64,000 nucleotides of DNA, taken from Laetmonice hystrix. Taxonomy: Eukaryota. The position numbers and the translations under genes are program-made. Shown in pieces: positions 1 to 64,000 of this stretch. The notes beneath the pieces were generated by a model. That model was given only the letters and a program-made list of their open reading frames with translations. It was not told where the DNA came from and made no database searches. How positions within the stretch are numbered: the first letter of the stretch is position 1; each line of letters opens with the position of its first letter. The DNA lies in the NCBI GenBank assembly GCA_965235115.1, contig OZ249436.1:9736001-9800000 (forward strand), in the 5' to 3' direction.

Positions 1-901
1 CAATTTCTACCACTGCATTGAGCAAACACTGCACAACACAAGAAAAATGGTAGAAGGTAGCGACAGAATGCCATATTCTCTGAAAACTAAGGAAAACCTT
101 GAATTCATCAAACACTTACAGCTACCATACTTAATTTAAACAGCTCATACAAAAGGTAATATATGTGTATGGGTAGTTTTAAAATGGAGATTAATATGTA
201 AAACATTATGATCATGACGCTAACATTTAAATCTAGAGGACTATATCTAAGACACATAAGGTCATCCGATATTATTGAAGGTATGGATGTTAGCTTCAGC
301 CTTCATCTGTTGCGGATATCAGTGCATGTTATGTAGGTTCCGGGTGATACAGTGGTAATAAGGACTGATAGTATTACATGAAGTAGACCAAATAGACAAG
401 TTAGACGAAGGATGACCACATATACACGCCACACATGGCATACCATAGGAAGGAATGTCAGGGCATTGTTACGACAGTTTAAACATGATCTTAACTAACG
501 TGTCAATTATTCAGCTACTAAAGTTCATATATGCTATGGTCTGATTGACACCATCTTAAATTTAAAGGATCTTATCATATAAAAAGGAAGCAGGAATTAG
601 CCAGAAAAAGCCTATTTCGAATCCCTGTATATTCCATGTTAAGCCATTTCAATGTGTATCCTGAACACCCAATTTGTTCATAAGTGTTTCAGTCAGACAA
701 TCAAACTCTGAAGATTGGTCATCAGGCTATGAACAACATATGAATGTAAAGTATGATGTCACCAGTACTTTACCCCACGACCTTAGGTAGCTTCGTGAAG
801 TTACTCTAGGATCTTCCTAACCTGATACCCTGAACAACAGCAACCTGGCAGTTCTGGTCAGTTCTTGGGTGCTCACATGGGTTTGGGGGAATCGAATGGA
901 A

Positions 902-1256
902 TGACACATGAACCCCCCATTTTAAGACAACTTCCTTCGTTACTTGTTGACACACGAACCCCAATTTTAAGACAACTTCCGTCGTTCTTGTTGACACACA
1001 AACCCCCATTTTAAGTCAACTTCCATCATTACTTGTCGACACACAAACCCCCAACTTTAAGACGACTTCCTGCATTACTTGTTGCATTACTTGTTGCACG
1101 AACCTCCATTTTTTTAAAAAAACTTCCATCCATCGTTACTTGTTGCCACACAAACCTCCATTTTAAGACAACTTCCGTTCTTACTAGTTGACACACGAAC
1201 CCCCCCATTTTAATACAACTTCCATCCATTGTTACATGTTGACACACAAAACCCCT
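902..1256. repeat. Tandem repeat, ~45-bp unit, ~7 copies
   Basis: Recurring gacacacgaacccccattttaagacaacttcc..cgttacttgtt. Confidence 0.85.
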
Positions 1257-1566
1257 CCTGGGTGTTCTGTACACAGGGGTAATGACACACGTTCTAAGGA
1301 CCCAGCAACGTTTTCTTCAATACGTCACGTCAGTTCGTTAACTTTGTCATTTTCAGTCCGTCAGAAAAAATATTAAATAAATATAAAAAAATCTGCCAAA
1401 GGCAAATTAGTCAGGAAATGTCAGTCACATCGCACACAAACATACACAAATTTGTAACATAGAAATCACATCAGCAGCACTGTGAAGAATTTTGAAATTA
1501 ATAGAAAGTTAGTAAGAAGATTGGGAAAAAGGGGGAAAAAAGACAAAATAGGCCACATATACTTAC

Positions 1567-1584
1567 AAGATTAATGTCCTTGTA
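1567..1584 (-). CDS. Candidate alternatively spliced loop-1 microexon (YKDINL) of the myosin
   Basis: Pyrimidine-rich tract, then ccctgccttctgcag|TAC AAG GAC ATT AAT CTT|gtaagt. 18 nt, phase 0, consensus donor. Confidence 0.65.
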
Positions 1585-4286
1585 CTGCAGAAGGCAGGGA
1601 TATTAATGAAGGGGGGAAAGAAGAAGACAATCTTCATAAGTCACAACAAGCATGCACTGACAACATTGTCCATAATATTATGAGCCTTCATATCTGCAAC
1701 CCATTTAAAAAAAACTGGGTAAAAAAAAAATTTTGATCGTATTATTGGCAGAAACGTCATGAATCTGGTGTCATGCATATTAATTCTGGTACAGGCGTTG
1801 CCACAGCAGTTTAATTTTCATTTTTAAAATTCACAAAAACAGGTAAATGGGGTGCAAACATGAAGGATTTTCTCAAGGAAAAAGGAACATTCCTACCTCT
1901 AATTCGACCTGACTTTTTCAGTTGGTGCTTAAGTAACACTATTAGGGGTCTGAAAGATGATGTGCTAACCCTCGACAGCTACCCGAGACAACATCAAGGA
2001 ACAGTGTGGTGTAGTGAAGAAACCAATGAGAGAGTGCCGAGAAGGGGGCAGGACGTGTGTGTAAGGGTGGAGGGTGACCCAAGGGTGGAGAGTGACGGCG
2101 AGCCAAGGCCTCATGCACGGACCCCGGCCCGCCGGGACACCTGGGTTAGGGCGGGGCTAGGGAGCAGCACATCACACAAGGCCACCAAGATAATGAGCAG
2201 TATCAACACAAGAGGAGTCAAGAAACAGTGTGCGTCAAGATGCCGTGTCCGTGTCAGTTGTTTGTCAATACTGGAGGCTCCAGCAGGCGGGGGTAGTGAT
2301 GAGGCCGTTGATAAGGAGGCAAGGTGAGCAGGGAACACAACCCAAGAGGTTTGGTGATCCAGTGTATCATTTGGCGCGAACCACCGCCAGGTTCAGGCCG
2401 CAGCCGCTGCAACCAGTGGCTAGGCTTGTCTACATAGAATCACGTACGACAGCCTAGTATTCTACTGTCAGTGCCAAGGTACAGTAGCAAAACCTAGGGC
2501 GTTAAGCTACAAACGTCATCCAAATACAGCAACATAAACGACATCCCAGAAATACGTGGGTGGACTGAAGCGCAATCTGGACTGTGTGACCAGCATGCCT
2601 GAATCGATGTTTCAGTTCCAATACTGTCATGCAGAAAACATCTTCGATTCAGTGTGAAAACTGAAAAGCAATTCTCTGGCCACAAGTTGACAATGCAGCC
2701 TAGTCTAGCAAGTATGAGATCTCTTGGGGGATTAAACCCATACCTGGGGAGCATATGCAATACTGGGTTCATCAGCAACAGTGTACAGTTAAATGGGAGC
2801 AAGGTACAGCTTGGTTTTACTATGTACAAACATCTACATTGGTCAGAACCGGCTGGGGGCGTCATCAGAAACCAGTTACCTGAACTATGTGGTTCCTGAC
2901 CACTTTCAAACTGTCCCTGGAAATGTCTCCAGCCAGTTCTGGGTGTGTACGTGGGGTTAAGGTGTAATAAGCAATTATACTTCTTCCATGCAAGGTTCTC
3001 CTCAGTATTCCCTGGGCACTAGCATTTTGTTCCTTATACCCCCGCATAGATTTCTCCTTGATAAACCATAACCCTTTATTTTGTTAAACAAGGCATGAAA
3101 ATCAACCCGAAGCGGAACATGTGGAGTTTTAACCAGCCGTTTTGTAGTAAGTTAAATGCAGGTAGAAGTATCAACTGGCTTATGACATTCCTCAGAGATG
3201 GCATGACCTAACACCTCTCGTTCCCCCTAGACGAGTACGAGCAGGTACAACCTTTAGGGTCAGCTGTACCTGCTTGACTCACATGTTACACTTCCGATAC
3301 CAGTTCCATGTACAGCTGGACTCTGCTCTTCTTTCCCATGTTTTTTTTTTAAAGATCCCACATTTACCAGTGATGAACTTAATCAAACTAGATAAATATC
3401 ACTCCACCACCAGAGACAAGATGTACGTAGACAAATTAACAAACTTAAATGTTAGAACCTTGTTCTGATGTTAATATTTTAAAACACCTGTCTTCTCCCC
3501 CCCCCCCCCCCCCCAACTATCTTAGAGCAATAATAGGTCATTTTTCTACGATACAATAACTGACTTACACTTACACTAAAGTCATCAGGACAAGTGTTTT
3601 CTATTACTGGTCCAAGAATAATTAATGTTTGGTCTAAAGGAGAGCAAAGTCCAAGAAACATCTCGGACCTCATTTGCCCTACTACCATAAGCTTTCAAAT
3701 AGGTTTTTGTTCCATTCTTTTAACCATTCACTTTACAAGATTTTTTCCCACATAGCAACGTTTTCAGCAGTTTTAAAATGTTTATAAATCATTGTTCCGA
3801 ATTAATCAAGGTGGATACTGACATGTTACCACAGGAATCATACGCCATCAGAAGCTACCAAGTAATAGGGTTATGTCTGTGCCTTGAAATTATAAATCTA
3901 CAAAGTGCAAAGCAACTGAAAGGATAGCGAAATATGCCTGTCGACATGCAATCAGAGCATCAGGCAAGATAAAAGGCAGATTAATGTTACAGCCAGCCAG
4001 CCACCCCATACAGGGTCTCACCCCACTCTGTCTGAGTCTTTCGCTTGAATTTAAAGCCAAAGCCTCATTGCAGAGTTCCTCCGACCCAACCCCAATGCCA
4101 CAGAAAAGGGACGACGAGAAAAAAGGCAAAGCAAAAGTTCCCCAGTTGGAAATTGCATACAGCAACAAGGCACATACAAATTTCAGACCATCTGAACTGA
4201 CTGACAGTGTCTTATCTGTATAGTGTCACCTAAACAGTTTCTGGTTAATCTTCCTAGCCTTTACTTTTAAATGCAAATGTATATAC

Positions 4287-4310
4287 CTGGAGAGCCTTGT
4301 AATCTTGTAA
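4287..4310 (-). CDS. Candidate alternatively spliced loop-1 microexon (LQDYKALQ) of the myosin
   Basis: tgtgtttccag|TTA CAA GAT TAC AAG GCT CTC CAG|gtatat. 24 nt, symmetric phase 0, no stop, located at loop 1. Confidence 0.55.
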
Positions 4311-5368
4311 CTGGAAACACAATGTTTTTATTATGACAACTGTATAACTTCATTACCTAATGAAACGATCAGTTGTTAGGATTGTAATATAAAGTGCTAA
4401 ACTTTTGTGACAATAAAAGGAAATCACATTAAAATTCCCGTTCTGGTCTATAGTGTAAACAAATCAAACAAGGTCTACAAAGTAAATGAAATGGTTCAAA
4501 CAAACTCCATGCAAACTCTAAAAGGAGGAGTTAATTTAATCACGGTGATAGTCAAATGCCAGCAATGCCTCTCAGCTTCAGGACCTAAGAGGCTACTATT
4601 GTGTCCCCTTGACAATTGCTACAGGACAGCCCCTAGAATTTAAAGCAGCCTTTCTCTGTGAGCCATTATACTCAATTTTCAGGAAACTTAAATAAAATCA
4701 ACAAGAATCTAGAATGCTTATTTGTAATGAAAGAAACAAAATTCGCTGTGGCATGCACACTAACGCATACAAAATAACATAATTTCTAAATATCTACTTT
4801 CCCCATTCAGACTATTTTCCCTGGTAAAGCATGGCAAGAGTTTCTTTGCCTTCATTCCAAAATTCAATTAATCTTACTTTCACGCAATTTCAGAATAACA
4901 AACAGTAAAATAACTAATAGATTCGTATCCACCATGGAATTTATGACTATTTCTATGACACTCTTTAATAAATAGTTTTTCTGACACTTTTGGTCGATGC
5001 TGATTGGCCAATTCCGGGGGAAGGGGGAGGAATTGACACTCAAAAAGATCGACCAACGAATGTCAGACCCTGAAAGGTTACCTCAGGGTTATCTGATCAA
5101 CTCTGGTCCTGGCTGTTGGGCAGTGTCCATGCTTCGCAAACACTCGGTCAACACGAGCATAGACAAAGTTTGGCTTTACCCGCTGATTAAAGAATGTGCC
5201 GCCAGGTGGTTGAATTTCTATACGACTACGACCTCGCAGTCGGGCAGCAGAACTTTGGGGATTTACTGGCACCCATTTTCCATGGGTTTTGACAAAGTGG
5301 CGCTGAAAATAATCTGGTGCCGACTCGTCCTGCTGGAGCAGTTTGCTGGGAACGTTTTGGTGCAGTAC

Positions 5369-5489
5369 CTGTAGAGTGGTGAGCGTGTTGGAGGCCGACT
5401 GTTTCTGGGATCGTAACGACGCAGCGACGTACGCTAAATATTGGATGACCTTTTTTGTGTTTTCTGTTTTTCCAGCGCCAGATTCTCCC
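5369..5489 (-). CDS. zip (MYH9/MYH10-like): Non-muscle myosin II heavy chain, P-loop exon ([22 protein letters not shown]...TLQ) running into loop 1
   Basis: Acceptor ttttttccgcag|G GGA GAA, Walker A motif GESGAGKT, phase-0 donor CAG|gtactg. The next constitutive exon (GELE.QLLQANP) was not found, so the gene continues beyond position 1. Confidence 0.92.
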
Positions 5490-8037
5490 CTGCGGAAAAA
5501 AAGGAACATACATTCAGTACTTAGTCTAAACTAGCAGAACATTTTAACCTCAATCTATTTGTCGTATACGTTCAAAGATGCAAGGACCATGAAATCCATT
5601 CATCACTGCAAACACAGCTGCCAGCTGGTTCAAACTGGGTCTTACACTCAATTACCTATGGAGAAAGACATGGTAGATATCAGGATCGGCTAGGACATGA
5701 TATCTACAAGGTGAGACGGAAACCATCACATCAAGTACGCCCAGTCAGGCACCCATGTTTCAGTATACAGTGAACCTAACCTCGGAGCCATAAAAACTCC
5801 ACCAAATCTAAACCACTTGTTGGGAGAGCACGCACAATCTACGCCTGCAGCTATCGAGTGGGAATCCCCGATCCTGTCAGACCATGGGGGATCAACAGCC
5901 ACCAAATATCACAAACAAACATTGGTTACAGAGTCGAAATGTTGGTGCCCCAGTCTGGAAGCCACCCAGCAGCCTGGTGGTAGCCATCACGGCCGATTAG
6001 ATTGACACAACTAGTCACTCAGCCTGCCACTGCCACAAGCCCGCATCCCCACCCACCACCCTCTACATACACCGGACGCCCAATATTAATCACCATCTGA
6101 ACAAAGTATCACTCATGAGCCTAAACAATAATGACTTTCATTAAACCGCACTTCCCTCCTCAATGAATCACTATAATATCACTGCCTACAGTAACATGTA
6201 GCTCCAGTAAGCATCACTGGTTTGGCTCTCTCAGATTGGAGGCACCCGAAATATACAAAGTGTATTTCAGATTATCTAGTAAGCAAACCAGTAAGCATCA
6301 CTGGTTTGTTTCAGATTGGAGGCACCCATAATATATATTTCAGATTGCCTAGATTTCACACTACCTACCAAACCATACGACGGGACTAATTGGTCAGGGA
6401 AGACACCATCCCAGTTTTTCCACCATTGTTTTTTGTCTCCTGCCACCTAGAGGCCCAGTTCCTGTAGAACACGCCGGGTTTCGTGCTTGGTCTCTATCCA
6501 TCCACCCAGACAGCCACGGCGGAGGCGGCCCAACTCAGATGATTCACACATGATTCACCCTACCCTCCAGACCAGACCCCAGACCCAGACCTACGGGCCC
6601 CTTTCACAATCCCATTTCCTACCCCCTCGATCAGTTGGTTTGCCTGGCTCCAACGGTCAGCCAGCCGTCCACGAGGCGGAGGTTTGGGTTGAGGTAACAA
6701 CACCCACTCACAATATTGAATGGAGGACCTCTCTAACCGAGCCATCCCTCACAATATTGAATGGAGGACCTCTCTAACAGAACCATCCCTCACTGAAACC
6801 AACCGGTGGTGGCTGCTTGGAGCTATCTCTGGGACTCCTGACGTGTTGTGTAAACCCTTGGTTCCCCTCAGTCAGACCTTGGAAACGTTCCCATTACGTT
6901 CTATTGACCACTAATCTGGGAGGGGAAATGATAATTCCCAAATCTATGTACTCGTACAGATTGGAGACCTCTAGATTATTGGTGTACACATCAATCATAC
7001 AACCAGTCAATGTGAGCCACATGACACCTGCTGTTCTACAACCCGTGAACCCAACACGGTATGCAGGCCAAAACAGCATGGAAGGTGGCACTGAGCTACC
7101 ACTGCTGCCGATCTCAAACCATATCATGTTCGATTTACTGGTATGCTACCAGAATTGTCTACATCAGCTGACCAGTCGTTTCCTTTTTCACTTTCCTAAC
7201 ATTATTTGCACTGAGCGGCTCCAGTTCCAACTACCACCCCCTTATCTAACCTCAGGGAGAATCCATCATCACGTCCAGTCTGCCGGCTACAGACAGCTCT
7301 CCTCCCTGGTGGCCAGAGTAAACACTAATCCGGCGTAATGAACATAATAACCCTGGTAGAGAAGTATGCAGCAGTCCAATTAACTTATACATGCAGGCTA
7401 ATAATCTCATTACATTCATCAACTTAATAGGCCGAAGTGAAACTAACTTTACATACACATCCATTTTCTAATGCAAAAAAGGGGCGATATTTCCCAGTCC
7501 ACTTACCCCGGTACACACAATAACGTATCAACAATCAGAATCCACCATTACAAATCTGAACGTCTGTCAGTGTCTAAAGTTAGGCTTCCATGGATATCAG
7601 AGAACTTGGATAAGTATTGCAATACACGTGCTGGAACAATGAGAACTGTATTCGATCCCTTAAATCTGCTTGGGGCAGCTGTCAAGAACCGATCAAGGCT
7701 TCATGATCTTGTTTAACCAGGAATCTTCACCAGGGCAATGGGTCATGTGTGCACTGTTCACTAATATTAGAATTGTTATATAATAAACCCGCCTCATAGC
7801 GATGGTGTAGCAGGCCTTGGCTGACGTATGCTAGACCCTGTGGGAGGGGCTCCTGCCAGCCTCATCCTCCCAGACTAACAGGCTCGACTGTGAACCCGAT
7901 AGGGCACAGAATACTCGACCATCAACCTATCTTCATCAGTCACAAATCAAGGGTGGTGGCTCGGACAGCACAACTCCTTGCCGACATCTGGTGTGGGTTT
8001 CCGTCAGTACAACCTTCACTGACAGTGACAGACGGCA

Positions 8038-9556
8038 TGGGATGGATTGATAACTGTGGGAGGGTATCTGTGGGATGGATTGATATGTAGGAGGGTATCT
8101 GTGGGATGGATTGATAACTGTGGGAGGGTATCTGTGGGATGGATTGATAACCGTGGGAGGGTATCTGTGGGATGGATTGATAACTGTGGGAGGGTATCTG
8201 TGGGATGGATTGATCTGAGGGACGGTATCTGTGGGATGGATTGATAACTGTGGGAGGGTATCTGTGGGATGGATTGATAACTGTGGGAGGGTATCTGTGG
8301 GATGGATTGATAACTGTGGGAGGGTATCTGTGGGATGGTTTGATAACTGCGGGAGGGTATCTGTGGGATGGATTGATAACTGCGGGAGGGTATCTGTGGG
8401 ATGGATTGATAACTGTGGGAGGGTATCTGTGGGATGGATTGATAACTGTGGGAGGGTATCTGTGGGATGGATTGATAACTGTGGGAGGGTATCTGTGGGA
8501 TGGATTGATAACTGTGGGAGGGTATCTGTGGGATGGATTGATAACTGTGGGAGGGTATCTGTGGGATGGATTGATAACTGTGGGAGGGTATCTGTGGGAT
8601 GGATTGATAACTGTGGGAGGGTATCTGTGGGATGGATTGATAACTGTGGGAGGGTATCTGTGGGATGGATTGATAACTGTGGGAGGGTATCTGTGGGATG
8701 GATTGATAACTGTGGGAGGGTATCTGTGGGATGGATTGATAACTGTGGGAGGGTATCTGTGGGATGGATTGATAACTGTGGGAGGGTGTCTGTGGGATGG
8801 ATTGATAACTGTGGGAGGGTATCTGTGGGATGGATGGAGAACTGTGGAACGGTATCTGTGGGATGGATTGATAACTGTGGGAGGGTATCTGTGGGATGGA
8901 TTGATAACTGTGGGAGGGTATCTGTGGGATGGATTGATAACTGTGGGAGGGTATCTGTGGGATGGATTGATAACTGTGGGAGGGTATCTGTGGGATGGAT
9001 TGATAACTGTGGGAGGGTGTCTGTGGGATGGATTGATAACTGTGGGAGGGTATCTGTGGGATGGATGGAGAACTGTGGAACGGTATCTGTGGGATGGATT
9101 GATAACTGTGGGAGGGTATCTGTGGGATGGATGGATAACTGTGGGAGGGTATCTGTGAGATGGATTGATAACTGTGGGAGGGTATCTGTGGGATGGACTG
9201 ATAACTGTGGGAGGGTATCTGTGGGATGGATTGATAACTGTAGGAGGGTATCTGTGGGATGGATTGATAACTGTGGGAGGGTATCTGTGGGATGGATTGA
9301 TAACTGTGGGAGGGTATCTGTGGGATCGACTGATAACTGTGGGAGGGTATCTGTGGGATGGATTGATAACTGTGGGAGGGTATCTGTGGGATGGATTGAT
9401 CTGTGGGAGGGTATCTGTGGGATGGATGGATGGATAACTGTGGGAGGGTATCTGTGGGATGGATTGATAACTGTGGGAGGGTATCTGTGGGATGGATTGA
9501 TAACTGTGGGTGGGGGGGGGGGTATCTGTAGGATGGATGGATAACTGTGGGAGGGG
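8038..9556. repeat. G-rich 33-bp minisatellite, ~45 copies
   Basis: Unit ggattgataactgtgggagggtatctgtgggat. It explains the repetitive ORFs in several frames. Confidence 0.97.
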
Positions 9557-10484
9557 AGGAGGGAGGTTTAAAAAAAACAAATCTTTATGTACTTCCATGG
9601 GGGGGGGGGGGTTCTTACCTATTTTCCCATATTGCTCTCCAACTGCCCCCCCCCCCCTTGTCCTAAAGTCGAACGCCACCAGAAAATATTGGTTTTAGAC
9701 GTCCACTGGTTTCTTTTCTCCGATTCACCCACACTCCTAATAAAACTTCCTACTCGCAGTTCAAGACTTATATATCACCACTTGATCCCCGGCCCCACGA
9801 TCACAGTACAGGAGTTCTCTGGTAGCCTTCAATGACATGTGACCTCAGATTATCAGTTACATCCTAATTCACCCTCAGCCGCTGCCGACCTCAAAGATAA
9901 CCGCCTGATTGCGGTTCCTTTATCTGACCGTCAAGGCGGTCATATAAAAGTTTTTACCTCTCACATGACTCTGCCGCCTTGATAACTGAGGTCGACTTCA
10001 CCTGTCTTAGATAAACTACCCGGTAGTGTTTTTTTGTGCCACATAAAAGTGATCAGAATAGTTTCACAATAACGATATTTTAAAACAAAACATTGGAGAT
10101 CACACTAATATTAACAATGGGAAACAAAGAACTCCCACTAAGGTATCAGTTCCTCCATGCCTGAATTACGACTCACCTGTCTCACCTGGCAATAATCATG
10201 CAAACGCACTGCGGCAGTCAGGTTTCCTGAGACCAGTGAGCAAGTAAGTACTGGTACCTCTAAGATATCCCAGTTTACATCAATAAGTCGGCATTCTAGA
10301 CAACCTCTTTGCATTGTGTAGCAACATTCTCTACTCCACGGTTCCTGGGAGCGTATCCTCAGCACTATTGTGATCCTGAGGAATGAGGACTGCATCCTCT
10401 CCATACGTCCGGCCACCGGGAGGGGAGGGGGGGGGGGCCTGGCCCACACCTGTTCACATCATCACATTACATGATTGCTTCCTA

Positions 10485-11264
10485 TCCCACTTACCCCACA
10501 CACATACATGTAACATCTGTAGTACACCACCCAGCTCTTTCTCTCCGTGAAATACTAACGTTAGAACAAGATTACATCGGAACTCATACCAACGGTTCCA
10601 TGCCTAATCATGTCCCACTTACCCCACACACATACATGTAACATCTGCAGTACACCACCCAGCTCTTTCTCTCCGTGAAATACTAACGTTAGAACAAGAT
10701 TACATCGGAACTCATACCAACGGTTCCATGCCTAATCATGTCCCACTTACCCCACACACATACATGTAACATCTGTGGTACACCACCCAGCTCTTTCTCT
10801 CCGTGAAATACTAACGTTAGATCAGGATTACATCGGAACTCATACCAACAGTTCCATGCCTAATCATGTCCCACTTACCCCACACACATACATGTAACAT
10901 CTGCAGTACACCACCCAGCTCTTTCTCTCCGTGAACTCTTTCTCTCCGTGAAATACTAACGTTAGAACAAGATTACATCGGAACTCATACCAATAGTTCC
11001 ATGCCTAATCATGTCCCACTTACCCCACACACATACATGTAACATCTGTAGTACACCACCCAGCTCTTTCTCTCCGTGAAATACTAACGTTAGATCAGGA
11101 TTACATCGGAACTCATACCAACGGTTCCATGCCTAATCATGTCCCACTTACCCCACACACATACATGTAACATCTGTGGTACACCACCCAGCTCTTTCTC
11201 TCCGTGAAATACTAACGTTAGATCAGGATTACATTTAACTAAAAGTTCCATGTCTAATCATGTC
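10485..11264. repeat. Tandem repeat, 128-bp unit, ~6 copies
   Basis: tcccacttaccccacacacatacatg... recurs at 10485, 10613, 10741, 10869, ~11013 and ~11141. One unit has a short internal duplication. Confidence 0.95.
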
Positions 11265-11838
11265 GAGCTTGTTACAATTGAACTAAAGTCATTACAGAAG
11301 TATTTTCAACCGGGAAATTGTGGAAAATTAGTTGATACGCTTGAGTACACAAATTAAATACCAACAGGCTGAGCTCAGGCCAAACTACGATGTCTCCAAG
11401 ACAATTATTCTATGACGTCAGATTGTGTGCACAAACCTTTGGTTCCATAATGTGCCCTTACTAAAAACTCTGTGTCCTCGATAATGAGATACCAAGCTGC
11501 CAACAAAACCACTATTCAAGGACCTGGATATTCCCTTATCACAGATCCTCTTGGCTAGTGTTTGACCTAGACTGACTCACCAAATAACCTTGCCACATCC
11601 TGGAGATTCTTACCATATCCCGTCACCAAATTTATTCTTTATACATGCTCCTGGGGTTTTTTTTTATTCTTCTGGTTAGATATGGCAAGCATGGTCGACT
11701 GTTCGAGTAATGAATATCCCAGCTAAATAACTCATCCTGTTTTTGTAATAACTAGTGATCTTCCTATAGTGTTGTGTCAGAGACAGGTATGAAAAGTCCC
11801 GTGGTCGATTACCGTAACTGTCGGTATGCAAGTATATA

Positions 11839-12074
11839 CCGTATATGTCCTATCTGCCGCGCACCTCCTATTTGCCGCGCACCCCAGCATTTTTTAAAAC
11901 CCAATGTGTTTGTCAGGGGTGGAAATTTGGGAAAACTCATATTGGGGACTCATATTGGGGACTCATATTGGGGACCTATTTGGAAAGAAAATGCCCCCTT
12001 AACGTTAAAATAATTCATTTGCCGCGCACCCCCCTTCTGCACACGCGCATGCGCGGCAAATAGGACATATACGG
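11839..12074. mobile_element. MITE, Tc1/mariner-pogo type (TA TSD)
   Basis: 25-bp TIR CCGTATATGTCCTATYTGCCGCGCA with 1 mismatch, flanked by TA on both sides. Short internal actcatattgggg repeats. Confidence 0.85.
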
Positions 12075-15000
12075 TATATTGTACATACAGTATGATACTG
12101 ATATACCGGTTAGCCCCTGTGTGAGCCAGGGGGCAGAGTATGCGAGTATGTGCACTACATACCTGGTCATCATTATGATTACCGTATACCTCCTCATAAC
12201 CAACTTATGGACAAAAAGGTTTTGGCCTAGGACATTACCCATTCGCATTGGGAATTCTCACGTTAAAATAAAATATTGGTTCCACACAGAGTTTAAACAA
12301 TATTAGCAGCCCAGACATAACTCTCAGCCAATATATTTACGTAAAGTTAAAGACGCGAGAGAACTGCTAAAGACCTCTCTCAAAAAGCAAATTCACGTAT
12401 GCAGAACGTAGAAAACGCTATACTGAAAACCTGTCACCTGTTGAAGATCAGAGTGGTGAACTTACGGTAACTGTGTATGAAAGTGAACAGCTGTTAACCG
12501 CGCCACTACACCTGCATTCAGGCAGTCATAGGTCATATCATCATCAACAGTGGTCCCTAACCAAACAGCCAACGTTATTAGGAACAGATAGCCGAGCTCT
12601 CTTGTTGTACACCGGTTGTGCTTACTTCCTGAATCATTTATAAACCGCCCCTATCCCTATCAGAGGAAACAAAATATCATACAAGCTATATCCTACAATG
12701 CCCTATTGCGTTGGCAAGCAAACCTTGCAAGGTTATTCCGGTGATTAATATAAAAAGTCACCCTGACATTTCACCGTTGTATGTTTCTGACTGGATATGT
12801 TTTCTCCATTAACCTGGGATGGTGAGGTCAAGGTAATCAAGCAGGAATATGTGGCCATTATCCCTCCCACTGCCCACCTCTCTATCCCGGGGCTTCCATT
12901 AGCTCGGCCCAAACAGCCCACACCACGAACTCTCACACCTATCCTCACAACAACACACTCCCTATCCATAATACTGCAGTTTTTTTCTACCACCTTCATC
13001 TGTGAATGAAACGAAAGGGCCGCCAGGTCACCTGACAACGTCGGTGATTCAGGTCAGTGTCCATAGCAACAGTGACTGAGCTCGTGACTGAAGTATGAAC
13101 CAGCGTTAAGAGCCGGTATTGGAAACCTAATCAAAATATCAATTGTAAACTTTGTTATACCAACATATTTTACAATAAACTATTAATTAAAGGTAGACTT
13201 TCCAAAGCGAGCTCTATACAGTGAGTGGCTACTTAACATTCCTGCTGGGTGACTAGCCACTGCTATGCTAATATTGACCCACAACTGATTCTTTGAAATC
13301 CAAAAAGATCCCGTGCCCGGGAGTGACCCTTGAAAACGCCATTCTCTACTAAAATAGCCTTTTAAACACACTTGAGTCAAGAACCATGAAACAGGCTCAC
13401 ACTGAGGTCAATTTAGTGATATAGCATGCGCCAAAGTTCTCACTTTCCAAATTGGGAATATGATGTATAGGGCTGAATAGCTTCCAAATACATTAAGTAC
13501 TGCAAGTTAAGTCAAAAAGTGTAGTTTTAAGAAGCACTTCTTGGGCACCTCATTTAACATGAATTTGCTATCTCAAACTGCATGGGTCCCGTATAATACA
13601 AAGTCTGAGCAAATACAGTCTGCTTGCACGCCACATTACAGACGAAACCTCACCACAAAATGTATCATAATACGGTAACCACAACTATTGTATCTTCCTC
13701 AGTCAGGAAGTCATCAAATACCAGGAATACTATTCTCAAATACTCATACACAGTTTCACTGTCATTTTGACCTGTTGAAGAGTCACAGAGCCAGTCCTGA
13801 CCATGACAACATTCTTGACTTGGCATACAATATATCACCACATGACTTCCATAGGACAACGCACCGAACTTAACTAAATGGGGAATGTTTTTGAAATAGA
13901 AAAATTCAATCATGGCTACATATTTCTGGATGGAAATGATACACGGTCAGTCAGTATTATGCTGGGCCTCCACTCATCATGCTGAATGTGTTATTCCATG
14001 AAGCCATGGTGGCAGGGCTGTCTCCTTGTGCTATATTTACACGCACACATCCACACACAGGTCCCCCACCTGTTACCTACCGGACAAACACGGCATCAAC
14101 TCACCGGCCTGCTGCTCGTACACCGGCTTACTGACAGATCTACCAGCCATCTTCTCCACTGTTGTCTCTTCACACCAGTACAATATCAGCCAGCCAGCTC
14201 CTCATTCATCATCATCCATCTTTCTAATCTCAGGTTGAATCAGTCACTCGCTAATCGTTTCACGCCCCTCCCTCCGACTGAAGAAATGGACCACCGCCAC
14301 ACCTACAGCGTAATCTTAATAAACAGTTGGTGGTACTTTTTCATCACTGATTGCTAGGCGCGCCACATTTCAAGAGGTCTTGTTGTGCACAAAGCTTGAA
14401 TCACCACAGGATCAACTGTGCCTTCATCCCTTGACTCAATGACCCCTAAGCCGTGTATACTAAATGTTCCGCCACATGATGTGAGCATGCCGCCCTGTAA
14501 TATCATGTCAGGGTGGAGAGCTATATTAGTAGGACAGTAACCAGACATAGCTGGCTACCTTGAAGACCACAACCCCGCTACTGGAGCATTCATATTATCA
14601 GGCAGTGCCCTCATCTCCATGGCTATGCCTGGTACATAAAGGCCAAACTAAAGTATCTATATGCACAATCGACTTTTCAAAAATCAAGTTTGGTTTCTTC
14701 CTTGCCATTTGTTCCTAAATGATTTTCTTTCAAAGACGACCTATATATATCTTAATATTTCCTTTGAACTACGGTTATTCACAAAATGGTTAAATGTGCA
14801 GAAGTGAATCCAATGAACACGGCGAAATTAAAGACTGTTACTATATAGACTCCATCCTTGATATTTTCTAAGGGCGACATGTCATTATGATTAATAAGCA
14901 GTCATAGAAGCAGTCAAGAGCATGTACATTCAGCCTCTGCCTTGAGGGAGAATCCTTCCGCATGGATGATCTATCCAAATAACGAGGTCACACATATATC

Positions 15001-17118
15001 ATGGAGCCAAGTACTTCTTTCTTGTTTGACCTCTCCGGTCTACGAAGCATGAAATCTTCACTTTGTGGTTAAATGAGACACCTAACGTGAGACTCGCTGC
15101 TACACCTAACAACATCGAGTCTGTCAACAAGTGAACGGTTCAGTCAAACGGTTTGGCTTTTCTTTCTGCTTTAATTACAATGCGATTAATAAATACAGGA
15201 ATGACACGGTCTAGATGGAATGCCCTCTTCTCACCTTTTTTTTTATTACTGAAAAGCCTGTCCCACTTACACATTGCCAGTCCTTTACCATTTATGGTAA
15301 TATAACGATGACGGCCTGGAGTCATTCCAAAATTGCCAGCCCCTTTTGTAATCTCTCGACACAGCATGCTTGTTACATATACCACCTGGCTCATTACCCT
15401 TTATACTGAGGCTATAATCGGTCAGAATCTACAGAAGTCATCAATCTCTCTGTGACCGCCCTTTACTTCTCAATTCATCCAGGTAACTCACAACCTAAAC
15501 TTGGCAGCAGTTTAAACACATCATCCTGAGATACTTCAATAATCATAGTTTATGTTTACAGCATTCCTGTTGATTCAGTTGCCCCTAACATGTTCTCCCT
15601 TACACGCACCGAATGCCTTCTGAAGGAATACGAGCACCAGGAGTTGTAAGTGGTTTGTGCCGGGCTGCCATCTGGCCAGCAAACCTACAAATGGGTGTTC
15701 AGGTCTACATGGGAACGGGACTTGGGTACACTGGTCTGCTGACTCGATGCCAGAGACGTTGTTGCCTGATAACAGCGGGCAGAGACACGGGACTATGTTT
15801 AGTTTCTCAGCCAGGTCGTCAGAGCAGAAGCCGAGTCATATTGGCAGCGAGCCGGGGAGGAGGAGGAGGAGGAGGAGGGGTAAGGGAGGAGAGGTAGGGG
15901 AGTAGAGGGCGGCCTGCCGGCGCCTGTTTGGCCACCTGCCCCAATGCCTGGCCTACATATACCAGGGGACGTAGGTAAACCACTTGTTGACGGTGGGGTT
16001 CCCGCCAGTTGTCACTGTTTGTTTGTTCCCTGTTCACATTACGGTCCGTTAACAACTTGCCGCTCAATTCAAAATTCATAACCTGCTATATGGGTTATAA
16101 CCTGCTATATGGGTTAAGGTGCTCACTGCAACCGGCGGGGTGGAAATATCTGGAGCTGAGGATATGGCGGCAACTAAGTCCTAGACGTAAAAATCACAAA
16201 ACAATTATTTACCTCACTTCAGATAATTGAAGAAGATTGAACACAAATAACAGTTCCATGCATTACCACTGGTTATATTAATCATCCCTAAAATCAAATT
16301 TGCACTATGCTTATCTCATTATCACAACTGCCGCTACATATTTACATTAAAAAAAAGTTATTTTTCGGCTGTTCTTTCTCCTCTTAAATTTTGGAATGCT
16401 TTAGCAGGGAAATTTCTATATGGAATGTGCCTTTCCATAGCCCCAATCATTTCGTTTGGTTTTATTCTTGTTAAATACAAAACTAATCTTTACCTTTTAT
16501 GACCATCAGAAGGATAGTTCACCTTAGAGATTATCTCAGACTTTTACTCCATGCGTTTCTCCATTACTGCCCGGAGCTAAGACCAGGCTGGAGACTGAAG
16601 TATTAGGAAGGATAAAGAGGCCCAGACAGTGCCCCACAAGGACCCAGTAAGCTTTCAACCACCGCATACCATTCTTGACATTCCACCCTTCTAAGTGCCA
16701 AAGGGCCAAGTCAGTTCATAAACATCATATATCTGGTGAACTGCCAGGTCTGACAATGGATCATGGCAAGCCGTGCAGTTTGATCCCATAAAATAACCCT
16801 CACCTAACCGCTACGAACAGTTTGTCCTGACGTCTTTCATAGGACCACTTACCCCCTATTTAACCTGGACTTAGGGGACCGATCCAGTTCGGTGCCAAGC
16901 GTTCTGTAGCTTTCATCTGAACGTCCTAAGTATGGTGCGTCTTGAACTCTCCTAAATGACAATATTAAGCGACTTTCCAATGATGCTGGTGATATTTTGA
17001 GATTTAAGTGAACGCCATGTCGACACCTTCCTGTGAAGAGCTAGGTACCATCCAACAGACTGCGCCAAGCAAGTTTTACATGAAGTCCTCTCAAGACTTC
17101 ACTTTTTATATACATCCT

Positions 17119-17818
17119 CAGTGTTCTCCACGAGGCTCCAAGGTCGGGCGGGCCGCCCGACCTTGGTCACGACCGCCCGACCTTGGCGGCCGACCGCCCG
17201 ACCTTAAAATCCATTCCAATCGTCTAAACTCGCTTATCCCAGTAGCAATGAATCATACTCTTACTGGGCCTTAGTCTTAGAGCTAGTTAAAATTACTTAA
17301 ATAACGATTTGACACAGCCAAACTACGTCGCACTCGCCGTCTGACCAACCCAGGCCCCCTACGTTAAGTGGAATCGCCCACCGCACAGTGACTGGGGACA
17401 GCCCATTCTATGCTGTAAGGGTTGGTGAGCAGCGTAGCCGTAGCAACGACCGGGTCGGCCACTGTGTTCTACCGCTGATCTATCGAGCTGGGGGCATTTG
17501 GAATCATCCTGGGCGTAAAGTGTAAAAAAATTAAGTAAAATTAGCTCTTCGTTGTGGCATACTGTTCTGGCTCAGGATTATAACCATGGTTTTCTGAACT
17601 TGGTCAGTTAAAAATAGGCGATTGGGGTGCCTTCCGAGAGCAGTCATTTTCTCTCCCAGATGCCGGGAAATCGCATCTCCGGGCTTCTACAGTTCAAAAT
17701 TTTCTGGGGGAGGACCCCCAGACCCCCCCCCCCCAACCAAACGGCGCTCGCCTCTCGCGCCTTTGGTGCTCCTCACATCGGGCCGCCCGACCTTGGCCCG
17801 ACCCTGTGGAGAACACTG
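17119..17818. mobile_element. Non-autonomous hAT-like DNA transposon with 5-bp TSD
   Basis: TIR CAGTGTTCTCCAC/GTGGAGAACACTG. ATCCT duplicated at 17114-17118 and 17819-17823. Subterminal cgcccgacctt repeats. Confidence 0.85.
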
Positions 17819-18944
17819 ATCCTATACTTACACTTGATAATAAAAAAACCTTGCAAAAAATATCTGTTCGGAAGTTAAAATTAGTAATACGCACTCGATG
17901 ATCTTTCTTGCCTATCCACACTTACGACTCACCAGTGGACCAGTCAGGCATACATACCAACTCACTTCCTGTAACCCACAACTACAAGGGCACCTCTTAG
18001 TAACTAAGTGTGGACAAATTCCAAGAAGCGGGTGTGAGATACAGCCATCAAAACACGACATTTCTGACATTCTTGGCAATAGGCAACGACATCATTGCTG
18101 CCATCTTCTAAAATGGCTCGACTACATCAACTGGCATCTCTCTTCTATTCAAGTGCATATATATATACTATAGCCGCTCCATGTCTTGACTGTTTGCTTT
18201 TCTAAACTAAAAGCCAACAACTTTCAAACTGCGCATTTTTCTGTTCATTTATGTTTTTTGAGAGCCTGTAATTATGGCATAAATGTTTGAGTCAAAATGT
18301 TATACTTTTACCCACTCAGCCTTAAGACTGATTGAGCTCCATTGCAGCAGCATGAAGAGGAATATGGCAATCACATAAACTCAAGACTTTTCAAGCACAA
18401 TACGTCGAAACAACTGCTCCAGGAGAAATGGGACCGGCATGTACGACTCAAGAAGAATAGATTGAGTAGAACAGAAACATTTGCTCCAATAATAAAAGCC
18501 ATAAGGCCAGGGCTAGAGGTCGACCCCTGCCAGGGCTCTGAGTTATGCCATCTACCTGCAAGGTAACGTCCCGACATCTTCTCCTGCAAGGTTATCCTCT
18601 ATGTTTACCACGTATGAAAAACGACAACAACCGAGCCAGGCATCCACTCACTCCCCCAGGTCAGCCGCCATTCGTAGACTGTTACTGGGGTCATGGTTTA
18701 CACGTTGGCACGACAACCCTGGTGGCATCTCTTTCACACTTGCCCCCTTCCTGGCAGCCACCTAGCGGACCCGTTGTAAACACGACCCTCACCGCCATCC
18801 CCTCCTACTGATATACGTGTATATATGCATCCCTACAATTGTCTGACTCTATCACTACCACCACGCCAGACACAGGCTGAGAGCCGCCTTAGGGAGAACA
18901 AAAACTGACACGTAGCAACCAGCAAATTATACTTGATTACTACA

Positions 18945-21900
18945 CGCCTATATCACAATCAAGGTCAAAAAAACGAATTTATAGTGTTACAAACTAATTT
19001 TGAAATGTTCCCTATACTTTCTGATTAATTTATGTCTCCAATAGATTCATCATTAACAGGGCTTCAAAATAAAAAAAGAATGATGAAAATCGGACCATAA
19101 ATAAAAAAGTTGTAGTATTTAGAACACTAATTATGAGCTTAATTTTCATGTTACGGCGGGGTCAAAAGAAAAATGCACCAAGTTTAAAACCCAGGAAATT
19201 ATATTTCTTGCCCCATATGTATACCTGTAATTGATTAATCTTATTCTAGTTGTGCTTTCTAGTTATTTTTTTAGGAATGTCACATAAAGAAAAAAACTAT
19301 TGTATTGACAAGTGGCCAATGAAGAACAGATGGCCTTTGTTACGAAAATTTACATTTTGAAGCAGATTTATATAAAAAGTGTTCTGGGTATAACATAACT
19401 GAAGATTTTACTTCAATTATACAGTTAAAATATTGTAAAGAAGTCAGGAATATAGCAAAACCTAAGATAATGATATAGTATTGGATTTTGTTCGATATGA
19501 ATATTGCCCGATCAGAGGTAAAATCTTGTCCGAAAAATCTTGTAGTGTACGTACCCCACTCACAGAATATAATATAAACAATGTACAACTGTTATTGACA
19601 TATCACCACATAGGCCTTGGTACTGTCATTACTCCCTTGAATTATTGTTGATGTGATCGCATTATTTGATTCTCAAGCACATGACAAGTGTCTGGGTGTA
19701 GTGTACGTACCCCCTGTAGTGTACGTACCCCCCATTATCATACAAGAAGCCAAACTGATTCTATAAATAAAATACTGGTGCTTATTACAGGGAAAAATGT
19801 TCAAAGGATGATTTACTGTCTAGTTATAACTTCCTAAAAGAAAAGCAGCACACAGTGAGCCTTGATGAATCTGATTTTTAATAATCGTCATCTTTGCTGG
19901 GTGGGGGTACGTACACTACTCGGAGATGCCACTTTTTGGTCCAGAATTTCTTTTTTTAATTGTAAGGAAACATTTCAGGTTTAATTAAGTCTGATCTTTT
20001 TTTATATATATGAGATCCTTTTATTTATTACCTTATATTTAATTAGTCACTTAGCCAATCTCTCATGCAATATTCCCTCCCTGACTCTATTATGCAAACT
20101 ATCTCATCCCATTTGCTACTCAGTCAGCCTACCCGATACAGGACCCTGTCACTGGCAGGCTGCTTAGCTCAGTGCCTTCAGGGTCAGTCTTTCGCCCCAA
20201 CCTTAAAGCATAGAACTGGACAGCAGGGTCAGTCTAGTTCTATACTCAAAGTAATCTTGAAATTGATTATTACTGGTAGCTTGTTGATACTTATTGGCTG
20301 AAATTTGTTCAGCTCTTTCAGCTGGCCAAAGCCCAGGGCAAGGCTTTACAGAGGTGGCAAACAGACTGAAACAGTGCCAGTGGTATTGTTAGTGAAGTCA
20401 CAATAGGGATAGTACAACTGTGTCATCACAATACCATTATGACACTGACAAATTGCACTGACAGATACGTTTTCTATCACACTCTGTCAGACGTTCCTGC
20501 TGTGACTCTAATCCATTTTTTAAACATCGATTATTTGTAGTTTAGCCCAAACCATCACTTTAAGATGGCAATGCTTTTCCTACTCATGGTTACTTCAAAT
20601 CATGTAATTTCAAAAACAATTTAAGGTCAGTGACGTAGGAGGGGGGAGCAGGTGGGTCCACCTTTTAAATGCACCGAAATCACCCCAGAGAAATACCGAA
20701 ATCTAACCTAAATACGGAAATTACATTGAGAAATACCGAAATCCAATCTAAATACCGAAACCACCATTGAGAAATACCGAAATCCAACCTAAATACCGAA
20801 ACCACCGTTGAGAAATACCGAAATCCAATCTAATACTGAAACCGTTGAGAAATACCAAAATCCAACCGAAATACTGAAATCACCATTGAGAAATACCAAA
20901 ATCCAACCTAAATACTGAAACCGTTGAGAAATACCAAAATCCAACCGAAATACTGAAATCACCATTGAGAAATACCAAAATCCAACTTAAATATCGAAAT
21001 CACCCCAGAGAAATACCGAAATCCACTCTAAATACTGAAATCCTCCCCCAGAAATACCAAAATCCAACCAAAATGCCGAAATCACCTTTGAGAAATACCG
21101 AAATCCAACCTAAATACCGAAATCATGAATTTTACCAAGGCACTGACTGTTTGGCAGGCTGTAACTTTTTTTTTAATTTGGCGACCCCCAATTTTTTTTG
21201 TTTTAAACTATTAGTCCTGATCCTCTTTGTCTTGTCAGTGAGTTCCAGGAGAAAATCAGTGGTCGTTTTTTAACTATTTGTCAAAATGTCTGAAAAATCT
21301 CGTTTTTCCCATTGAAACCTATAGTAAAGACCCATTTTTTATGGAGGCCTGTATAAAAAAATCTAATTCGGTGACATGTGATTTTTTTGTTTCTTTGTAC
21401 TTTTAGGGACAAAGGCTATCCCCCATAAAAATATTTTGAAAATTCTAGTGGTCGATTCGAACACTCACATTTCTCTTTAAATAAAGTAATACCAACAATA
21501 CACACTGTAGTGTACGTACCCCCAATAGACTCAATTGTAGTATGAGTAATAGTATTGACTCAAGTTTTCAGTACTAGTACTGACAAGAGATGTAACTTAC
21601 ATTTATGGTTTTCTCTGTATAACACAGGTTTATACTTTGTTTAAATGACATTATTTTATATGTAGACTGAACGTTTCAAGTATTGAGTTGTTTGAAACTA
21701 ATAAATTAGAAACGAGTTCAATGATGCGAATGATGAGAATGATGAGAATATTATCATCTTAAGAACAGCTGTTGTGAATTATGTTTTAAATGGCCTGCAC
21801 ATATTTAAGCACTGTAAATTGAATAACCTCATGCCAAAATTACCAAGGTATCTGCTATATTTTGTTTATATATGGATATTAATGTATATAGATGTAGTGT

Positions 21901-22094
21901 ACGTACCCCCTCCCAAACATTACTATGCTTTCCCTGCCCTATCTCGGCCCACCAATGTTCTTGTGCTCTGAAATTTTACACTGGTCACCCCAAGATACTT
22001 CTTATTATGACAAGAGTGTTCAAAAAGTTCCAATTCAATTTTCATTTTCGACCTGAAGTGACCCCTATTTTGGACCTTGATTGTGATATAGGCG
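18945..22094. mobile_element. 3.15-kb non-autonomous TIR DNA transposon (superfamily uncertain; 4-bp TSD TACA)
   Basis: TIR CGCCTATATCACAATCAAGGTC(a/c)AAAA at both ends. TACA at 18941-18944 and 22095-22098. AT-rich interior without a transposase ORF. Confidence 0.8.
20670..21125. repeat. Tandem array of AAATACCGAAAT-containing ~20/41-bp units nested in the 3.15-kb element
   Basis: About 20 recurrences of aaatacc/tgaaa(t/c) with alternating linkers. Confidence 0.85.
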
Positions 22095-22459
22095 TACAGG
22101 ACTTCCAATACCTTCAAGTGAAAACATCTTCATATTTCCTAAGTGCCTTTTCCCGCTAAGTGAATCGCATACAAATCCTGAGGCCACTTTAAATAATTCC
22201 AGATTATTTAATCGCGTGAATGAGGCAGGATGGCATTATCTCCTCCCAGTTCACCTCGACCTTGGAAAATTTTCATATCCTCAACTTTACATACGAATCC
22301 CTGTCAGACGGTACGAACAGACAGTTTCGAATGTTTTTTTTTTTTCATTCCTTTATTTATAATGGGAAGTTTTCGGTACATATATGTGATACCGGTTTTC
22401 AAAACTGCCCAGTCCCAAAAAGCTACCATTAATCAACTTTACAAAGTATAATTTCTTTT

Positions 22460-22618
22460 TGAGACTCATTGTAAAAATTTAGAAACTTAACCCAACATCT
22501 GTTTTTTAAAATGTCATTTATTTTCCACGGGCCCGTATTATAAATACGGGCCAGAGGAAAATGAATGACATTCAAACAGATGCTGGGTTAAATTTCTAAA
22601 CTTTTACAATGAGTCTCA
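22460..22618. mobile_element. Fold-back MITE (near-complete palindrome, ~75-bp arms)
   Basis: tgagactcattgtaaaa...ggcccgtatt|ata|aatacgggcc...ttttacaatgagtctca. Confidence 0.8.
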
Positions 22619-23509
22619 TTTCATCTGCAGACACATTTAATAGGAGTTATGGAGAATGTATGAGACAGCGACCACTCTCTGCTTACAGAGAACATCCCAG
22701 CGTACTGGGTTTCAATCGTGGAACCACTATCCCTCAACCAGTACACCTTGCTATCTCTGGAGACCTGACTCAAGAGAAGTACTGCAGCCTCGGGAGGTAG
22801 TCGACTTCCTGTATCTACTCCAGCAGATTCTTTAATGGAAAAAGATATCGTGGTTTATCGTCAGAAAAAATTTCAAGAATCTTCTGGCGCCCTCAGAATG
22901 TATAGCGTCGACCTTGGGCCTTCATGTACCAGTGAGAGCTGGTGATACAACGATCCCAGAAATATACGGGTCTGGTGGCTAATACTTGTGATTGTTATCA
23001 AGAAATGAAGGACCGTGAGCATATTTTGGTGGCACTCGGTGGGTCTCCGTGTGTACCACCGATGTGGGTCGGGTGACGTGCTGTACATGGCCGGCTGGAT
23101 CCTGGGGGACATTGCTTCCTTTCATCGCCCCATCCCGTCACACATCTGGTTGGTGGTGGCGGTCTGAAGTCTCCCATCGCCTCTATGTGGGACAGGATGC
23201 TGAACTCTATCTGTGAGTCTGTACTGCTAAACTTCGTGCTGCTCTACAAACTGGGATGGTCGGTGGCCACTTGTCAGAAGTCATGCCTTCACACCCGTAC
23301 GTCAGGGCGTAGTTTGAATGTTTCCACCTCAACCCGACCCCTTCATCTATCTCAGCGGGAAAGTCCATTGGGAATCCGTAGAATGTTTTCTCATACTGAC
23401 CACGCCCGACCGCCGCCGGTCTGTAGGGCTCATCAATCAGTACCCAATGCCGTTCTCAAGGTGAAATATTCCCTGACTGTACACAGTCAAGATCGCCATA
23501 CATATCTGC

Positions 23510-23857
23510 TTTGTTAAAAATACCTCAAAATTCAAATCGACATGTGTTCCATATACATGGGTTCTACAATATTTTATACCCGTAAAACCCCTTTCAGAAG
23601 GCACAAACATCACTGAGGTTATGGTACAGACATGCAGTTTGATCAAAGACGAGTCGTGTCAATTAAGCCTGTTTGTCCATCCAGGAGGCGGTACTGTGGG
23701 GAACCAAGGGATGCTGTGAAGGCGGTCCCCCTTGGAGAAAGTATAGAACGTTAATCACCTTTACATGTCTGCTTGTTATATCCACGGTAAGTTGAAAAAA
23801 AACATGCCTTTGATCCAATAAAAAGGAAAATGGAAAGTTGCTGAACATTGCACATCT
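23510..23857. repeat. Dispersed repeat copy A (paired with 27272-27604)
   Basis: Long shared blocks such as aatcgacatgtgttccatatacatgggttctac and ggaaagttgctgaacattgcacatct. Confidence 0.85.
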
Positions 23858-25345
23858 TCTTATTTATCATCACCTGTAAATTCCTTCTTCATGTCAGCTT
23901 TCTTATAGATCTCTCCGGTATACCTCAGATTATCAAACTGTGGCAAATGAGAAAAAGGTTTATTGATCTTTCAAGATGCGCAAAAGTCGAGTGAGGCCTA
24001 ACATGTGAGACGGGCACATAGAGTTCTTGGATTTAGGTTATTTATGTTTAGCTGTTGATGATTAATGTTTATTTAAGTGTGTGTGTGGGGGGGGGGGGGT
24101 TGAATCAGTGAAGCTCAGCCCTTTCCTCCCCCCTTCTCCCCTCCCCAGTGTAACCTGTGTCTCCAGACAGTAGCCAGACATCTTTCTATGTCAGGGTCTC
24201 CTGTAAGCCTTTGATCCACACAGGGGTCATATCCCAGACACCCGTACCATGGAGAGAACCAGTTTATTATCAGACCACACAAAGGATTCATTCCTGTACC
24301 AGGCCAGTTTATTATCTGACCCAACACACCTGAATCCTCATTGCTCGATCTTGAGTCATCAAAAGCGGACTTTATAACAGTCCCGATTGTGGCCTCTACC
24401 GACACGTCAATAGTCGGCCTGGTAAACCAGTCGTACACACCTGTTAGGAAGTATCTGATTTAACAAAGCACCCATCAACCTTTCATTGACCTAGTGGTGA
24501 TCCAAGGGGCAGTGATTCCCAGAGGGGTCTGCCGGGGCATCACCATGCTAAACGTCCTACCCGTTTATCCGGGCAGTTCCGGCTTACTCAGTAGAAAGGC
24601 ATCCCAGCGGGTAACCCGCGCACACCAATACTGGGACCTCTCAATAGATGTTCATACACCGACCGACCCGCTTAGATAGAGCAGAGTTATAGTCTAACAT
24701 TATGTGCCTACTGCAGCCGGCTGCAACCCCCTGTGGATCCATCATACAGCCCGTCATGCAAGGGTACTTAGCCAACCTGCAATCTTCTCTAATATATCCC
24801 TGCCCCCAAATATTTACCTGTGGTGCATTAAGTATCAATGGTTCTAGCTATCCCTCTGCACCCCCTCCTCCACGGTCCACTGAAGAAACACAGTGGTCTT
24901 GTGTCGGGTTACAACATATCTGTGTCTCTAAGGATTCAGTTGAAAAGCTGCTGTCGAGACTGAATAGCACACTATTGTCGTGTCCATAAGGCAACGTTAC
25001 CAAACTATAGCTACCGTATCAAACATCATATTAAAATCTTGAAGATTCAATCTGTAATTTCAATATAAATTTTCTAGTTTTAATCCCACCTGATTTTGAA
25101 ATATTATTGAGTTTTATTCCCTGGTTATCAATCTGCTTACTTATTATAAAAGACTAAGAACTGGAGTGCCTCAAAAAATGACCCGAGTATGAAAACTACT
25201 ATGACTGAAAGTGATCGTGACATAAGAATTCCCTCCCCTACTAACTTTTCAATACCCAGCACTTGGTTAATACTTAAATACAGACAATGGAAAGTTTGCA
25301 TTTATTCTTCATGTTCGTGATAATGAAAAACAAGCTTCCACTTAC

Positions 25346-25373
25346 GTGCACAGAATGGACTGGTCTTCCCGAT
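25346..25373 (-). CDS. zip (MYH9/MYH10-like): Non-muscle myosin II heavy chain, 28-nt microexon (DREDQSILCT)
   Basis: cttgcag|AT CGG GAA GAC CAG TCC ATT CTG TGC AC|gtaagt. Phases 1 and 2 join the flanking exons exactly and supply the conserved pre-P-loop peptide. Confidence 0.96.
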
Positions 25374-26399
25374 CTGCAAGTACACACATAAAAAAACCTC
25401 ATTAATATTAAAATATCACTTAGTTGCCAACAGCTATGTAAATATAATGATGAAACATTGGATGTTCAATCACGGATAAACCAACAAAGACATGTACACT
25501 TTTATTTTGCATAAAAAGAGTTAGAAATCCCTAGTATTCTAAAGTTATGCCGTATTTGGTCAAAGTTGGCTACTTCTAATTCTTCCTTCAGTTAAAAATA
25601 GACACCTTCTCTGTTAACCTTCTTGCCAACTCCACAGGTCATCAAAAAAATTCATTTACCGTTACCAATTTTGAATTTAGAGTCGATACATTTACTTTCT
25701 AAGTCAGACTCTTCCTATCCTGACCTTTCTTGCACACTTTGATTCCGGTTACCTAGGATTCCCTGCCATTGTTTGGTTTTCCCACAACATGACCTGTTTA
25801 GTTCGACTGAGCAATTTCCACCGATTCTCCTGAGAACAGTTCAAGCTTTCTTTTATCCAAAAGGATAAAATTTCAACCACCAGTAATATCGGTAGACAAA
25901 CATGTCAGTTTAACATTCTGCAGTTGTCAATCTGGCAGGCTATTGACACAACATGATAGCCTCCAGCAAACAGGCCTGGTTGAACTGACTCCCCCAGACT
26001 CGCTGGGTGCTGCGCCCGTCCCACCAGCTGTAGTCCTCCCTACCACGCTCCCTGTCTGGGGCTGCGTTAGGACCCCAGCCAGACCACCCTAACATCATAT
26101 TGATCCCACTTACTAGTGAGCCTATCCAGCACACGCCGCGTTGTGGACTGCTTGGCACCTCTGCAGGGGTGCTACAGTCAGTCATTCTACAAAGGTGGGC
26201 TTGCCATAGATTAGCCACCATACCCCCACCCCCAATAGTGTCTGGCCAGGCCATTACACCGAGATCAATGCCAGGGAGACTTGACACCGCTCTCACAGTG
26301 ACATCACAACTGGCAGACATCTCCTTCCTGACCTGCACACAAGTACACCTGCTACCGGTAGCACAGTCAGTGACTCACAGCCTCCATCCTCCTCCGGTA

Positions 26400-26990
26400 T
26401 CACAGAAACTCCAGTCCTACCGTGCCGGTACGACTGGGTCACAGCAACTCCAGCCTCCTCCAGTACGACTGGGTCACAGCAACTCCAGTCTTACCATGCC
26501 GGTACGACTGGGTCACAGCATCTCCAGTCTTACCGTGCGGGTACGACTGGGTCACAGCATCTCCAGTCTTACCGTGCGGGTACGACTGGGTCACAGCAAC
26601 TCCAGTCTTACTGTGCGGGTACGACTGGGTCACAGCAACTCCAGTCTTACCGTGCCGGTACGACTGGGTCACAGCAACTCCAGTCTTACCGTGCGGGTAC
26701 GACTGGGTCACAGCAACTCCAGCCTCCTCCAGTACGACTGGGTCACAGCAACTCCAGTCTTACCGTGCCGGTACCACTGGGTCACAGCAACTCCAGTCTG
26801 TGCGGGTACGACTGGGTCACAGCAACTCCAGTCTTACCGTGCCGGTACGACTGGGTCACAGCAACTCCAGTCTTACCGTGCCGGTACGACTGGGTCACAG
26901 CAACTCCAGTCTGTGCGGGTACGACTGGGTCACAGCAACTCCAGTCTTACCGTGCGGGTACGACTGGGTCACAGAAACTCCAGTCCTACC
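26400..26990. repeat. Minisatellite, 39-bp unit with shorter variants, ~16 copies
   Basis: gtacgactgggtcacagcaactccagtcttaccgtgc(c/g)g repeated. Confidence 0.95.
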
Positions 26991-27271
26991 CTGCATACTA
27001 AATATTATATCACACTTAGCAATCCCCAAATTTCACGTTGGACGACTAGGAAAGTGAATGGTGTGTTTTCAAAGAACGGATCTTTGGTTAGATATAGACC
27101 ATTATTCCGATTACAGGAAAATAACGGACCCTAGTCATTGCAGGTAGTACATGTAGTTAGGGAATGTTAACAAGGCTGTCATTACTGGAGATAGTTAAGC
27201 CTGTTATTACCGGTAGTCGGGATTGTAGAGAGATATTCATCCAGCAGGCCTCTAAAACTTTCTAATACTGT

Positions 27272-27604
27272 TTTGTAAAAAATACCTCAAAGTTCAAATC
27301 GACATGTGTTCCATATACATGGGTTCTACAATATTTTATACCCGTAAAACCCCTTTCAGAAGAAAGCCACATGGCACAAACATCACTGAGGTTATGGTAC
27401 AGATATTATATGCAGTTTGTTTGTCCATCCACGAGGCGGTACTGTGGGGGACCAAGGGATGCTGTGAAGGCGGTCCCCCTTGGAGAAAGTATAGAACGTT
27501 AATCACCTTTACATGTCTGCTTGTTATATCCACGTTCTTATTGAAAAAACATTCCTTTGATCCAATAAAAAGGAAAATGGAAAGTTGCTGAACATTGCAC
27601 ATCT
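27272..27604. repeat. Dispersed repeat copy B (same orientation as copy A)
   Basis: Aligns with 23510-23857 with a few indels. The minus-strand end TAGATGTG resembles a hAT-type terminus. Confidence 0.85.
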
Positions 27605-27829
27605 AATGCTTTTCGAAATTATGTATTTTTTGCAGTCAAGAAATGTATGGGTCAGGTGTACTGCGCTTCACTAGGGTCTGGCAAGGCAGGTACACAAGTA
27701 GTCGTAGTGTGTGTTGTCACAAAGGCTGCTGATGCCAACATTAACCTGGCAAGCAGTTCTGAGTCAGGAAATTTACCACAAGTCAGACAATCACGGAGAA
27801 CGACTGATGAGTTGGGCTGACTCATCGGC

Positions 27830-28175
27830 TCTCAGACAGTCATACAGCTGCAGTATCCCCGGCAGGAATTACCTGGCCATAGTGCTGTTCAGTCAGGGGC
27901 AGGGCCTCAAATCTCAAACACTCATACAGCTGCAGTATCCCCAGCAGGATTTACCTGGCTATAGTGCTGTTCAGTAAGGGCAGGGCCTCAAATCTCAGAC
28001 ACTGTCCAGCTGCAGTATGCTGGGGATTTACCTGGCTGTAGTGCTGTTCAGTCAGGGCAGGGCCTCAAATCTCAAACACTCATACAGCAGCAGTATCCCC
28101 AGCAGGATTTACCTGGCCATAGTGCTGTTCAGTAAGGGCAGGGCCTCAAATCTCACAGTGCCTCAAATCTCACAG
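27830..28175. repeat. Tandem repeat, ~80-bp unit, ~4 copies
   Basis: catacagctgcagtatcccc..caggatttacctggc..tagtgctgttcagt.agggcagggcctcaaatctc repeated. Confidence 0.9.
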
Positions 28176-30945
28176 TGCTCAGTGAGGAGGGTACGTTGAG
28201 ATACTTATCTCAGAATCAATTCAAGGGCCTGCTTAACCATACTGAATGCACTCCAATATCAATGCGCCGGTAGCTCCTGTCAGGGTGCACCCCTAACTTT
28301 CTAATTTCTTTCATTCTAAAGCTATGACAGCAATAATCATGAAATGTAGAGATTTCAAAATTTAACATGAAGAAATATTTGACTTAACATAACAAAATCA
28401 TAAATATTCCATGACAGACAGCCTGCAAAGATTAAACTAAGAAAGCATGGTTTCATATCAACTGATGTGAGGTTTTCACTTCTTAGACTTAGGTCTTTTT
28501 CTCTTACATTAGTAGCACACTACTAGTGTTAATCGTATCCAACATGCTAACCCTAACACGCGAGTTCACACACTGAAGGCTTAAATTAATGTTTGTGTGA
28601 CCTATGTCTGAACCAGCCCCTACTAACCCAGACATGAGTGTCGTGTTGTCACACAACACGCTATGTATACATGTAAAAAAAATTGATAAATTATATCTTC
28701 ATTTAATCAAACGAAACCACTTCTCTCAATTACAATATTATCAAACTTGGACCAGTAAAACATATACCTAAAGTATTAAAAGTTACCATCAACGTTTGAT
28801 ACAATGTTTCTGGTATCTAGAACTGACACAAGGGACTGTGATTGCATCCAAGAAGCCACAAGGAAACTGTTCCTGCAACTATACCCCCAAACATCAGAGG
28901 CCAGATCATATTGACGTCATTATTCCCATGTCAACGTTTACAAATTTTCTGTTGCTACATGCCCCTCATATGGATTATATCTACCTGTAATACAACCTGA
29001 CAGCCAAAAAATGCACTGCCACTGAAAGAAACCACATTTCTGATTGTAAACGACACTTAGTAAACGTTTCCAGCTTAGTCTACAGTGTAAGTGATTCCAC
29101 TGTTCCTGCCCCGTCTACTGATTGGCATTAGATCAGACGGTAGGGTACCTTGGTTATTTCCCCCTGGTAACTTCCAGACAAAATTTTTGGGTAGGGGTTC
29201 AGGTTAAGGTCAAGGATAGGGATAGGATAGGAATAAGGTCAGGGTTCGGGATCTTTACTTAGAAATACCGAGGGATATACCGGTACCAGACATCCAGGGT
29301 GCATATCCTGCCGGATCTGATCTGCCCCCCACCTCACCATGTCACAGCTGATCACACACAAACTCTAGTTTTGCAATAAGAAATTCATCCAAACCCGTGA
29401 AACACTCCTCACATACCAATAATCAGGCATAATCATAGCCAGCCTTATTTAGGTGTTACCGGTATCCATTATAACAACATCTGAGGTGGAATTTGCTTTC
29501 CATCCCCACCTCTTTGGGGCAAACTCGCATTAATACACATTTTGATGCAAAAACAGCACCGTAGTTCACCCCAGAAAAAAACTGATTCATGATCAGTGAA
29601 CTATTTTTTTAGCCGTGATTTCCAACTTGACTGAATCCACATGCTGCTCCATAATAAATCATTGGTGCTACCCCTGAATATACATACACATGTATCAGAC
29701 AGGATCTTTGACGTAGACGCCCTGCAAGCAATCACTCTGTCCCTCAATGCCATGCCAAACACAGCCCTATCAGACCTGCCTGTCTCAATTATCAGTGGAA
29801 ACATGAGCAATGAGCCCAAACACTACCCTGAGCTGATGAATTCTGACGGGCACTCTCACTGTTCTCCATTGATAATGTGCTATCAGACAAAAATAAACCA
29901 CTTGTACTGAACCACTTCCACTCTCCTTGTAGCAACTGCTCATCTCTTCATACTCCTACAGACAGGAACAATTATTACATTCCCAACACAGCTCTCACAG
30001 CCACACTCAGAACTAAAATTATCCACTGTCATATCAAGACTACGGACCTAAATAATCTTACCCTCATATATAGGGCCAACCTTAAAAATTGTCTGTTCTG
30101 AAGAATCACTCCATATGACTCAAAACTTTGTCGTTGTAAAATGTTTTTGAATGTCTTCCATTTTCATTTTTTTCAGGCATGATTTCACACACTCGCAGAC
30201 ACCTAGATGACCACCATTTCCATTTTTCATGGGTGATCCCTTCCAGCAGGGGGAAAAAAATTGTTCCCCCTCCCAACAAAAAATTCCACCCTGCCTCATC
30301 AGATTTTCTCCAACAGGAACGAACACTTTTTTTTAAAAGCCGTCTAGTCTGGAGTGTCATCAAGAGTTTGGTGTCGGACTGCTCGAGCTGGAACTGTTTG
30401 CCCCTATTTGTTTTTACCAGATACCATGAACACAATTATCATTTCTGAGACCACTCGGGTCATCACAAATCCTCTATTTGAACGTTGTTGACAGCGTCTC
30501 ACACTCACAAACCACAACTCTCCCTCTTGACAACCCCGATTACTAATCTATAACCTTATAATAGGTCCTCTGCCTGGTGTAGGTAGGAGGCCGAGCCAGC
30601 CTCCTCCCAATATACCAGGGGTACCATACAGTGGTTCCAAACTGGGTCAAGCATTCTGGCAGCCAGTGGCTCAGGGCTGTCCTTCCTATAAAATCACATC
30701 CCAAGCTAGAATTGCTCCCCTGGCAAACTGCCCACAAGGGAGTCTCCATTGTGATTTGGTTTGGCTGAAGAGCACAAAGCAGCTGATTCATCCATCAGTA
30801 CCCACATTTCCATTATTGTACATCACCATAATTTACGTGCTCCGTACCCGGGGGAAGAGACCAAACTCGAGGTTGAGTACTACATGTACGATGTACAGCC
30901 CGTATGTGGGTGCCGGTGGTTTGACACGGGCGGCAAGGATCTACT

Positions 30946-30975
30946 TGGTGGTGGTGGTGGTGGTGGTGGTGGTGG
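30946..30975. repeat. (GGT)n microsatellite
   Basis: About 9-10 GGT units. Confidence 0.85.
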
Positions 30976-33900
30976 GGGCGCAGACGGTGGTGGTAGTATT
31001 GGTGACTCTAGTCCCGGAGATACATGCACCACTTACCACCTCATGTCATCCTGTCTCCGGCACAAACAACTTTTACATCCCGCCCCTATCTGACCTGCAA
31101 CCCCCATTACTTCCTGACCCATTTTCTAACACTTTACACACACTCTAGTCAAATACAAGTACCGTTTCTTTTTGAGGTACCCTGTATTCTCGAAAAACCT
31201 CTGGATAAACTAAAATTTCATACAGAGTTTCTTCCAAGGTTGGTTCCAGTTACACACTGATAAAATCACAGTAACTCATTTCAAAATCTATTTCTAAAGA
31301 AGTTGTGAATTCAAGCAAAAACATATGCTTTGACTGACATGTTAGAATTTTGAAAATCAGGCTCTCATTTTCTGATCAGTTACATTTAGCAAAATTTTAA
31401 GTCCTGGCCTCTGATATCTGCACTGGGCAAACCATTTTGTTATAATGATTCCACCAAGATAAGACCCCACTGAAATGTTAATTTTTTCTCAAGCTATCCC
31501 CAGATTTCTTTACAATGCCCAGGGTACCTTGACCCCTGTTTTTGTCCTTTCACACTGTCATCAATTGTTCCTGTTTTTAGATACAGATCAGGTAAATGTT
31601 AATTATAGCACTCCGTATGAAGTGGAGGCGTAGTTCAGCCGAGGACACGTATAAATCCCTCACAGCAGGATGCCGGACTCTATACAGACCACAATGTGAG
31701 AGGGCAACCCAGGTAAATGCAACCTCGGCACCCCTTGTGTCACTCAGGTGTGACAGCAATTCACCAGTGCCTACTGATCAGAGTTCTGACCTAATTACAT
31801 ACCTAAACACAACAACTTATAATGAAGCACCCAGGAATACTTCATAATCATTATTAGTTTCCATGTCATGCACATGGTCTGACGCTCATTAACAACCACT
31901 TGTAACTATTTCCCACTAATTACATACATTTCCAGGCACGTTAATTGGCGTTTCACTCGGAAAACAACTGGGGTAATTTTAATCACATTTCAGTGATGCA
32001 GGCAATCGTGTCGGTTGTATGCTGTCGACTTGGACCACAAGTTGAGAGATTTTGTTTGGGGTCGGCTATTGCTTTATTGACTCTGCACTATTAAACCGGC
32101 AGTAAACCTGCATGGGTGACGGTCACCGTGCAGCATAACCTGCATGCGGTCATCCTCGACCACGACGGCATGCCAACCAATGACCCTGGCAGTGTTCGCC
32201 TTGACAGCCCCACTCCGTGCCCCCATGTCCGCTCCGGTCAGCCTACCCACCTGGAACCACCTTCACAGCCCCGTGCACTGCTGGGGAACCTCCCTCCCTC
32301 CCTCCCTCACCCACTCTCAACCACATTCCATTACAACATGAGTGAATCCACTAAAGGTCAAGTGTAGGGTCAGGTGTAACTGTAAGTAACACCATGATTG
32401 AAACCTTCAGCTAGCACTAGTTCTGATTCTTTAGTAACTTTTAGTTCTGGTTCCTTACCCATCCCTGTACATAGACACCCCTGTATAGACAGATGTCTGG
32501 TAACAACCTCACATGCAGTGCAGTCGGTGATTAATAATACCCGAAGCTAGATTTAGAGTCTGGGACAGCAGATGAAGTTACAATACCCCCAACAACTCAA
32601 TGGTTGGCACGCTTGTTTTGCAACCTCCAGCGATTCCCAATGCTTAAACGACTGGACACTTCCGTCTGCAACTTCCCCACAGAATTCTGAAAGTGACAGC
32701 CGTTTGTTTCATCTTTATCGCGTCCCGTCCACAAAGAAAGCAAACTATGGGCTTGCTATCAGCCATACTCCCCACAGATCTGCAAAAACTCAAGGCAAAC
32801 TCTCAACGTGAAGTTCATCTTCTTGGTCCAGTAATAATATTCTGCGTGTCCTGATAGAGGATACAGACTCCATTAAAAAGTGGCCCAGATTTATCTGAGC
32901 CCAAAACAAACTGCAACATAATATGGGCGGGGCAGGCATGTCACTGCTCCCTAACCTGGCAGGGTTGGTTGGGGCTGCTCTGGTCGCCCTCCAACAGGCT
33001 GCTGCTTCCCAACGAAATGTCCCTCTGGCCGCCCACCCCCGGGGAATCAGCTGCCCCTCTTATCAACCGTATCTCAGTAGGACTTTCAAGTGCAGCGTAC
33101 TTCTCGGTGCAGGCGTGGGGGTGTAAACGGTAACCCTGTATCCTGTCCCGGACCAGTGCCTGATAACCAGGTTAGAAAAGTCCCATCATGATCTCCCTCA
33201 CTCTATGTACATTGTACTCATTTTGTCTTCTGTAACCAACAGGCCTCCGGTTCTACTATCTAACATGTGCTGCTAACGGCATAATGTCGCCAACTTTGTG
33301 CTAGTCTGTGTGTGTCTTCCATGTTTGCTGGGATGTTGAATAATAACTCCGCTAGTGATACGATCGGTCCTCATGTCATTCCAAACCACCATTTTATCAG
33401 CACATCTTGCCAAAATAAACAGTTGTCTGCCATCAAAGTGTGGCAATTTCCAGCCAATATCTACCCACAATTGCTTGATACCATTGCGACCACCAGTCAT
33501 ATTATATGTGGCCACTACTGAAAGTATTTGTCGGGACCTACATAGATTGGTTTATCATGTGAAACAGGACCTCCTAACTTCAGGCCCGAAAACATAACAA
33601 ATTCGTCATAAAGATAACTTGAACAGGACAATAAAACGAAGATTAGTACTGAGGTCTACCACAATCATTTCAGCTGCTATGGTAGCCGACACTTTCAGCA
33701 ACATACATCACATGCTGGAAACTTGGCATCTACAGATACACAGGATACTTTCTTTTCAATGTGATCCAATTTGAAACGGAAATAGTTGACTGTTGACTGG
33801 CTAACAACACTGTGACAACCCATATATGGGCATGGAGGCCTTCAGTTTCCCGGGGGCGGGGCCTAAACTGCATGACTGAAGTCGGCACCCTTTGTACCTG

Positions 33901-35368
33901 GTGACATTACCGGCCGAGTTCCATCAGTTACCCTAGTATCAGTCTGGGATCTAATTTACAAGTCTATACACAGCAGTAACCGCCATGCATGGTGTAATGG
34001 AACCAGCGTGTAAACCAGTCCAGCATTGGACCTTCACATAAAGCCACCTGCAGGAGACTTTTCATAAGGCCAATGATTCGCCAGCACTTTAACTGCCCAG
34101 CCTGCCGACGTCAACTTTCGATCCATGTTGCGTTACATTGGTCTAACTAACTTTTATAGAGGCAATAAAAACTATTGACATTTCCCAGTGCCGGCTATGG
34201 TCAACAATACCGCCGTGCTAAGAGCTGACAACACAGTGACAGGGTTTTACTGGCATACCCTGGACTGAAATAAGCGTATCAGGACCCTCAACAGGTCATC
34301 ACAGTTCAGTCACCTGACCTACACTCTTGATGGCATTTGGTGATTATTCATGGAGCCAGACAATAAAAGGTGAATAAAAGGGATCAAATATCAAGGCAAT
34401 TCAGACCACTCCTCAGAACAAGGACACTTCTTAAGCAAAGTAAAAATGCACTCCAACTGTCTAAGCCCTTCCCAAAATACCTATAAACTTTACCAAGTTC
34501 TTTGGGGGGGGGGGGAAATATTTATAAAATACCGTCACAAATTAAGAAATTTTGGACATTCTAGACAAAGTGACAGACAATTGTGTTGTTCATACAGGCC
34601 AGCAATAAATCACCCAACAATCGACATTCCCCTAAATTCCCAGGTCTAAACCAAAATTCTCTAAATTCTCAGCCTTACAGTCATCCTTCCATCACATATT
34701 TCAATACCTTGCGGATTCATTCTTACACTTCTCCTGGGTGATTTACCATTCATGTCCTGTGACCCAGATTACTAACATGGTTGTTAGGTTACATGTATGT
34801 GTGGTTATGTATTGAACAAGTATTGTGTCTGTACACCACCGTGTGCATCGGTATGTCGACAGTGTCCTGTTCCAAGGTGCTGAAGGCAAATACAGCAAGG
34901 ATCGGTTTTACACTAAACTCGTGATGCAGACAGTGAGGGACGTGACCCCCTGACCTTTGACCAAGTGACCCCCAACTTTATGCTAAATGTCAACAGGACA
35001 TTCTTTTCTCAATCCATTAACAACCTATCTGCCTCAAAATAGGTGTATTATTATGCATGATTAGACATGCCTGAAAGGATTTCAGAAAAACTTTTGTCAT
35101 GCCTTTGCTGCAGTTGGGCAGACCAACAAAGACCAAGCAAAGGTCCAGATCTATTAGTAATACTAATCCAGCCATCGATGTCTGTGCTTATTTTTTTTCA
35201 AAACCTCTTTAAAATTTCAAACAGTCTTTACCCCTTCCTCTTCTTTTGGTCAGTCTTTTCAAAACAGACCTCGGATTTGCTGGTCAATAATTACTTTCTC
35301 TGAAATTACGGTTACCCCATATATCAGCGATTTAACTAAAATTTAGTTGACCAGAATACATAACCAAT

Positions 35369-35587
35369 GGCCGGTTGCAAGAACATTTTGTGAAGTTAAT
35401 CCCAAGAATGGCTTAACTTACTATCTAGCCTAGATTTAAGGTTCTTTTGTGTTTGGCCAGTGAAATAAGGGCCAGTCTCCAAAAAAGAGAAAAAGGCTAG
35501 AAAATTCTGACTTTGTGGGAACTGAAAATATGCCTAACTCCACAGATTGGGTTAATCTCGAGACTAACTATGTCCTTGCAACCGGCC
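35369..35587. mobile_element. MITE with GGCCGGTTGCAAG termini (PIF/Harbinger-ISL2EU-like)
   Basis: ggccggttgcaagaacat ... atgtccttgcaaccggcc, flanked by AT on both sides. Confidence 0.7.
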
Positions 35588-38448
35588 ATAAGTGCCTTAA
35601 GATATCGTTAGCTTAAGATGCGGCAATATCTTTCAAACATAAGTTATACCAGGTGCTCTCATCACCTGCAGTCTGTATTACTAAATGATAATTTTTTGTG
35701 CTAGTCTATTTAGTAAATCGATTTTCATTACTTGAAGTTGAAGTAATGTGGTTATCACAGCACCGTATAATAACTCCAAAAAGTTATGGGGATCATGGAG
35801 GTCCTTTCACTGACCAGGCCAGAACCTAACCTGACCTAACCTAAGTAGGTCATATGATTGACCATGATTTACAACTAAGCACTATACTTGGAACCATATA
35901 TGATACAGACAGCCGGCTACAGCCCGGTGGTAGGTGAGGTGCGCACTGACCAACCACCAGGTGTGACCCGGTCGGCCCCAGCCCCAGAGGTGGACACATT
36001 CCTCTTACTGGGTTTTAAGGTACAGCTGAGGGAACGGCTGGTAGCAGGGAGGTGTCCCGGGTCCGGTTTACACAGTGGCTGCCGGTGATCAGGGAGACTC
36101 AAGACAGGGCCAGGCAACATGAAGAGAAAGCGGAGCTGTTTGGACAGGCATCCACGTAACTGGCCCTGGGCAGGTACGGCTAGCCAAGTTGGTGCTCTTG
36201 CGTGGCACTGTTCACATACCTCAAATAGCTGGCATTCCAGACCTGGTCCAACAATAATACCAGATCCCCCGACCGCCTACAGCCCCATTACATGGAGTCA
36301 ATGAATAAACACCACATTTAAAGCATGAAAGTTTTGAAGTTATGCAATACACTAGATATCTTTGAGCTGAGCACTGTCGACGCTGTAGGTGTGCTAGCTC
36401 ATGAGAAGGAATAGTGGTGGAAAAGGAGAAACAGCTGTTGTCTGGTTACATTGGTTTTATAGGTTTACAAAGATCTGGGATAAAGGGATTCCCTGCCCCC
36501 ACGGGACATGCGACTGCTGTGCAGCACCTCAACATTAATTAGATTACTCCTTTAATCAGCGCATTACTGATTACATTCACCTTTGATCGGTGAACAAAGG
36601 ATAGTCTGGATGTACCGGGGTAACCTTGCTTCTTTTTGTTGGTGTCATTGATTTGGTAAACCAGCACTCTTAATGCATACAGCTGAATTTGAGTCATGAG
36701 GTAACCATCATGGAATGCACAAGGTGGAATGCTTCTAAAAACGTTCTCACAGAAATGACCTTATAAGAGCATACGGTTAGAACGGTTACTCTGTAGAGAT
36801 AACATTTAATCTCAACTTAACAGCAGCAATCATATTTATTGAAGTTTCCAGTGAACACTTTATCTTGGAACTGTAAACCTCTTGTAACATCCTATTCCTT
36901 GCTATGAATTGTCCGAGGTACGTCCCTTGAGGTTCATAAGGTCAGACCTTTGGTCAAGGGGCGATTGGTCCACAGGATCAGAATCATCTGTAGACCATCA
37001 TGTAGACTAGAAACAGGTTGCTTCCTTTATTTCCTATTTCCAAGTTTCATATATCCCGAGAACACTTTCTATCCCTAAATGAAAACCCAATCCTGTCAGG
37101 GTAGCCTGTATTTCTCAGTCCTAAAATAACATATTATAGGCCTGTCTACATTATCCAAAGTTCTACAGAGCAGCGATGTCTTGCTAGTCGGGTGCCTAAT
37201 ACAATTGTTTGATAGTTTATTTACTTTAGGCCAAAGTAAAGTGTTTGGCGATGGTGATACTGGGTCTGTCAAGCAAGGAACCCCAGCTGACCAGTTTGTT
37301 GGGCATGTGGGTCAGGGTTGGGCGTTACTGCAGATATCTCGGGGTGACCCCAACGGTTGGCCCAGTAATAATAACAAGACACACACTGGCTGAGCCAATG
37401 GTAATGACGTTTCTCCCGCTGCTTCCCTATTTCTACACTCCCTAAGAAATACTAAACTGAGTGGGTACTAATATACCAATCAGCTTGCAGACATTTTCCA
37501 GAAACCAGCAAAATTCCTGCCCTTGGGCAGGGGTGAAAAAGAACATCATAAGCTATAATTCAACGAATCAAAAGAATGTTTATGGCCACAGGTAATCCAC
37601 CTCCGAGGAGCTGAGGTTGCTACTTTTGAGTTATATTTGAACATATCAATCAGCAGTTTCTAGGGGGGGGGGGGGAGTGGTGTATATTTCTAATCCCAGG
37701 GAAAGGCTGCAATCCTGACTACTTTTTTCAACAGGTTTTTCTTGTCCTTGACTGTCGACTTTAAGTAACAATCCCAAGGATGTTTCAAGTCTACATACAT
37801 GTCCTACACACGTATTTTAGCTACTGCAGCAACCTGTCAAAAGATCGCCATTCTGTACCGCCTGGGTCTGCTCTACTTCAGGGTGTAGTAATGATGCATT
37901 TTCCAGATCAGTAGTGCTACTTGGGTAAGTAGGCCAAGTGCCCCCTTGTGAACAGGTCACAAATGGGGCATGCATGTGCTGAGGCATCGGGGTTTCTTCA
38001 TGCGCATGATAGTAAGGAAGTCCTGCCACAGTCATGCACACCCAGCCCGCCTCTCCTCATGCTGGGCCCCTCAGTCGTCTCGGTCTACATGGGCCACCTG
38101 CCAGTGTAAGGCCTTGTTCCAGTCACACCAACGACAGGCATGCCAAACCCATCATGATACTTCACACTTAGTGAATGCTATATCAGTCACTTTCTCACAA
38201 CCTATTTCTGAATAGATCTGCAGCCTATTACCCTTTTTAGAAATAATGAAAAGAATATAAATTTATATCATTTGTGCACAATTTTCGCTGATCGAATATA
38301 AATTTGCATTACAAATTGAGAGGGTGCCTTTAATCTATGACCAAACGTTTCAGTGTTCTTCTAACTTCTTAAGCCATGATATTGTATCTTGTTTGTTTAA
38401 TATGTACACAGTTCATAATTCACTCTAAATTTGTTTTTAAATTTGTAC

Positions 38449-38562
38449 CAGGCCCTGCCGTTTAAGGCGCGCAATGGCACCCTTAAATCTGCACAGGGGT
38501 CATTACAAATACCCTGAGCAGCGCCATTTTGGCGCCTGAATTTTTTAATTCGGCAAGGCCTA
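38449..38562. mobile_element. Small hAT-like MITE with 6-bp TSD
   Basis: caggccctgccg ... cggcaaggccta. TTGTAC at 38443-38448 and 38563-38568. Confidence 0.65.
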
Positions 38563-40008
38563 TTGTACTATGGTGTACAATTCCTATCCTGGATTTTTAG
38601 GCAACAGATTTTCATAAGATGCCAGACCAAATTTTCCTTCAACACGCTGACCCTTACCAACTTGACTGTTTCACTTTGTCGTTCAAGAAAATAAGAGCCC
38701 TTTTTCTTGGTCTTTTTAAGTGGACGTTCTGCAGGAGATACATTGAGGGCATTATGGGACACTTGGTGATCAGATTGGTGCTTTAAGTAAACAAGCTTCC
38801 TGTGGACATGTGGATTCTGCTATGGGTGGCACCAGTGCAAAACAAGCACACTGTCTATGCCAACAAGCCTGGGAATGTCTGTAAGGCCAAACATGTGTCT
38901 AAGGTCTCAGCCCTTTACCTATGGTTACTGGGGAATAATAACCTCTGCCCTCCCTACTCATCTCCTGCCAGCTTGAAACACTCAGTATGCCAACCTGCCT
39001 GCACACCTTTAGAAAAAAACAAACCTCACAGAATATTTTATGCTCCTTACACCCATAATCACATATCTACGGGTTTTATTATAAATGTACAAACATTTAA
39101 AACGTTAAATTTCCAAAATAGAATATAACCACTTAAGTTTATTACATAGTTTTTACGAAGAAAATAAATTCCAAAGGAATTAGAACCCGCCTTCTGTAGA
39201 ACTTTAGGGATAACCTACTTGGCTCCTCCCTTAGTTATGCAGCATTCTTTAATCTTCCACTTTTTCTTTTAACATCATACCTTACAAAAACTTGAAAGTG
39301 CTTCTCTATCTTATGAACTGAGCACTTGGAATTTTGGAACCACCTCGGAATAGTTGTATAAGGAAGAATGGCATCAGGAAATGGTTGGTGATTACAGCCA
39401 ACATCCCAGCATTTTAAATTAAATTTTCTATGTTAGCTACCAACAGGATATCATGTCAAAAAACAAGAGGACAAAGCACACCGGAATCCTGTCCAACCCC
39501 AGCTCATGTCATACATTAAATTATATGTCTATTATTATGTGGCACACTGGCCCTTCATGTTCTCAATTCCAGGCTTTAATGAATGCAGAGATCCAACTTG
39601 ACATTCATTATCATGGGGCATTAAGGATAATTGAATACATAATTATCCACAGTCCATATAATCAGGACTATGAACCTCGCCAACAGATGCAGCTTAATCC
39701 TAGAATCACATACTAACTGATAGTGTTATTTTCACTAAATCATCCTCTCATTCCCTAACAACTGGAATATTACTGGATATCAGAACCTGCAGCCAAGATT
39801 TTTCCGACATCAACTGCCAAGAAAACAAAGTATCAGAATCACGCATGGCCAATTTTTCAATTTAGGTGTGCTTCCACTGCTTGCCAGAAATTTGTGCTTG
39901 TCCCAATACTGCATAATCAACACGAATCTTGGTATCACTATCAGAAGAGCCAGACATCTTAACATTCACCCGGGGGCCCCGGTTTACCAAGTAGATCACT
40001 GATCTCAC

Positions 40009-40165
40009 CTTGCAGCATACTCCTGTATGCAGTATCTGTGATGGCGAAGACATGGGGCGGTACTTCATGCCTCTTCTTTCCCTTGTACAGCTCAATGACC
40101 TTTTCTGTGTAGATTGGCAGCTTCTTATATGGGTTCACAACTACACAAAATAGACCCGAGTATGT
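40009..40165 (-). CDS. zip (MYH9/MYH10-like): Non-muscle myosin II heavy chain, coding exon 2 ([14 protein letters not shown]...TAYRSMLQ)
   Basis: Acceptor ttgcag|ACA and donor CAAG|gtgaga. 157 nt, phase 0 to 1. Conserved motor-domain sequence. Confidence 0.96.
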
Positions 40166-41737
40166 CTGCAATAGGATCAAACGTAAATCAGCACATATAA
40201 ATCTTTAGAAGGCACCAATTAGTCTCAAAATTATACCAGGCCTGATTTTACAATATGAATGATCAGTTCGTTCGCGTGTCGATCATCTAAAATTAAAAGG
40301 CCCAAAACGATAATCCGTTCACCTGCAAATTTTGCCGGAGACATCCAAATTTTACTTGTCTTCTAGAGGTAACTGATTCAAGAAAACAAGAACATTTTTT
40401 GGGTTGCACAAAATTTCAGGTCTGTTATACAGTGCAGGGTCTGCCAAATATTCCAGAAATGTGGTTGCCCATTGGGCAACCAGAAGCCCAAAAGTTGCTG
40501 CCTAACAAATAAGCATGGTTGTCTAGGAATTCCTTTTATTATGGAATGTAAAAATGTAACAGTTTCAGTCTGGAACAAAACAGTTTTATTATTTACATAA
40601 CTTGGTATTGTCACAAAGACCCTATTTAAATTTTAATATCTGGGTTTACAATGTCCAGTCACTTGCCTACGTGTGACCATGATCATCAATGATAGTGAAA
40701 GCCTAGATTGGAAAGGGGGGGGGGGATGGGTTTGAAGATTTAAGTAACTGTTTAATAATAAATGGTACCTGAAATTACAATAATAATAGGTCCTAAATTT
40801 TGTTTTCCCCTGTGGCTGTGTATTCCGATATGGTGAGCAAATTAAATTATATTGTTTGTTAATTCCTATCTGGCAAAAATTGAATATTCCCAACTATAGG
40901 CCTGCCACCTACCCAAATGTTGGGGGGGGGGGGGTTAACACACTTCAGTCCCCCCACTTTTTATATTGGGGGGGAGGGGGCTGATGCACCCCTGCCCTCC
41001 CCCCCCCTCCTATGCCTATGGTTTGGGTTGTCCCAGGTTTTTTTTTAAATGCCTAGGTAAACAATTCCACTGGGGCCACTAGCCAGTAATATTATTTTTA
41101 GGCAGAAAATATTTCCAGAGTTAAACATGTTATTTTCAATATTGAGAAAATGTTCATCATGGTTACGATGGTTTACAAATTTCCCTCTCTTGAAAATATT
41201 TTAATAATTTATTACATCATAAAACTTTCTGTAAAACCTCAACACCAAGACACCCCACCCCCACCCCGGGCCCCAACCCTCGGCACCTGACTGGAGTGGT
41301 ACACATGCAGTGTTTTAAATGACAGGCACCCTCACTGGAGGCCTCAGTGCAGACCGAGATCGAGCGGTTCATCACACTTCCGCATCTAGCCCCCTTTTCC
41401 AACCGTAACGACAGGCGCCACCACCGGTATCTGTGAGAGCACTTTACTCAACCGTCATCAGGAGGGACTCGGCGTTCACGCAATGTTCTGGGCTTGGTAT
41501 TTTATGTAAGAAACGTGCGATTTGATGAAAACACAAGCTGTAGTAGGCCTACTCCCATGTGTACCTACACCTGGGACATGACTTTGTTTTGGGGGGGTGA
41601 CAATATCGCCTTATCGGGCCCCGGACCCGTGTGTGGTTTCCCCGGTGTTGCGGGTTCATAATCATTGACTAATGATCATTGTCTGCGACTGACTGGACCA
41701 GTTGGGCTTCTATATTTCTTTCCAGGGGTATACTTAC

Positions 41738-42091
41738 GTAAATAAGTCCTGAATAGTATCTGTCCTTAAGGTTGTGCAGGACTGAGGCTTCATTAAGGCA
41801 CGTCAGTTCGGCCATGTCCTCAACTTTGTCAAATTTAGGGGGGTTCATTTTCTGTATGTCATCCTTGTTGACCACCACATGCTTTCCGGTTTCCTGAATT
41901 TCCACGAGTACTTCATCACCCCGTTCTTCTTTAATACTGGCTGCCACGAAGCCATGGGATTCGTGAGGAACCCAAACAAGTCGCTTGGCCGCCCAGGCTG
42001 CTTGGGCAGTGGGGTCATTGACGATGCCTCGGTCTACTGTCAAATATTTCAGCTCGGCACCGCTGAATCCCCCGTAATCCATGTCCGCCAT
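41738..42091 (-). CDS. zip (MYH9/MYH10-like): Non-muscle myosin II heavy chain, first coding exon (N-terminus and SH3-like subdomain, MADMDYGG...[10 protein letters not shown])
   Basis: Contains [10 protein letters not shown]...[37 protein letters not shown], diagnostic of non-muscle/smooth myosin II. ATG at 42091. Phase-0 donor TAC|gtaagt at 41737. 354 nt. Confidence 0.96.
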
Positions 42092-42239
42092 GTTGAATGT
42101 TGAATGACCTTTTTCCAACTTGCCGAAACTGTCCTGTTTCGAAGGCTATCAAAACGGGGAGAAGGCACTTACTTGTAATTCTAACTACAGACCTGTTGGC
42201 TATGTCATGGAAGTAGATATAAATGTCGACACTCCCCTG

Positions 42240-42600
42240 AAAGTCGCTGTATGCGTGCCGCCTTTTCCCTCCTACTTCCGATCGGCGTATGCTACTCCCG
42301 TTTGCGCCACTCGACGGCCGCCGCCTCGTTTACTTTGATTGGCACGTCACGTGACACCGGCGAGCCAACGTTTGGCACGCCCATTCGACCCGACAAGTGC
42401 CCGCGTTTTCACAAAATGACTGCAGGCACTGCTGTGCAGTCGTTGCCGGCTCATTAGATGCACCTATGCTAATCCATGAAACATTTTGTGTCATTCCCGA
42501 GTGATAGTTTCGGCCAGTTTGGCGTATTTATTTTTATCGTGTACAACAGTCACGGAATATCGTGACGTCACCACGATGATATCACTGCAAACACCGGTGA
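42240..42600 (-). promoter_or_regulatory. Probable myosin promoter (CpG-rich; CCAAT box, GTCACGTGAC E-box, CRE)
   Basis: CpG-dense region just upstream of the ATG. ATTGG at 42338-42342 sits next to GTCACGTGAC at 42346-42355, and TGACGTCA is at 42563-42570. Confidence 0.55.
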
Positions 42601-42954
42601 TGAAGTGTGGTACGGTTCCTGTTGGCGGGATTCGGAGGCTCAGAGCCCCGTTGGTGGTTTGGCGGGCCGAGACCAGCGAACGATCCCTGCCGGAACACGA
42701 TGATTCACCTCTCTGCCTCTACGGGTATTCATGAATGAGCGCGCTTGTGGCACGTGTAGGCCGACATAGAATCTAGGCCGGATCCATCTGAGCAGGCCCG
42801 GGGCAGAACTGCCGGTTATTCCTCAACACTGCAGCACTGCCAACACAACAGCAGCCGAAATTTCAAAGTTGGATGGCTGGCGCGTGACTGCATGAGCAGA
42901 GCTCTAGCGTCTAGGTCTATCTTAGTATCTACTCTAGATTGCAGGGTTAGGGTC

Positions 42955-44600
42955 AGGGCAGCAGGGGCGGGTCCAGGATTTTGGTAGCAAGATTGGAGCA
43001 TGGTCAATTCCTAAAGTTCTATGATGAAGAAAAAAGGAAAAGTTGGCTGGGTACGTGGGGGTGCAACATTTTGGCAAGGCCGGGGGGGGGGGGGCAGAAC
43101 TGAGATATGGGGGGGGGGGGGGGGGGTTCAAGTGACGTGGCCGGGGGGGGGGGGGGTGTCCCAACCATAATATTAGTAATTCATTTATATCTATTTAGTC
43201 TAGCCTAGTTATTTAATTAGCTATTAATTTTTTTTTTTGGAGGGGGTCCTGAAACCCTCCTGGCTATACACCCTGGGGGGGGGGGGGGGTCAGGGGTAGA
43301 ACTTGCTAAGGGAGGGGACGGCTGGGGGGGTTCAGCATGGTCCCATGTATGCGGGGGGGGGGGTGCCGTTCCAACCCCCTGAACCCCCCCCCCCCCTTCC
43401 CCTGAATCCTCAGGGATCTAGACTAAGAGGGAAAGGTTTTTAGGGAGAACAAGTTGAGTCTGGGGGCCGAAATAGGAATGAAGGAATCAAAGGAAGTAGC
43501 CATACCTATAGGCCTATAGGCCTTGCCAATGATATAGATGTTCCTAATTAGGGTGACACATAGTTTACATCCATGGGCGGATAAAGGGGGTTAGAAGGTA
43601 CGTTGTACACCCCTTTGTGATCTTCTTTTACTTAGGCCCTAGGCTATAGGCCTATGCCTCTTTTATTTGTGCCAAGGAAGGGGGGGGGGGGCAATGCCTC
43701 CCCCCGAACCGCGCCAGAATTTCGCGAGGGCCTCGCTCAGTAGCGCCCCCTCAGACCACTCGACCCCCACCACACACCCCAAAAAGTGCCTACACGTTTA
43801 TTTCAGCCAATTAGCTACGGCGGCGCCCTGTCCTTAAATGGAAGTCCGCGGTCTTTCTATACTTTCTCCTAAAAGGTTTACCTTTAAAATAATAATAATA
43901 ATAGCCCACTTCCTGAAAAAGGTCCCCCCCCCCCAAAAAAAAAAAAAAACCGACCCACCCCTTTCGAAATTATGCTGGCTAGTGCCTACTGTAGATCTAG
44001 GCCTATACCGACCTGTGTTAGGCCTATTGTATTATAGGCCTTTCTTCTATCGCCCTCCTGAATCACAGTTCACAGTAACGGGAACGCCGTAATGAAGAAT
44101 GCCAAGTATGTAATGCGCTGGAATGTCGCATGCGTTCAACAACCCATTCCAGGAAAAGTCCTGCGTGCAGCCTAAAGTGATCCTATACAGCAATACAGCC
44201 ACATCTGGGAGAGGCCTACTATTTTCAAATTTAGGACATTGCATGATGCGTTAGAACTGTCCCGTTCGGTTGAACTCTGCTAAACCTATAGAAGTATAGA
44301 GTCCATATGATTTCTGTCTGTCCATAAAAGGACACTTTAATGATTAGATCTACATTGAAAAAAATACCTAATGGATTGAAACAAAGAGAATTCTTCTCCG
44401 TGCGTTTCAATATCAAAAGATATCTTTGCCAAATATGTCTTTTGAACTAGTGCAGTGTGGATGGGGAGAGAGCGAGTGTTTCAATAAAAACCTACATAAT
44501 AGCTCGGGGTGTACATGTAGGCCTATAATTAGTGAAGCTAAAGGGGGGCACGTGCCCCCTGTGCCCCCCTCTGGATCCGCCTTTGCCTGGCTCCAGCGAG
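42955..44600. repeat. Cluster of G/C-homopolymer-rich MITE-like fragments between the two genes
   Basis: Multiple G10-15 and C runs, and cagggggcggg/atccagg- and ctggatccgcc-type ends. Boundaries unresolved. Confidence 0.5.
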
Positions 44601-44914
44601 ATTTTCAAAGATATCTTAAGACTTATACATGTTAAGTTGGTTTCCGGCTCACTCGCTAGGTGGCTCTGTGATCGAAGAGCCACCTAGCGAGTTGGCCGGG
44701 AACCATCTCAACCTGAGCGGGGTATGTGTCGCCACCTATCGGAACATGTGGCACCATTCACGCCCACGATCGAACCATTCTTCTGATAGTTTAATACATG
44801 TACATGTATGCGGTCCGTCGTTTTTGGTGAAACGACTCACCAAACTTCAGTTATCAATTCATTATCATTATCCCATAATAAGGCCTAATGGTTTCTATAA
44901 ATAAATTTGGCATA

Positions 44915-44962
44915 AAATCACAAAGACAACTTGAAATAGAGAATAACTTTGTTAATTTTATT
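44915..44962 (-). terminator. Candidate polyadenylation signal of the RAI1/TCF20-like gene
   Basis: Minus-strand AATAAA at 44957-44962, followed about 25-45 nt later by the GU-rich element gttgtctttgtgatttt. Confidence 0.4.
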
Positions 44963-47671
44963 CCGTATCTTGTGAACAGAACTGGGCTAATACAAATCCG
45001 TTAAATGGCTAGTGCATGTAAAAAAGTTTTGACGACACACTGGTTTTCTTTTTGTCACGCTGACATGTCCTGCTAGGAAAGTCTGGGATTGGCAATCTAC
45101 GTTTTAGCAGATGTGTACAGCTCTGCGAGCGTATCTCACGGTAGGAGGCCTTCTAGTGCATTAAAAATGGGTGCGAACTTAGCCACCCGGACCTGTCACC
45201 TGAATAATACAATATACTCGATAGAAAAGTCCATAGGATCAAGAGATGATACAGGTATCAATTAAGCATTCTTCATATTCAGACTCACAAAGTATGTACA
45301 CGTCTCTACATCTCTATGGCCAAAACGTACATCATATATAGTTACATCTGCATTTCAGTCGTCTGTATTAATGCATACATTAACTTGAACACACCTGTTT
45401 TCTCTCTGCCTGTACAAATTGTGTCTGTATATTATAAGCAGCAAGAGTTATGCTGATCAATGTCATTAACAGGGCTACCACATCAATACAGCAACACCTT
45501 ATAATGCGCACTTGGCCCAGGTTCTAGCCTAATGACAACGTGTTATCTACCGGTAGATGTCGCCACAATCCAAAGCTACGTTGGCATGTTCACATATTGG
45601 ACAACATGATCACATGGGTGTAAAAAATAGTAAAAAGAACAAAAACAAAACAAAAACGGCTTTAGCTGGATGTATCCATAAGCTAAGGGAAAGCACAATA
45701 TTGTCATCACTAGGACCACATTTCTAGGACGCTACAAAACTAATCTTTCACAAAATACGTCAATACTTTGACATGATGCACCTTGGCATTTCTATACAGT
45801 TCCATTCGAATTCCTTAGGACGATCACTTAATAACCAGAGAAATTGCTGTGACACACATGAGTGTCCAATTCGGCGCCATACGGCCCTTACAGTACGGAT
45901 TGTATTTCACCTACCAATGGTTGATGAGCATTCTATATTGTTCCTAACTCTCATACCGGTAACCCTCTTCTCACCCGCCGACTACCTCAAAATTTACACA
46001 GTATACGATTATACATTGTAGCAGTGTGGACAGATGCTTTATTAAAAGAAATAATCTTTGAGCACAGTTTACATTTTCATTTTTTGTTTTTGCTATGAGA
46101 TGACGGCTGTGAAGATGAAGTAAGGGCGATATTACAAGGATGCTGCTACCAGCTTAGGTCCTCTCTCTTTTGCAGTGAAGATTATCATTTTCATTGCTTA
46201 TACTGACATAGTATACTGGTAACCGATGCTACAACAATGGTCACTGTAAGTCTTTGTTATAGTCCTGTCCACACGCAGCTAATTATATTGTTATTCAAAT
46301 ACAGAAATATATCAATTACTGATTACAAAAATAAAACTCCTACATCTGATAGATTGTACTGGTCAACAGATGATAACCAGAGGTTCCCAAGTGCAATTTT
46401 ATAATCAAAAAGGGGTTGGGATGGAGTTCGAAAATTACTTACTTGGGTAACTGGATAATATTACAATATTACAGGAGTAAAATTTACTTGTTACATTAAT
46501 AAATAACCGATGGAAACACTGTGAATATGCTGCCGACAACTTGAACAGCACCATAGACCACCACTTTACGTTCTAAATTACACCCAATGAATCTGTGGAT
46601 TCCTCTCTGTATGTGTTGGATGAGATACTAATCTTACAACCACCTATCACTCCATGTAGGGCGGGATAAGCACACAGCGATGACTCGAATCAAATAGCAT
46701 AGGTCCTTCCAGTTCTATATTGGTAACCAACAGCAACCAGCCTAATCGGGATACGTGTAGTAGTAGGCAACAAATACAAACAGGCGCAAACAGCACGCCC
46801 CTTGCCGGTAGGGGGCGCCACGTATAAATGCGTAACCAAAGGTGGTGCCCTCGTGCGTCAGAAGGTGAAGTTACGAGTACAAATAGGTTGCCATGGCACT
46901 CGACGATTTGCTGGGCTGGGTTTGCCCCCAAAACTGTAAAACTAAACCACACGAACGCATTCACACCTGAAAAAGAAACGAACGTTGTATAAGTAATTTT
47001 TTAAGGCTAATATTTAAATAAATAATCTTATAGATCCTAAGTGGCATACAAAGTCAGTGATGGAGGTGCAGTTAACGATTGATATACTGAGGGGAAGGGA
47101 TTGCCCCTGGCTCCAGCATCATTGATTCACAGTTAATTAGGTCAATTTATCAATTCACACATGAAATGCGAGGGTGTATCACAGACTGACGGTGTACGGG
47201 GAGAAAAGATAGGAGTCTTTGGTGGGAAATGGAAAATGGGTAAGATAGGCTCTCTTGTATTTTTGGTTTGTTTTTGATGAAGACATATAAAGCTTTTGTT
47301 CCAAAAAAGGTTTATCTGATGTTCTACATTATTACTCAGCGAGTCTTAATATATGAAAATATCATCCCTCTTCAATCTGTATTGACAATTTCAACGATCA
47401 CTTATCTAAATTACTCTTAAACATTTGTCATTAAGACCGATTACTCCTGCAATAGTAAATGGACGGAAGGAACGGAGAAAATTATGACCGTTTGACATTC
47501 ATTACATGAAAAAAAAGTGTCTTACATGTATCAGTTGACTTAAGAAATGGTTCTAAGTCCAGAACTTCCACCCAAGTCCTTTGGAGTTATACTTTATACA
47601 TTTTGTACATCTATCAATTTATAGATATTGAATAAAAACATCAAATGAAAGCATCTTACTCTATTTAGGTG

Positions 47672-47716
47672 TCATGACAGATTGTTGGAAATGTTCATCA
47701 TTTTAACTTTCTTGTC
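47672..47716 (-). CDS. RAI1/TCF20-like: RAI1/TCF20-like terminal coding exon (DKKVKMMNISNNLS*)
   Basis: Strong acceptor tctttgttttgcag|GAC, phase 0, TGA at 47674-47672. Confidence 0.7.
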   Translation of the reverse strand, partial: DKKVKMMNISNNLS

Positions 47717-48478
47717 CTGCAAAACAAAGAGTACTGTGGTAAGGGATAAGCAGCAATTACAGGTACGTTAGCTCCACAAATGGGAATGGTATTACGGTAC
47801 CTAATGTTAATGAACTTATCAGGGTTCCATCGCTGAAATATTTATCATTTTCCCCAACTATCACTGGAGAATCACTCCGTTTTGTGATTGAGTTGATACA
47901 AATGCACGATATTATAGATTTTGAAGGCCGTGATTTCAGTCCAATCCCTTATATCTTCAATCTTGTACTTATATATATTTTGAAAGGTCAGGCAGTGTTG
48001 GAACCCCGATTCACTGGTTCATTATAATTGCATAACTGTTAATTAAAGGGAGCATATCAATAAACCTATTTGGACATTATTCATCTTCACCCAATAAAAC
48101 TTTTCAAACATCGTACTTAAATTCATATCGATACAAATAGTGCGTACAAGAATGAGAACACATTTCGTCAACTTGCATATGTTTTGTCTGTAATACACTG
48201 TTCATACCACCTGCATTAGGAGCCTGTTCTAGAGGTCCAAAGAAAATAATCAAATACAGTATACATGTATCTACTTTGCTCTCTATGTCTTTCTGTTACC
48301 TTATACAAACATTTGGGAATGCCATACGATTTCTTTTAGTCAACATTACTGGTGAGGGTGCCCTGGCAGGGCGGGGAGGGGGTTACTTAAATGACCTGCA
48401 CAACCTATATTGGCGAAGCCACCGTTCAATCACAGAGCATAGTATATAAACTGGCATAGCACCGGTACATGTACCTAC

Positions 48479-48528
48479 CTTATGTTTAGGACAAACTAAT
48501 GTGAAGTTTTCTTCATCCAACAAACAAT
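48479..48528 (-). CDS. RAI1/TCF20-like: RAI1/TCF20-like ePHD exon (DCLLDEENFTLVCPKHK)
   Basis: ccatttcag|AT ... AAG|gtaggt. 50 nt. EENF...CPKHK is the family's characteristic C-terminal motif. Confidence 0.93.
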
Positions 48529-48792
48529 CTGAAATGGAACAGAACATCTACAGCGTTTGCTAACAGGCAAATACAATACCAATAGCTGGTACCTATAAAA
48601 TAAAACGTTTGGATCTAGATGCCGTGCAAACCTATAACAGAGCTCAGCGACAAGATACAGGGTTTACCTTGGTAATGTTAATATCTTAGTCACATGGAAA
48701 TCAGGATGTTCACCTAAACCAGTGAAAGAGTACGTAGATGAAATCATTTAAAAGATATACATAATCTAAAATGACATTGGAGATATAGATAC

Positions 48793-48886
48793 CTTGTTCT
48801 GTAGCACACATGTAATGAAATTTCAGGCTGCATCCCTTGCTGTAGCAGCCCAGGTTGGCACCCACACCTTTACAATGGCTGCACAC
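48793..48886 (-). CDS. RAI1/TCF20-like: RAI1/TCF20-like ePHD exon ([31 protein letters not shown])
   Basis: ttgttatag|GTG ... CAAG|gtatct. 94 nt. Supplies the C-x2-C...C-x4-C...H-x2-C PHD ligands. Not in the ORF track. Confidence 0.93.
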
Positions 48887-51800
48887 CTATAACAACAGGC
48901 AAAACAACAGTCGTTTCAGTTTGCATACACATTGTACCAGCAGAATAATAGCAACTTCAAAAATAACTTTTCACTTCCTCGCAGCACTGATCACTGATCA
49001 GGGGTTTAAAAAAATGCAATTCCGAAGTTTATAAATAAAACCAAAAAAAATTTTCAAAAATTCTGTGTACAAAAAAAAAGAGAATGAGTAGTTTGTAATT
49101 ATTTCAGTGCCTGGGTAAGCACATATCGAATTTTATATTTATTATAAAAAGCAAACTTGAGTAGAAAGCAGTTTTCAGACATAATGGTAGCTCACATATC
49201 TGGCCATTATTTAACAAAAGATAACTCCTATGTGCAATCTTCATATAACCTTTCTTTAAGATACCGAATAGTCAAGGTGAAAAAAAATAATTAGCCATCA
49301 TAATCCTCACCGTACATCTACATCTTATACATATTATACTGGTAATGTATCAATGTAAAGGTTCCTCACACACTCTCCAATATATTATATAATACCCTGA
49401 ATTATTAAAACAAAAATGGTTAACATATCCGAATGATTTCCTTGTTTTGTGACCCAGAACAAATACACCAAATATCCCATGACGTTTGCCTCGTAATGTC
49501 AGCAGTGTGGCGTATGGTGGGCGGCAGTGCCTACACCTCTGTGACTGCACCGTGTGTGTCTGGGGTGAGGGTGGCCGACAGACCCGGTGAGGGTGACCTT
49601 CCATCAGGCAACTCCTAAATCTGGCCTTGCCCTGGCAGATGGAAGAGTCTATAGAGACAACAGAGCAGCTTGCCCAGTTTATAGGTTGCCCTACCCGTGT
49701 CGCCTGGTCAGCAAGGTCTGGCCATGTAGTCGGCTAACAGACTGGGTGTGACGTGAGCGGCGGCCTGCCGGTACGATGTTGGCGTCAGCATTCCCACACT
49801 GGCCGCCGTCAATAGGAGTCGAGGGAGACCGGGTATCACCCCCACCCCCCACCCCCGCCATGCCTTTCCTCCACCCAACTGATCAATGAGCCACGTGATA
49901 ATGGTTCACCTTCTCTACGTACAAGTACCCCCGCCTGGAACGCTAACAAATCAATACTGCCAGTCACACAACGCCACTCCCGACCAGGACACCTTGCTCC
50001 CAGTATTAGAATAGACCTTTGAACTGGTTTCCACCGAACGCTAGAGTTAGTTCAGCTCAGACTGAGGCTTTAACCACTAGCGTTCCAAATAGATAGTCAT
50101 GGCAACACGACTTACTTAATGACACAGAGCACGGACCCAATAGTTACATCTGAGTAAAAATGTTAATGATCAGATTTGTTATTGTTCAGAGAAAAAAAAA
50201 ATAGAAGATGTACTTAAACCATGTGTTTGGATAAAGTCAGAGCTCATGATTAAAGAAAAGAATGACGGCCGCAGAAAGTACCATTTGTAACCTATGGCAG
50301 TAAGGGTGGCCAGATCAAGGGTCGGCCCCTTTGGTCCTGTAGTTTGTCTCATGATTTTACACCTGACCCCTTTGAACGCCGTTAGTTTTTCCTGTTAGTA
50401 GATCCACCTCCTTTCAAAATACTAAAGCCTGGTACGGGAAATACAAGTTAAAGGGAAGGTAACCTGCCCCGTGTACCTCAGAGTCAGTAGGATTAGGGAT
50501 TGTTTTTAAAAATGCCGGGTCAATTAAAGAGGCAGGCAAAGTTCCTCACTAACGTACCTTTGAACACCAGTAACACCATGTCAAGTGTCTAAGGTCGCGC
50601 CGATAAGTGGAACACTGTCTAAGGCGACGTTTAAAAATACCGTAAGGGTCATTCGCTATTTTCACACGCGTTACACCGCCACTGGCTTCATCGGACACTC
50701 ACTCACTCACTCACTACGACTGCACTACTGACTGTGTACTCTTACCGGTGACAGCAGACACCTTTTTCTGTCTCTTCACACCCTTATTGGGGCATGTTAA
50801 CGAATACAGAGTTTGTGTGCGGCTATCGTTTGCAACCCTCTCTGAAATCGTCAATGAATCTGTCGCCATCATGGGCATGTTTCTGGTAAAAGTGGAATCG
50901 CAGTGGGACGTGAATAGCGGCACCCTGGCTGGGAATCTGCGTGGTTCGTTCCGCCTGGCGGCTACATAACAATTCGTGGACAAGTAGGGCAGACAAGCAG
51001 ACGAAGCCAGCGGGAGAATGCCTAGCTACATTTCAGTTGATTATTCCTTTATTAAAGATCAGACCATCACAGGATTGTAGGTAGGAACAAGCTTGTTCAT
51101 GCTGAACACCCTTATATTGATAGTTTGAGCTTTTCCTGTAGGTTTAATATTTCAATGAATTTCAGACACTGAACTTCCTTTCAAAGCGACGTTACTGCAA
51201 TTCCCCTACACCCTTCCCTGATTTGGCACAGGAATAACTACTAGAAGCCTATTCTTGGTTCCTCTTCCTGTAAATCAGTTAAGCTTTATTCCTGGCGGCC
51301 CGATCGAAGTCAGAATGACTGATATCCTTGACTGGGATCCACGTCGTACGGTTGACCTTGACACAGCCTTGTGACGTGGGCGGGTACATCAATGGACCCT
51401 CTTCTCTACCTGACCATCATTACACATGGTGGACCATGTGGCCTTGCAGCGGGACAATAGGCTCCCGCATACCCTCAAGATAATCTACTAGCAAGGCCAA
51501 ATGTGGCCACAAATCATGGACTAAACGAGTATCTGGGGTACACCATGTAGACGGTAACGAGCGAGGAGCCAGCAGCCAGACGGGACCACTGCATACCTAG
51601 TGCTTCCTCCGTGCAGTGCACTACCAACCATCCCTCACACCAGGCGCCACTAATTATGGCTCCAGCGGGCGCCTGGTGGCGTCCCTCGCTTCATTTGGAT
51701 TAAATATTACTTTAAAACATGTCACACCACGCCAATCATTGTCAGTGGGGGGTTTAAGCCCCTGAAACACATTTAGGTTCAGATTCAAATGTCGGTCCCC

Positions 51801-53051
51801 TACCTCACTAATAAATGATCAATACGGCAGTCATTGAGTTTTCCTGCAGTCTATGACTCACATCTACGAATACAGGTTTGAAAAACGTAACCCTTCTATA
51901 ATTTGGATCTATGGCACATAGCGGCCACGTTAGCACGTCTGCCACTTGAGTAGCACAGCAAAGGCTGGAGTGGGTAACTGCTGCGGTACCACAGAGGTTT
52001 GGAGCCAGACGTACTGTCAATGGAGCATGCCGGACTGCCTGCTCCAAAAGAGTTCCAAGCATGCAATGAGACTGCCCACTGCATGTGTAGACTATTTCAG
52101 TCACTTACAAACTCCAAATTGGAACGCTATGAGCGAGCTGGCGTCCATCGGGCCTTGACAGGCAGAGCACAGGGTCAGCTTTAAAATACTGAGTGCAGCT
52201 CAATCTGGTCTTGATCACATGACTGCTACAACAAAAGTGAGAGTAGTTTGCGATTCCGATTTACTATTGGTTTGACCTGGTCTTATGGCATATCTCCTGT
52301 AAATGATCATACTCTGGCTAGAAACTCTCAGAAAAGGCAAAAGCACTTAAAGTAAAGTTAGAATTATAAAGAATTCCGAAGTAATTATGAAATAATGTTT
52401 TTTTCCTTTATCATTTTCAGGTAATAACCAGGCCCATTCAAAACCCGATATCTTTTAGCTTAATAATGGAAAGCTGGATCATTTCTCATCACATAGCTCT
52501 GACGTTCTAACAAGTGATTCTTTCCAAGATCCTAAAATAGCGCCACGGAGACGCCTCGACTGAAACAACTTTTATCTGGGCCCTGATTCTGAACGCCATT
52601 ACTCTCCATGATGTGCCTGATTATTTCCTTTAATTAGCAAGGATATCATATTATATTCTTATTCAGGAGACAGTAATTGAGTTTGGGACACGTGCTGGTG
52701 ACGCTCGGTATTTCAGTACCATCGCCGCCATCACTACAGTTATTGCCGCTCTGAAGGCCACACGTGATTTATCATTTACAGTTACTACACGTGGCAACCC
52801 TTGCCAATATATAATATTGTAATCAATCAAATTAACTTTATTCACGTTAACACGAAACAGACTTATTTTTGATGCCACGTGCAGGTAACAGTTGTACTAA
52901 AGTGAAGCTTCTCATGCTGGATGTAGAGAAATCCATGTTGCTCCAGATAAACGCACGTTAGTAACTTACTAATGGCAAGCTCACATGATGGTGCCCCATC
53001 CAGAAATGGCTTTCTACGATATAAAGGTTTAAAAAAAGGTTAGATACTTAC

Positions 53052-56000
53052 TGTCTGTTTGGCATGAGCAACAGCTTCCTCGAGTCCATGAACTTTGCTG
53101 CCCACTATGTACACTCCATGAGACCACACAGAACACTCCTCATGAACCCAGATTTCGGGAGGAAGATCATCGCTCACCGATTCCCAGCGCGGTGATGCCA
53201 GCAAACTGCCCCCTGAATTTTCACGAGATTTCCGCCGTCGCCTGCCCACTGGCGTCTCCTCGACTGACGAGCTGAGTTTTCGTCGTCGGTGCCGTTTTTC
53301 TGAGGACGGTGTGTCTGTCTGTGGTGTTTGATGTGTGGACGTGGAGGGTTGAGGGTCAACTGCTGTACTGGAGGGTTTGGTATTGGAAGGAGAGGGCTGT
53401 ACTGGAGCATAGTTCTCCGGATAGTATGGACCAAACAGGTCTCCCAGAGTCTGGTGGTTGCTGCCCTTGCCACAGAAGGCACACAGCCATGGGACAGAGT
53501 CAGATAGAACAAATGAGGTGGCAGATATTGCGGGGGGCTTCTCTTTGTGTATCTCACCGCCCGCACCACTTTTCTTCTTCTTACTCAATTTTTCACTCTC
53601 CAAATTGTCTAGTGTATTAACCACCTCCAGGGAAGTTGGGTTTTCCTTGGGTCCTGTAAGTCGGACAAATGGTCCCATTATTACCTGAGACCCTTTTTCC
53701 CCTTTCTTTTTCTTACTGCTCAGTTGGCAGGCTTCACCACCTTTTTTTAACATAGCCTTTAACGACTCCTCTTCCTCTTTGTAGTCTATTATCCCTTCCC
53801 CTTGTCCTTTTCGTCGTTTTCGCCGTTTCATTGGTACTTTGTTTTTACTACCAAAAGGGCGACCTCTCTTCTTCTTTCCCGTTGGCGTTGACCCAGGAGT
53901 GAGTTCGCTAGCTGAGCTGGAAGAAGGCACTTGCTGCAGTTGGTTGGTGCCAGACTCGGGTGTAACTTGCTCAGTTTTTACTGGAGGACTCACAGACGTG
54001 GGTGTAGTAACTGTAGTCGGCACTGCTGGCCCTTCTGCAGCTTCCTGTTTCACAGGTGTTTCCTGTTTGACTGTGGATGGCAATGGTACAACAGCAGGAC
54101 TGCGTGATGGTGAGGTGCCCCTCCCCTTGGACAGGCCTGATCGAGGGGAGTGGCCCCCTCGAGTGCCCCTACCCCGTCCACCACGACCTTTACCTAGCCG
54201 TACCGGAGGCCGTACGAGTTCGGCCTTTACAGGAGGAGGAAGCACCAGAAGGTCATCTTCTGGTCTCCTCAACTTGTTCCGTTTTGCCGGCAATATGTAA
54301 TCCTCATCCTCACTGTCATTGGACTCAATTTCGATTGGGATATCTACAAAGTTTGGCATGTGTGTCTGGCGTCGCTTCCGCATGCCCTTTCCCATACCTG
54401 GTCCCCCTTGGACAGGTTCTTCATCACACCGACTCAACTCAGGCTTATCTACGTCATCAAAAGAGGTACAAAGGTTCTTGCGCGACAGCTTTGGGCACTG
54501 TGGCATGGCAGCCTCAGACCGAGGCTTAACGTCACTTGAGCAATCATCAGTACGGCTGTGATTTATGGCTGCTGGTGGACCTGTCTCCCCGACAGCGTTG
54601 TCACGAACAGTTTGCTGAGCACTCTCCTTACTGGGAACGGATAAACACACAGGATTCAGCCTACCCTCTCCTTTCACGGTATCTCGACTCTCAATTTTAC
54701 ACTTGGGTTTGAACTTTGATGGTAACACGTCTTGTACTGGTACATCGTCATGTCTGTCGTTCACTCTCACTTTCAGGTCCATCACTGGCGCAGGACGTGC
54801 CTGGACCTTTTGAACGTTTGTGCTGTTAGTCAGTAGACTACTAGGTTTGACTATTTCTGATGTAGAAGTATTTTGAGTACAATGTGTTGCTGACTTTATG
54901 ACAGTCTTATTTTTTACGACCTCTTCCTTCTTTGGCACCTTAAGACCTTCACTGGACCTTGTTTCACTGCATGAGTTCGTCAAGTCAATGGATTTCATGT
55001 CTTTCGGTGGAGACTGATCCTGCTCACCCTTACCAGCAGTCGTATTCTGCCCAGTACATGGTACAACTCGCAGTGGTGACCTTATTTCAGCAGCTGCAAA
55101 CTTTACCCCTGACTTCAGATTTGAAGCGATCATCTCCAACCTGGATCCCTTACCTTTTGTCTTAACCTTTGTATTTAAACCAAGTGTAGCAACAACATTT
55201 GCCGACTTGTCCACTGAAGCACCAACAACTGAGGAGGTCAATTCCACGACAGGCTTGAGGCTTGTTTGAGCAAGAACAGAGTCCAACTTTCCCCGACTTA
55301 CAGATGATATGCTATGTGGCTTGATATCAGTGACTACATTAATTTTCTTCACCTCAGTTGCAGGCAAAGCATTAGTGTTGCCCTCATCTTTCACTACAGA
55401 CTTGCTATTGGACACAGTGGTACTCCCAATAGGGTTGGCCTTCAGTTCCATGTCGATTGGATTCAGTTTGACTGTACAAGTTGAACTACATACGTCTTTT
55501 TCTAAAGTTTTTAGACTGTCATCTTTCTTGGACCCTGACCTAATTTGAGATTTCACGTCTGGGCAGGATCTGAGCCCAACATTACCATCCTCTATGGTTG
55601 GCTGCGCTGATTTCACCTTGAGTTCTAGTGTCCGTTTAGTAACAGAACTTTTCTCACCTACTAGTGGCTCCTTACACTTTTGAGGTTCCTTACACTTTTC
55701 AGGATTAACCAAGTCTCTGCTGTTTTCTTTTCTTTTCAGATTGGCCTCTGGTTTCTCGAAACTGGACTCTGTTAATTTATCTTTAACATCTCTAATACCG
55801 GGCTTTATAACTGAAACGGGTAAGAGCCCCTTTGAAAGAGGCTTTACTAGCGAAACTTCTTTCTTTTTGGGGGCTGGATTAGTCTTTAATTCTTGTTTTG
55901 TATGTAAAACCTTTTTCCCTACAACAGGCCCATTGCTATGGATTTGTCTTTTTTCCTCAACTCTGTCTGTCTGGGTATTCACAGGGACAACCTCTACATT

Positions 56001-59000
56001 TTCTTTTGCACTCATGATGATCGCATTCTGGTTTTTCAAACTAGATACTTCATTTTTTGGATTCTCCTTGGTCTCTTTTAGATCCTGTTTACTCTCAAGA
56101 ATCATGGAAGGCTTCTTCATCTCCATATCTGACTTGCTGTTTTCTCGATTTCTGTCTTGTCTCACTCTCGTAGGACTTGTTGGAAGCTTTTCACAGGAAT
56201 TCTTTGCGTCAGAATTTTCCAGGGTTTTCTTCTTATCATCTAACTGACCATCTGGAGGTTGAGCACTGTCTTTTGTTCTGTCACACACCTTTAATGTCGT
56301 TTCCTTCGAGTTGACTGCTGGTAATATAGTCTCCACCTTAGAGTTTTTTACAGTTCTTTCGCTACTCTCCTTTGCTTCATCCTTTGTAAACCCTCTTGTA
56401 TTTCTAACAGAGGTGTCCTCAGATTTGTTGCCAGTGGTTTTTAATAGAGGAATAGTTGGAGTTACACGGTCAGCCACACTGACCTCACAAGAGTTTTCTG
56501 GCTTTTGTTCAGATTCATTTTCAACTTGTTTTGTTATTTTACTTTGTTCCTCCTTCGTCTCATCAGCAGATTTCTTGTCTACAAGGGTTTTGTCTGATTT
56601 CTCCAAGCCTTGTGACTGATGAGACTGATCACTGTCTTTTGGACTTTTTTGACAATCTTTCTCTTGCAACTTTTCAGATGACCCTGCATCTGCAACTGCA
56701 GATGAAGTTTTCTTTTTTGTTGGTTTTACAATACTTTTTGGAGATAAAACTTTCTCACACGTTTTAGTATCATTGGCCACTTTAACATTACCATCTACCT
56801 GTTTTTCTACACTTTTGTCAGCCTTTGGCTTTTGAGATTTGTTATCCCTGTTCAAAGGTTTTGGAAATGGTCTAACGACATGCCGTATGGGATTCTTTGA
56901 TTCAGCAGGTTTTTCACAAGATTTTGATTCATGTTTGATAACATCTGCATTTCTTTGTAGGCTCGGAGCGTCAGGCCTATGAACTAAAGGTTTTTCACTT
57001 TCATCTGCTTTTGGCTTGTTGTTTGTTTCAGACTTTTCACTTTCACCACTGAGTTTGTCTTGAGTAACTTCAGGTTTTTCATCAACACTTTTGACGTCAG
57101 GCGTTTTTGCCTTTGAATCAGGGGTTGTTGTGTCTGAAGTTACTTTGTTGGGCTGCTTTCTCTTTTTCCTCACTTTTGACTCTAAACTGACAACTTCCTT
57201 AGTTTCTGAATGGTGATGATTCGAGGAACTCACACCATTCACAACTGGAGTGGCAGACTTTTGGAGATCCTCTGAGGAATGCCGCTTAACTTGAACATTC
57301 TCTGATTTAAGATTTGACCTGCCTAATCTTACATCCTCACGAAGATGTTCCATCTTGACCACAGGATCATTTGTCAATTTTATATCAAATTTATCATTCA
57401 CATTAACTCGGACCATGATGTTATTGTTGCAGTTTTTGGTTTTCACATCAACTTTTGTGCTGGCTTTCCCAGGCGACTTAGGCTCCGGCTTTGCCTTGTC
57501 TCCTGAATCACTTTTGCCCGGACTGCGTGCCGGACTTCTTGCTGGACTGCTGCCCCGTCGCCGCCGCTTTGGTTCGGGTTCATCAGGAACCTCAGCACTT
57601 GTCCGGCCTATGCTCTCTTTGTTTTCGCTTTCCTCTCGAGCTTTGAGCTTTACATTTGCTTTAGATTTAGGCAATTTAGCCTTTGGTGATTCTGATTTTT
57701 GATTGTTTGACCCTGGATTAACCGCCCCCTTTGATGACCTATCATCAACAGTCTTTGATTCAGCACTGGTTTCAGCAACCGGTTTGGCTTTCGTGTCAGC
57801 CTGGTTGCTGGTTAACGGTTCTGTGTCACTACCACAGTGCTTACCATCTTCACAATGCTGGTTGGAACCTTCTGGTTCGGACTTGATGTCAGGGGGCGCT
57901 TCACCGTTTTTTGACGGTTCACCATTTTTAGAATTGGTATCACCTGCACTTGGCAAGCAGGCATCATTAACAACACTTTTAGGATCTATAACTTGACTTT
58001 CGGGTAGCATGACAAGTTTCTGCAGAGACTGAAGTGGATTTGATGAGTGACTATCCCTGTCAGGCTCTGAGCAATGTCGGTGTTGCTGCTGCTGCTGTTG
58101 CTGCTGCTGATGTTGTGATCCAGCCATGCTGTAGGTGCTGCCAGTTGATGTCCCACTATTGTCCATGTACATGGACGAACTCGGAGGTCCTTGGCTGGCC
58201 TGTGACTGCGGGCCTGTGGAGAAACCAGACGGACTGGAGTGACTTGAAGACGAGTTCATATAGTTGTTGCTGGGAGAGAAATGTCCAGAAGGACCTTGAT
58301 TTGTAGGTGAACGCATGGCAGATGCCATACTCGCTGGTGAATGTTGACCTGCCGTGCCCATTGGTGGCAAAGGAGAGGGCGTCGGATGCATATTATGCAT
58401 CGGTGACCTCATGGGGCCTTGGTTACAGTTCATTGGGGATTGCATCGGTTGCATCCCTGGAGACCTCATCCCAGCCAAGCTCGGGGACGCCACAGAGTGT
58501 GCTGCTGGAGATCTCTCTGGTCCCGGTGCTGGACTTCTCATCGGCCCTGGGCTTGTGCTGGGCATGCTTGGGTTGCTGTGAACAGAGGCTGGACTTCTTA
58601 CTTGAAGTGGGCTCAGCGGTGATGCTTGACTCTGAGGAGGCATCTGATTGGTGTTGGGGTACATGAATTGCTGCCCTGGACCCATCTGTCCTTGGCCCAT
58701 AGGACCTTGACCCATTTGATTTTGTGGATGGCCCATCTGACCTTGTGTGTGTCCTGGAGGGTACTGACTGGAGAACTGGCTAGGGTTGTTCGGCATCATG
58801 TGCGATGAATGTTGGGCCATTTGGTTCATCTGGTTTGGTACTTGCTGCTGGTACTTGTTCATGTGGCCCTGCGGTCCAGCCATTCCAACTGGACCATTCG
58901 GGGTGTAGGCACTGGACGCCATCTGAAGGATGTTGTCAGCGACCTGTTGGGGGGTCTGTTGTTGAGACTGCTGCATCTGCTGCGTCCTCATATGATGGTG

Positions 59001-59283
59001 AAGTGCGCTTGGACTTGGGTTAGATTGTGGCGGCATACTGTTGGAATACATGCCACCTCCACCAGGCGGCGCTCCTAGGTTAGCGCTGCTGTAGGGCGGA
59101 TTGGGTTGTCCTGGGAAGCCGCCGGGCCCACCAGGTCCTGGTCCAGGACCATGGCTGTACTGGGGGTGACCATAGTTTGGGTGTGACGGCATTCCCCCTG
59201 GGTGTTGTGGCATTTGCCCTGACTGCGACATGTATGGATTGTTGCCATAGGGGTGCATCTGTTGTTGTTGCTGCTGTTGTTGC

Positions 59284-59321
<38 letters not shown>

Positions 59322-59399
59322 CCACATCTGACCTTGTCCTTGGCCGTAGTATCCTTGACCTTGGTTCTGGTATGGTCCCATTGGAGACATGTTTCCCCC
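53052..59399 (-). CDS. RAI1/TCF20-like: RAI1/TCF20-family transcriptional regulator, giant exon (polyQ and Q/P/M-rich N-terminus, long disordered middle, AT-hook, N-terminal half of ePHD)
   Basis: Open frame of 2116 codons. Acceptor tatttgcag|GGG at 59399, first in-exon ATG at 59390, donor ACA|gtaagt at 53051. AT-hook KKRGRPFGSKNK. ePHD motifs CAFCGK...LGDLFGPYY and EIWVHEECSVWSHGVY..GSKVHGLEEA. Confidence 0.92.
59259..59321 (-). repeat. CAG/CAA trinucleotide repeat encoding 21 Gln
   Basis: 63 nt of mixed CAG/CAA codons inside the giant exon. Confidence 0.9.
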
Positions 59400-60619
59400 C
59401 TGCAAATACACAAATATGACACAAAATAAGAATCACGTATAGCTTTAGGGAGCACTGAAAATTGATCTAGTGAGAATAACAGTCCTAGAACCTCTAAGGC
59501 TCATGCCCATTGAATGCCAAAGATTATTTGCATATTTTTTTATCGATAGCCTTGCAATCACACTTCTTTTCAATCCCTATGAGAGAATCAATACCTTATG
59601 AATATTCAACTCAATTCTTTTAAATTATTTGGTCGGTTACACAAAACCCCATTATGTCATATCCCAGTGGAGCTTGGTGGGAAGAGCGTTGAGAAAGGGC
59701 TCTTTGCCTTTTGTTTAAGCTTCAGACCCAGATATTTTCATTAACATTCCTTTACTCTGATGACAACCAAGGCACGGATAATGGCCTGCTACAGGCATTC
59801 CAAGCATTCAACACAATTGATTAAAAGCGATCATATTAATCAAGCCTTGAGTTTATAGGAATTCTCTGCTCCTGGGGTCTTCAACTTCATGGAAACTGAA
59901 TCCTGATCGAAACCTTTCATGTATTTTAAGCATATTTGAAAAACGACCAAGAGGAACTGCTAGTTGGTATCTTTACACTGGAACCTGTTCACCATCACTT
60001 CTTTTGGGATCGATCACGTCTTACGGCCAAGACTTAATTTATGCATATTGCTTCAGAAATATCCTTCCTGCACTCGACTGCGTGTGGGCGCGTGTCTGTG
60101 TGGATAAATTGCCAATTAGCAAACAAGAATGAGTACGCCTGCTCATGGCAAGCTCATAACTTTTTTTCCTGTCGATAATTAACATGCATGGCACACAGAG
60201 TAATAAGGGAGTCAATGTGGTCAGCACTGGGCCAACCAAAGGGCCGGTGCTGATCCGCCGCCACATTAGGGGCACTAGTAGAGGCTCTGGGGTGCATGGT
60301 AATGGGACCAAATGGGCACTATACCATTACACTGCCCCACTGCCAATCACACACAAACTAACAGGGCCTTCCAACAAACCTGCACAATAGAGTGCTGTAA
60401 TGGATTAAAAGCAGGGCTACACAGTGTCCAAATAATAATGGTGTCGAGCCAGTGGGTGGTGTGTAATCTGTGAGCTGCCTGCTGACAGCAGCTAGCAGGG
60501 TACTTTGATAGTGATGGATTGGTTCAAGGCCCACAATCTGGCCTGCCAGTGAGAACCGACACTGATCAGGTCGACACTCGTCCTACCAGCCGCCGCCGTC
60601 ACCAGCCAACCCGCAATAC

Positions 60620-61355
60620 TATCGTACCCCAAGTTTCACATTGGGCTACTCTTGCCCAAAACAATGGACAGACAACCTATGTCAGAGACAATTCTTATGT
60701 TTAGTTGTAAATTGTATACGTTTGATTTACACCCAGAAAGATTAGATGTTCATTATAGACATTTACCAACCATGTTGTGGTGCATTAAGGATTTAACCAC
60801 CGTTCTCAGATGTTCAGTTTGTATTCATTGTTTGCTACCAGCATCTTAGGTTTACAAACAATGTAATCTCTTGGGTGACATATGTTCTCCATTGATGGTT
60901 TTCCCCAGCTTTCGTTTGGGAGGTTGTTTTATTAATGAAGGCAGTACAGTCATAGGGGCAGAGTCGCTCATCACAGGGAACCCGTAATACAGGTGTTTTC
61001 TCACCTATTGTTTCCCACCTCTGTGAAGCAGCTCACTAGTGCCAGGATGTCGGCCTCAGTAATCACTGCTCATTAGACTCTCTGCCAGTGCCAACTTACT
61101 TGTCTTTAACAACAATATACAATCCCCAAAGTGGCCTGCCCTGTGATGGTTTAGCCAATCGGGAGCCAGCATTTTTAGGTTGTATATCATTGGTCAGTTT
61201 GACAATGGTTTTCTCTATATATACTCATGTTATAACTTTGTACAAAAACTTGGAAAGTGAACTGGAATAAACTTCATAATAGTTGACCAGCTCAACCTCG
61301 TCCTTCTGCTGTACACGCAGTCTTCTGGAATGTCGTAGGAACCCTCCGTACGATA
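60620..61355 (+). repeat. 5' LTR (736 bp)
   Basis: Near-identical to 62740-63474. Contains CCAAT (61155), TATATATA (61216) and AATAAA (61266). Confidence 0.93.
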
Positions 61356-61449
61356 ATTGGTGGAGAACCCGGGTGGTTAGCTCTTTTTAGCTGCTAACAG
61401 TCCCTATATGTATTAGCTCCCAGAAGACACAGCCTGCCTGAAGACAACC

Positions 61450-62589
61450 ATGGACGGATTTCTCCCACAACCTGTTCTGGCATTTTTACATGATGCCAAG
61501 AATCTTGGAGTGTCGCTAAGCTGGTCCATCTCCAGCTCACAGGATAAGAAGTCCATAGTTCTGGAGTGGAATACCCATCCAGATACAGATAAGTCCATTT
61601 GTGTGTCATCGACCTCTGGTCACAAATCTCCAAGCAGACGTCGCCGTGATGCTCAGAGATATCAGGCCTGGACCAAGAAGAAGCAGGAGACCAGCCAGTC
61701 AGCACCCAGTAGCCGAGAGGAGAAGAACAAGGGACCAAACAAGGCAGTCCACATTCCTGAGGGAACCAAGTCGACAGTTGCACGGTCAAAACGTCACCAG
61801 AGAAAACCTGGACGAACGTCAACAGCAGGACTCATCCCATACCACCAGGAACATCGCCTCCCTCCTCCAGTGAGTGCCGTTTCGCTCGACCATGGACCAT
61901 CCAGGTCAAACGCATCAACCCAAACAGACAGGCCAGTGACCATCTCTCGTGAGCTGCAAACTGCCCCTCCCACTGTCCAGTCTAAAGGTGTGCAAGCATT
62001 TTGCTCTGTGCCATCCGACACCAAGAGTTGTCAGAGTGAGGCAGTGAGCAGATCTGACTCTGCTACTCAGACTTGGACAATCAGGGGTGACCAGAGTACC
62101 CAGACTGTGGGAAATGGCCCCCAGAAGACAAAGCAATTGTTGGATCCCATGTGTCTAGGATCTAGTGAGCTGGAGTTCCCAGATCAACACTTCCTTGATT
62201 CCCTGGTCAGAAATAGAAGTGATCCACGGTCACTTCCCATACTGCATCCAGCTGGACAGAGAAGTATACCCGTGTGTGATAAGAGCCTCACAAGGAAATT
62301 GTCTTATAGACAAGAGATCTATGAGAGCCATGTGTTACTCTCTGAACCCATTGATTACGATATCACACATATCAGAGAATGTTTTGGATTTCTTGAACGT
62401 GACGAGGCATTTTATCTTCTCACAAAGTATAGAGGGCTGCATTACCTTATACCAGATGAAGGACGTTACTCAGACTTTGAACAGTTGGACCGTGCTGGAT
62501 CACTCTGTGTGACACTTTTAATTTATGATTATAGAAGACGGAGGTATATCCAACCAGAACCTCGATATAATAACCTTGTTCAAGTTTAA
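61450..62589 (+). CDS. 379-aa protein of unknown function carried by the LTR element
   Basis: Intact ORF filling most of the 1384-bp internal region, with a good Kozak context (aaccATGG). No recognisable RT, integrase, protease or CCHC knuckle motif. Confidence 0.8.
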   Translation: MDGFLPQPVLAFLHDAKNLGVSLSWSISSSQDKKSIVLEWNTHPDTDKSICVSSTSGHKSPSRRRRDAQRYQAWTKKKQETSQSAPSSREEKNKGPNKAVHIPEGTKSTVARSKRHQRKPGRTSTAGLIPYHQEHRLPPPVSAVSLDHGPSRSNASTQTDRPVTISRELQTAPPTVQSKGVQAFCSVPSDTKSCQSEAVSRSDSATQTWTIRGDQSTQTVGNGPQKTKQLLDPMCLGSSELEFPDQHFLDSLVRNRSDPRSLPILHPAGQRSIPVCDKSLTRKLSYRQEIYESHVLLSEPIDYDITHIRECFGFLERDEAFYLLTKYRGLHYLIPDEGRYSDFEQLDRAGSLCVTLLIYDYRRRRYIQPEPRYNNLVQV

Positions 62590-62739
62590 CATGACTGTCA
62601 GGAGAGGACAATCACATCTGTATCCTGACATTTGGTATTTTTCATAGCAGATATCTTCTACATGATATCCAGTCATGAACAATCATTTTTATTTTTCTTT
62701 GAGATTGGATGCTCCAATCTCAGTTGAGCGAGGGGGATA

Positions 62740-63474
62740 TATCGTACCCCAAGTTTCACATTGGGCTACTCTTGCCCAAAACAATGGACAGACAACCTAT
62801 GTCAGAGACAATTCTTATGTTTAGTTGTAAATTGTATACGTTTGATTTACACCCAGAAAGATTAGATGTTCATTATAGACATTTACCAACCATGTTGTGG
62901 TGCATTAAGGATTTAACCACCGTTCTCAGATGTTCAGTTTGTATTCATTGTTTGCTACCAGCATCTTAGGTTTACAAACAATGTAATCTCTTGGGTGACA
63001 TATGTTCTCCATTGATGGTTTTCCCCAGCTTTCGTTTGGGAGGTTGTTTTATTAATGAAGGCAGTACAGTCATAGGGGCAGAGTCGCTCATCACAGGGAA
63101 CCCGTAATACAGGTGTTTTCTCACCTATTGTTTCCCACCTCTGTGAAGCAGCTCACTAGTGCCAGGATGTCGGCCTCAGTAATCACTGCTCATTAGACTC
63201 TCTGCCAGTGCCAACTTACTTGTCTTTAACAACAATATACAATCCCCAAAGTGGCCTGCCCTGTGATGGTTTAGCCAATCGGGAGCCAGCATTTTTAGGT
63301 TGTATATCATTGGTCAGTTTGACAATGGTTTTCTCTATATATACTCATGTTATAACTTTGTACAAAAACTTGGAAAGTGAACTGGAATAAACTTCATATA
63401 GTTGACCAGCTCAACCTCGTCCTTCTGCTGTACACGCAGTCTTCTGGAATGTCGTAGGAACCTTCCGTACGATA
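62740..63474 (+). repeat. 3' LTR (735 bp)
   Basis: By eye it differs from the 5' LTR by one 1-nt indel (cataatag vs catatag) and one substitution (accctcc vs accttcc). Confidence 0.93.
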
Positions 63475-64000
63475 ATACCACCAGTACATCCACCACCACT
63501 CCGGGTCCACGGAGAAACCCGAGAGAAACTGCTCATTAACCTCACCCCTCTCCTTTTTCTAAATCTACAGACTTTAGATGCTGGGGCAGATATGTCGTAG
63601 ACTGGTAGTGTCTATTTCATGAGGTCCACTTTTTTAAGGAACAGAGAAGCGTCGCAATGCAGCAACTAATTTTGATGCATGTGCATAATATCACACCTCA
63701 CCCCGTCTGGTCACACTAACAATCTTTTATTCCACTTAATTAATTGTGTCTGACTGAGTGGCTACATAAAATTATGTCTCAGAAATTAGTTGCAACCACT
63801 GGAGAGAGACCGAGGGGAGAACCAGTAAATTAACAAAACTGAGATTCACCGGTTCACTTACGCCAATGATACGTAGTCAAATGTAGGCTAGGAAATGCGC
63901 TGTCACAATAATATATAAGCTCTAGCATGTCAACAGCCATCTTCGGTTAACTAGGACGACTACATCATTTCAGATACTGCATTTCAGATTTCAGCCGCAA

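Follow-up and report, generated by a model that had tools for sequence, protein, structure and literature searches.

A probable satellite LTR retrotransposon with a candidate LC8-binding protein in Laetmonice hystrix, and its likely env-bearing gypsy helper

To our knowledge, the non-autonomous LTR elements described so far are either non-coding or keep gag, and earlier cases of an "unknown" ORF proved to encode Gag. Here, we discuss an element from the genome of Laetmonice hystrix, referred to as the "satellite", whose only gene appears unrelated to gag, pol and env. There are several described systems with which it can be compared. First, TR-GAG (PMC4350172) and the Bhikhari elements Bik-1/Bik-2 of zebrafish and ENS-1/ERNI of chicken (PMC12067270) are, in the accessible text of these papers, likewise short and active, with one ORF between primer binding site (PBS) and polypurine tract (PPT), and are mobilised in trans; their ORF is Gag, whereas neither profile nor predicted fold relates that of the satellite to Gag. 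Second, TRIM, LARD and other non-autonomous LTR families (PMC13570524, as far as its available sections go) have, as here, LTRs, PBS, PPT and target site duplications (TSDs), share LTRs with a partner and undergo modular reshuffling; LTR sharing with an autonomous partner is likewise described for MaLR elements using MERVL (accessible text of PMC5131818). TRIM/LARD-type elements are non-coding or hold gag/pol remnants; the satellite, by contrast, does not have such an interior but a foreign, 379-aa ORF that appears to be under purifying selection (dS >1). Third, the additional ORFs of plant Retand elements (PMC11963269) and the ORFs of non-autonomous Athila elements (PMC2410132) are described, in the excerpts available, as selected extra ORFs in families with inter-family recombination, as here. 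Those ORFs lie beside gag/pol, often antisense, whereas the accessory gene of the satellite is its only gene. Fourth, oncogene-transducing defective retroviruses carry a non-retroviral gene between LTRs and depend on a helper. The same arrangement is reported for LTR-mediated retrocopies in the accessible text of PMC5131818. In contrast to both, the satellite has no parent gene that we found, and its family is not a single capture but an old one that has diversified into many copies.

Anatomy and copies of the element

The window analysed is a 64,000-nt stretch of the L. hystrix genome, in which the element occupies positions 60620..63474 (intervals given below are on the + strand). It is flanked by an exact 4-bp TSD, ATAC, at 60616..60619 and 63475..63478. 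The 5′ LTR (60620..61355; 736 bp; ends TATCGTAC...GTACGATA) and the 3′ LTR (62740..63474; 735 bp) are one 1-bp indel and one substitution apart, and their termini are TAT...ATA, with an 8-bp inverted repeat, not TG...CA. LTR bases 1–623 (60620..61242), which are 92% identical to the LTR of the helper described below, would correspond to U3 and include a TATA-like box at 61216. The helper match stops at base 623; the remaining, satellite-specific part (61243..61355) would correspond to R-U5, holds an AATAAA at 61266, and is a region where satellite subtypes A and B are related to each other. The PBS (61358..61375) starts 2 nt past the 5′ LTR and is complementary to the 3′ 18 nt of host tRNA-Ala, with 17/18 nt matching in the window copy and 18/18 nt at 35/55 loci. 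A CCCGGG after the PBS was considered as a separate dimerisation signal and rejected, since it belongs to the tRNA-Ala complement; folding of the leader RNA showed nothing unusual (z 0.9 and −0.3). The 1384-bp interior has a sole ORF of 379 aa (61450..62589), and the five remaining frames yield at most 145 aa. A perfect hairpin (62699..62723) lies just 5′ of the PPT (62726..62739). The hairpin is weak as a fold (z = −1.9 alone), so its evidence lies in its recurrence in the helper and in a sister gypsy family; the PPT is near-identical in the helper. The initial annotation had described two ~735-bp LTRs with about two changes, an exact ATAC TSD, a PBS 2 nt after the 5′ LTR, a PPT before the 3′ LTR, and a 1.38-kb interior with one intact ORF, and every part of this description holds. 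With an LTR pair, PBS, PPT and TSD, and without RT, RNase H, protease or integrase, the element is a non-autonomous LTR retrotransposon. Pfam and PDB searches with the neighbouring host exon gave no match.

As the satellite reading of the initial annotation requires, the window copy is not alone: genome-wide, there are 64 protein matches at 58 places, and the family falls into three LTR subtypes (A, B and C). The full ORF is kept in 51/55 loci examined (47 distinct proteins, 35–100% identity). An exact 4-bp TSD was found automatically at 39/55 loci, in 38 distinct flank contexts, which places the element far beyond chance; the TSDs have a G-N-N-C bias. Among 45 LTR pairs, 37 are at least 99% identical and 19 are at 100%. 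An empty allele of the window site, skipping 2859 bp (the element plus one TSD), is present at flank depth in contigs of DNA runs X1–X3, which are one sample from one study and possibly the assembly's own. Given the distinct TSD sites and the empty allele, the dispersed copies moved as a unit. These results support the recent activity proposed by the initial annotation, which had called for a count of full-length copies with distinct TSDs and a test of empty-site polymorphism. Taken jointly with the helper and adaptor reading set out below, the window element is probably one of many copies of a satellite LTR retroelement, recently inserted and polymorphic. The "undescribed class" of the initial annotation rests on a search of the literature outside Repbase/Dfam; that search found no description of the family, and we therefore speak of a variant of non-autonomous LTR element not described in the literature searched. 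No RNA run is listed as holding the element. Reads of run X4 cover the element only, a pattern that low-depth DNA would also give.

A likely helper and its chimeras

The initial annotation proposed that the element borrows the machinery of a Gypsy-type helper, and the search for an autonomous gag-pol element with the same LTR ends and PBS supports this for subtype A, the only subtype with an autonomous partner sharing its cis signals. The likely helper is an 11.6-kb gag-pol-env(F) gypsy element at G000:C10:9632723-9644325(-), with identical 1047-bp LTRs and a 4-bp TSD. It has a gag of 474 codons, an in-frame stop, RT/RNase H/integrase in its pol, and an env ORF of 843 aa (Baculo_F, E=1e-12). 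The RT homologue search was run with a different env-bearing family that uses the same primer. Judged by gene content, i.e., a gypsy gag-pol plus an F-type env, the helper is a putative errantivirus; metazoan errantiviruses are env-bearing Ty3/gypsy elements with the same gag, PR-RT-RH-IN pol and F-type env in the accessible text of PMC13524379. The main text of that paper uses "non-autonomous" 0 times, and its supplementary table may list the helper.

The DNA match between helper and satellite is confined to U3, the PBS and ~50 nt before the 3′ LTR, a stretch that includes the common hairpin and PPT. The PBS in the genomic copy of the helper fits the tRNA less well than that of the satellite does, which counts against our main explanation. 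An origin of the satellite by internal deletion of the helper was rejected, because the interior is without gag/pol/env homology; when 18 autonomous-element loci were searched in six frames with a profile of the ORF family, there was no match at E<1. Two loci, L064 and L054, have a helper-type 5′ LTR, whose identity with that of the helper along the full 1047 bp is 99.3% and 94.9%, respectively, followed by a satellite interior and 3′ LTR; the PBS of L064 is doubled. At L098/L099, a satellite LTR and PBS are joined to helper LTR bases 628–1047. Because L064 and L054 are chimeric insertions between matching TSDs, they point to co-packaging. In the available sections of PMC6894440, intermolecular strand transfer joins the R/U5 of one RNA to the U3 of a co-packaged RNA. 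We conclude that packaging, reverse transcription and integration of the satellite are likely helper-made, with the genomic chimeras as their putative traces. Through the shared U3, satellite and helper would be transcribed in the same cells, and satellite RNA would then enter helper particles, leaving the chimeric insertions behind. Priming by tRNA-Ala and at the PPT, followed by integration, would give the 4-bp, G-N-N-C-biased duplications.

For subtypes B and C, searches for a helper found none: 17/17 motif hits are satellites, 20 other autonomous loci gave no match, and 0/17 unpaired LTRs have a PBS after them. The L106–L111 family was demoted as a helper; it has the same primer and TSD length, but its LTR and PPT are dissimilar. 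A family comprising L113/L144, which shares only the hairpin, PBS and LTR start with the satellite, is a possible secondary helper. Partners are usually hard to trace, with a similar autonomous element given for 30/115 families in the accessible part of PMC13570524; here, satellite, helper and chimeras are all young and in one genome.

The predicted protein and its evolution

CCHC, YxDD and D[ST]G motifs are absent from the 379-aa ORF, as is any transmembrane-like stretch, and the ORF matches 0 Pfam families at E<=10. Among 42 family members, only two Pfam families were hit, at E 0.17–0.24, which we take as noise. HHalign gave a probability of 0.2% against seven gag frames of the same genome and 0.1% against the helper env. 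The statement of the initial annotation that the ORF is without RT, RNase H, integrase, protease or CCHC is thus upheld, and a match to Gag or Env, which would have undermined its reading, did not appear. The ESM Atlas had no usable match for the ORF or the Mytilus N-domain described below, the PDB sequence profile for A1 gave nothing, and BFVD held no match at E<=0.001; immunoglobulin matches at E>=0.03, from a PDB profile filled by full-length rows, were rejected as noise. No capsid or env structure was among the fold-search matches listed, which the C-domain filled. By profile and model, the ORF product is not Gag, Pol or Env. Its predicted design consists of a conserved N-domain, a disordered LC8-binding linker and a ubiquitin-like C-domain. 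With an unrelated protein of readable design as the product of its only gene, which is under selection, the element offers a way to test how a retrotransposon's parasite can afford a gene.

The N-domain (aa 1–81; 61450..61692) is the most conserved part of the protein, modelled (pLDDT about 65) as a helix, a beta-hairpin and a basic KSP..RRRD..R helix. The linker, disordered in the model, contains six TQT-type motifs (aa 150–222; 61897..62115) with anchors at Q158, 170, 182, 195, 207 and 218, which are predicted LC8 sites. TQT motifs are enriched over shuffles (p<=0.016) in 7/8 representatives, for a pattern picked after the sequences were seen; anchor Q is 88–100% conserved, compared with 59% at other linker columns. 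A subtype with an alternative C-half has one strict TQT left. In the model of the LC8 complex, residues 150–161 sit in the LC8 groove, and the score is 0.61, versus 0.21 for the best of three controls; partner pLDDT was 39–41, and runs had at least 50% of contacts in common. The complex-score mark was reached by 51/78 solved versus 2/108 mismatched microbial pairs, and by 39/65 solved versus 2/126 mismatched eukaryotic pairs. Since the pairing of LC8 with TQT is textbook knowledge, likeness may explain why the mark was reached. The protein is predicted to be a candidate multivalent LC8 client, binding up to six LC8 dimers. The linker resembles that of Panoramix, a client of LC8/Cut up in the SFiNX complex, in which LC8 dimers bind TQT motifs arranged in tandem along a disordered chain (accessible text of PMC7919418). 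Panoramix has two such sites and acts in silencing on the side of the host, whereas the satellite protein is element-encoded with six predicted sites, and no homology is established.

The folded C-terminal domain (aa 238–375; 62161..62574) is modelled with a pLDDT of 82 and a pTM of 0.78, and aa 276–365 form a predicted ubiquitin-like beta-grasp. VIA ranks ubiquitin-like domains or fusions highest (Z 6.5–8.3), with SUMO1 at Z 7.6 (rmsd 1.8, 73 aligned); since VIA calls Z 7–8 common, the ubiquitin-like subclass cannot be named. The C-terminus is without GG, as in an integral domain and not a ubiquitin-like modifier. C-domains are swapped between copies. Two types whose DNA is only ~40–45% alike are found with the same helper-type LTR, so domain type is not one-to-one with helper.

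Between subtypes, dN/dS is 0.33–0.47 for the ORF and 0.13–0.21 for the N-domain, as recombination-naive estimates with synonymous sites near saturation. N-domain constraint is significant in 5/5 pairs (Fisher p 2e-13 to 3e-4), and in simulated neutral drift of 0.25 per site 0/2000 frames stayed open. By these estimates the ORF is under purifying selection across subtypes (dS >1); a mostly disrupted ORF with dN/dS near 1, which would have spoken against the initial annotation, is not what the 51 whole copies show. The ubiquitin-like domain is indistinguishable from neutral in 5/5 pairwise tests (p 0.053–1), its dN/dS in young LTR-A copies is 1.1–1.4 with few changes, and the C-domain of subtype B has 32 non-synonymous versus 4 synonymous variants (one-sided p=0.046). 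Its fold is preserved and its constraint weak. The ORF modules are a freely recombining mosaic, with four-gamete incompatibility of 0.05 at <60 nt versus 0.33 when permuted (0/1000). Template switching would shuffle the modules in this way, and probably supplied the helper U3.

Possible functions of the protein

We consider it likely that a satellite without gag, pol or env, helped by an env-bearing gypsy element, keeps the gene for an adaptor that is predicted to be dimerised by LC8 and to have an exchangeable ubiquitin-like end. Zipped together by as many as six LC8 dimers, two chains would form a parallel dimer that links a basic N-domain to a fast-evolving partner-binding domain. What the adaptor does is more tentative. 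Distant homologues have the N-domain in common, mostly with TQT motifs, and one of them, P0067, adds a weak chromodomain (E=0.001, below cut-off), an end that points to chromatin. Our preferred candidate, put forward cautiously, is a nuclear factor shielding element expression from host chromatin silencing; the protein, a candidate transposon-encoded LC8 client, would then be a counter-silencing factor. A broader scenario, which we regard as speculative, is that of marine-invertebrate satellite retroviruses that hitch-hike on errantiviruses, gained helper promoter and PPT by template switching, may ride from cell to cell in the helper's enveloped particles, and carry a modular counter-defence protein. 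This protein, built from the conserved N-domain, an LC8 zipper and an interchangeable effector of chromatin or ubiquitin-like type, would mirror the LC8-dimerised host piRNA silencing complex.

The same satellite and helper could instead be served by a cis-acting RNA-delivery adaptor, a reading we hold possible but somewhat doubtful. While being made, the protein would attach through its basic N-domain to the mRNA that encodes it; LC8 would act as its dimeriser or as a bridge to dynein, and docking of the variable ubiquitin-like domain on helper Gag or a host factor would guide satellite RNA into helper particles. A trans-acting protein invites non-coding cheaters, and their scarcity here, with nearly all loci keeping the ORF whole, favours such a cis-acting role; aa 59–120 are basic (19 K/R versus 5 D/E), and the exchange and fast evolution of the C-domain also fit. 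However, C-domain type does not track the helper one-to-one, the chromodomain-like end of the distant homologue points elsewhere, and LC8 clients are often dimerised rather than dynein cargo (accessible text of PMC7919418).

An interference or host-manipulation factor, i.e., an LC8 sponge or a ubiquitin/SUMO/p97 decoy dampening helper or host, would need no role in transposition and is improbable. Six predicted LC8 sites per chain suit a sponge, and the best Foldseek match of the full-length model is the extended UBX of ASPL (E=5e-4), with UBXD1 tied first in VIA (Z 8.3, rmsd 3.2, 108 aligned; ties include PI3K RBD and SUMO rows). This lead is not robust: with the C-domain alone, ASPL drops to rank 25 (E=0.012, rmsd 14), and the additional residues in the alignment fall in a low-confidence region.

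Less probable still is a captured host gene (an LTR-mediated retrocopy) or an accessory remnant of a lost autonomous element, held open chiefly through a stabilising effect of translation on the RNA. According to the available text of PMC5131818, LTR-mediated retrocopies occur commonly in animals, relatives of the N-domain in Mytilus are annotated as uncharacterised proteins, and the C-domain is near neutral. But 58/58 strong N-domain matches in the genome are family loci (a further two loci, matched weakly, hold decayed fragments of the element), and six-frame genome searches, which can miss short or intron-split exons, found no intron-containing parent gene; the constraint on N-domain and Q-anchor amino acids exceeds that of keeping a frame open, and the family profile is unmatched in the autonomous-element loci. 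Scans of viral, metagenome and prokaryote contigs gave no distant homologue.

An extremely diverged Gag is very improbable and largely refuted: the ORF does sit directly after the PBS, the "unknown" ORFs of Bhikhari and ERNI proved to be Gag by structure prediction (accessible text of PMC12067270), and our fold searches used the full-length protein or C-domain, but HHalign gives gags next to no probability, zinc knuckle and helical capsid domain are absent, and the protein is modelled instead as an 81-aa helix-hairpin-helix, a 155-aa disordered linker and a beta-grasp.

Structure and distribution of the satellite family

The structural features that the initial annotation had assigned to the LTR retroelement at 60620..63474 (+) all hold. 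A single indel and a single substitution separate the two LTRs (60620-61355 and 62740-63474), which had been described as near-identical; the exact TSD, ATAC, flanks the element; the PBS is offset by 2 nt from the 5′ LTR; a purine tract directly adjoins the 3′ LTR; and the interior, put at 1.38 kb, comprises 1384 bp with a single intact ORF (61450..62589; 379 aa). A motif search of the genome identified the PBS as complementary to the last 18 nt (3′ end) of a host tRNA-Ala, with the window copy matching at 17/18 nt. This tRNA-Ala 3′-end motif has 60 genomic matches, with tRNA-Ala genes in all three loci scanned, and dense tRNA-Ala gene arrays at G000:C6:11.20-11.24 Mb and C20:0.35 Mb supply the primer. 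Contigs from three sequencing runs (X1-X3; one sample from one study, possibly the assembly's own source) run directly from 60614 to 63474 at flank depth, omitting the element and one TSD. An empty allele of the insertion site therefore exists.

The element had been read as recently mobile, and other copies with distinct TSDs are indeed present. Searching the 627-Mb genome with the ORF yielded 64 matches, manually merged into 58 places; 55 loci were examined, and the three set aside are a truncated locus and two partial duplicates. The ORF is full (363-380 aa) in 51/55 loci, among them a tandem array of three units and a small number of probable segmental duplicates, and is broken in 4/55; family loci encode 47 distinct proteins with 35-100% identity. 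The LTRs fall into three subtypes: A (~736 bp; the window copy), B (~623 bp), and C (~610 bp). Among 45 LTR pairs, 37 are at least 99% identical and 19 are 100% identical. Automatic detection found an exact 4-bp TSD at 39/55 loci; these represent 38 different contexts and show a G-N-N-C bias. The remaining 16 are tandem, truncated, or beyond the script's window. Solo LTRs are common, with matching TSDs at 7/8 unpaired A LTRs and 11/17 unpaired B LTRs. ENA assemblies contain nine full or partial ORF homologues (38-54% identity), belonging to clusters as large as 27 members. Literature searches, covering article text, found no description of the family.

Tandem arrangements also occur. One satellite array (L095; G000:C21:17.97 Mb) has three identical interiors, four shared LTRs, and one TSD, and two others on C29 (L096, L097) are partially duplicated. 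Within LTRs, a 179-bp unit is tandemly duplicated at L071, and ~60-bp PBS-containing tandem repeats are found at L113/L114.

A probable helper element and satellite-helper chimeras

The initial annotation posited a Gypsy-type helper sharing LTR ends and PBS. A likely one was found for subtype A, whereas searches for B and C helpers found none. This probable A helper (G000:C10:9632723-9644325(-); L142/L143) is 11.6 kb long, with identical 1047-bp LTRs and a 4-bp TSD; it supersedes two weaker candidates from motif searches. Its gag frame has capsid-like and Cys/His motifs and aligns with Pfam-positive gags, while itself having no Pfam match. An in-frame stop follows, then pol with RT, RNase H, and integrase; an 843-aa ORF matches Baculo_F (E=1e-12). 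This make-up fits the env-bearing Ty3/gypsy elements that PMC13524379 describes from across the invertebrates. A second, internally deleted helper copy is found at L158, and C30 holds a more distant relative. Bases 1-623 of the helper LTR are 92% identical to LTR-A, and a hairpin and the PPT are common to both elements. Since this identity ends ~25 nt past a TATA-like box, we infer that LTR-A combines the helper's U3 with a satellite-own R-U5.

Satellite-helper mixing is recorded at three loci. At L064 and L054, helper-type 5′ LTRs (99.3% and 94.9% identity over 1047 bp) precede satellite bodies, with TSDs that match on both sides of the chimera. The L064 PBS is doubled, its first copy being a perfect tRNA complement and not the helper's genomic PBS. 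At L098/L099, a satellite LTR and PBS are joined to helper LTR bases 628-1047. The likely cause of mixing is co-packaging: intermolecular strand transfer between co-packaged RNAs links R/U5 of one to the other's U3, according to PMC6894440. Gene conversion is a less probable source of the chimeras. L098-L101 each have an LTR and PBS followed by an inverted LTR piece, helper-derived in L098/L099 and subtype-B-derived in L100/L101; since the end of the PBS is self-complementary, such structures may reflect head-to-head annealing of strong-stop DNAs.

There are 195 PBS-type matches genome-wide. Several young gypsy families use the same tRNA-Ala primer (L106-L111, L128, L136; L144-L156). In these, one in-frame stop (TGA or TAG) parts gag from pol, a sequence feature that suggests readthrough, and a third ORF is long in some and deleted in others. 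Four loci (L115, L116, L125, L126) have the same 18-nt PBS, unrelated LTRs, and no long ORF beside the PBS, and are possibly further non-coding satellites.

Origin, selection, and predicted partners of the ORF

By sequence comparison, the ORF does not derive from the helper. Satellite and helper resemble each other at the DNA level only in U3, the PBS, and the ~50 nt preceding the 3′ LTR, and the family profile, searched against all six reading frames of 18 autonomous-element loci, had no match at E<1. The ORF is unlike Gag or Env (HHalign probability 0.2% for gags, 0.1% for env). The distinction is relevant, given that the Bhikhari and ERNI ORFs, once "unknown", turned out to be Gag (PMC12067270). 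Genome searches, which can miss short exons, found no host parent gene.

The ORF is neither disrupted in most copies nor near-neutral: dN/dS between subtypes is lowest for aa 1-76 (0.13-0.21), intermediate for the whole ORF (0.33-0.47), and highest for the C-domain (0.56-0.76); the estimates come from nearly saturated synonymous sites and a model without recombination. The N-terminal half is under selection. Fisher tests indicated constraint on the N-domain in 5/5 pairs, on the TQT region in 3/5 (p<0.01), and on the ubiquitin-like part in 0/5; subtype B C-domain variants (32 non-synonymous, 4 synonymous) give a weak signal (p=0.046). In neutral-drift simulations, the share of frames still open was 2% after 0.1 substitutions per site and 0/2000 after 0.25, as against dS >1 between subtypes. 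Copies are mosaics of shuffled modules: identity to the window copy falls from 99-100% to ~40-50% inside a single ORF, and under LTRs 96-97% alike the C-half can be of either of two highly dissimilar types.

AlphaFold2 predicts that aa 1-81 form a helix-hairpin-helix N-domain (pLDDT ~65), that aa 82-237 are disordered, and that the C-domain is folded (modelled alone, pLDDT 82, pTM 0.78). Fold matches for the C-domain (Foldseek, VIA) are almost exclusively ubiquitin-like beta-grasp, with SUMO, UBL, UBX, Ras-binding, and RAWUL among those listed, all tied at Z 6.5-8.3; the predicted fold class is well supported, but the subclass is not. The product has no terminal GG. The linker contains six Q-anchored motifs, 11-13 aa apart, which persist even in subtype C, at 35% identity. 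TQT, a pattern picked after the fact, is enriched relative to shuffles in 7/8 representatives, and is described as the LC8 anchor in PMC7919418. The product is predicted to bind LC8: the complex model with the host's own LC8 scored 0.61 (best control, 0.21); the pass mark was reached by 51/78 solved and 2/108 mismatched pairs in a calibration without disordered chains. In this model aa 150-161 sit in the LC8 groove, with a partner pLDDT of 39-41; LC8-TQT is a textbook pair. Among 1.84 billion proteins, a profile search matched 16. Seven distant proteins have the N-domain and a KSP..RRRD..R helix. In 5/7, several Q-anchored motifs of similar type are present and the C-termini differ, one of them being weakly chromodomain-like; the two named proteins, both from Mytilus, are without these motifs.

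Overall reading and genomic neighborhood

The analysis establishes the element's structure and copy number, its polymorphism, the cis signals shared with the helper, the chimeras, selection on the N-terminal half, and the shuffling of modules. We consider it probable that the family is a satellite whose protein would serve as an adaptor; the satellite would be co-expressed and co-packaged with the helper. If so, protection from chromatin silencing is our tentative first choice for the protein's role, narrowly ahead of RNA delivery in cis, each being less likely than not. The family would work like the TR-GAG, Bhikhari, and MaLR satellites, but its ORF is not Gag; unlike TRIM/LARD, it is coding.

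The window copy lies antisense to, and 1.2 kb upstream of, a 2116-aa open exon (53040-59390, -) whose ATG comes right after a splice-acceptor-like sequence, and is likely inside an intron. The exon matched nothing in Pfam or PDB; its C-terminal Cys/His motifs are reminiscent of RAI1/TCF20. Elsewhere in the window are minisatellite arrays at 8050-9300, 10407-11362, 20685-21154, and 26342-27023 (units of 33, 128, 41, and 39 bp, respectively) and a dispersed repeat pair (23506-23857 and 27268-27604).

Follow-up and report, generated by a model that had tools for sequence, protein, structure and literature searches.

A conserved array of LC8-type motifs in the sole long gene of a multicopy LTR element of Laetmonice hystrix

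What a protein encoded by a mobile element does with a row of six LC8-type motifs is the question raised by a locus in the analysed window, a stretch of 64,000 nt of the Laetmonice hystrix genome. The plus-strand ORF at 61450–62589 encodes a 379-aa protein, designated P0001. A sequence-only reading of this DNA had pointed out six regularly spaced TQT-like motifs in a disordered segment of a "retroelement protein", and had proposed that the protein dimerises on the dynein light chain LC8 or engages dynein transport. The six heptamers (NASTQTD, SRELQTA, SKGVQAF, TKSCQSE, DSATQTW, and DQSTQTV) were all present, and their anchor Gln residues lay where that reading had placed them, at residues 158, 170, 182, 195, 207, and 218, with a spacing of 12, 12, 13, 12, and 11. 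The anchor Gln codons were located at 61921, 61957, 61993, 62032, 62068, and 62101. As a whole, the array of six Gln-anchored LC8-type motifs covered 61906–62109 (+), with 8-mers at 61906, 61942, 61978, 62017, 62053, and 62086 and linkers of 3–5 residues.

The predicted disorder and the Ser/Thr/Pro richness of the segment were also borne out. AlphaFold2 prediction built on a 16-row alignment showed pLDDT below 50 and no secondary structure over residues 83–238, and Ser, Thr, and Pro made up 38% of residues 148–225. A true TQT was found in three of the six motifs, the other three being variants. When the whole protein, residues 83–238, and residues 148–225 were shuffled 20,000 times each, three exact TQT within 70 residues occurred 1, 0, and 3 times, respectively; this was the only shuffle test without hindsight. 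Six relaxed motifs occurred 0 to 5 times per 20,000 shuffles, with patterns written after the motifs had been seen. For comparison, a neighbouring 2130-aa low-complexity host exon gave one match per pattern. No tandem repeat was detected in the DNA under the array, and DNA-level tandem duplication was rejected as its origin. When seven positional criteria were coded from the text of PMC6607443, each window motif agreed with 5 or 6 of the 7 and none with all 7; a polar residue at −4 was present in six of six motifs, a hydrophobic residue at +2 in three, and a small residue at −3 in two. The flanks regarded as favourable were a polar −4, a large −3, and a non-hydrophobic +2, with neither an aromatic residue at −2 nor Pro inside the motif.

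Analysis of the flanking DNA showed that P0001 was the sole long gene between the LTRs of a 2.86-kb element. The 5′ LTR (60620–61355, +) consisted of 736 nt with short inverted termini, and the 3′ LTR (62740–63474, +) consisted of 735 nt; 734 of 735 aligned bases were identical, with one gap. A 4-bp target-site duplication preceded the 5′ LTR (60616–60619), and the identical four bases recurred after the 3′ LTR (63475–63478). A 17-nt primer-binding site (61358–61374, +) was complementary to the 3′ end of host tRNA-Ala, and a purine-rich polypurine tract (62726–62739, +) abutted the 3′ LTR. The hallmarks of Ty3/gypsy-type LTR elements, namely paired LTRs, a tRNA primer site, a polypurine tract, and a short target duplication, were therefore all present. 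The sequence complementary to the primer site ended 62 genomic sites, and a scan of 2 of these loci gave 3 genes, called as tRNA-Ala. Most of the 62 matches lay in dense clusters at G000:C6:11.20–11.26 Mb and C20:0.35 Mb.

A minus-strand open exon of 2130 codons was located at 53040–59432. Its product was Gln/Pro-rich and then Lys/Ser-rich, with a Cys/His motif at the end; it had no Pfam match, and we take it to resemble TCF20/RAI1-type proteins. The element lay 1188 nt upstream of this exon on the opposite strand. Because this position is past the likely splice acceptor, the element probably sits in an intron.

A DNA search of the 627-Mb genome found at least 63 matches to the element, at least 24 of them near full length with 94–100% identity; these counts are lower bounds, with 40 of 279 candidates scored. 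A protein search of the genome gave 64 matches with identity down to 36%; four diverged families (36–100% identity) were present in the genome. The family start codon was found at 55 loci, three of them in one tandem array, and 51 of the 55 were intact, with an open frame of 360 aa or more. In the tandem array (L020–L022, G000:C21:17969834–17979797), the three ORF copies were arranged head-to-tail about 2080 nt apart. The intact ORFs comprised 49 distinct sequences, in families of 26, 7, 10, and 6. LTR pairs were mostly 99–100% identical across copies, and 39 of 52 related loci had a 4-bp target duplication in a simple scan. The families are young and recently mobile. Insertion was biased: of the 39 target duplications, 23 began with G and 27 ended with C. 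LTR bodies differed between families, while families A and B had one LTR in common.

Three protein searches of the genome for a cellular source gene returned element loci or fragments only (57 loci examined; a few small fragments were left out). At L065 (518–5755; G000:C11:9397200–9407100), the LTR and primer site of the window element surrounded an internal region without the ORF, and a fragment of this interior matched F5/8 type C (fucolectin-like) domains (E 1.8e-9). Judged from the sequence, this is likely an LTR-mediated capture of host gene fragments.

A search for the junction of LTR end and primer site led to a deleted Gypsy copy and from there to full-length gag-pol-env elements. The partner at G000:C10 (L073, L079, and L080) encoded protease, RT, RNase H, and integrase domains, and its Env matched Baculo_F at 1e-12. 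The partner LTR was 92.5% identical to that of the window element over the first 623 nt, the primer site was common to both, and a stretch nearly identical to the polypurine tract preceded the partner's 3′ LTR. No protein similarity to P0001 was found at the partner loci, and profile A1 had no match there. P0001 also had no Pfam match. The earlier term "retroelement protein" was right, although P0001 is not Gag, Pol, or Env. The partner env was present in the genome as one full and one rearranged copy; the two families with the partner-like LTR comprised 33 distinct intact ORF copies. The common LTR start, primer site, and polypurine tract point to mobilisation by the partner, and the window element is in all likelihood a non-autonomous satellite of an errantivirus-type Gypsy (the term as used in the available text of PMC13524379), copied and inserted by its enzymes. 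This partner was identified for the LTR of families A and B. The window element itself carried a single unrelated ORF in place of the Gag, Pol, and Env that an errantivirus encodes.

Other Gypsy copies of the genome had features of their own. In the gag-pol-env copies L073, L068, and L070, pol lay in the gag frame with a single stop codon between them, which suggests that pol is expressed by read-through in several copies. A second multicopy deleted derivative, from another Gypsy family, was found at L072 (2771–3379; G000:C10:6036500–6044500) and about 15 similar places; it had the same primer type and a 203-aa ORF of its own, in which neither a Pfam match nor LC8-type motifs were found. At L063 and L064 (G000:C5:27962000–27978000), tandem Gypsy copies contained the start of the 203-aa ORF fused in frame to the RNase H end and the whole integrase (847 aa), and the primer-site region was repeated several times.

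Comparison of the 49 distinct intact ORFs showed that the anchor Gln was kept in all 49 at motifs 1–4 and in 42 at motifs 5–6. The exceptions were all 7 distinct ORFs of family B, in which the 3′ half was replaced from about residue 181. Since family B ORFs are young and intact without motifs 5 and 6, six sites are not required. Among six aligned ENA homologs, five kept all six motifs, and P0007 kept five, lacking motif 3. The flank of motif 5 differed in families C and D and in five of the six ENA proteins, most having Pro at −2.

Synonymous sites between families were near saturation (whole-ORF dS 1.15–1.87), and the anchors nevertheless remained similar. Between L001 and L052, the anchors were 72% identical (dN 0.20), the spacers 21% (dN 0.72), and the linker 21% (dN 0.85). 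Between L043 and L052, a pair in which the window copy is not involved, dN was 0.08 at dS 2.28 in the anchors and 0.80 at dS 1.01 in the spacers. Over six between-lineage pairs, dN was 0.08–0.24 in the anchors and 0.31–0.80 in the spacers; motif conservation is overstated in such comparisons, as the window copy served to choose the motif positions and the motifs themselves support the alignment, an effect that pairs without L001 lessen and do not abolish, and the anchors amount to just 18 codons. The Gln codons at the anchors differed synonymously between families. Non-motif Gln residues were also well kept (Q72 in 9/9, Q31 in 8/9, and Q225 in 7/9). Loss of the motifs with conserved flanks would have spoken against the sequence-only reading; the opposite was found, the motifs being better conserved than the intervening residues across families. 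The motif array is under selection and is better conserved than its surroundings.

The register profile of 9 divergent proteins, with family B left out, showed Gln at position 0 in 53 of 54 instances, Thr at +1 in 43, Thr or Val at −1 in 43, and Ser, Asn, Asp, or Thr at −4 in 50; position −5 was the least conserved. This profile agrees with the positional rules for LC8 binders in the available part of PMC6607443.

The same profile bears on two other explanations of the Gln register, a phosphorylation cluster or self-assembling strands. The consensus of ATM/ATR-type kinases is SQ/TQ. Thr or Ser preceded Gln in 37 of the 54 instances, as a cluster of such sites would have it, and the array alternates strand-prone residues, as self-assembling strands would. 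However, Val, Ile, Leu, Ala, or Cys stood at −1 in 16 of the 54 with the Gln and the +1 Thr still kept, conservation at +1 (0.75) exceeded that at −1 (0.63), a polar residue was kept at −4 in 50 of the 54, and in the distant relative P0025 four of the five [TVI]QC matches were VQ-type anchors. We consider this pair of explanations very improbable.

Outside the array, P0001 was built of modules evolving at different rates. The N-terminal domain with its basic helix (residues 1–81; 61450–61692, +) had 54–77% identity and dN of 0.14–0.31 between families. It was followed by a basic, disordered, fast-evolving linker (residues 82–147; 61693–61890, +; pLDDT below 50) with 18–45% identity in the eight pairs tested. 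Beyond the array lay a helix and then a predicted ubiquitin-like (beta-grasp) domain (together residues 240–365; 62167–62544, +). The model of residues 230–379 had a mean pLDDT of 81.8, and a Foldseek search with it, on which the fold assignment rests, gave a best E of 8e-4 (USP15 UBL), a probability of 0.97–1.00 in all rows shown, and a target TM of 0.73–0.76 to ubiquitin, SUMO, and Rad60 SLD2 chains. Matches of this class were also obtained in other runs. The C-terminus of P0001 is thus predicted to have a beta-grasp, ubiquitin-like fold. None of the 16 aligned proteins ended in the C-terminal Gly-Gly by which a conjugatable modifier would be recognised. No family was assigned to the N- or C-terminal domain when P0001, five homologs, and the 13 rows of A3 were scanned against Pfam, and a profile search of PDB sequences found nothing up to E 10. 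ESM Atlas returned nothing for P0001 or P0003, and for P0023 only scores of 0.75.

Pairwise comparison of copies revealed that these modules have moved. L001 and L016 had identical ends with a diverged linker and diverged motifs 1–2; L040 and L043 had a common tail and different fronts; and family B shared its front with family A and not its tail (tails 21% identical). Modules of the ORF are exchanged. Neither this modularity, nor the predicted ubiquitin-like end, nor the probable satellite nature of the element had figured in the sequence-only reading.

A profile search of 1.84 billion representatives found 16 proteins at E up to 0.001, of which 8 were weak matches centred on the N-terminal domain. 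In a set of 5.8 billion, a profile search gave 9 proteins that had already been found, and one more (P0062) with distant rows. The distant relatives were 29–40% identical over the N-terminal domain, the only part in common, and P0019 and P0062, compared as profiles with A1, reached a probability of 98. Seven clusters were scored for motifs, with the 69-aa fragment P0021 left out. P0019, P0025, P0027, and P0029 contained 3–5 [TVI]Q[TC] in 80 residues (0–10 per 5000 shuffles), P0020 contained two (67 per 5000), P0031 one, and P0023 none; P0062 contained three (16 per 5000). Under a broader motif rule, P0025, P0027, and P0029 were not significant (96, 214, and 289 per 5000 shuffles). The VQ-type anchors of P0025 were 11–13 apart. 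P0019 and P0062 had chromodomain-like ends under the Pfam cut-off (E 0.001 and 0.043), and P0023 was from Mytilus coruscus by its source record.

The metagenome contig L083 (1077 nt) had this tRNA-Ala primer site too, about 100 nt ahead of the start codon of the relative. It was the one relative with DNA context, on a contig too short for paired LTRs. A search of metagenome contigs with A4 gave none, and none of 62 pattern matches in viral contigs was confirmed. Of the 3 metagenome loci obtained with P0020, two (L084 and L085) were dropped as phage-like chance matches. A search of sequencing runs listed no RNA run with the sequence, a result without weight in either direction. A match of the basic helix of P0025 (residues 27–53) to Cucumo_2B, the cucumovirus 2b RNA-silencing suppressor, was set aside as probably due to chance (E 0.11; 1 of 13 rows).

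With regard to the binding partner, the genome contained 4 matches to host LC8 genes, of which one was translated. The predicted complex of 4 LC8 chains and 2 copies of residues 196–227 scored 0.41 against 0.02 for the best control, which was rated as weak support; the runs shared at least 52% of contacts, the binding partner had pLDDT of at least 37, and no interface was given. Of 78 solved complexes, 51 attained the score mark, as did 2 of 108 mismatches, but just 5 of the 78 solved complexes and all 4 passing mismatches of 180 attained it at 0.60 or under. Peptides lie outside this calibration and, as LC8-peptide structures have already been solved, a pass may be memory. The complex prediction shifts the odds little, and conservation is the main evidence for LC8. 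In the available text of PMC6607443, binding failed for 12 of 19 peptides predicted from motifs, and many TQT peptides do not bind alone. The array is comparable in geometry with measured ones, as linkers have 3–4 residues in KANK1 and 4–5 in Nup159 according to the part of PMC12803091 at hand, and LC8 dimers bridge two parallel chains (PMC12057147, in part). Taken on its sequence, the array probably binds host LC8 and dimerises P0001.

The proposed alternative between dimerisation and dynein transport could be divided on this basis. Motif conservation and the arrays of relatives make dimerisation the likely, predicted outcome; the dynein branch found no support, and LC8 is now generally viewed as a dimerisation hub and not as a cargo adaptor (PMC6607443, available text). 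A link of the element ribonucleoprotein to dynein for transport would have a precedent in foamy virus Gag, which interacts with LC8 through a region needed for centrosome trafficking, but the accessible text of PMC3705263 maps this interaction to a coiled coil and not to a TQT array. Moreover, clients and dynein occupy the same LC8 grooves (PMC6607443, in part), and the partner's Gag and Pol contained no TQT. Transport on dynein is accordingly improbable.

Binding could also serve to titrate LC8, withdrawing it from silencing or repair complexes of the host. LC8 is essential for Drosophila PICTS and binds two TQT motifs in Panoramix (PMC7861614, in the text available), and dozens of gene copies with six sites each could act as a sponge. 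However, LC8 is described as broadly expressed and had the 4 genomic matches given above, and a sponge would need neither conserved spacing nor two flanking folded domains. We regard it as hardly likely.

The explanation that we propose is that LC8 dimers would zip two P0001 chains into a parallel, stiff ladder running from the conserved basic N-terminal domain to the swappable, predicted ubiquitin-like domain. The satellite would be copied and inserted by the partner Gypsy enzymes, and the dimer may be a nuclear accessory factor that keeps the LTR of the element expressed against host chromatin silencing. This last step is the least certain and is put forward tentatively, by analogy. It was chosen because the basic N-terminal helix resembles an import signal, because relatives have chromodomain-like or ubiquitin-like tails, and because the tail diverges and is exchanged fast while the N-terminus and the anchors are kept. 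It was also chosen for the analogy with VANC (PMC13547354, in part) and for the dimerisation of Drosophila PICTS by LC8 (PMC7861614, in part).

The main rival places the protein on the RNA side. The LC8-zipped dimer would be an adaptor whose basic N-terminus binds its own RNA in cis and whose tail attaches it to the Gag particle or integration complex of the helper, so that coding copies outcompete non-coding ones. Such a cis advantage would explain why the gene is kept under purifying selection and why the element outnumbers its partner, and it fits with the conservation of both primer site and N-terminal domain out to L083 while LTR bodies differ between families. It is at odds with the lack of similarity to Gag or nucleocapsid, with the tails of families A and B, which differ strongly although these families have one LTR and likely one helper, and with L065, where the same LTR with host gene fragments inside shows that having the ORF in cis is no strict requirement. 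We judge the RNA-side adaptor rather unlikely. The nuclear reading joined to the selected array, the LC8 ladder, and the satellite is the best explanation as a whole, and we lean towards it with modest confidence.

Beyond this species, the window element could be the first representative seen of a widespread class of invertebrate coding satellites, tRNA-Ala-primed one-gene parasites of env-carrying Gypsy, in which an LC8 ladder presents interchangeable ubiquitin- or chromodomain-like effectors against chromatin silencing. Such a system would be the animal equivalent of VANC in plants. We offer this as a speculative idea that is more doubtful than probable. If it is true, a hub protein of piRNA silencing has been turned to the transposon's side.

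A gene of its own under selection is unexpected in a non-autonomous element, and here it was seen across families with near-saturated silent sites. The design of the protein can be read from a fixed N-terminal domain, an LC8-type ladder, and an exchangeable tail, and it offers an N-terminal domain without a Pfam family. To our knowledge, the accessory proteins described from animal LTR retrotransposons are few. Among non-autonomous LTR derivatives, TRIM, LARD, the gag-only TR-GAG, and MaLR are either non-coding or keep gag. Like the window element, they have LTRs, a primer site, a polypurine tract, and a target duplication without pol; the window element differs from them in that its modular ORF is unrelated and maintained by purifying selection. 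The non-coding interior that characterises TRIM and LARD was not seen here, the ORF being intact in 51 of the 55 loci and under purifying selection.

VANC21 reportedly contains a ubiquitin-like domain. VANC of plant VANDAL elements is likewise a transposon accessory protein, a predicted oligomer that diversifies fast between families, as described in the available parts of PMC5735166 and PMC13547354. However, VANC belongs to a DNA transposon of plants, oligomerises by a coiled coil, and is MAIN-related; its likeness to P0001 is treated here as one of analogy. The non-insect "ancient" errantiviruses, env-carrying Ty3/gypsy elements, resemble the partner at G000:C10 in having gag, pol, and an F-type env, whereas the window element is without these three genes; the word "non-autonomous" is absent from the main text of PMC13524379 as far as it was available. 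Neither an LC8 array encoded by a transposon nor an element of this kind was found in the open-access literature searched, while Repbase or Dfam may hold an entry under a generic name and the supplements of PMC13524379 the lineage of the partner. The literature found on LC8 and transposons concerned the host silencing side only, and that on LC8 and a retrovirus concerned foamy Gag.

On that host side, Panoramix and PICTS/SFiNX also combine LC8-type motifs in a disordered protein with a transposon–host setting (PMC7861614 and PMC7919418, each in part). Panoramix is a host silencer with two motifs, whereas the P0001 motifs are on the transposon's side, and no sequence relation was seen. The closest likeness in motif organisation is to KANK1 L2, Nup159 (PMC12803091, in part), and ASCIZ (PMC10046861, in part), which likewise place several 8-residue motifs, Gln-anchored and uneven in quality, within a disordered region, with linkers of 3–5 residues and conserved anchors. 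Those proteins are cellular and their binding has been measured, whereas P0001 is encoded by a mobile element, has no coiled coil, and is a predicted client. Its natural variants with four, five, and six sites provide a test bed for how motif number and spacing relate to LC8 cooperativity.
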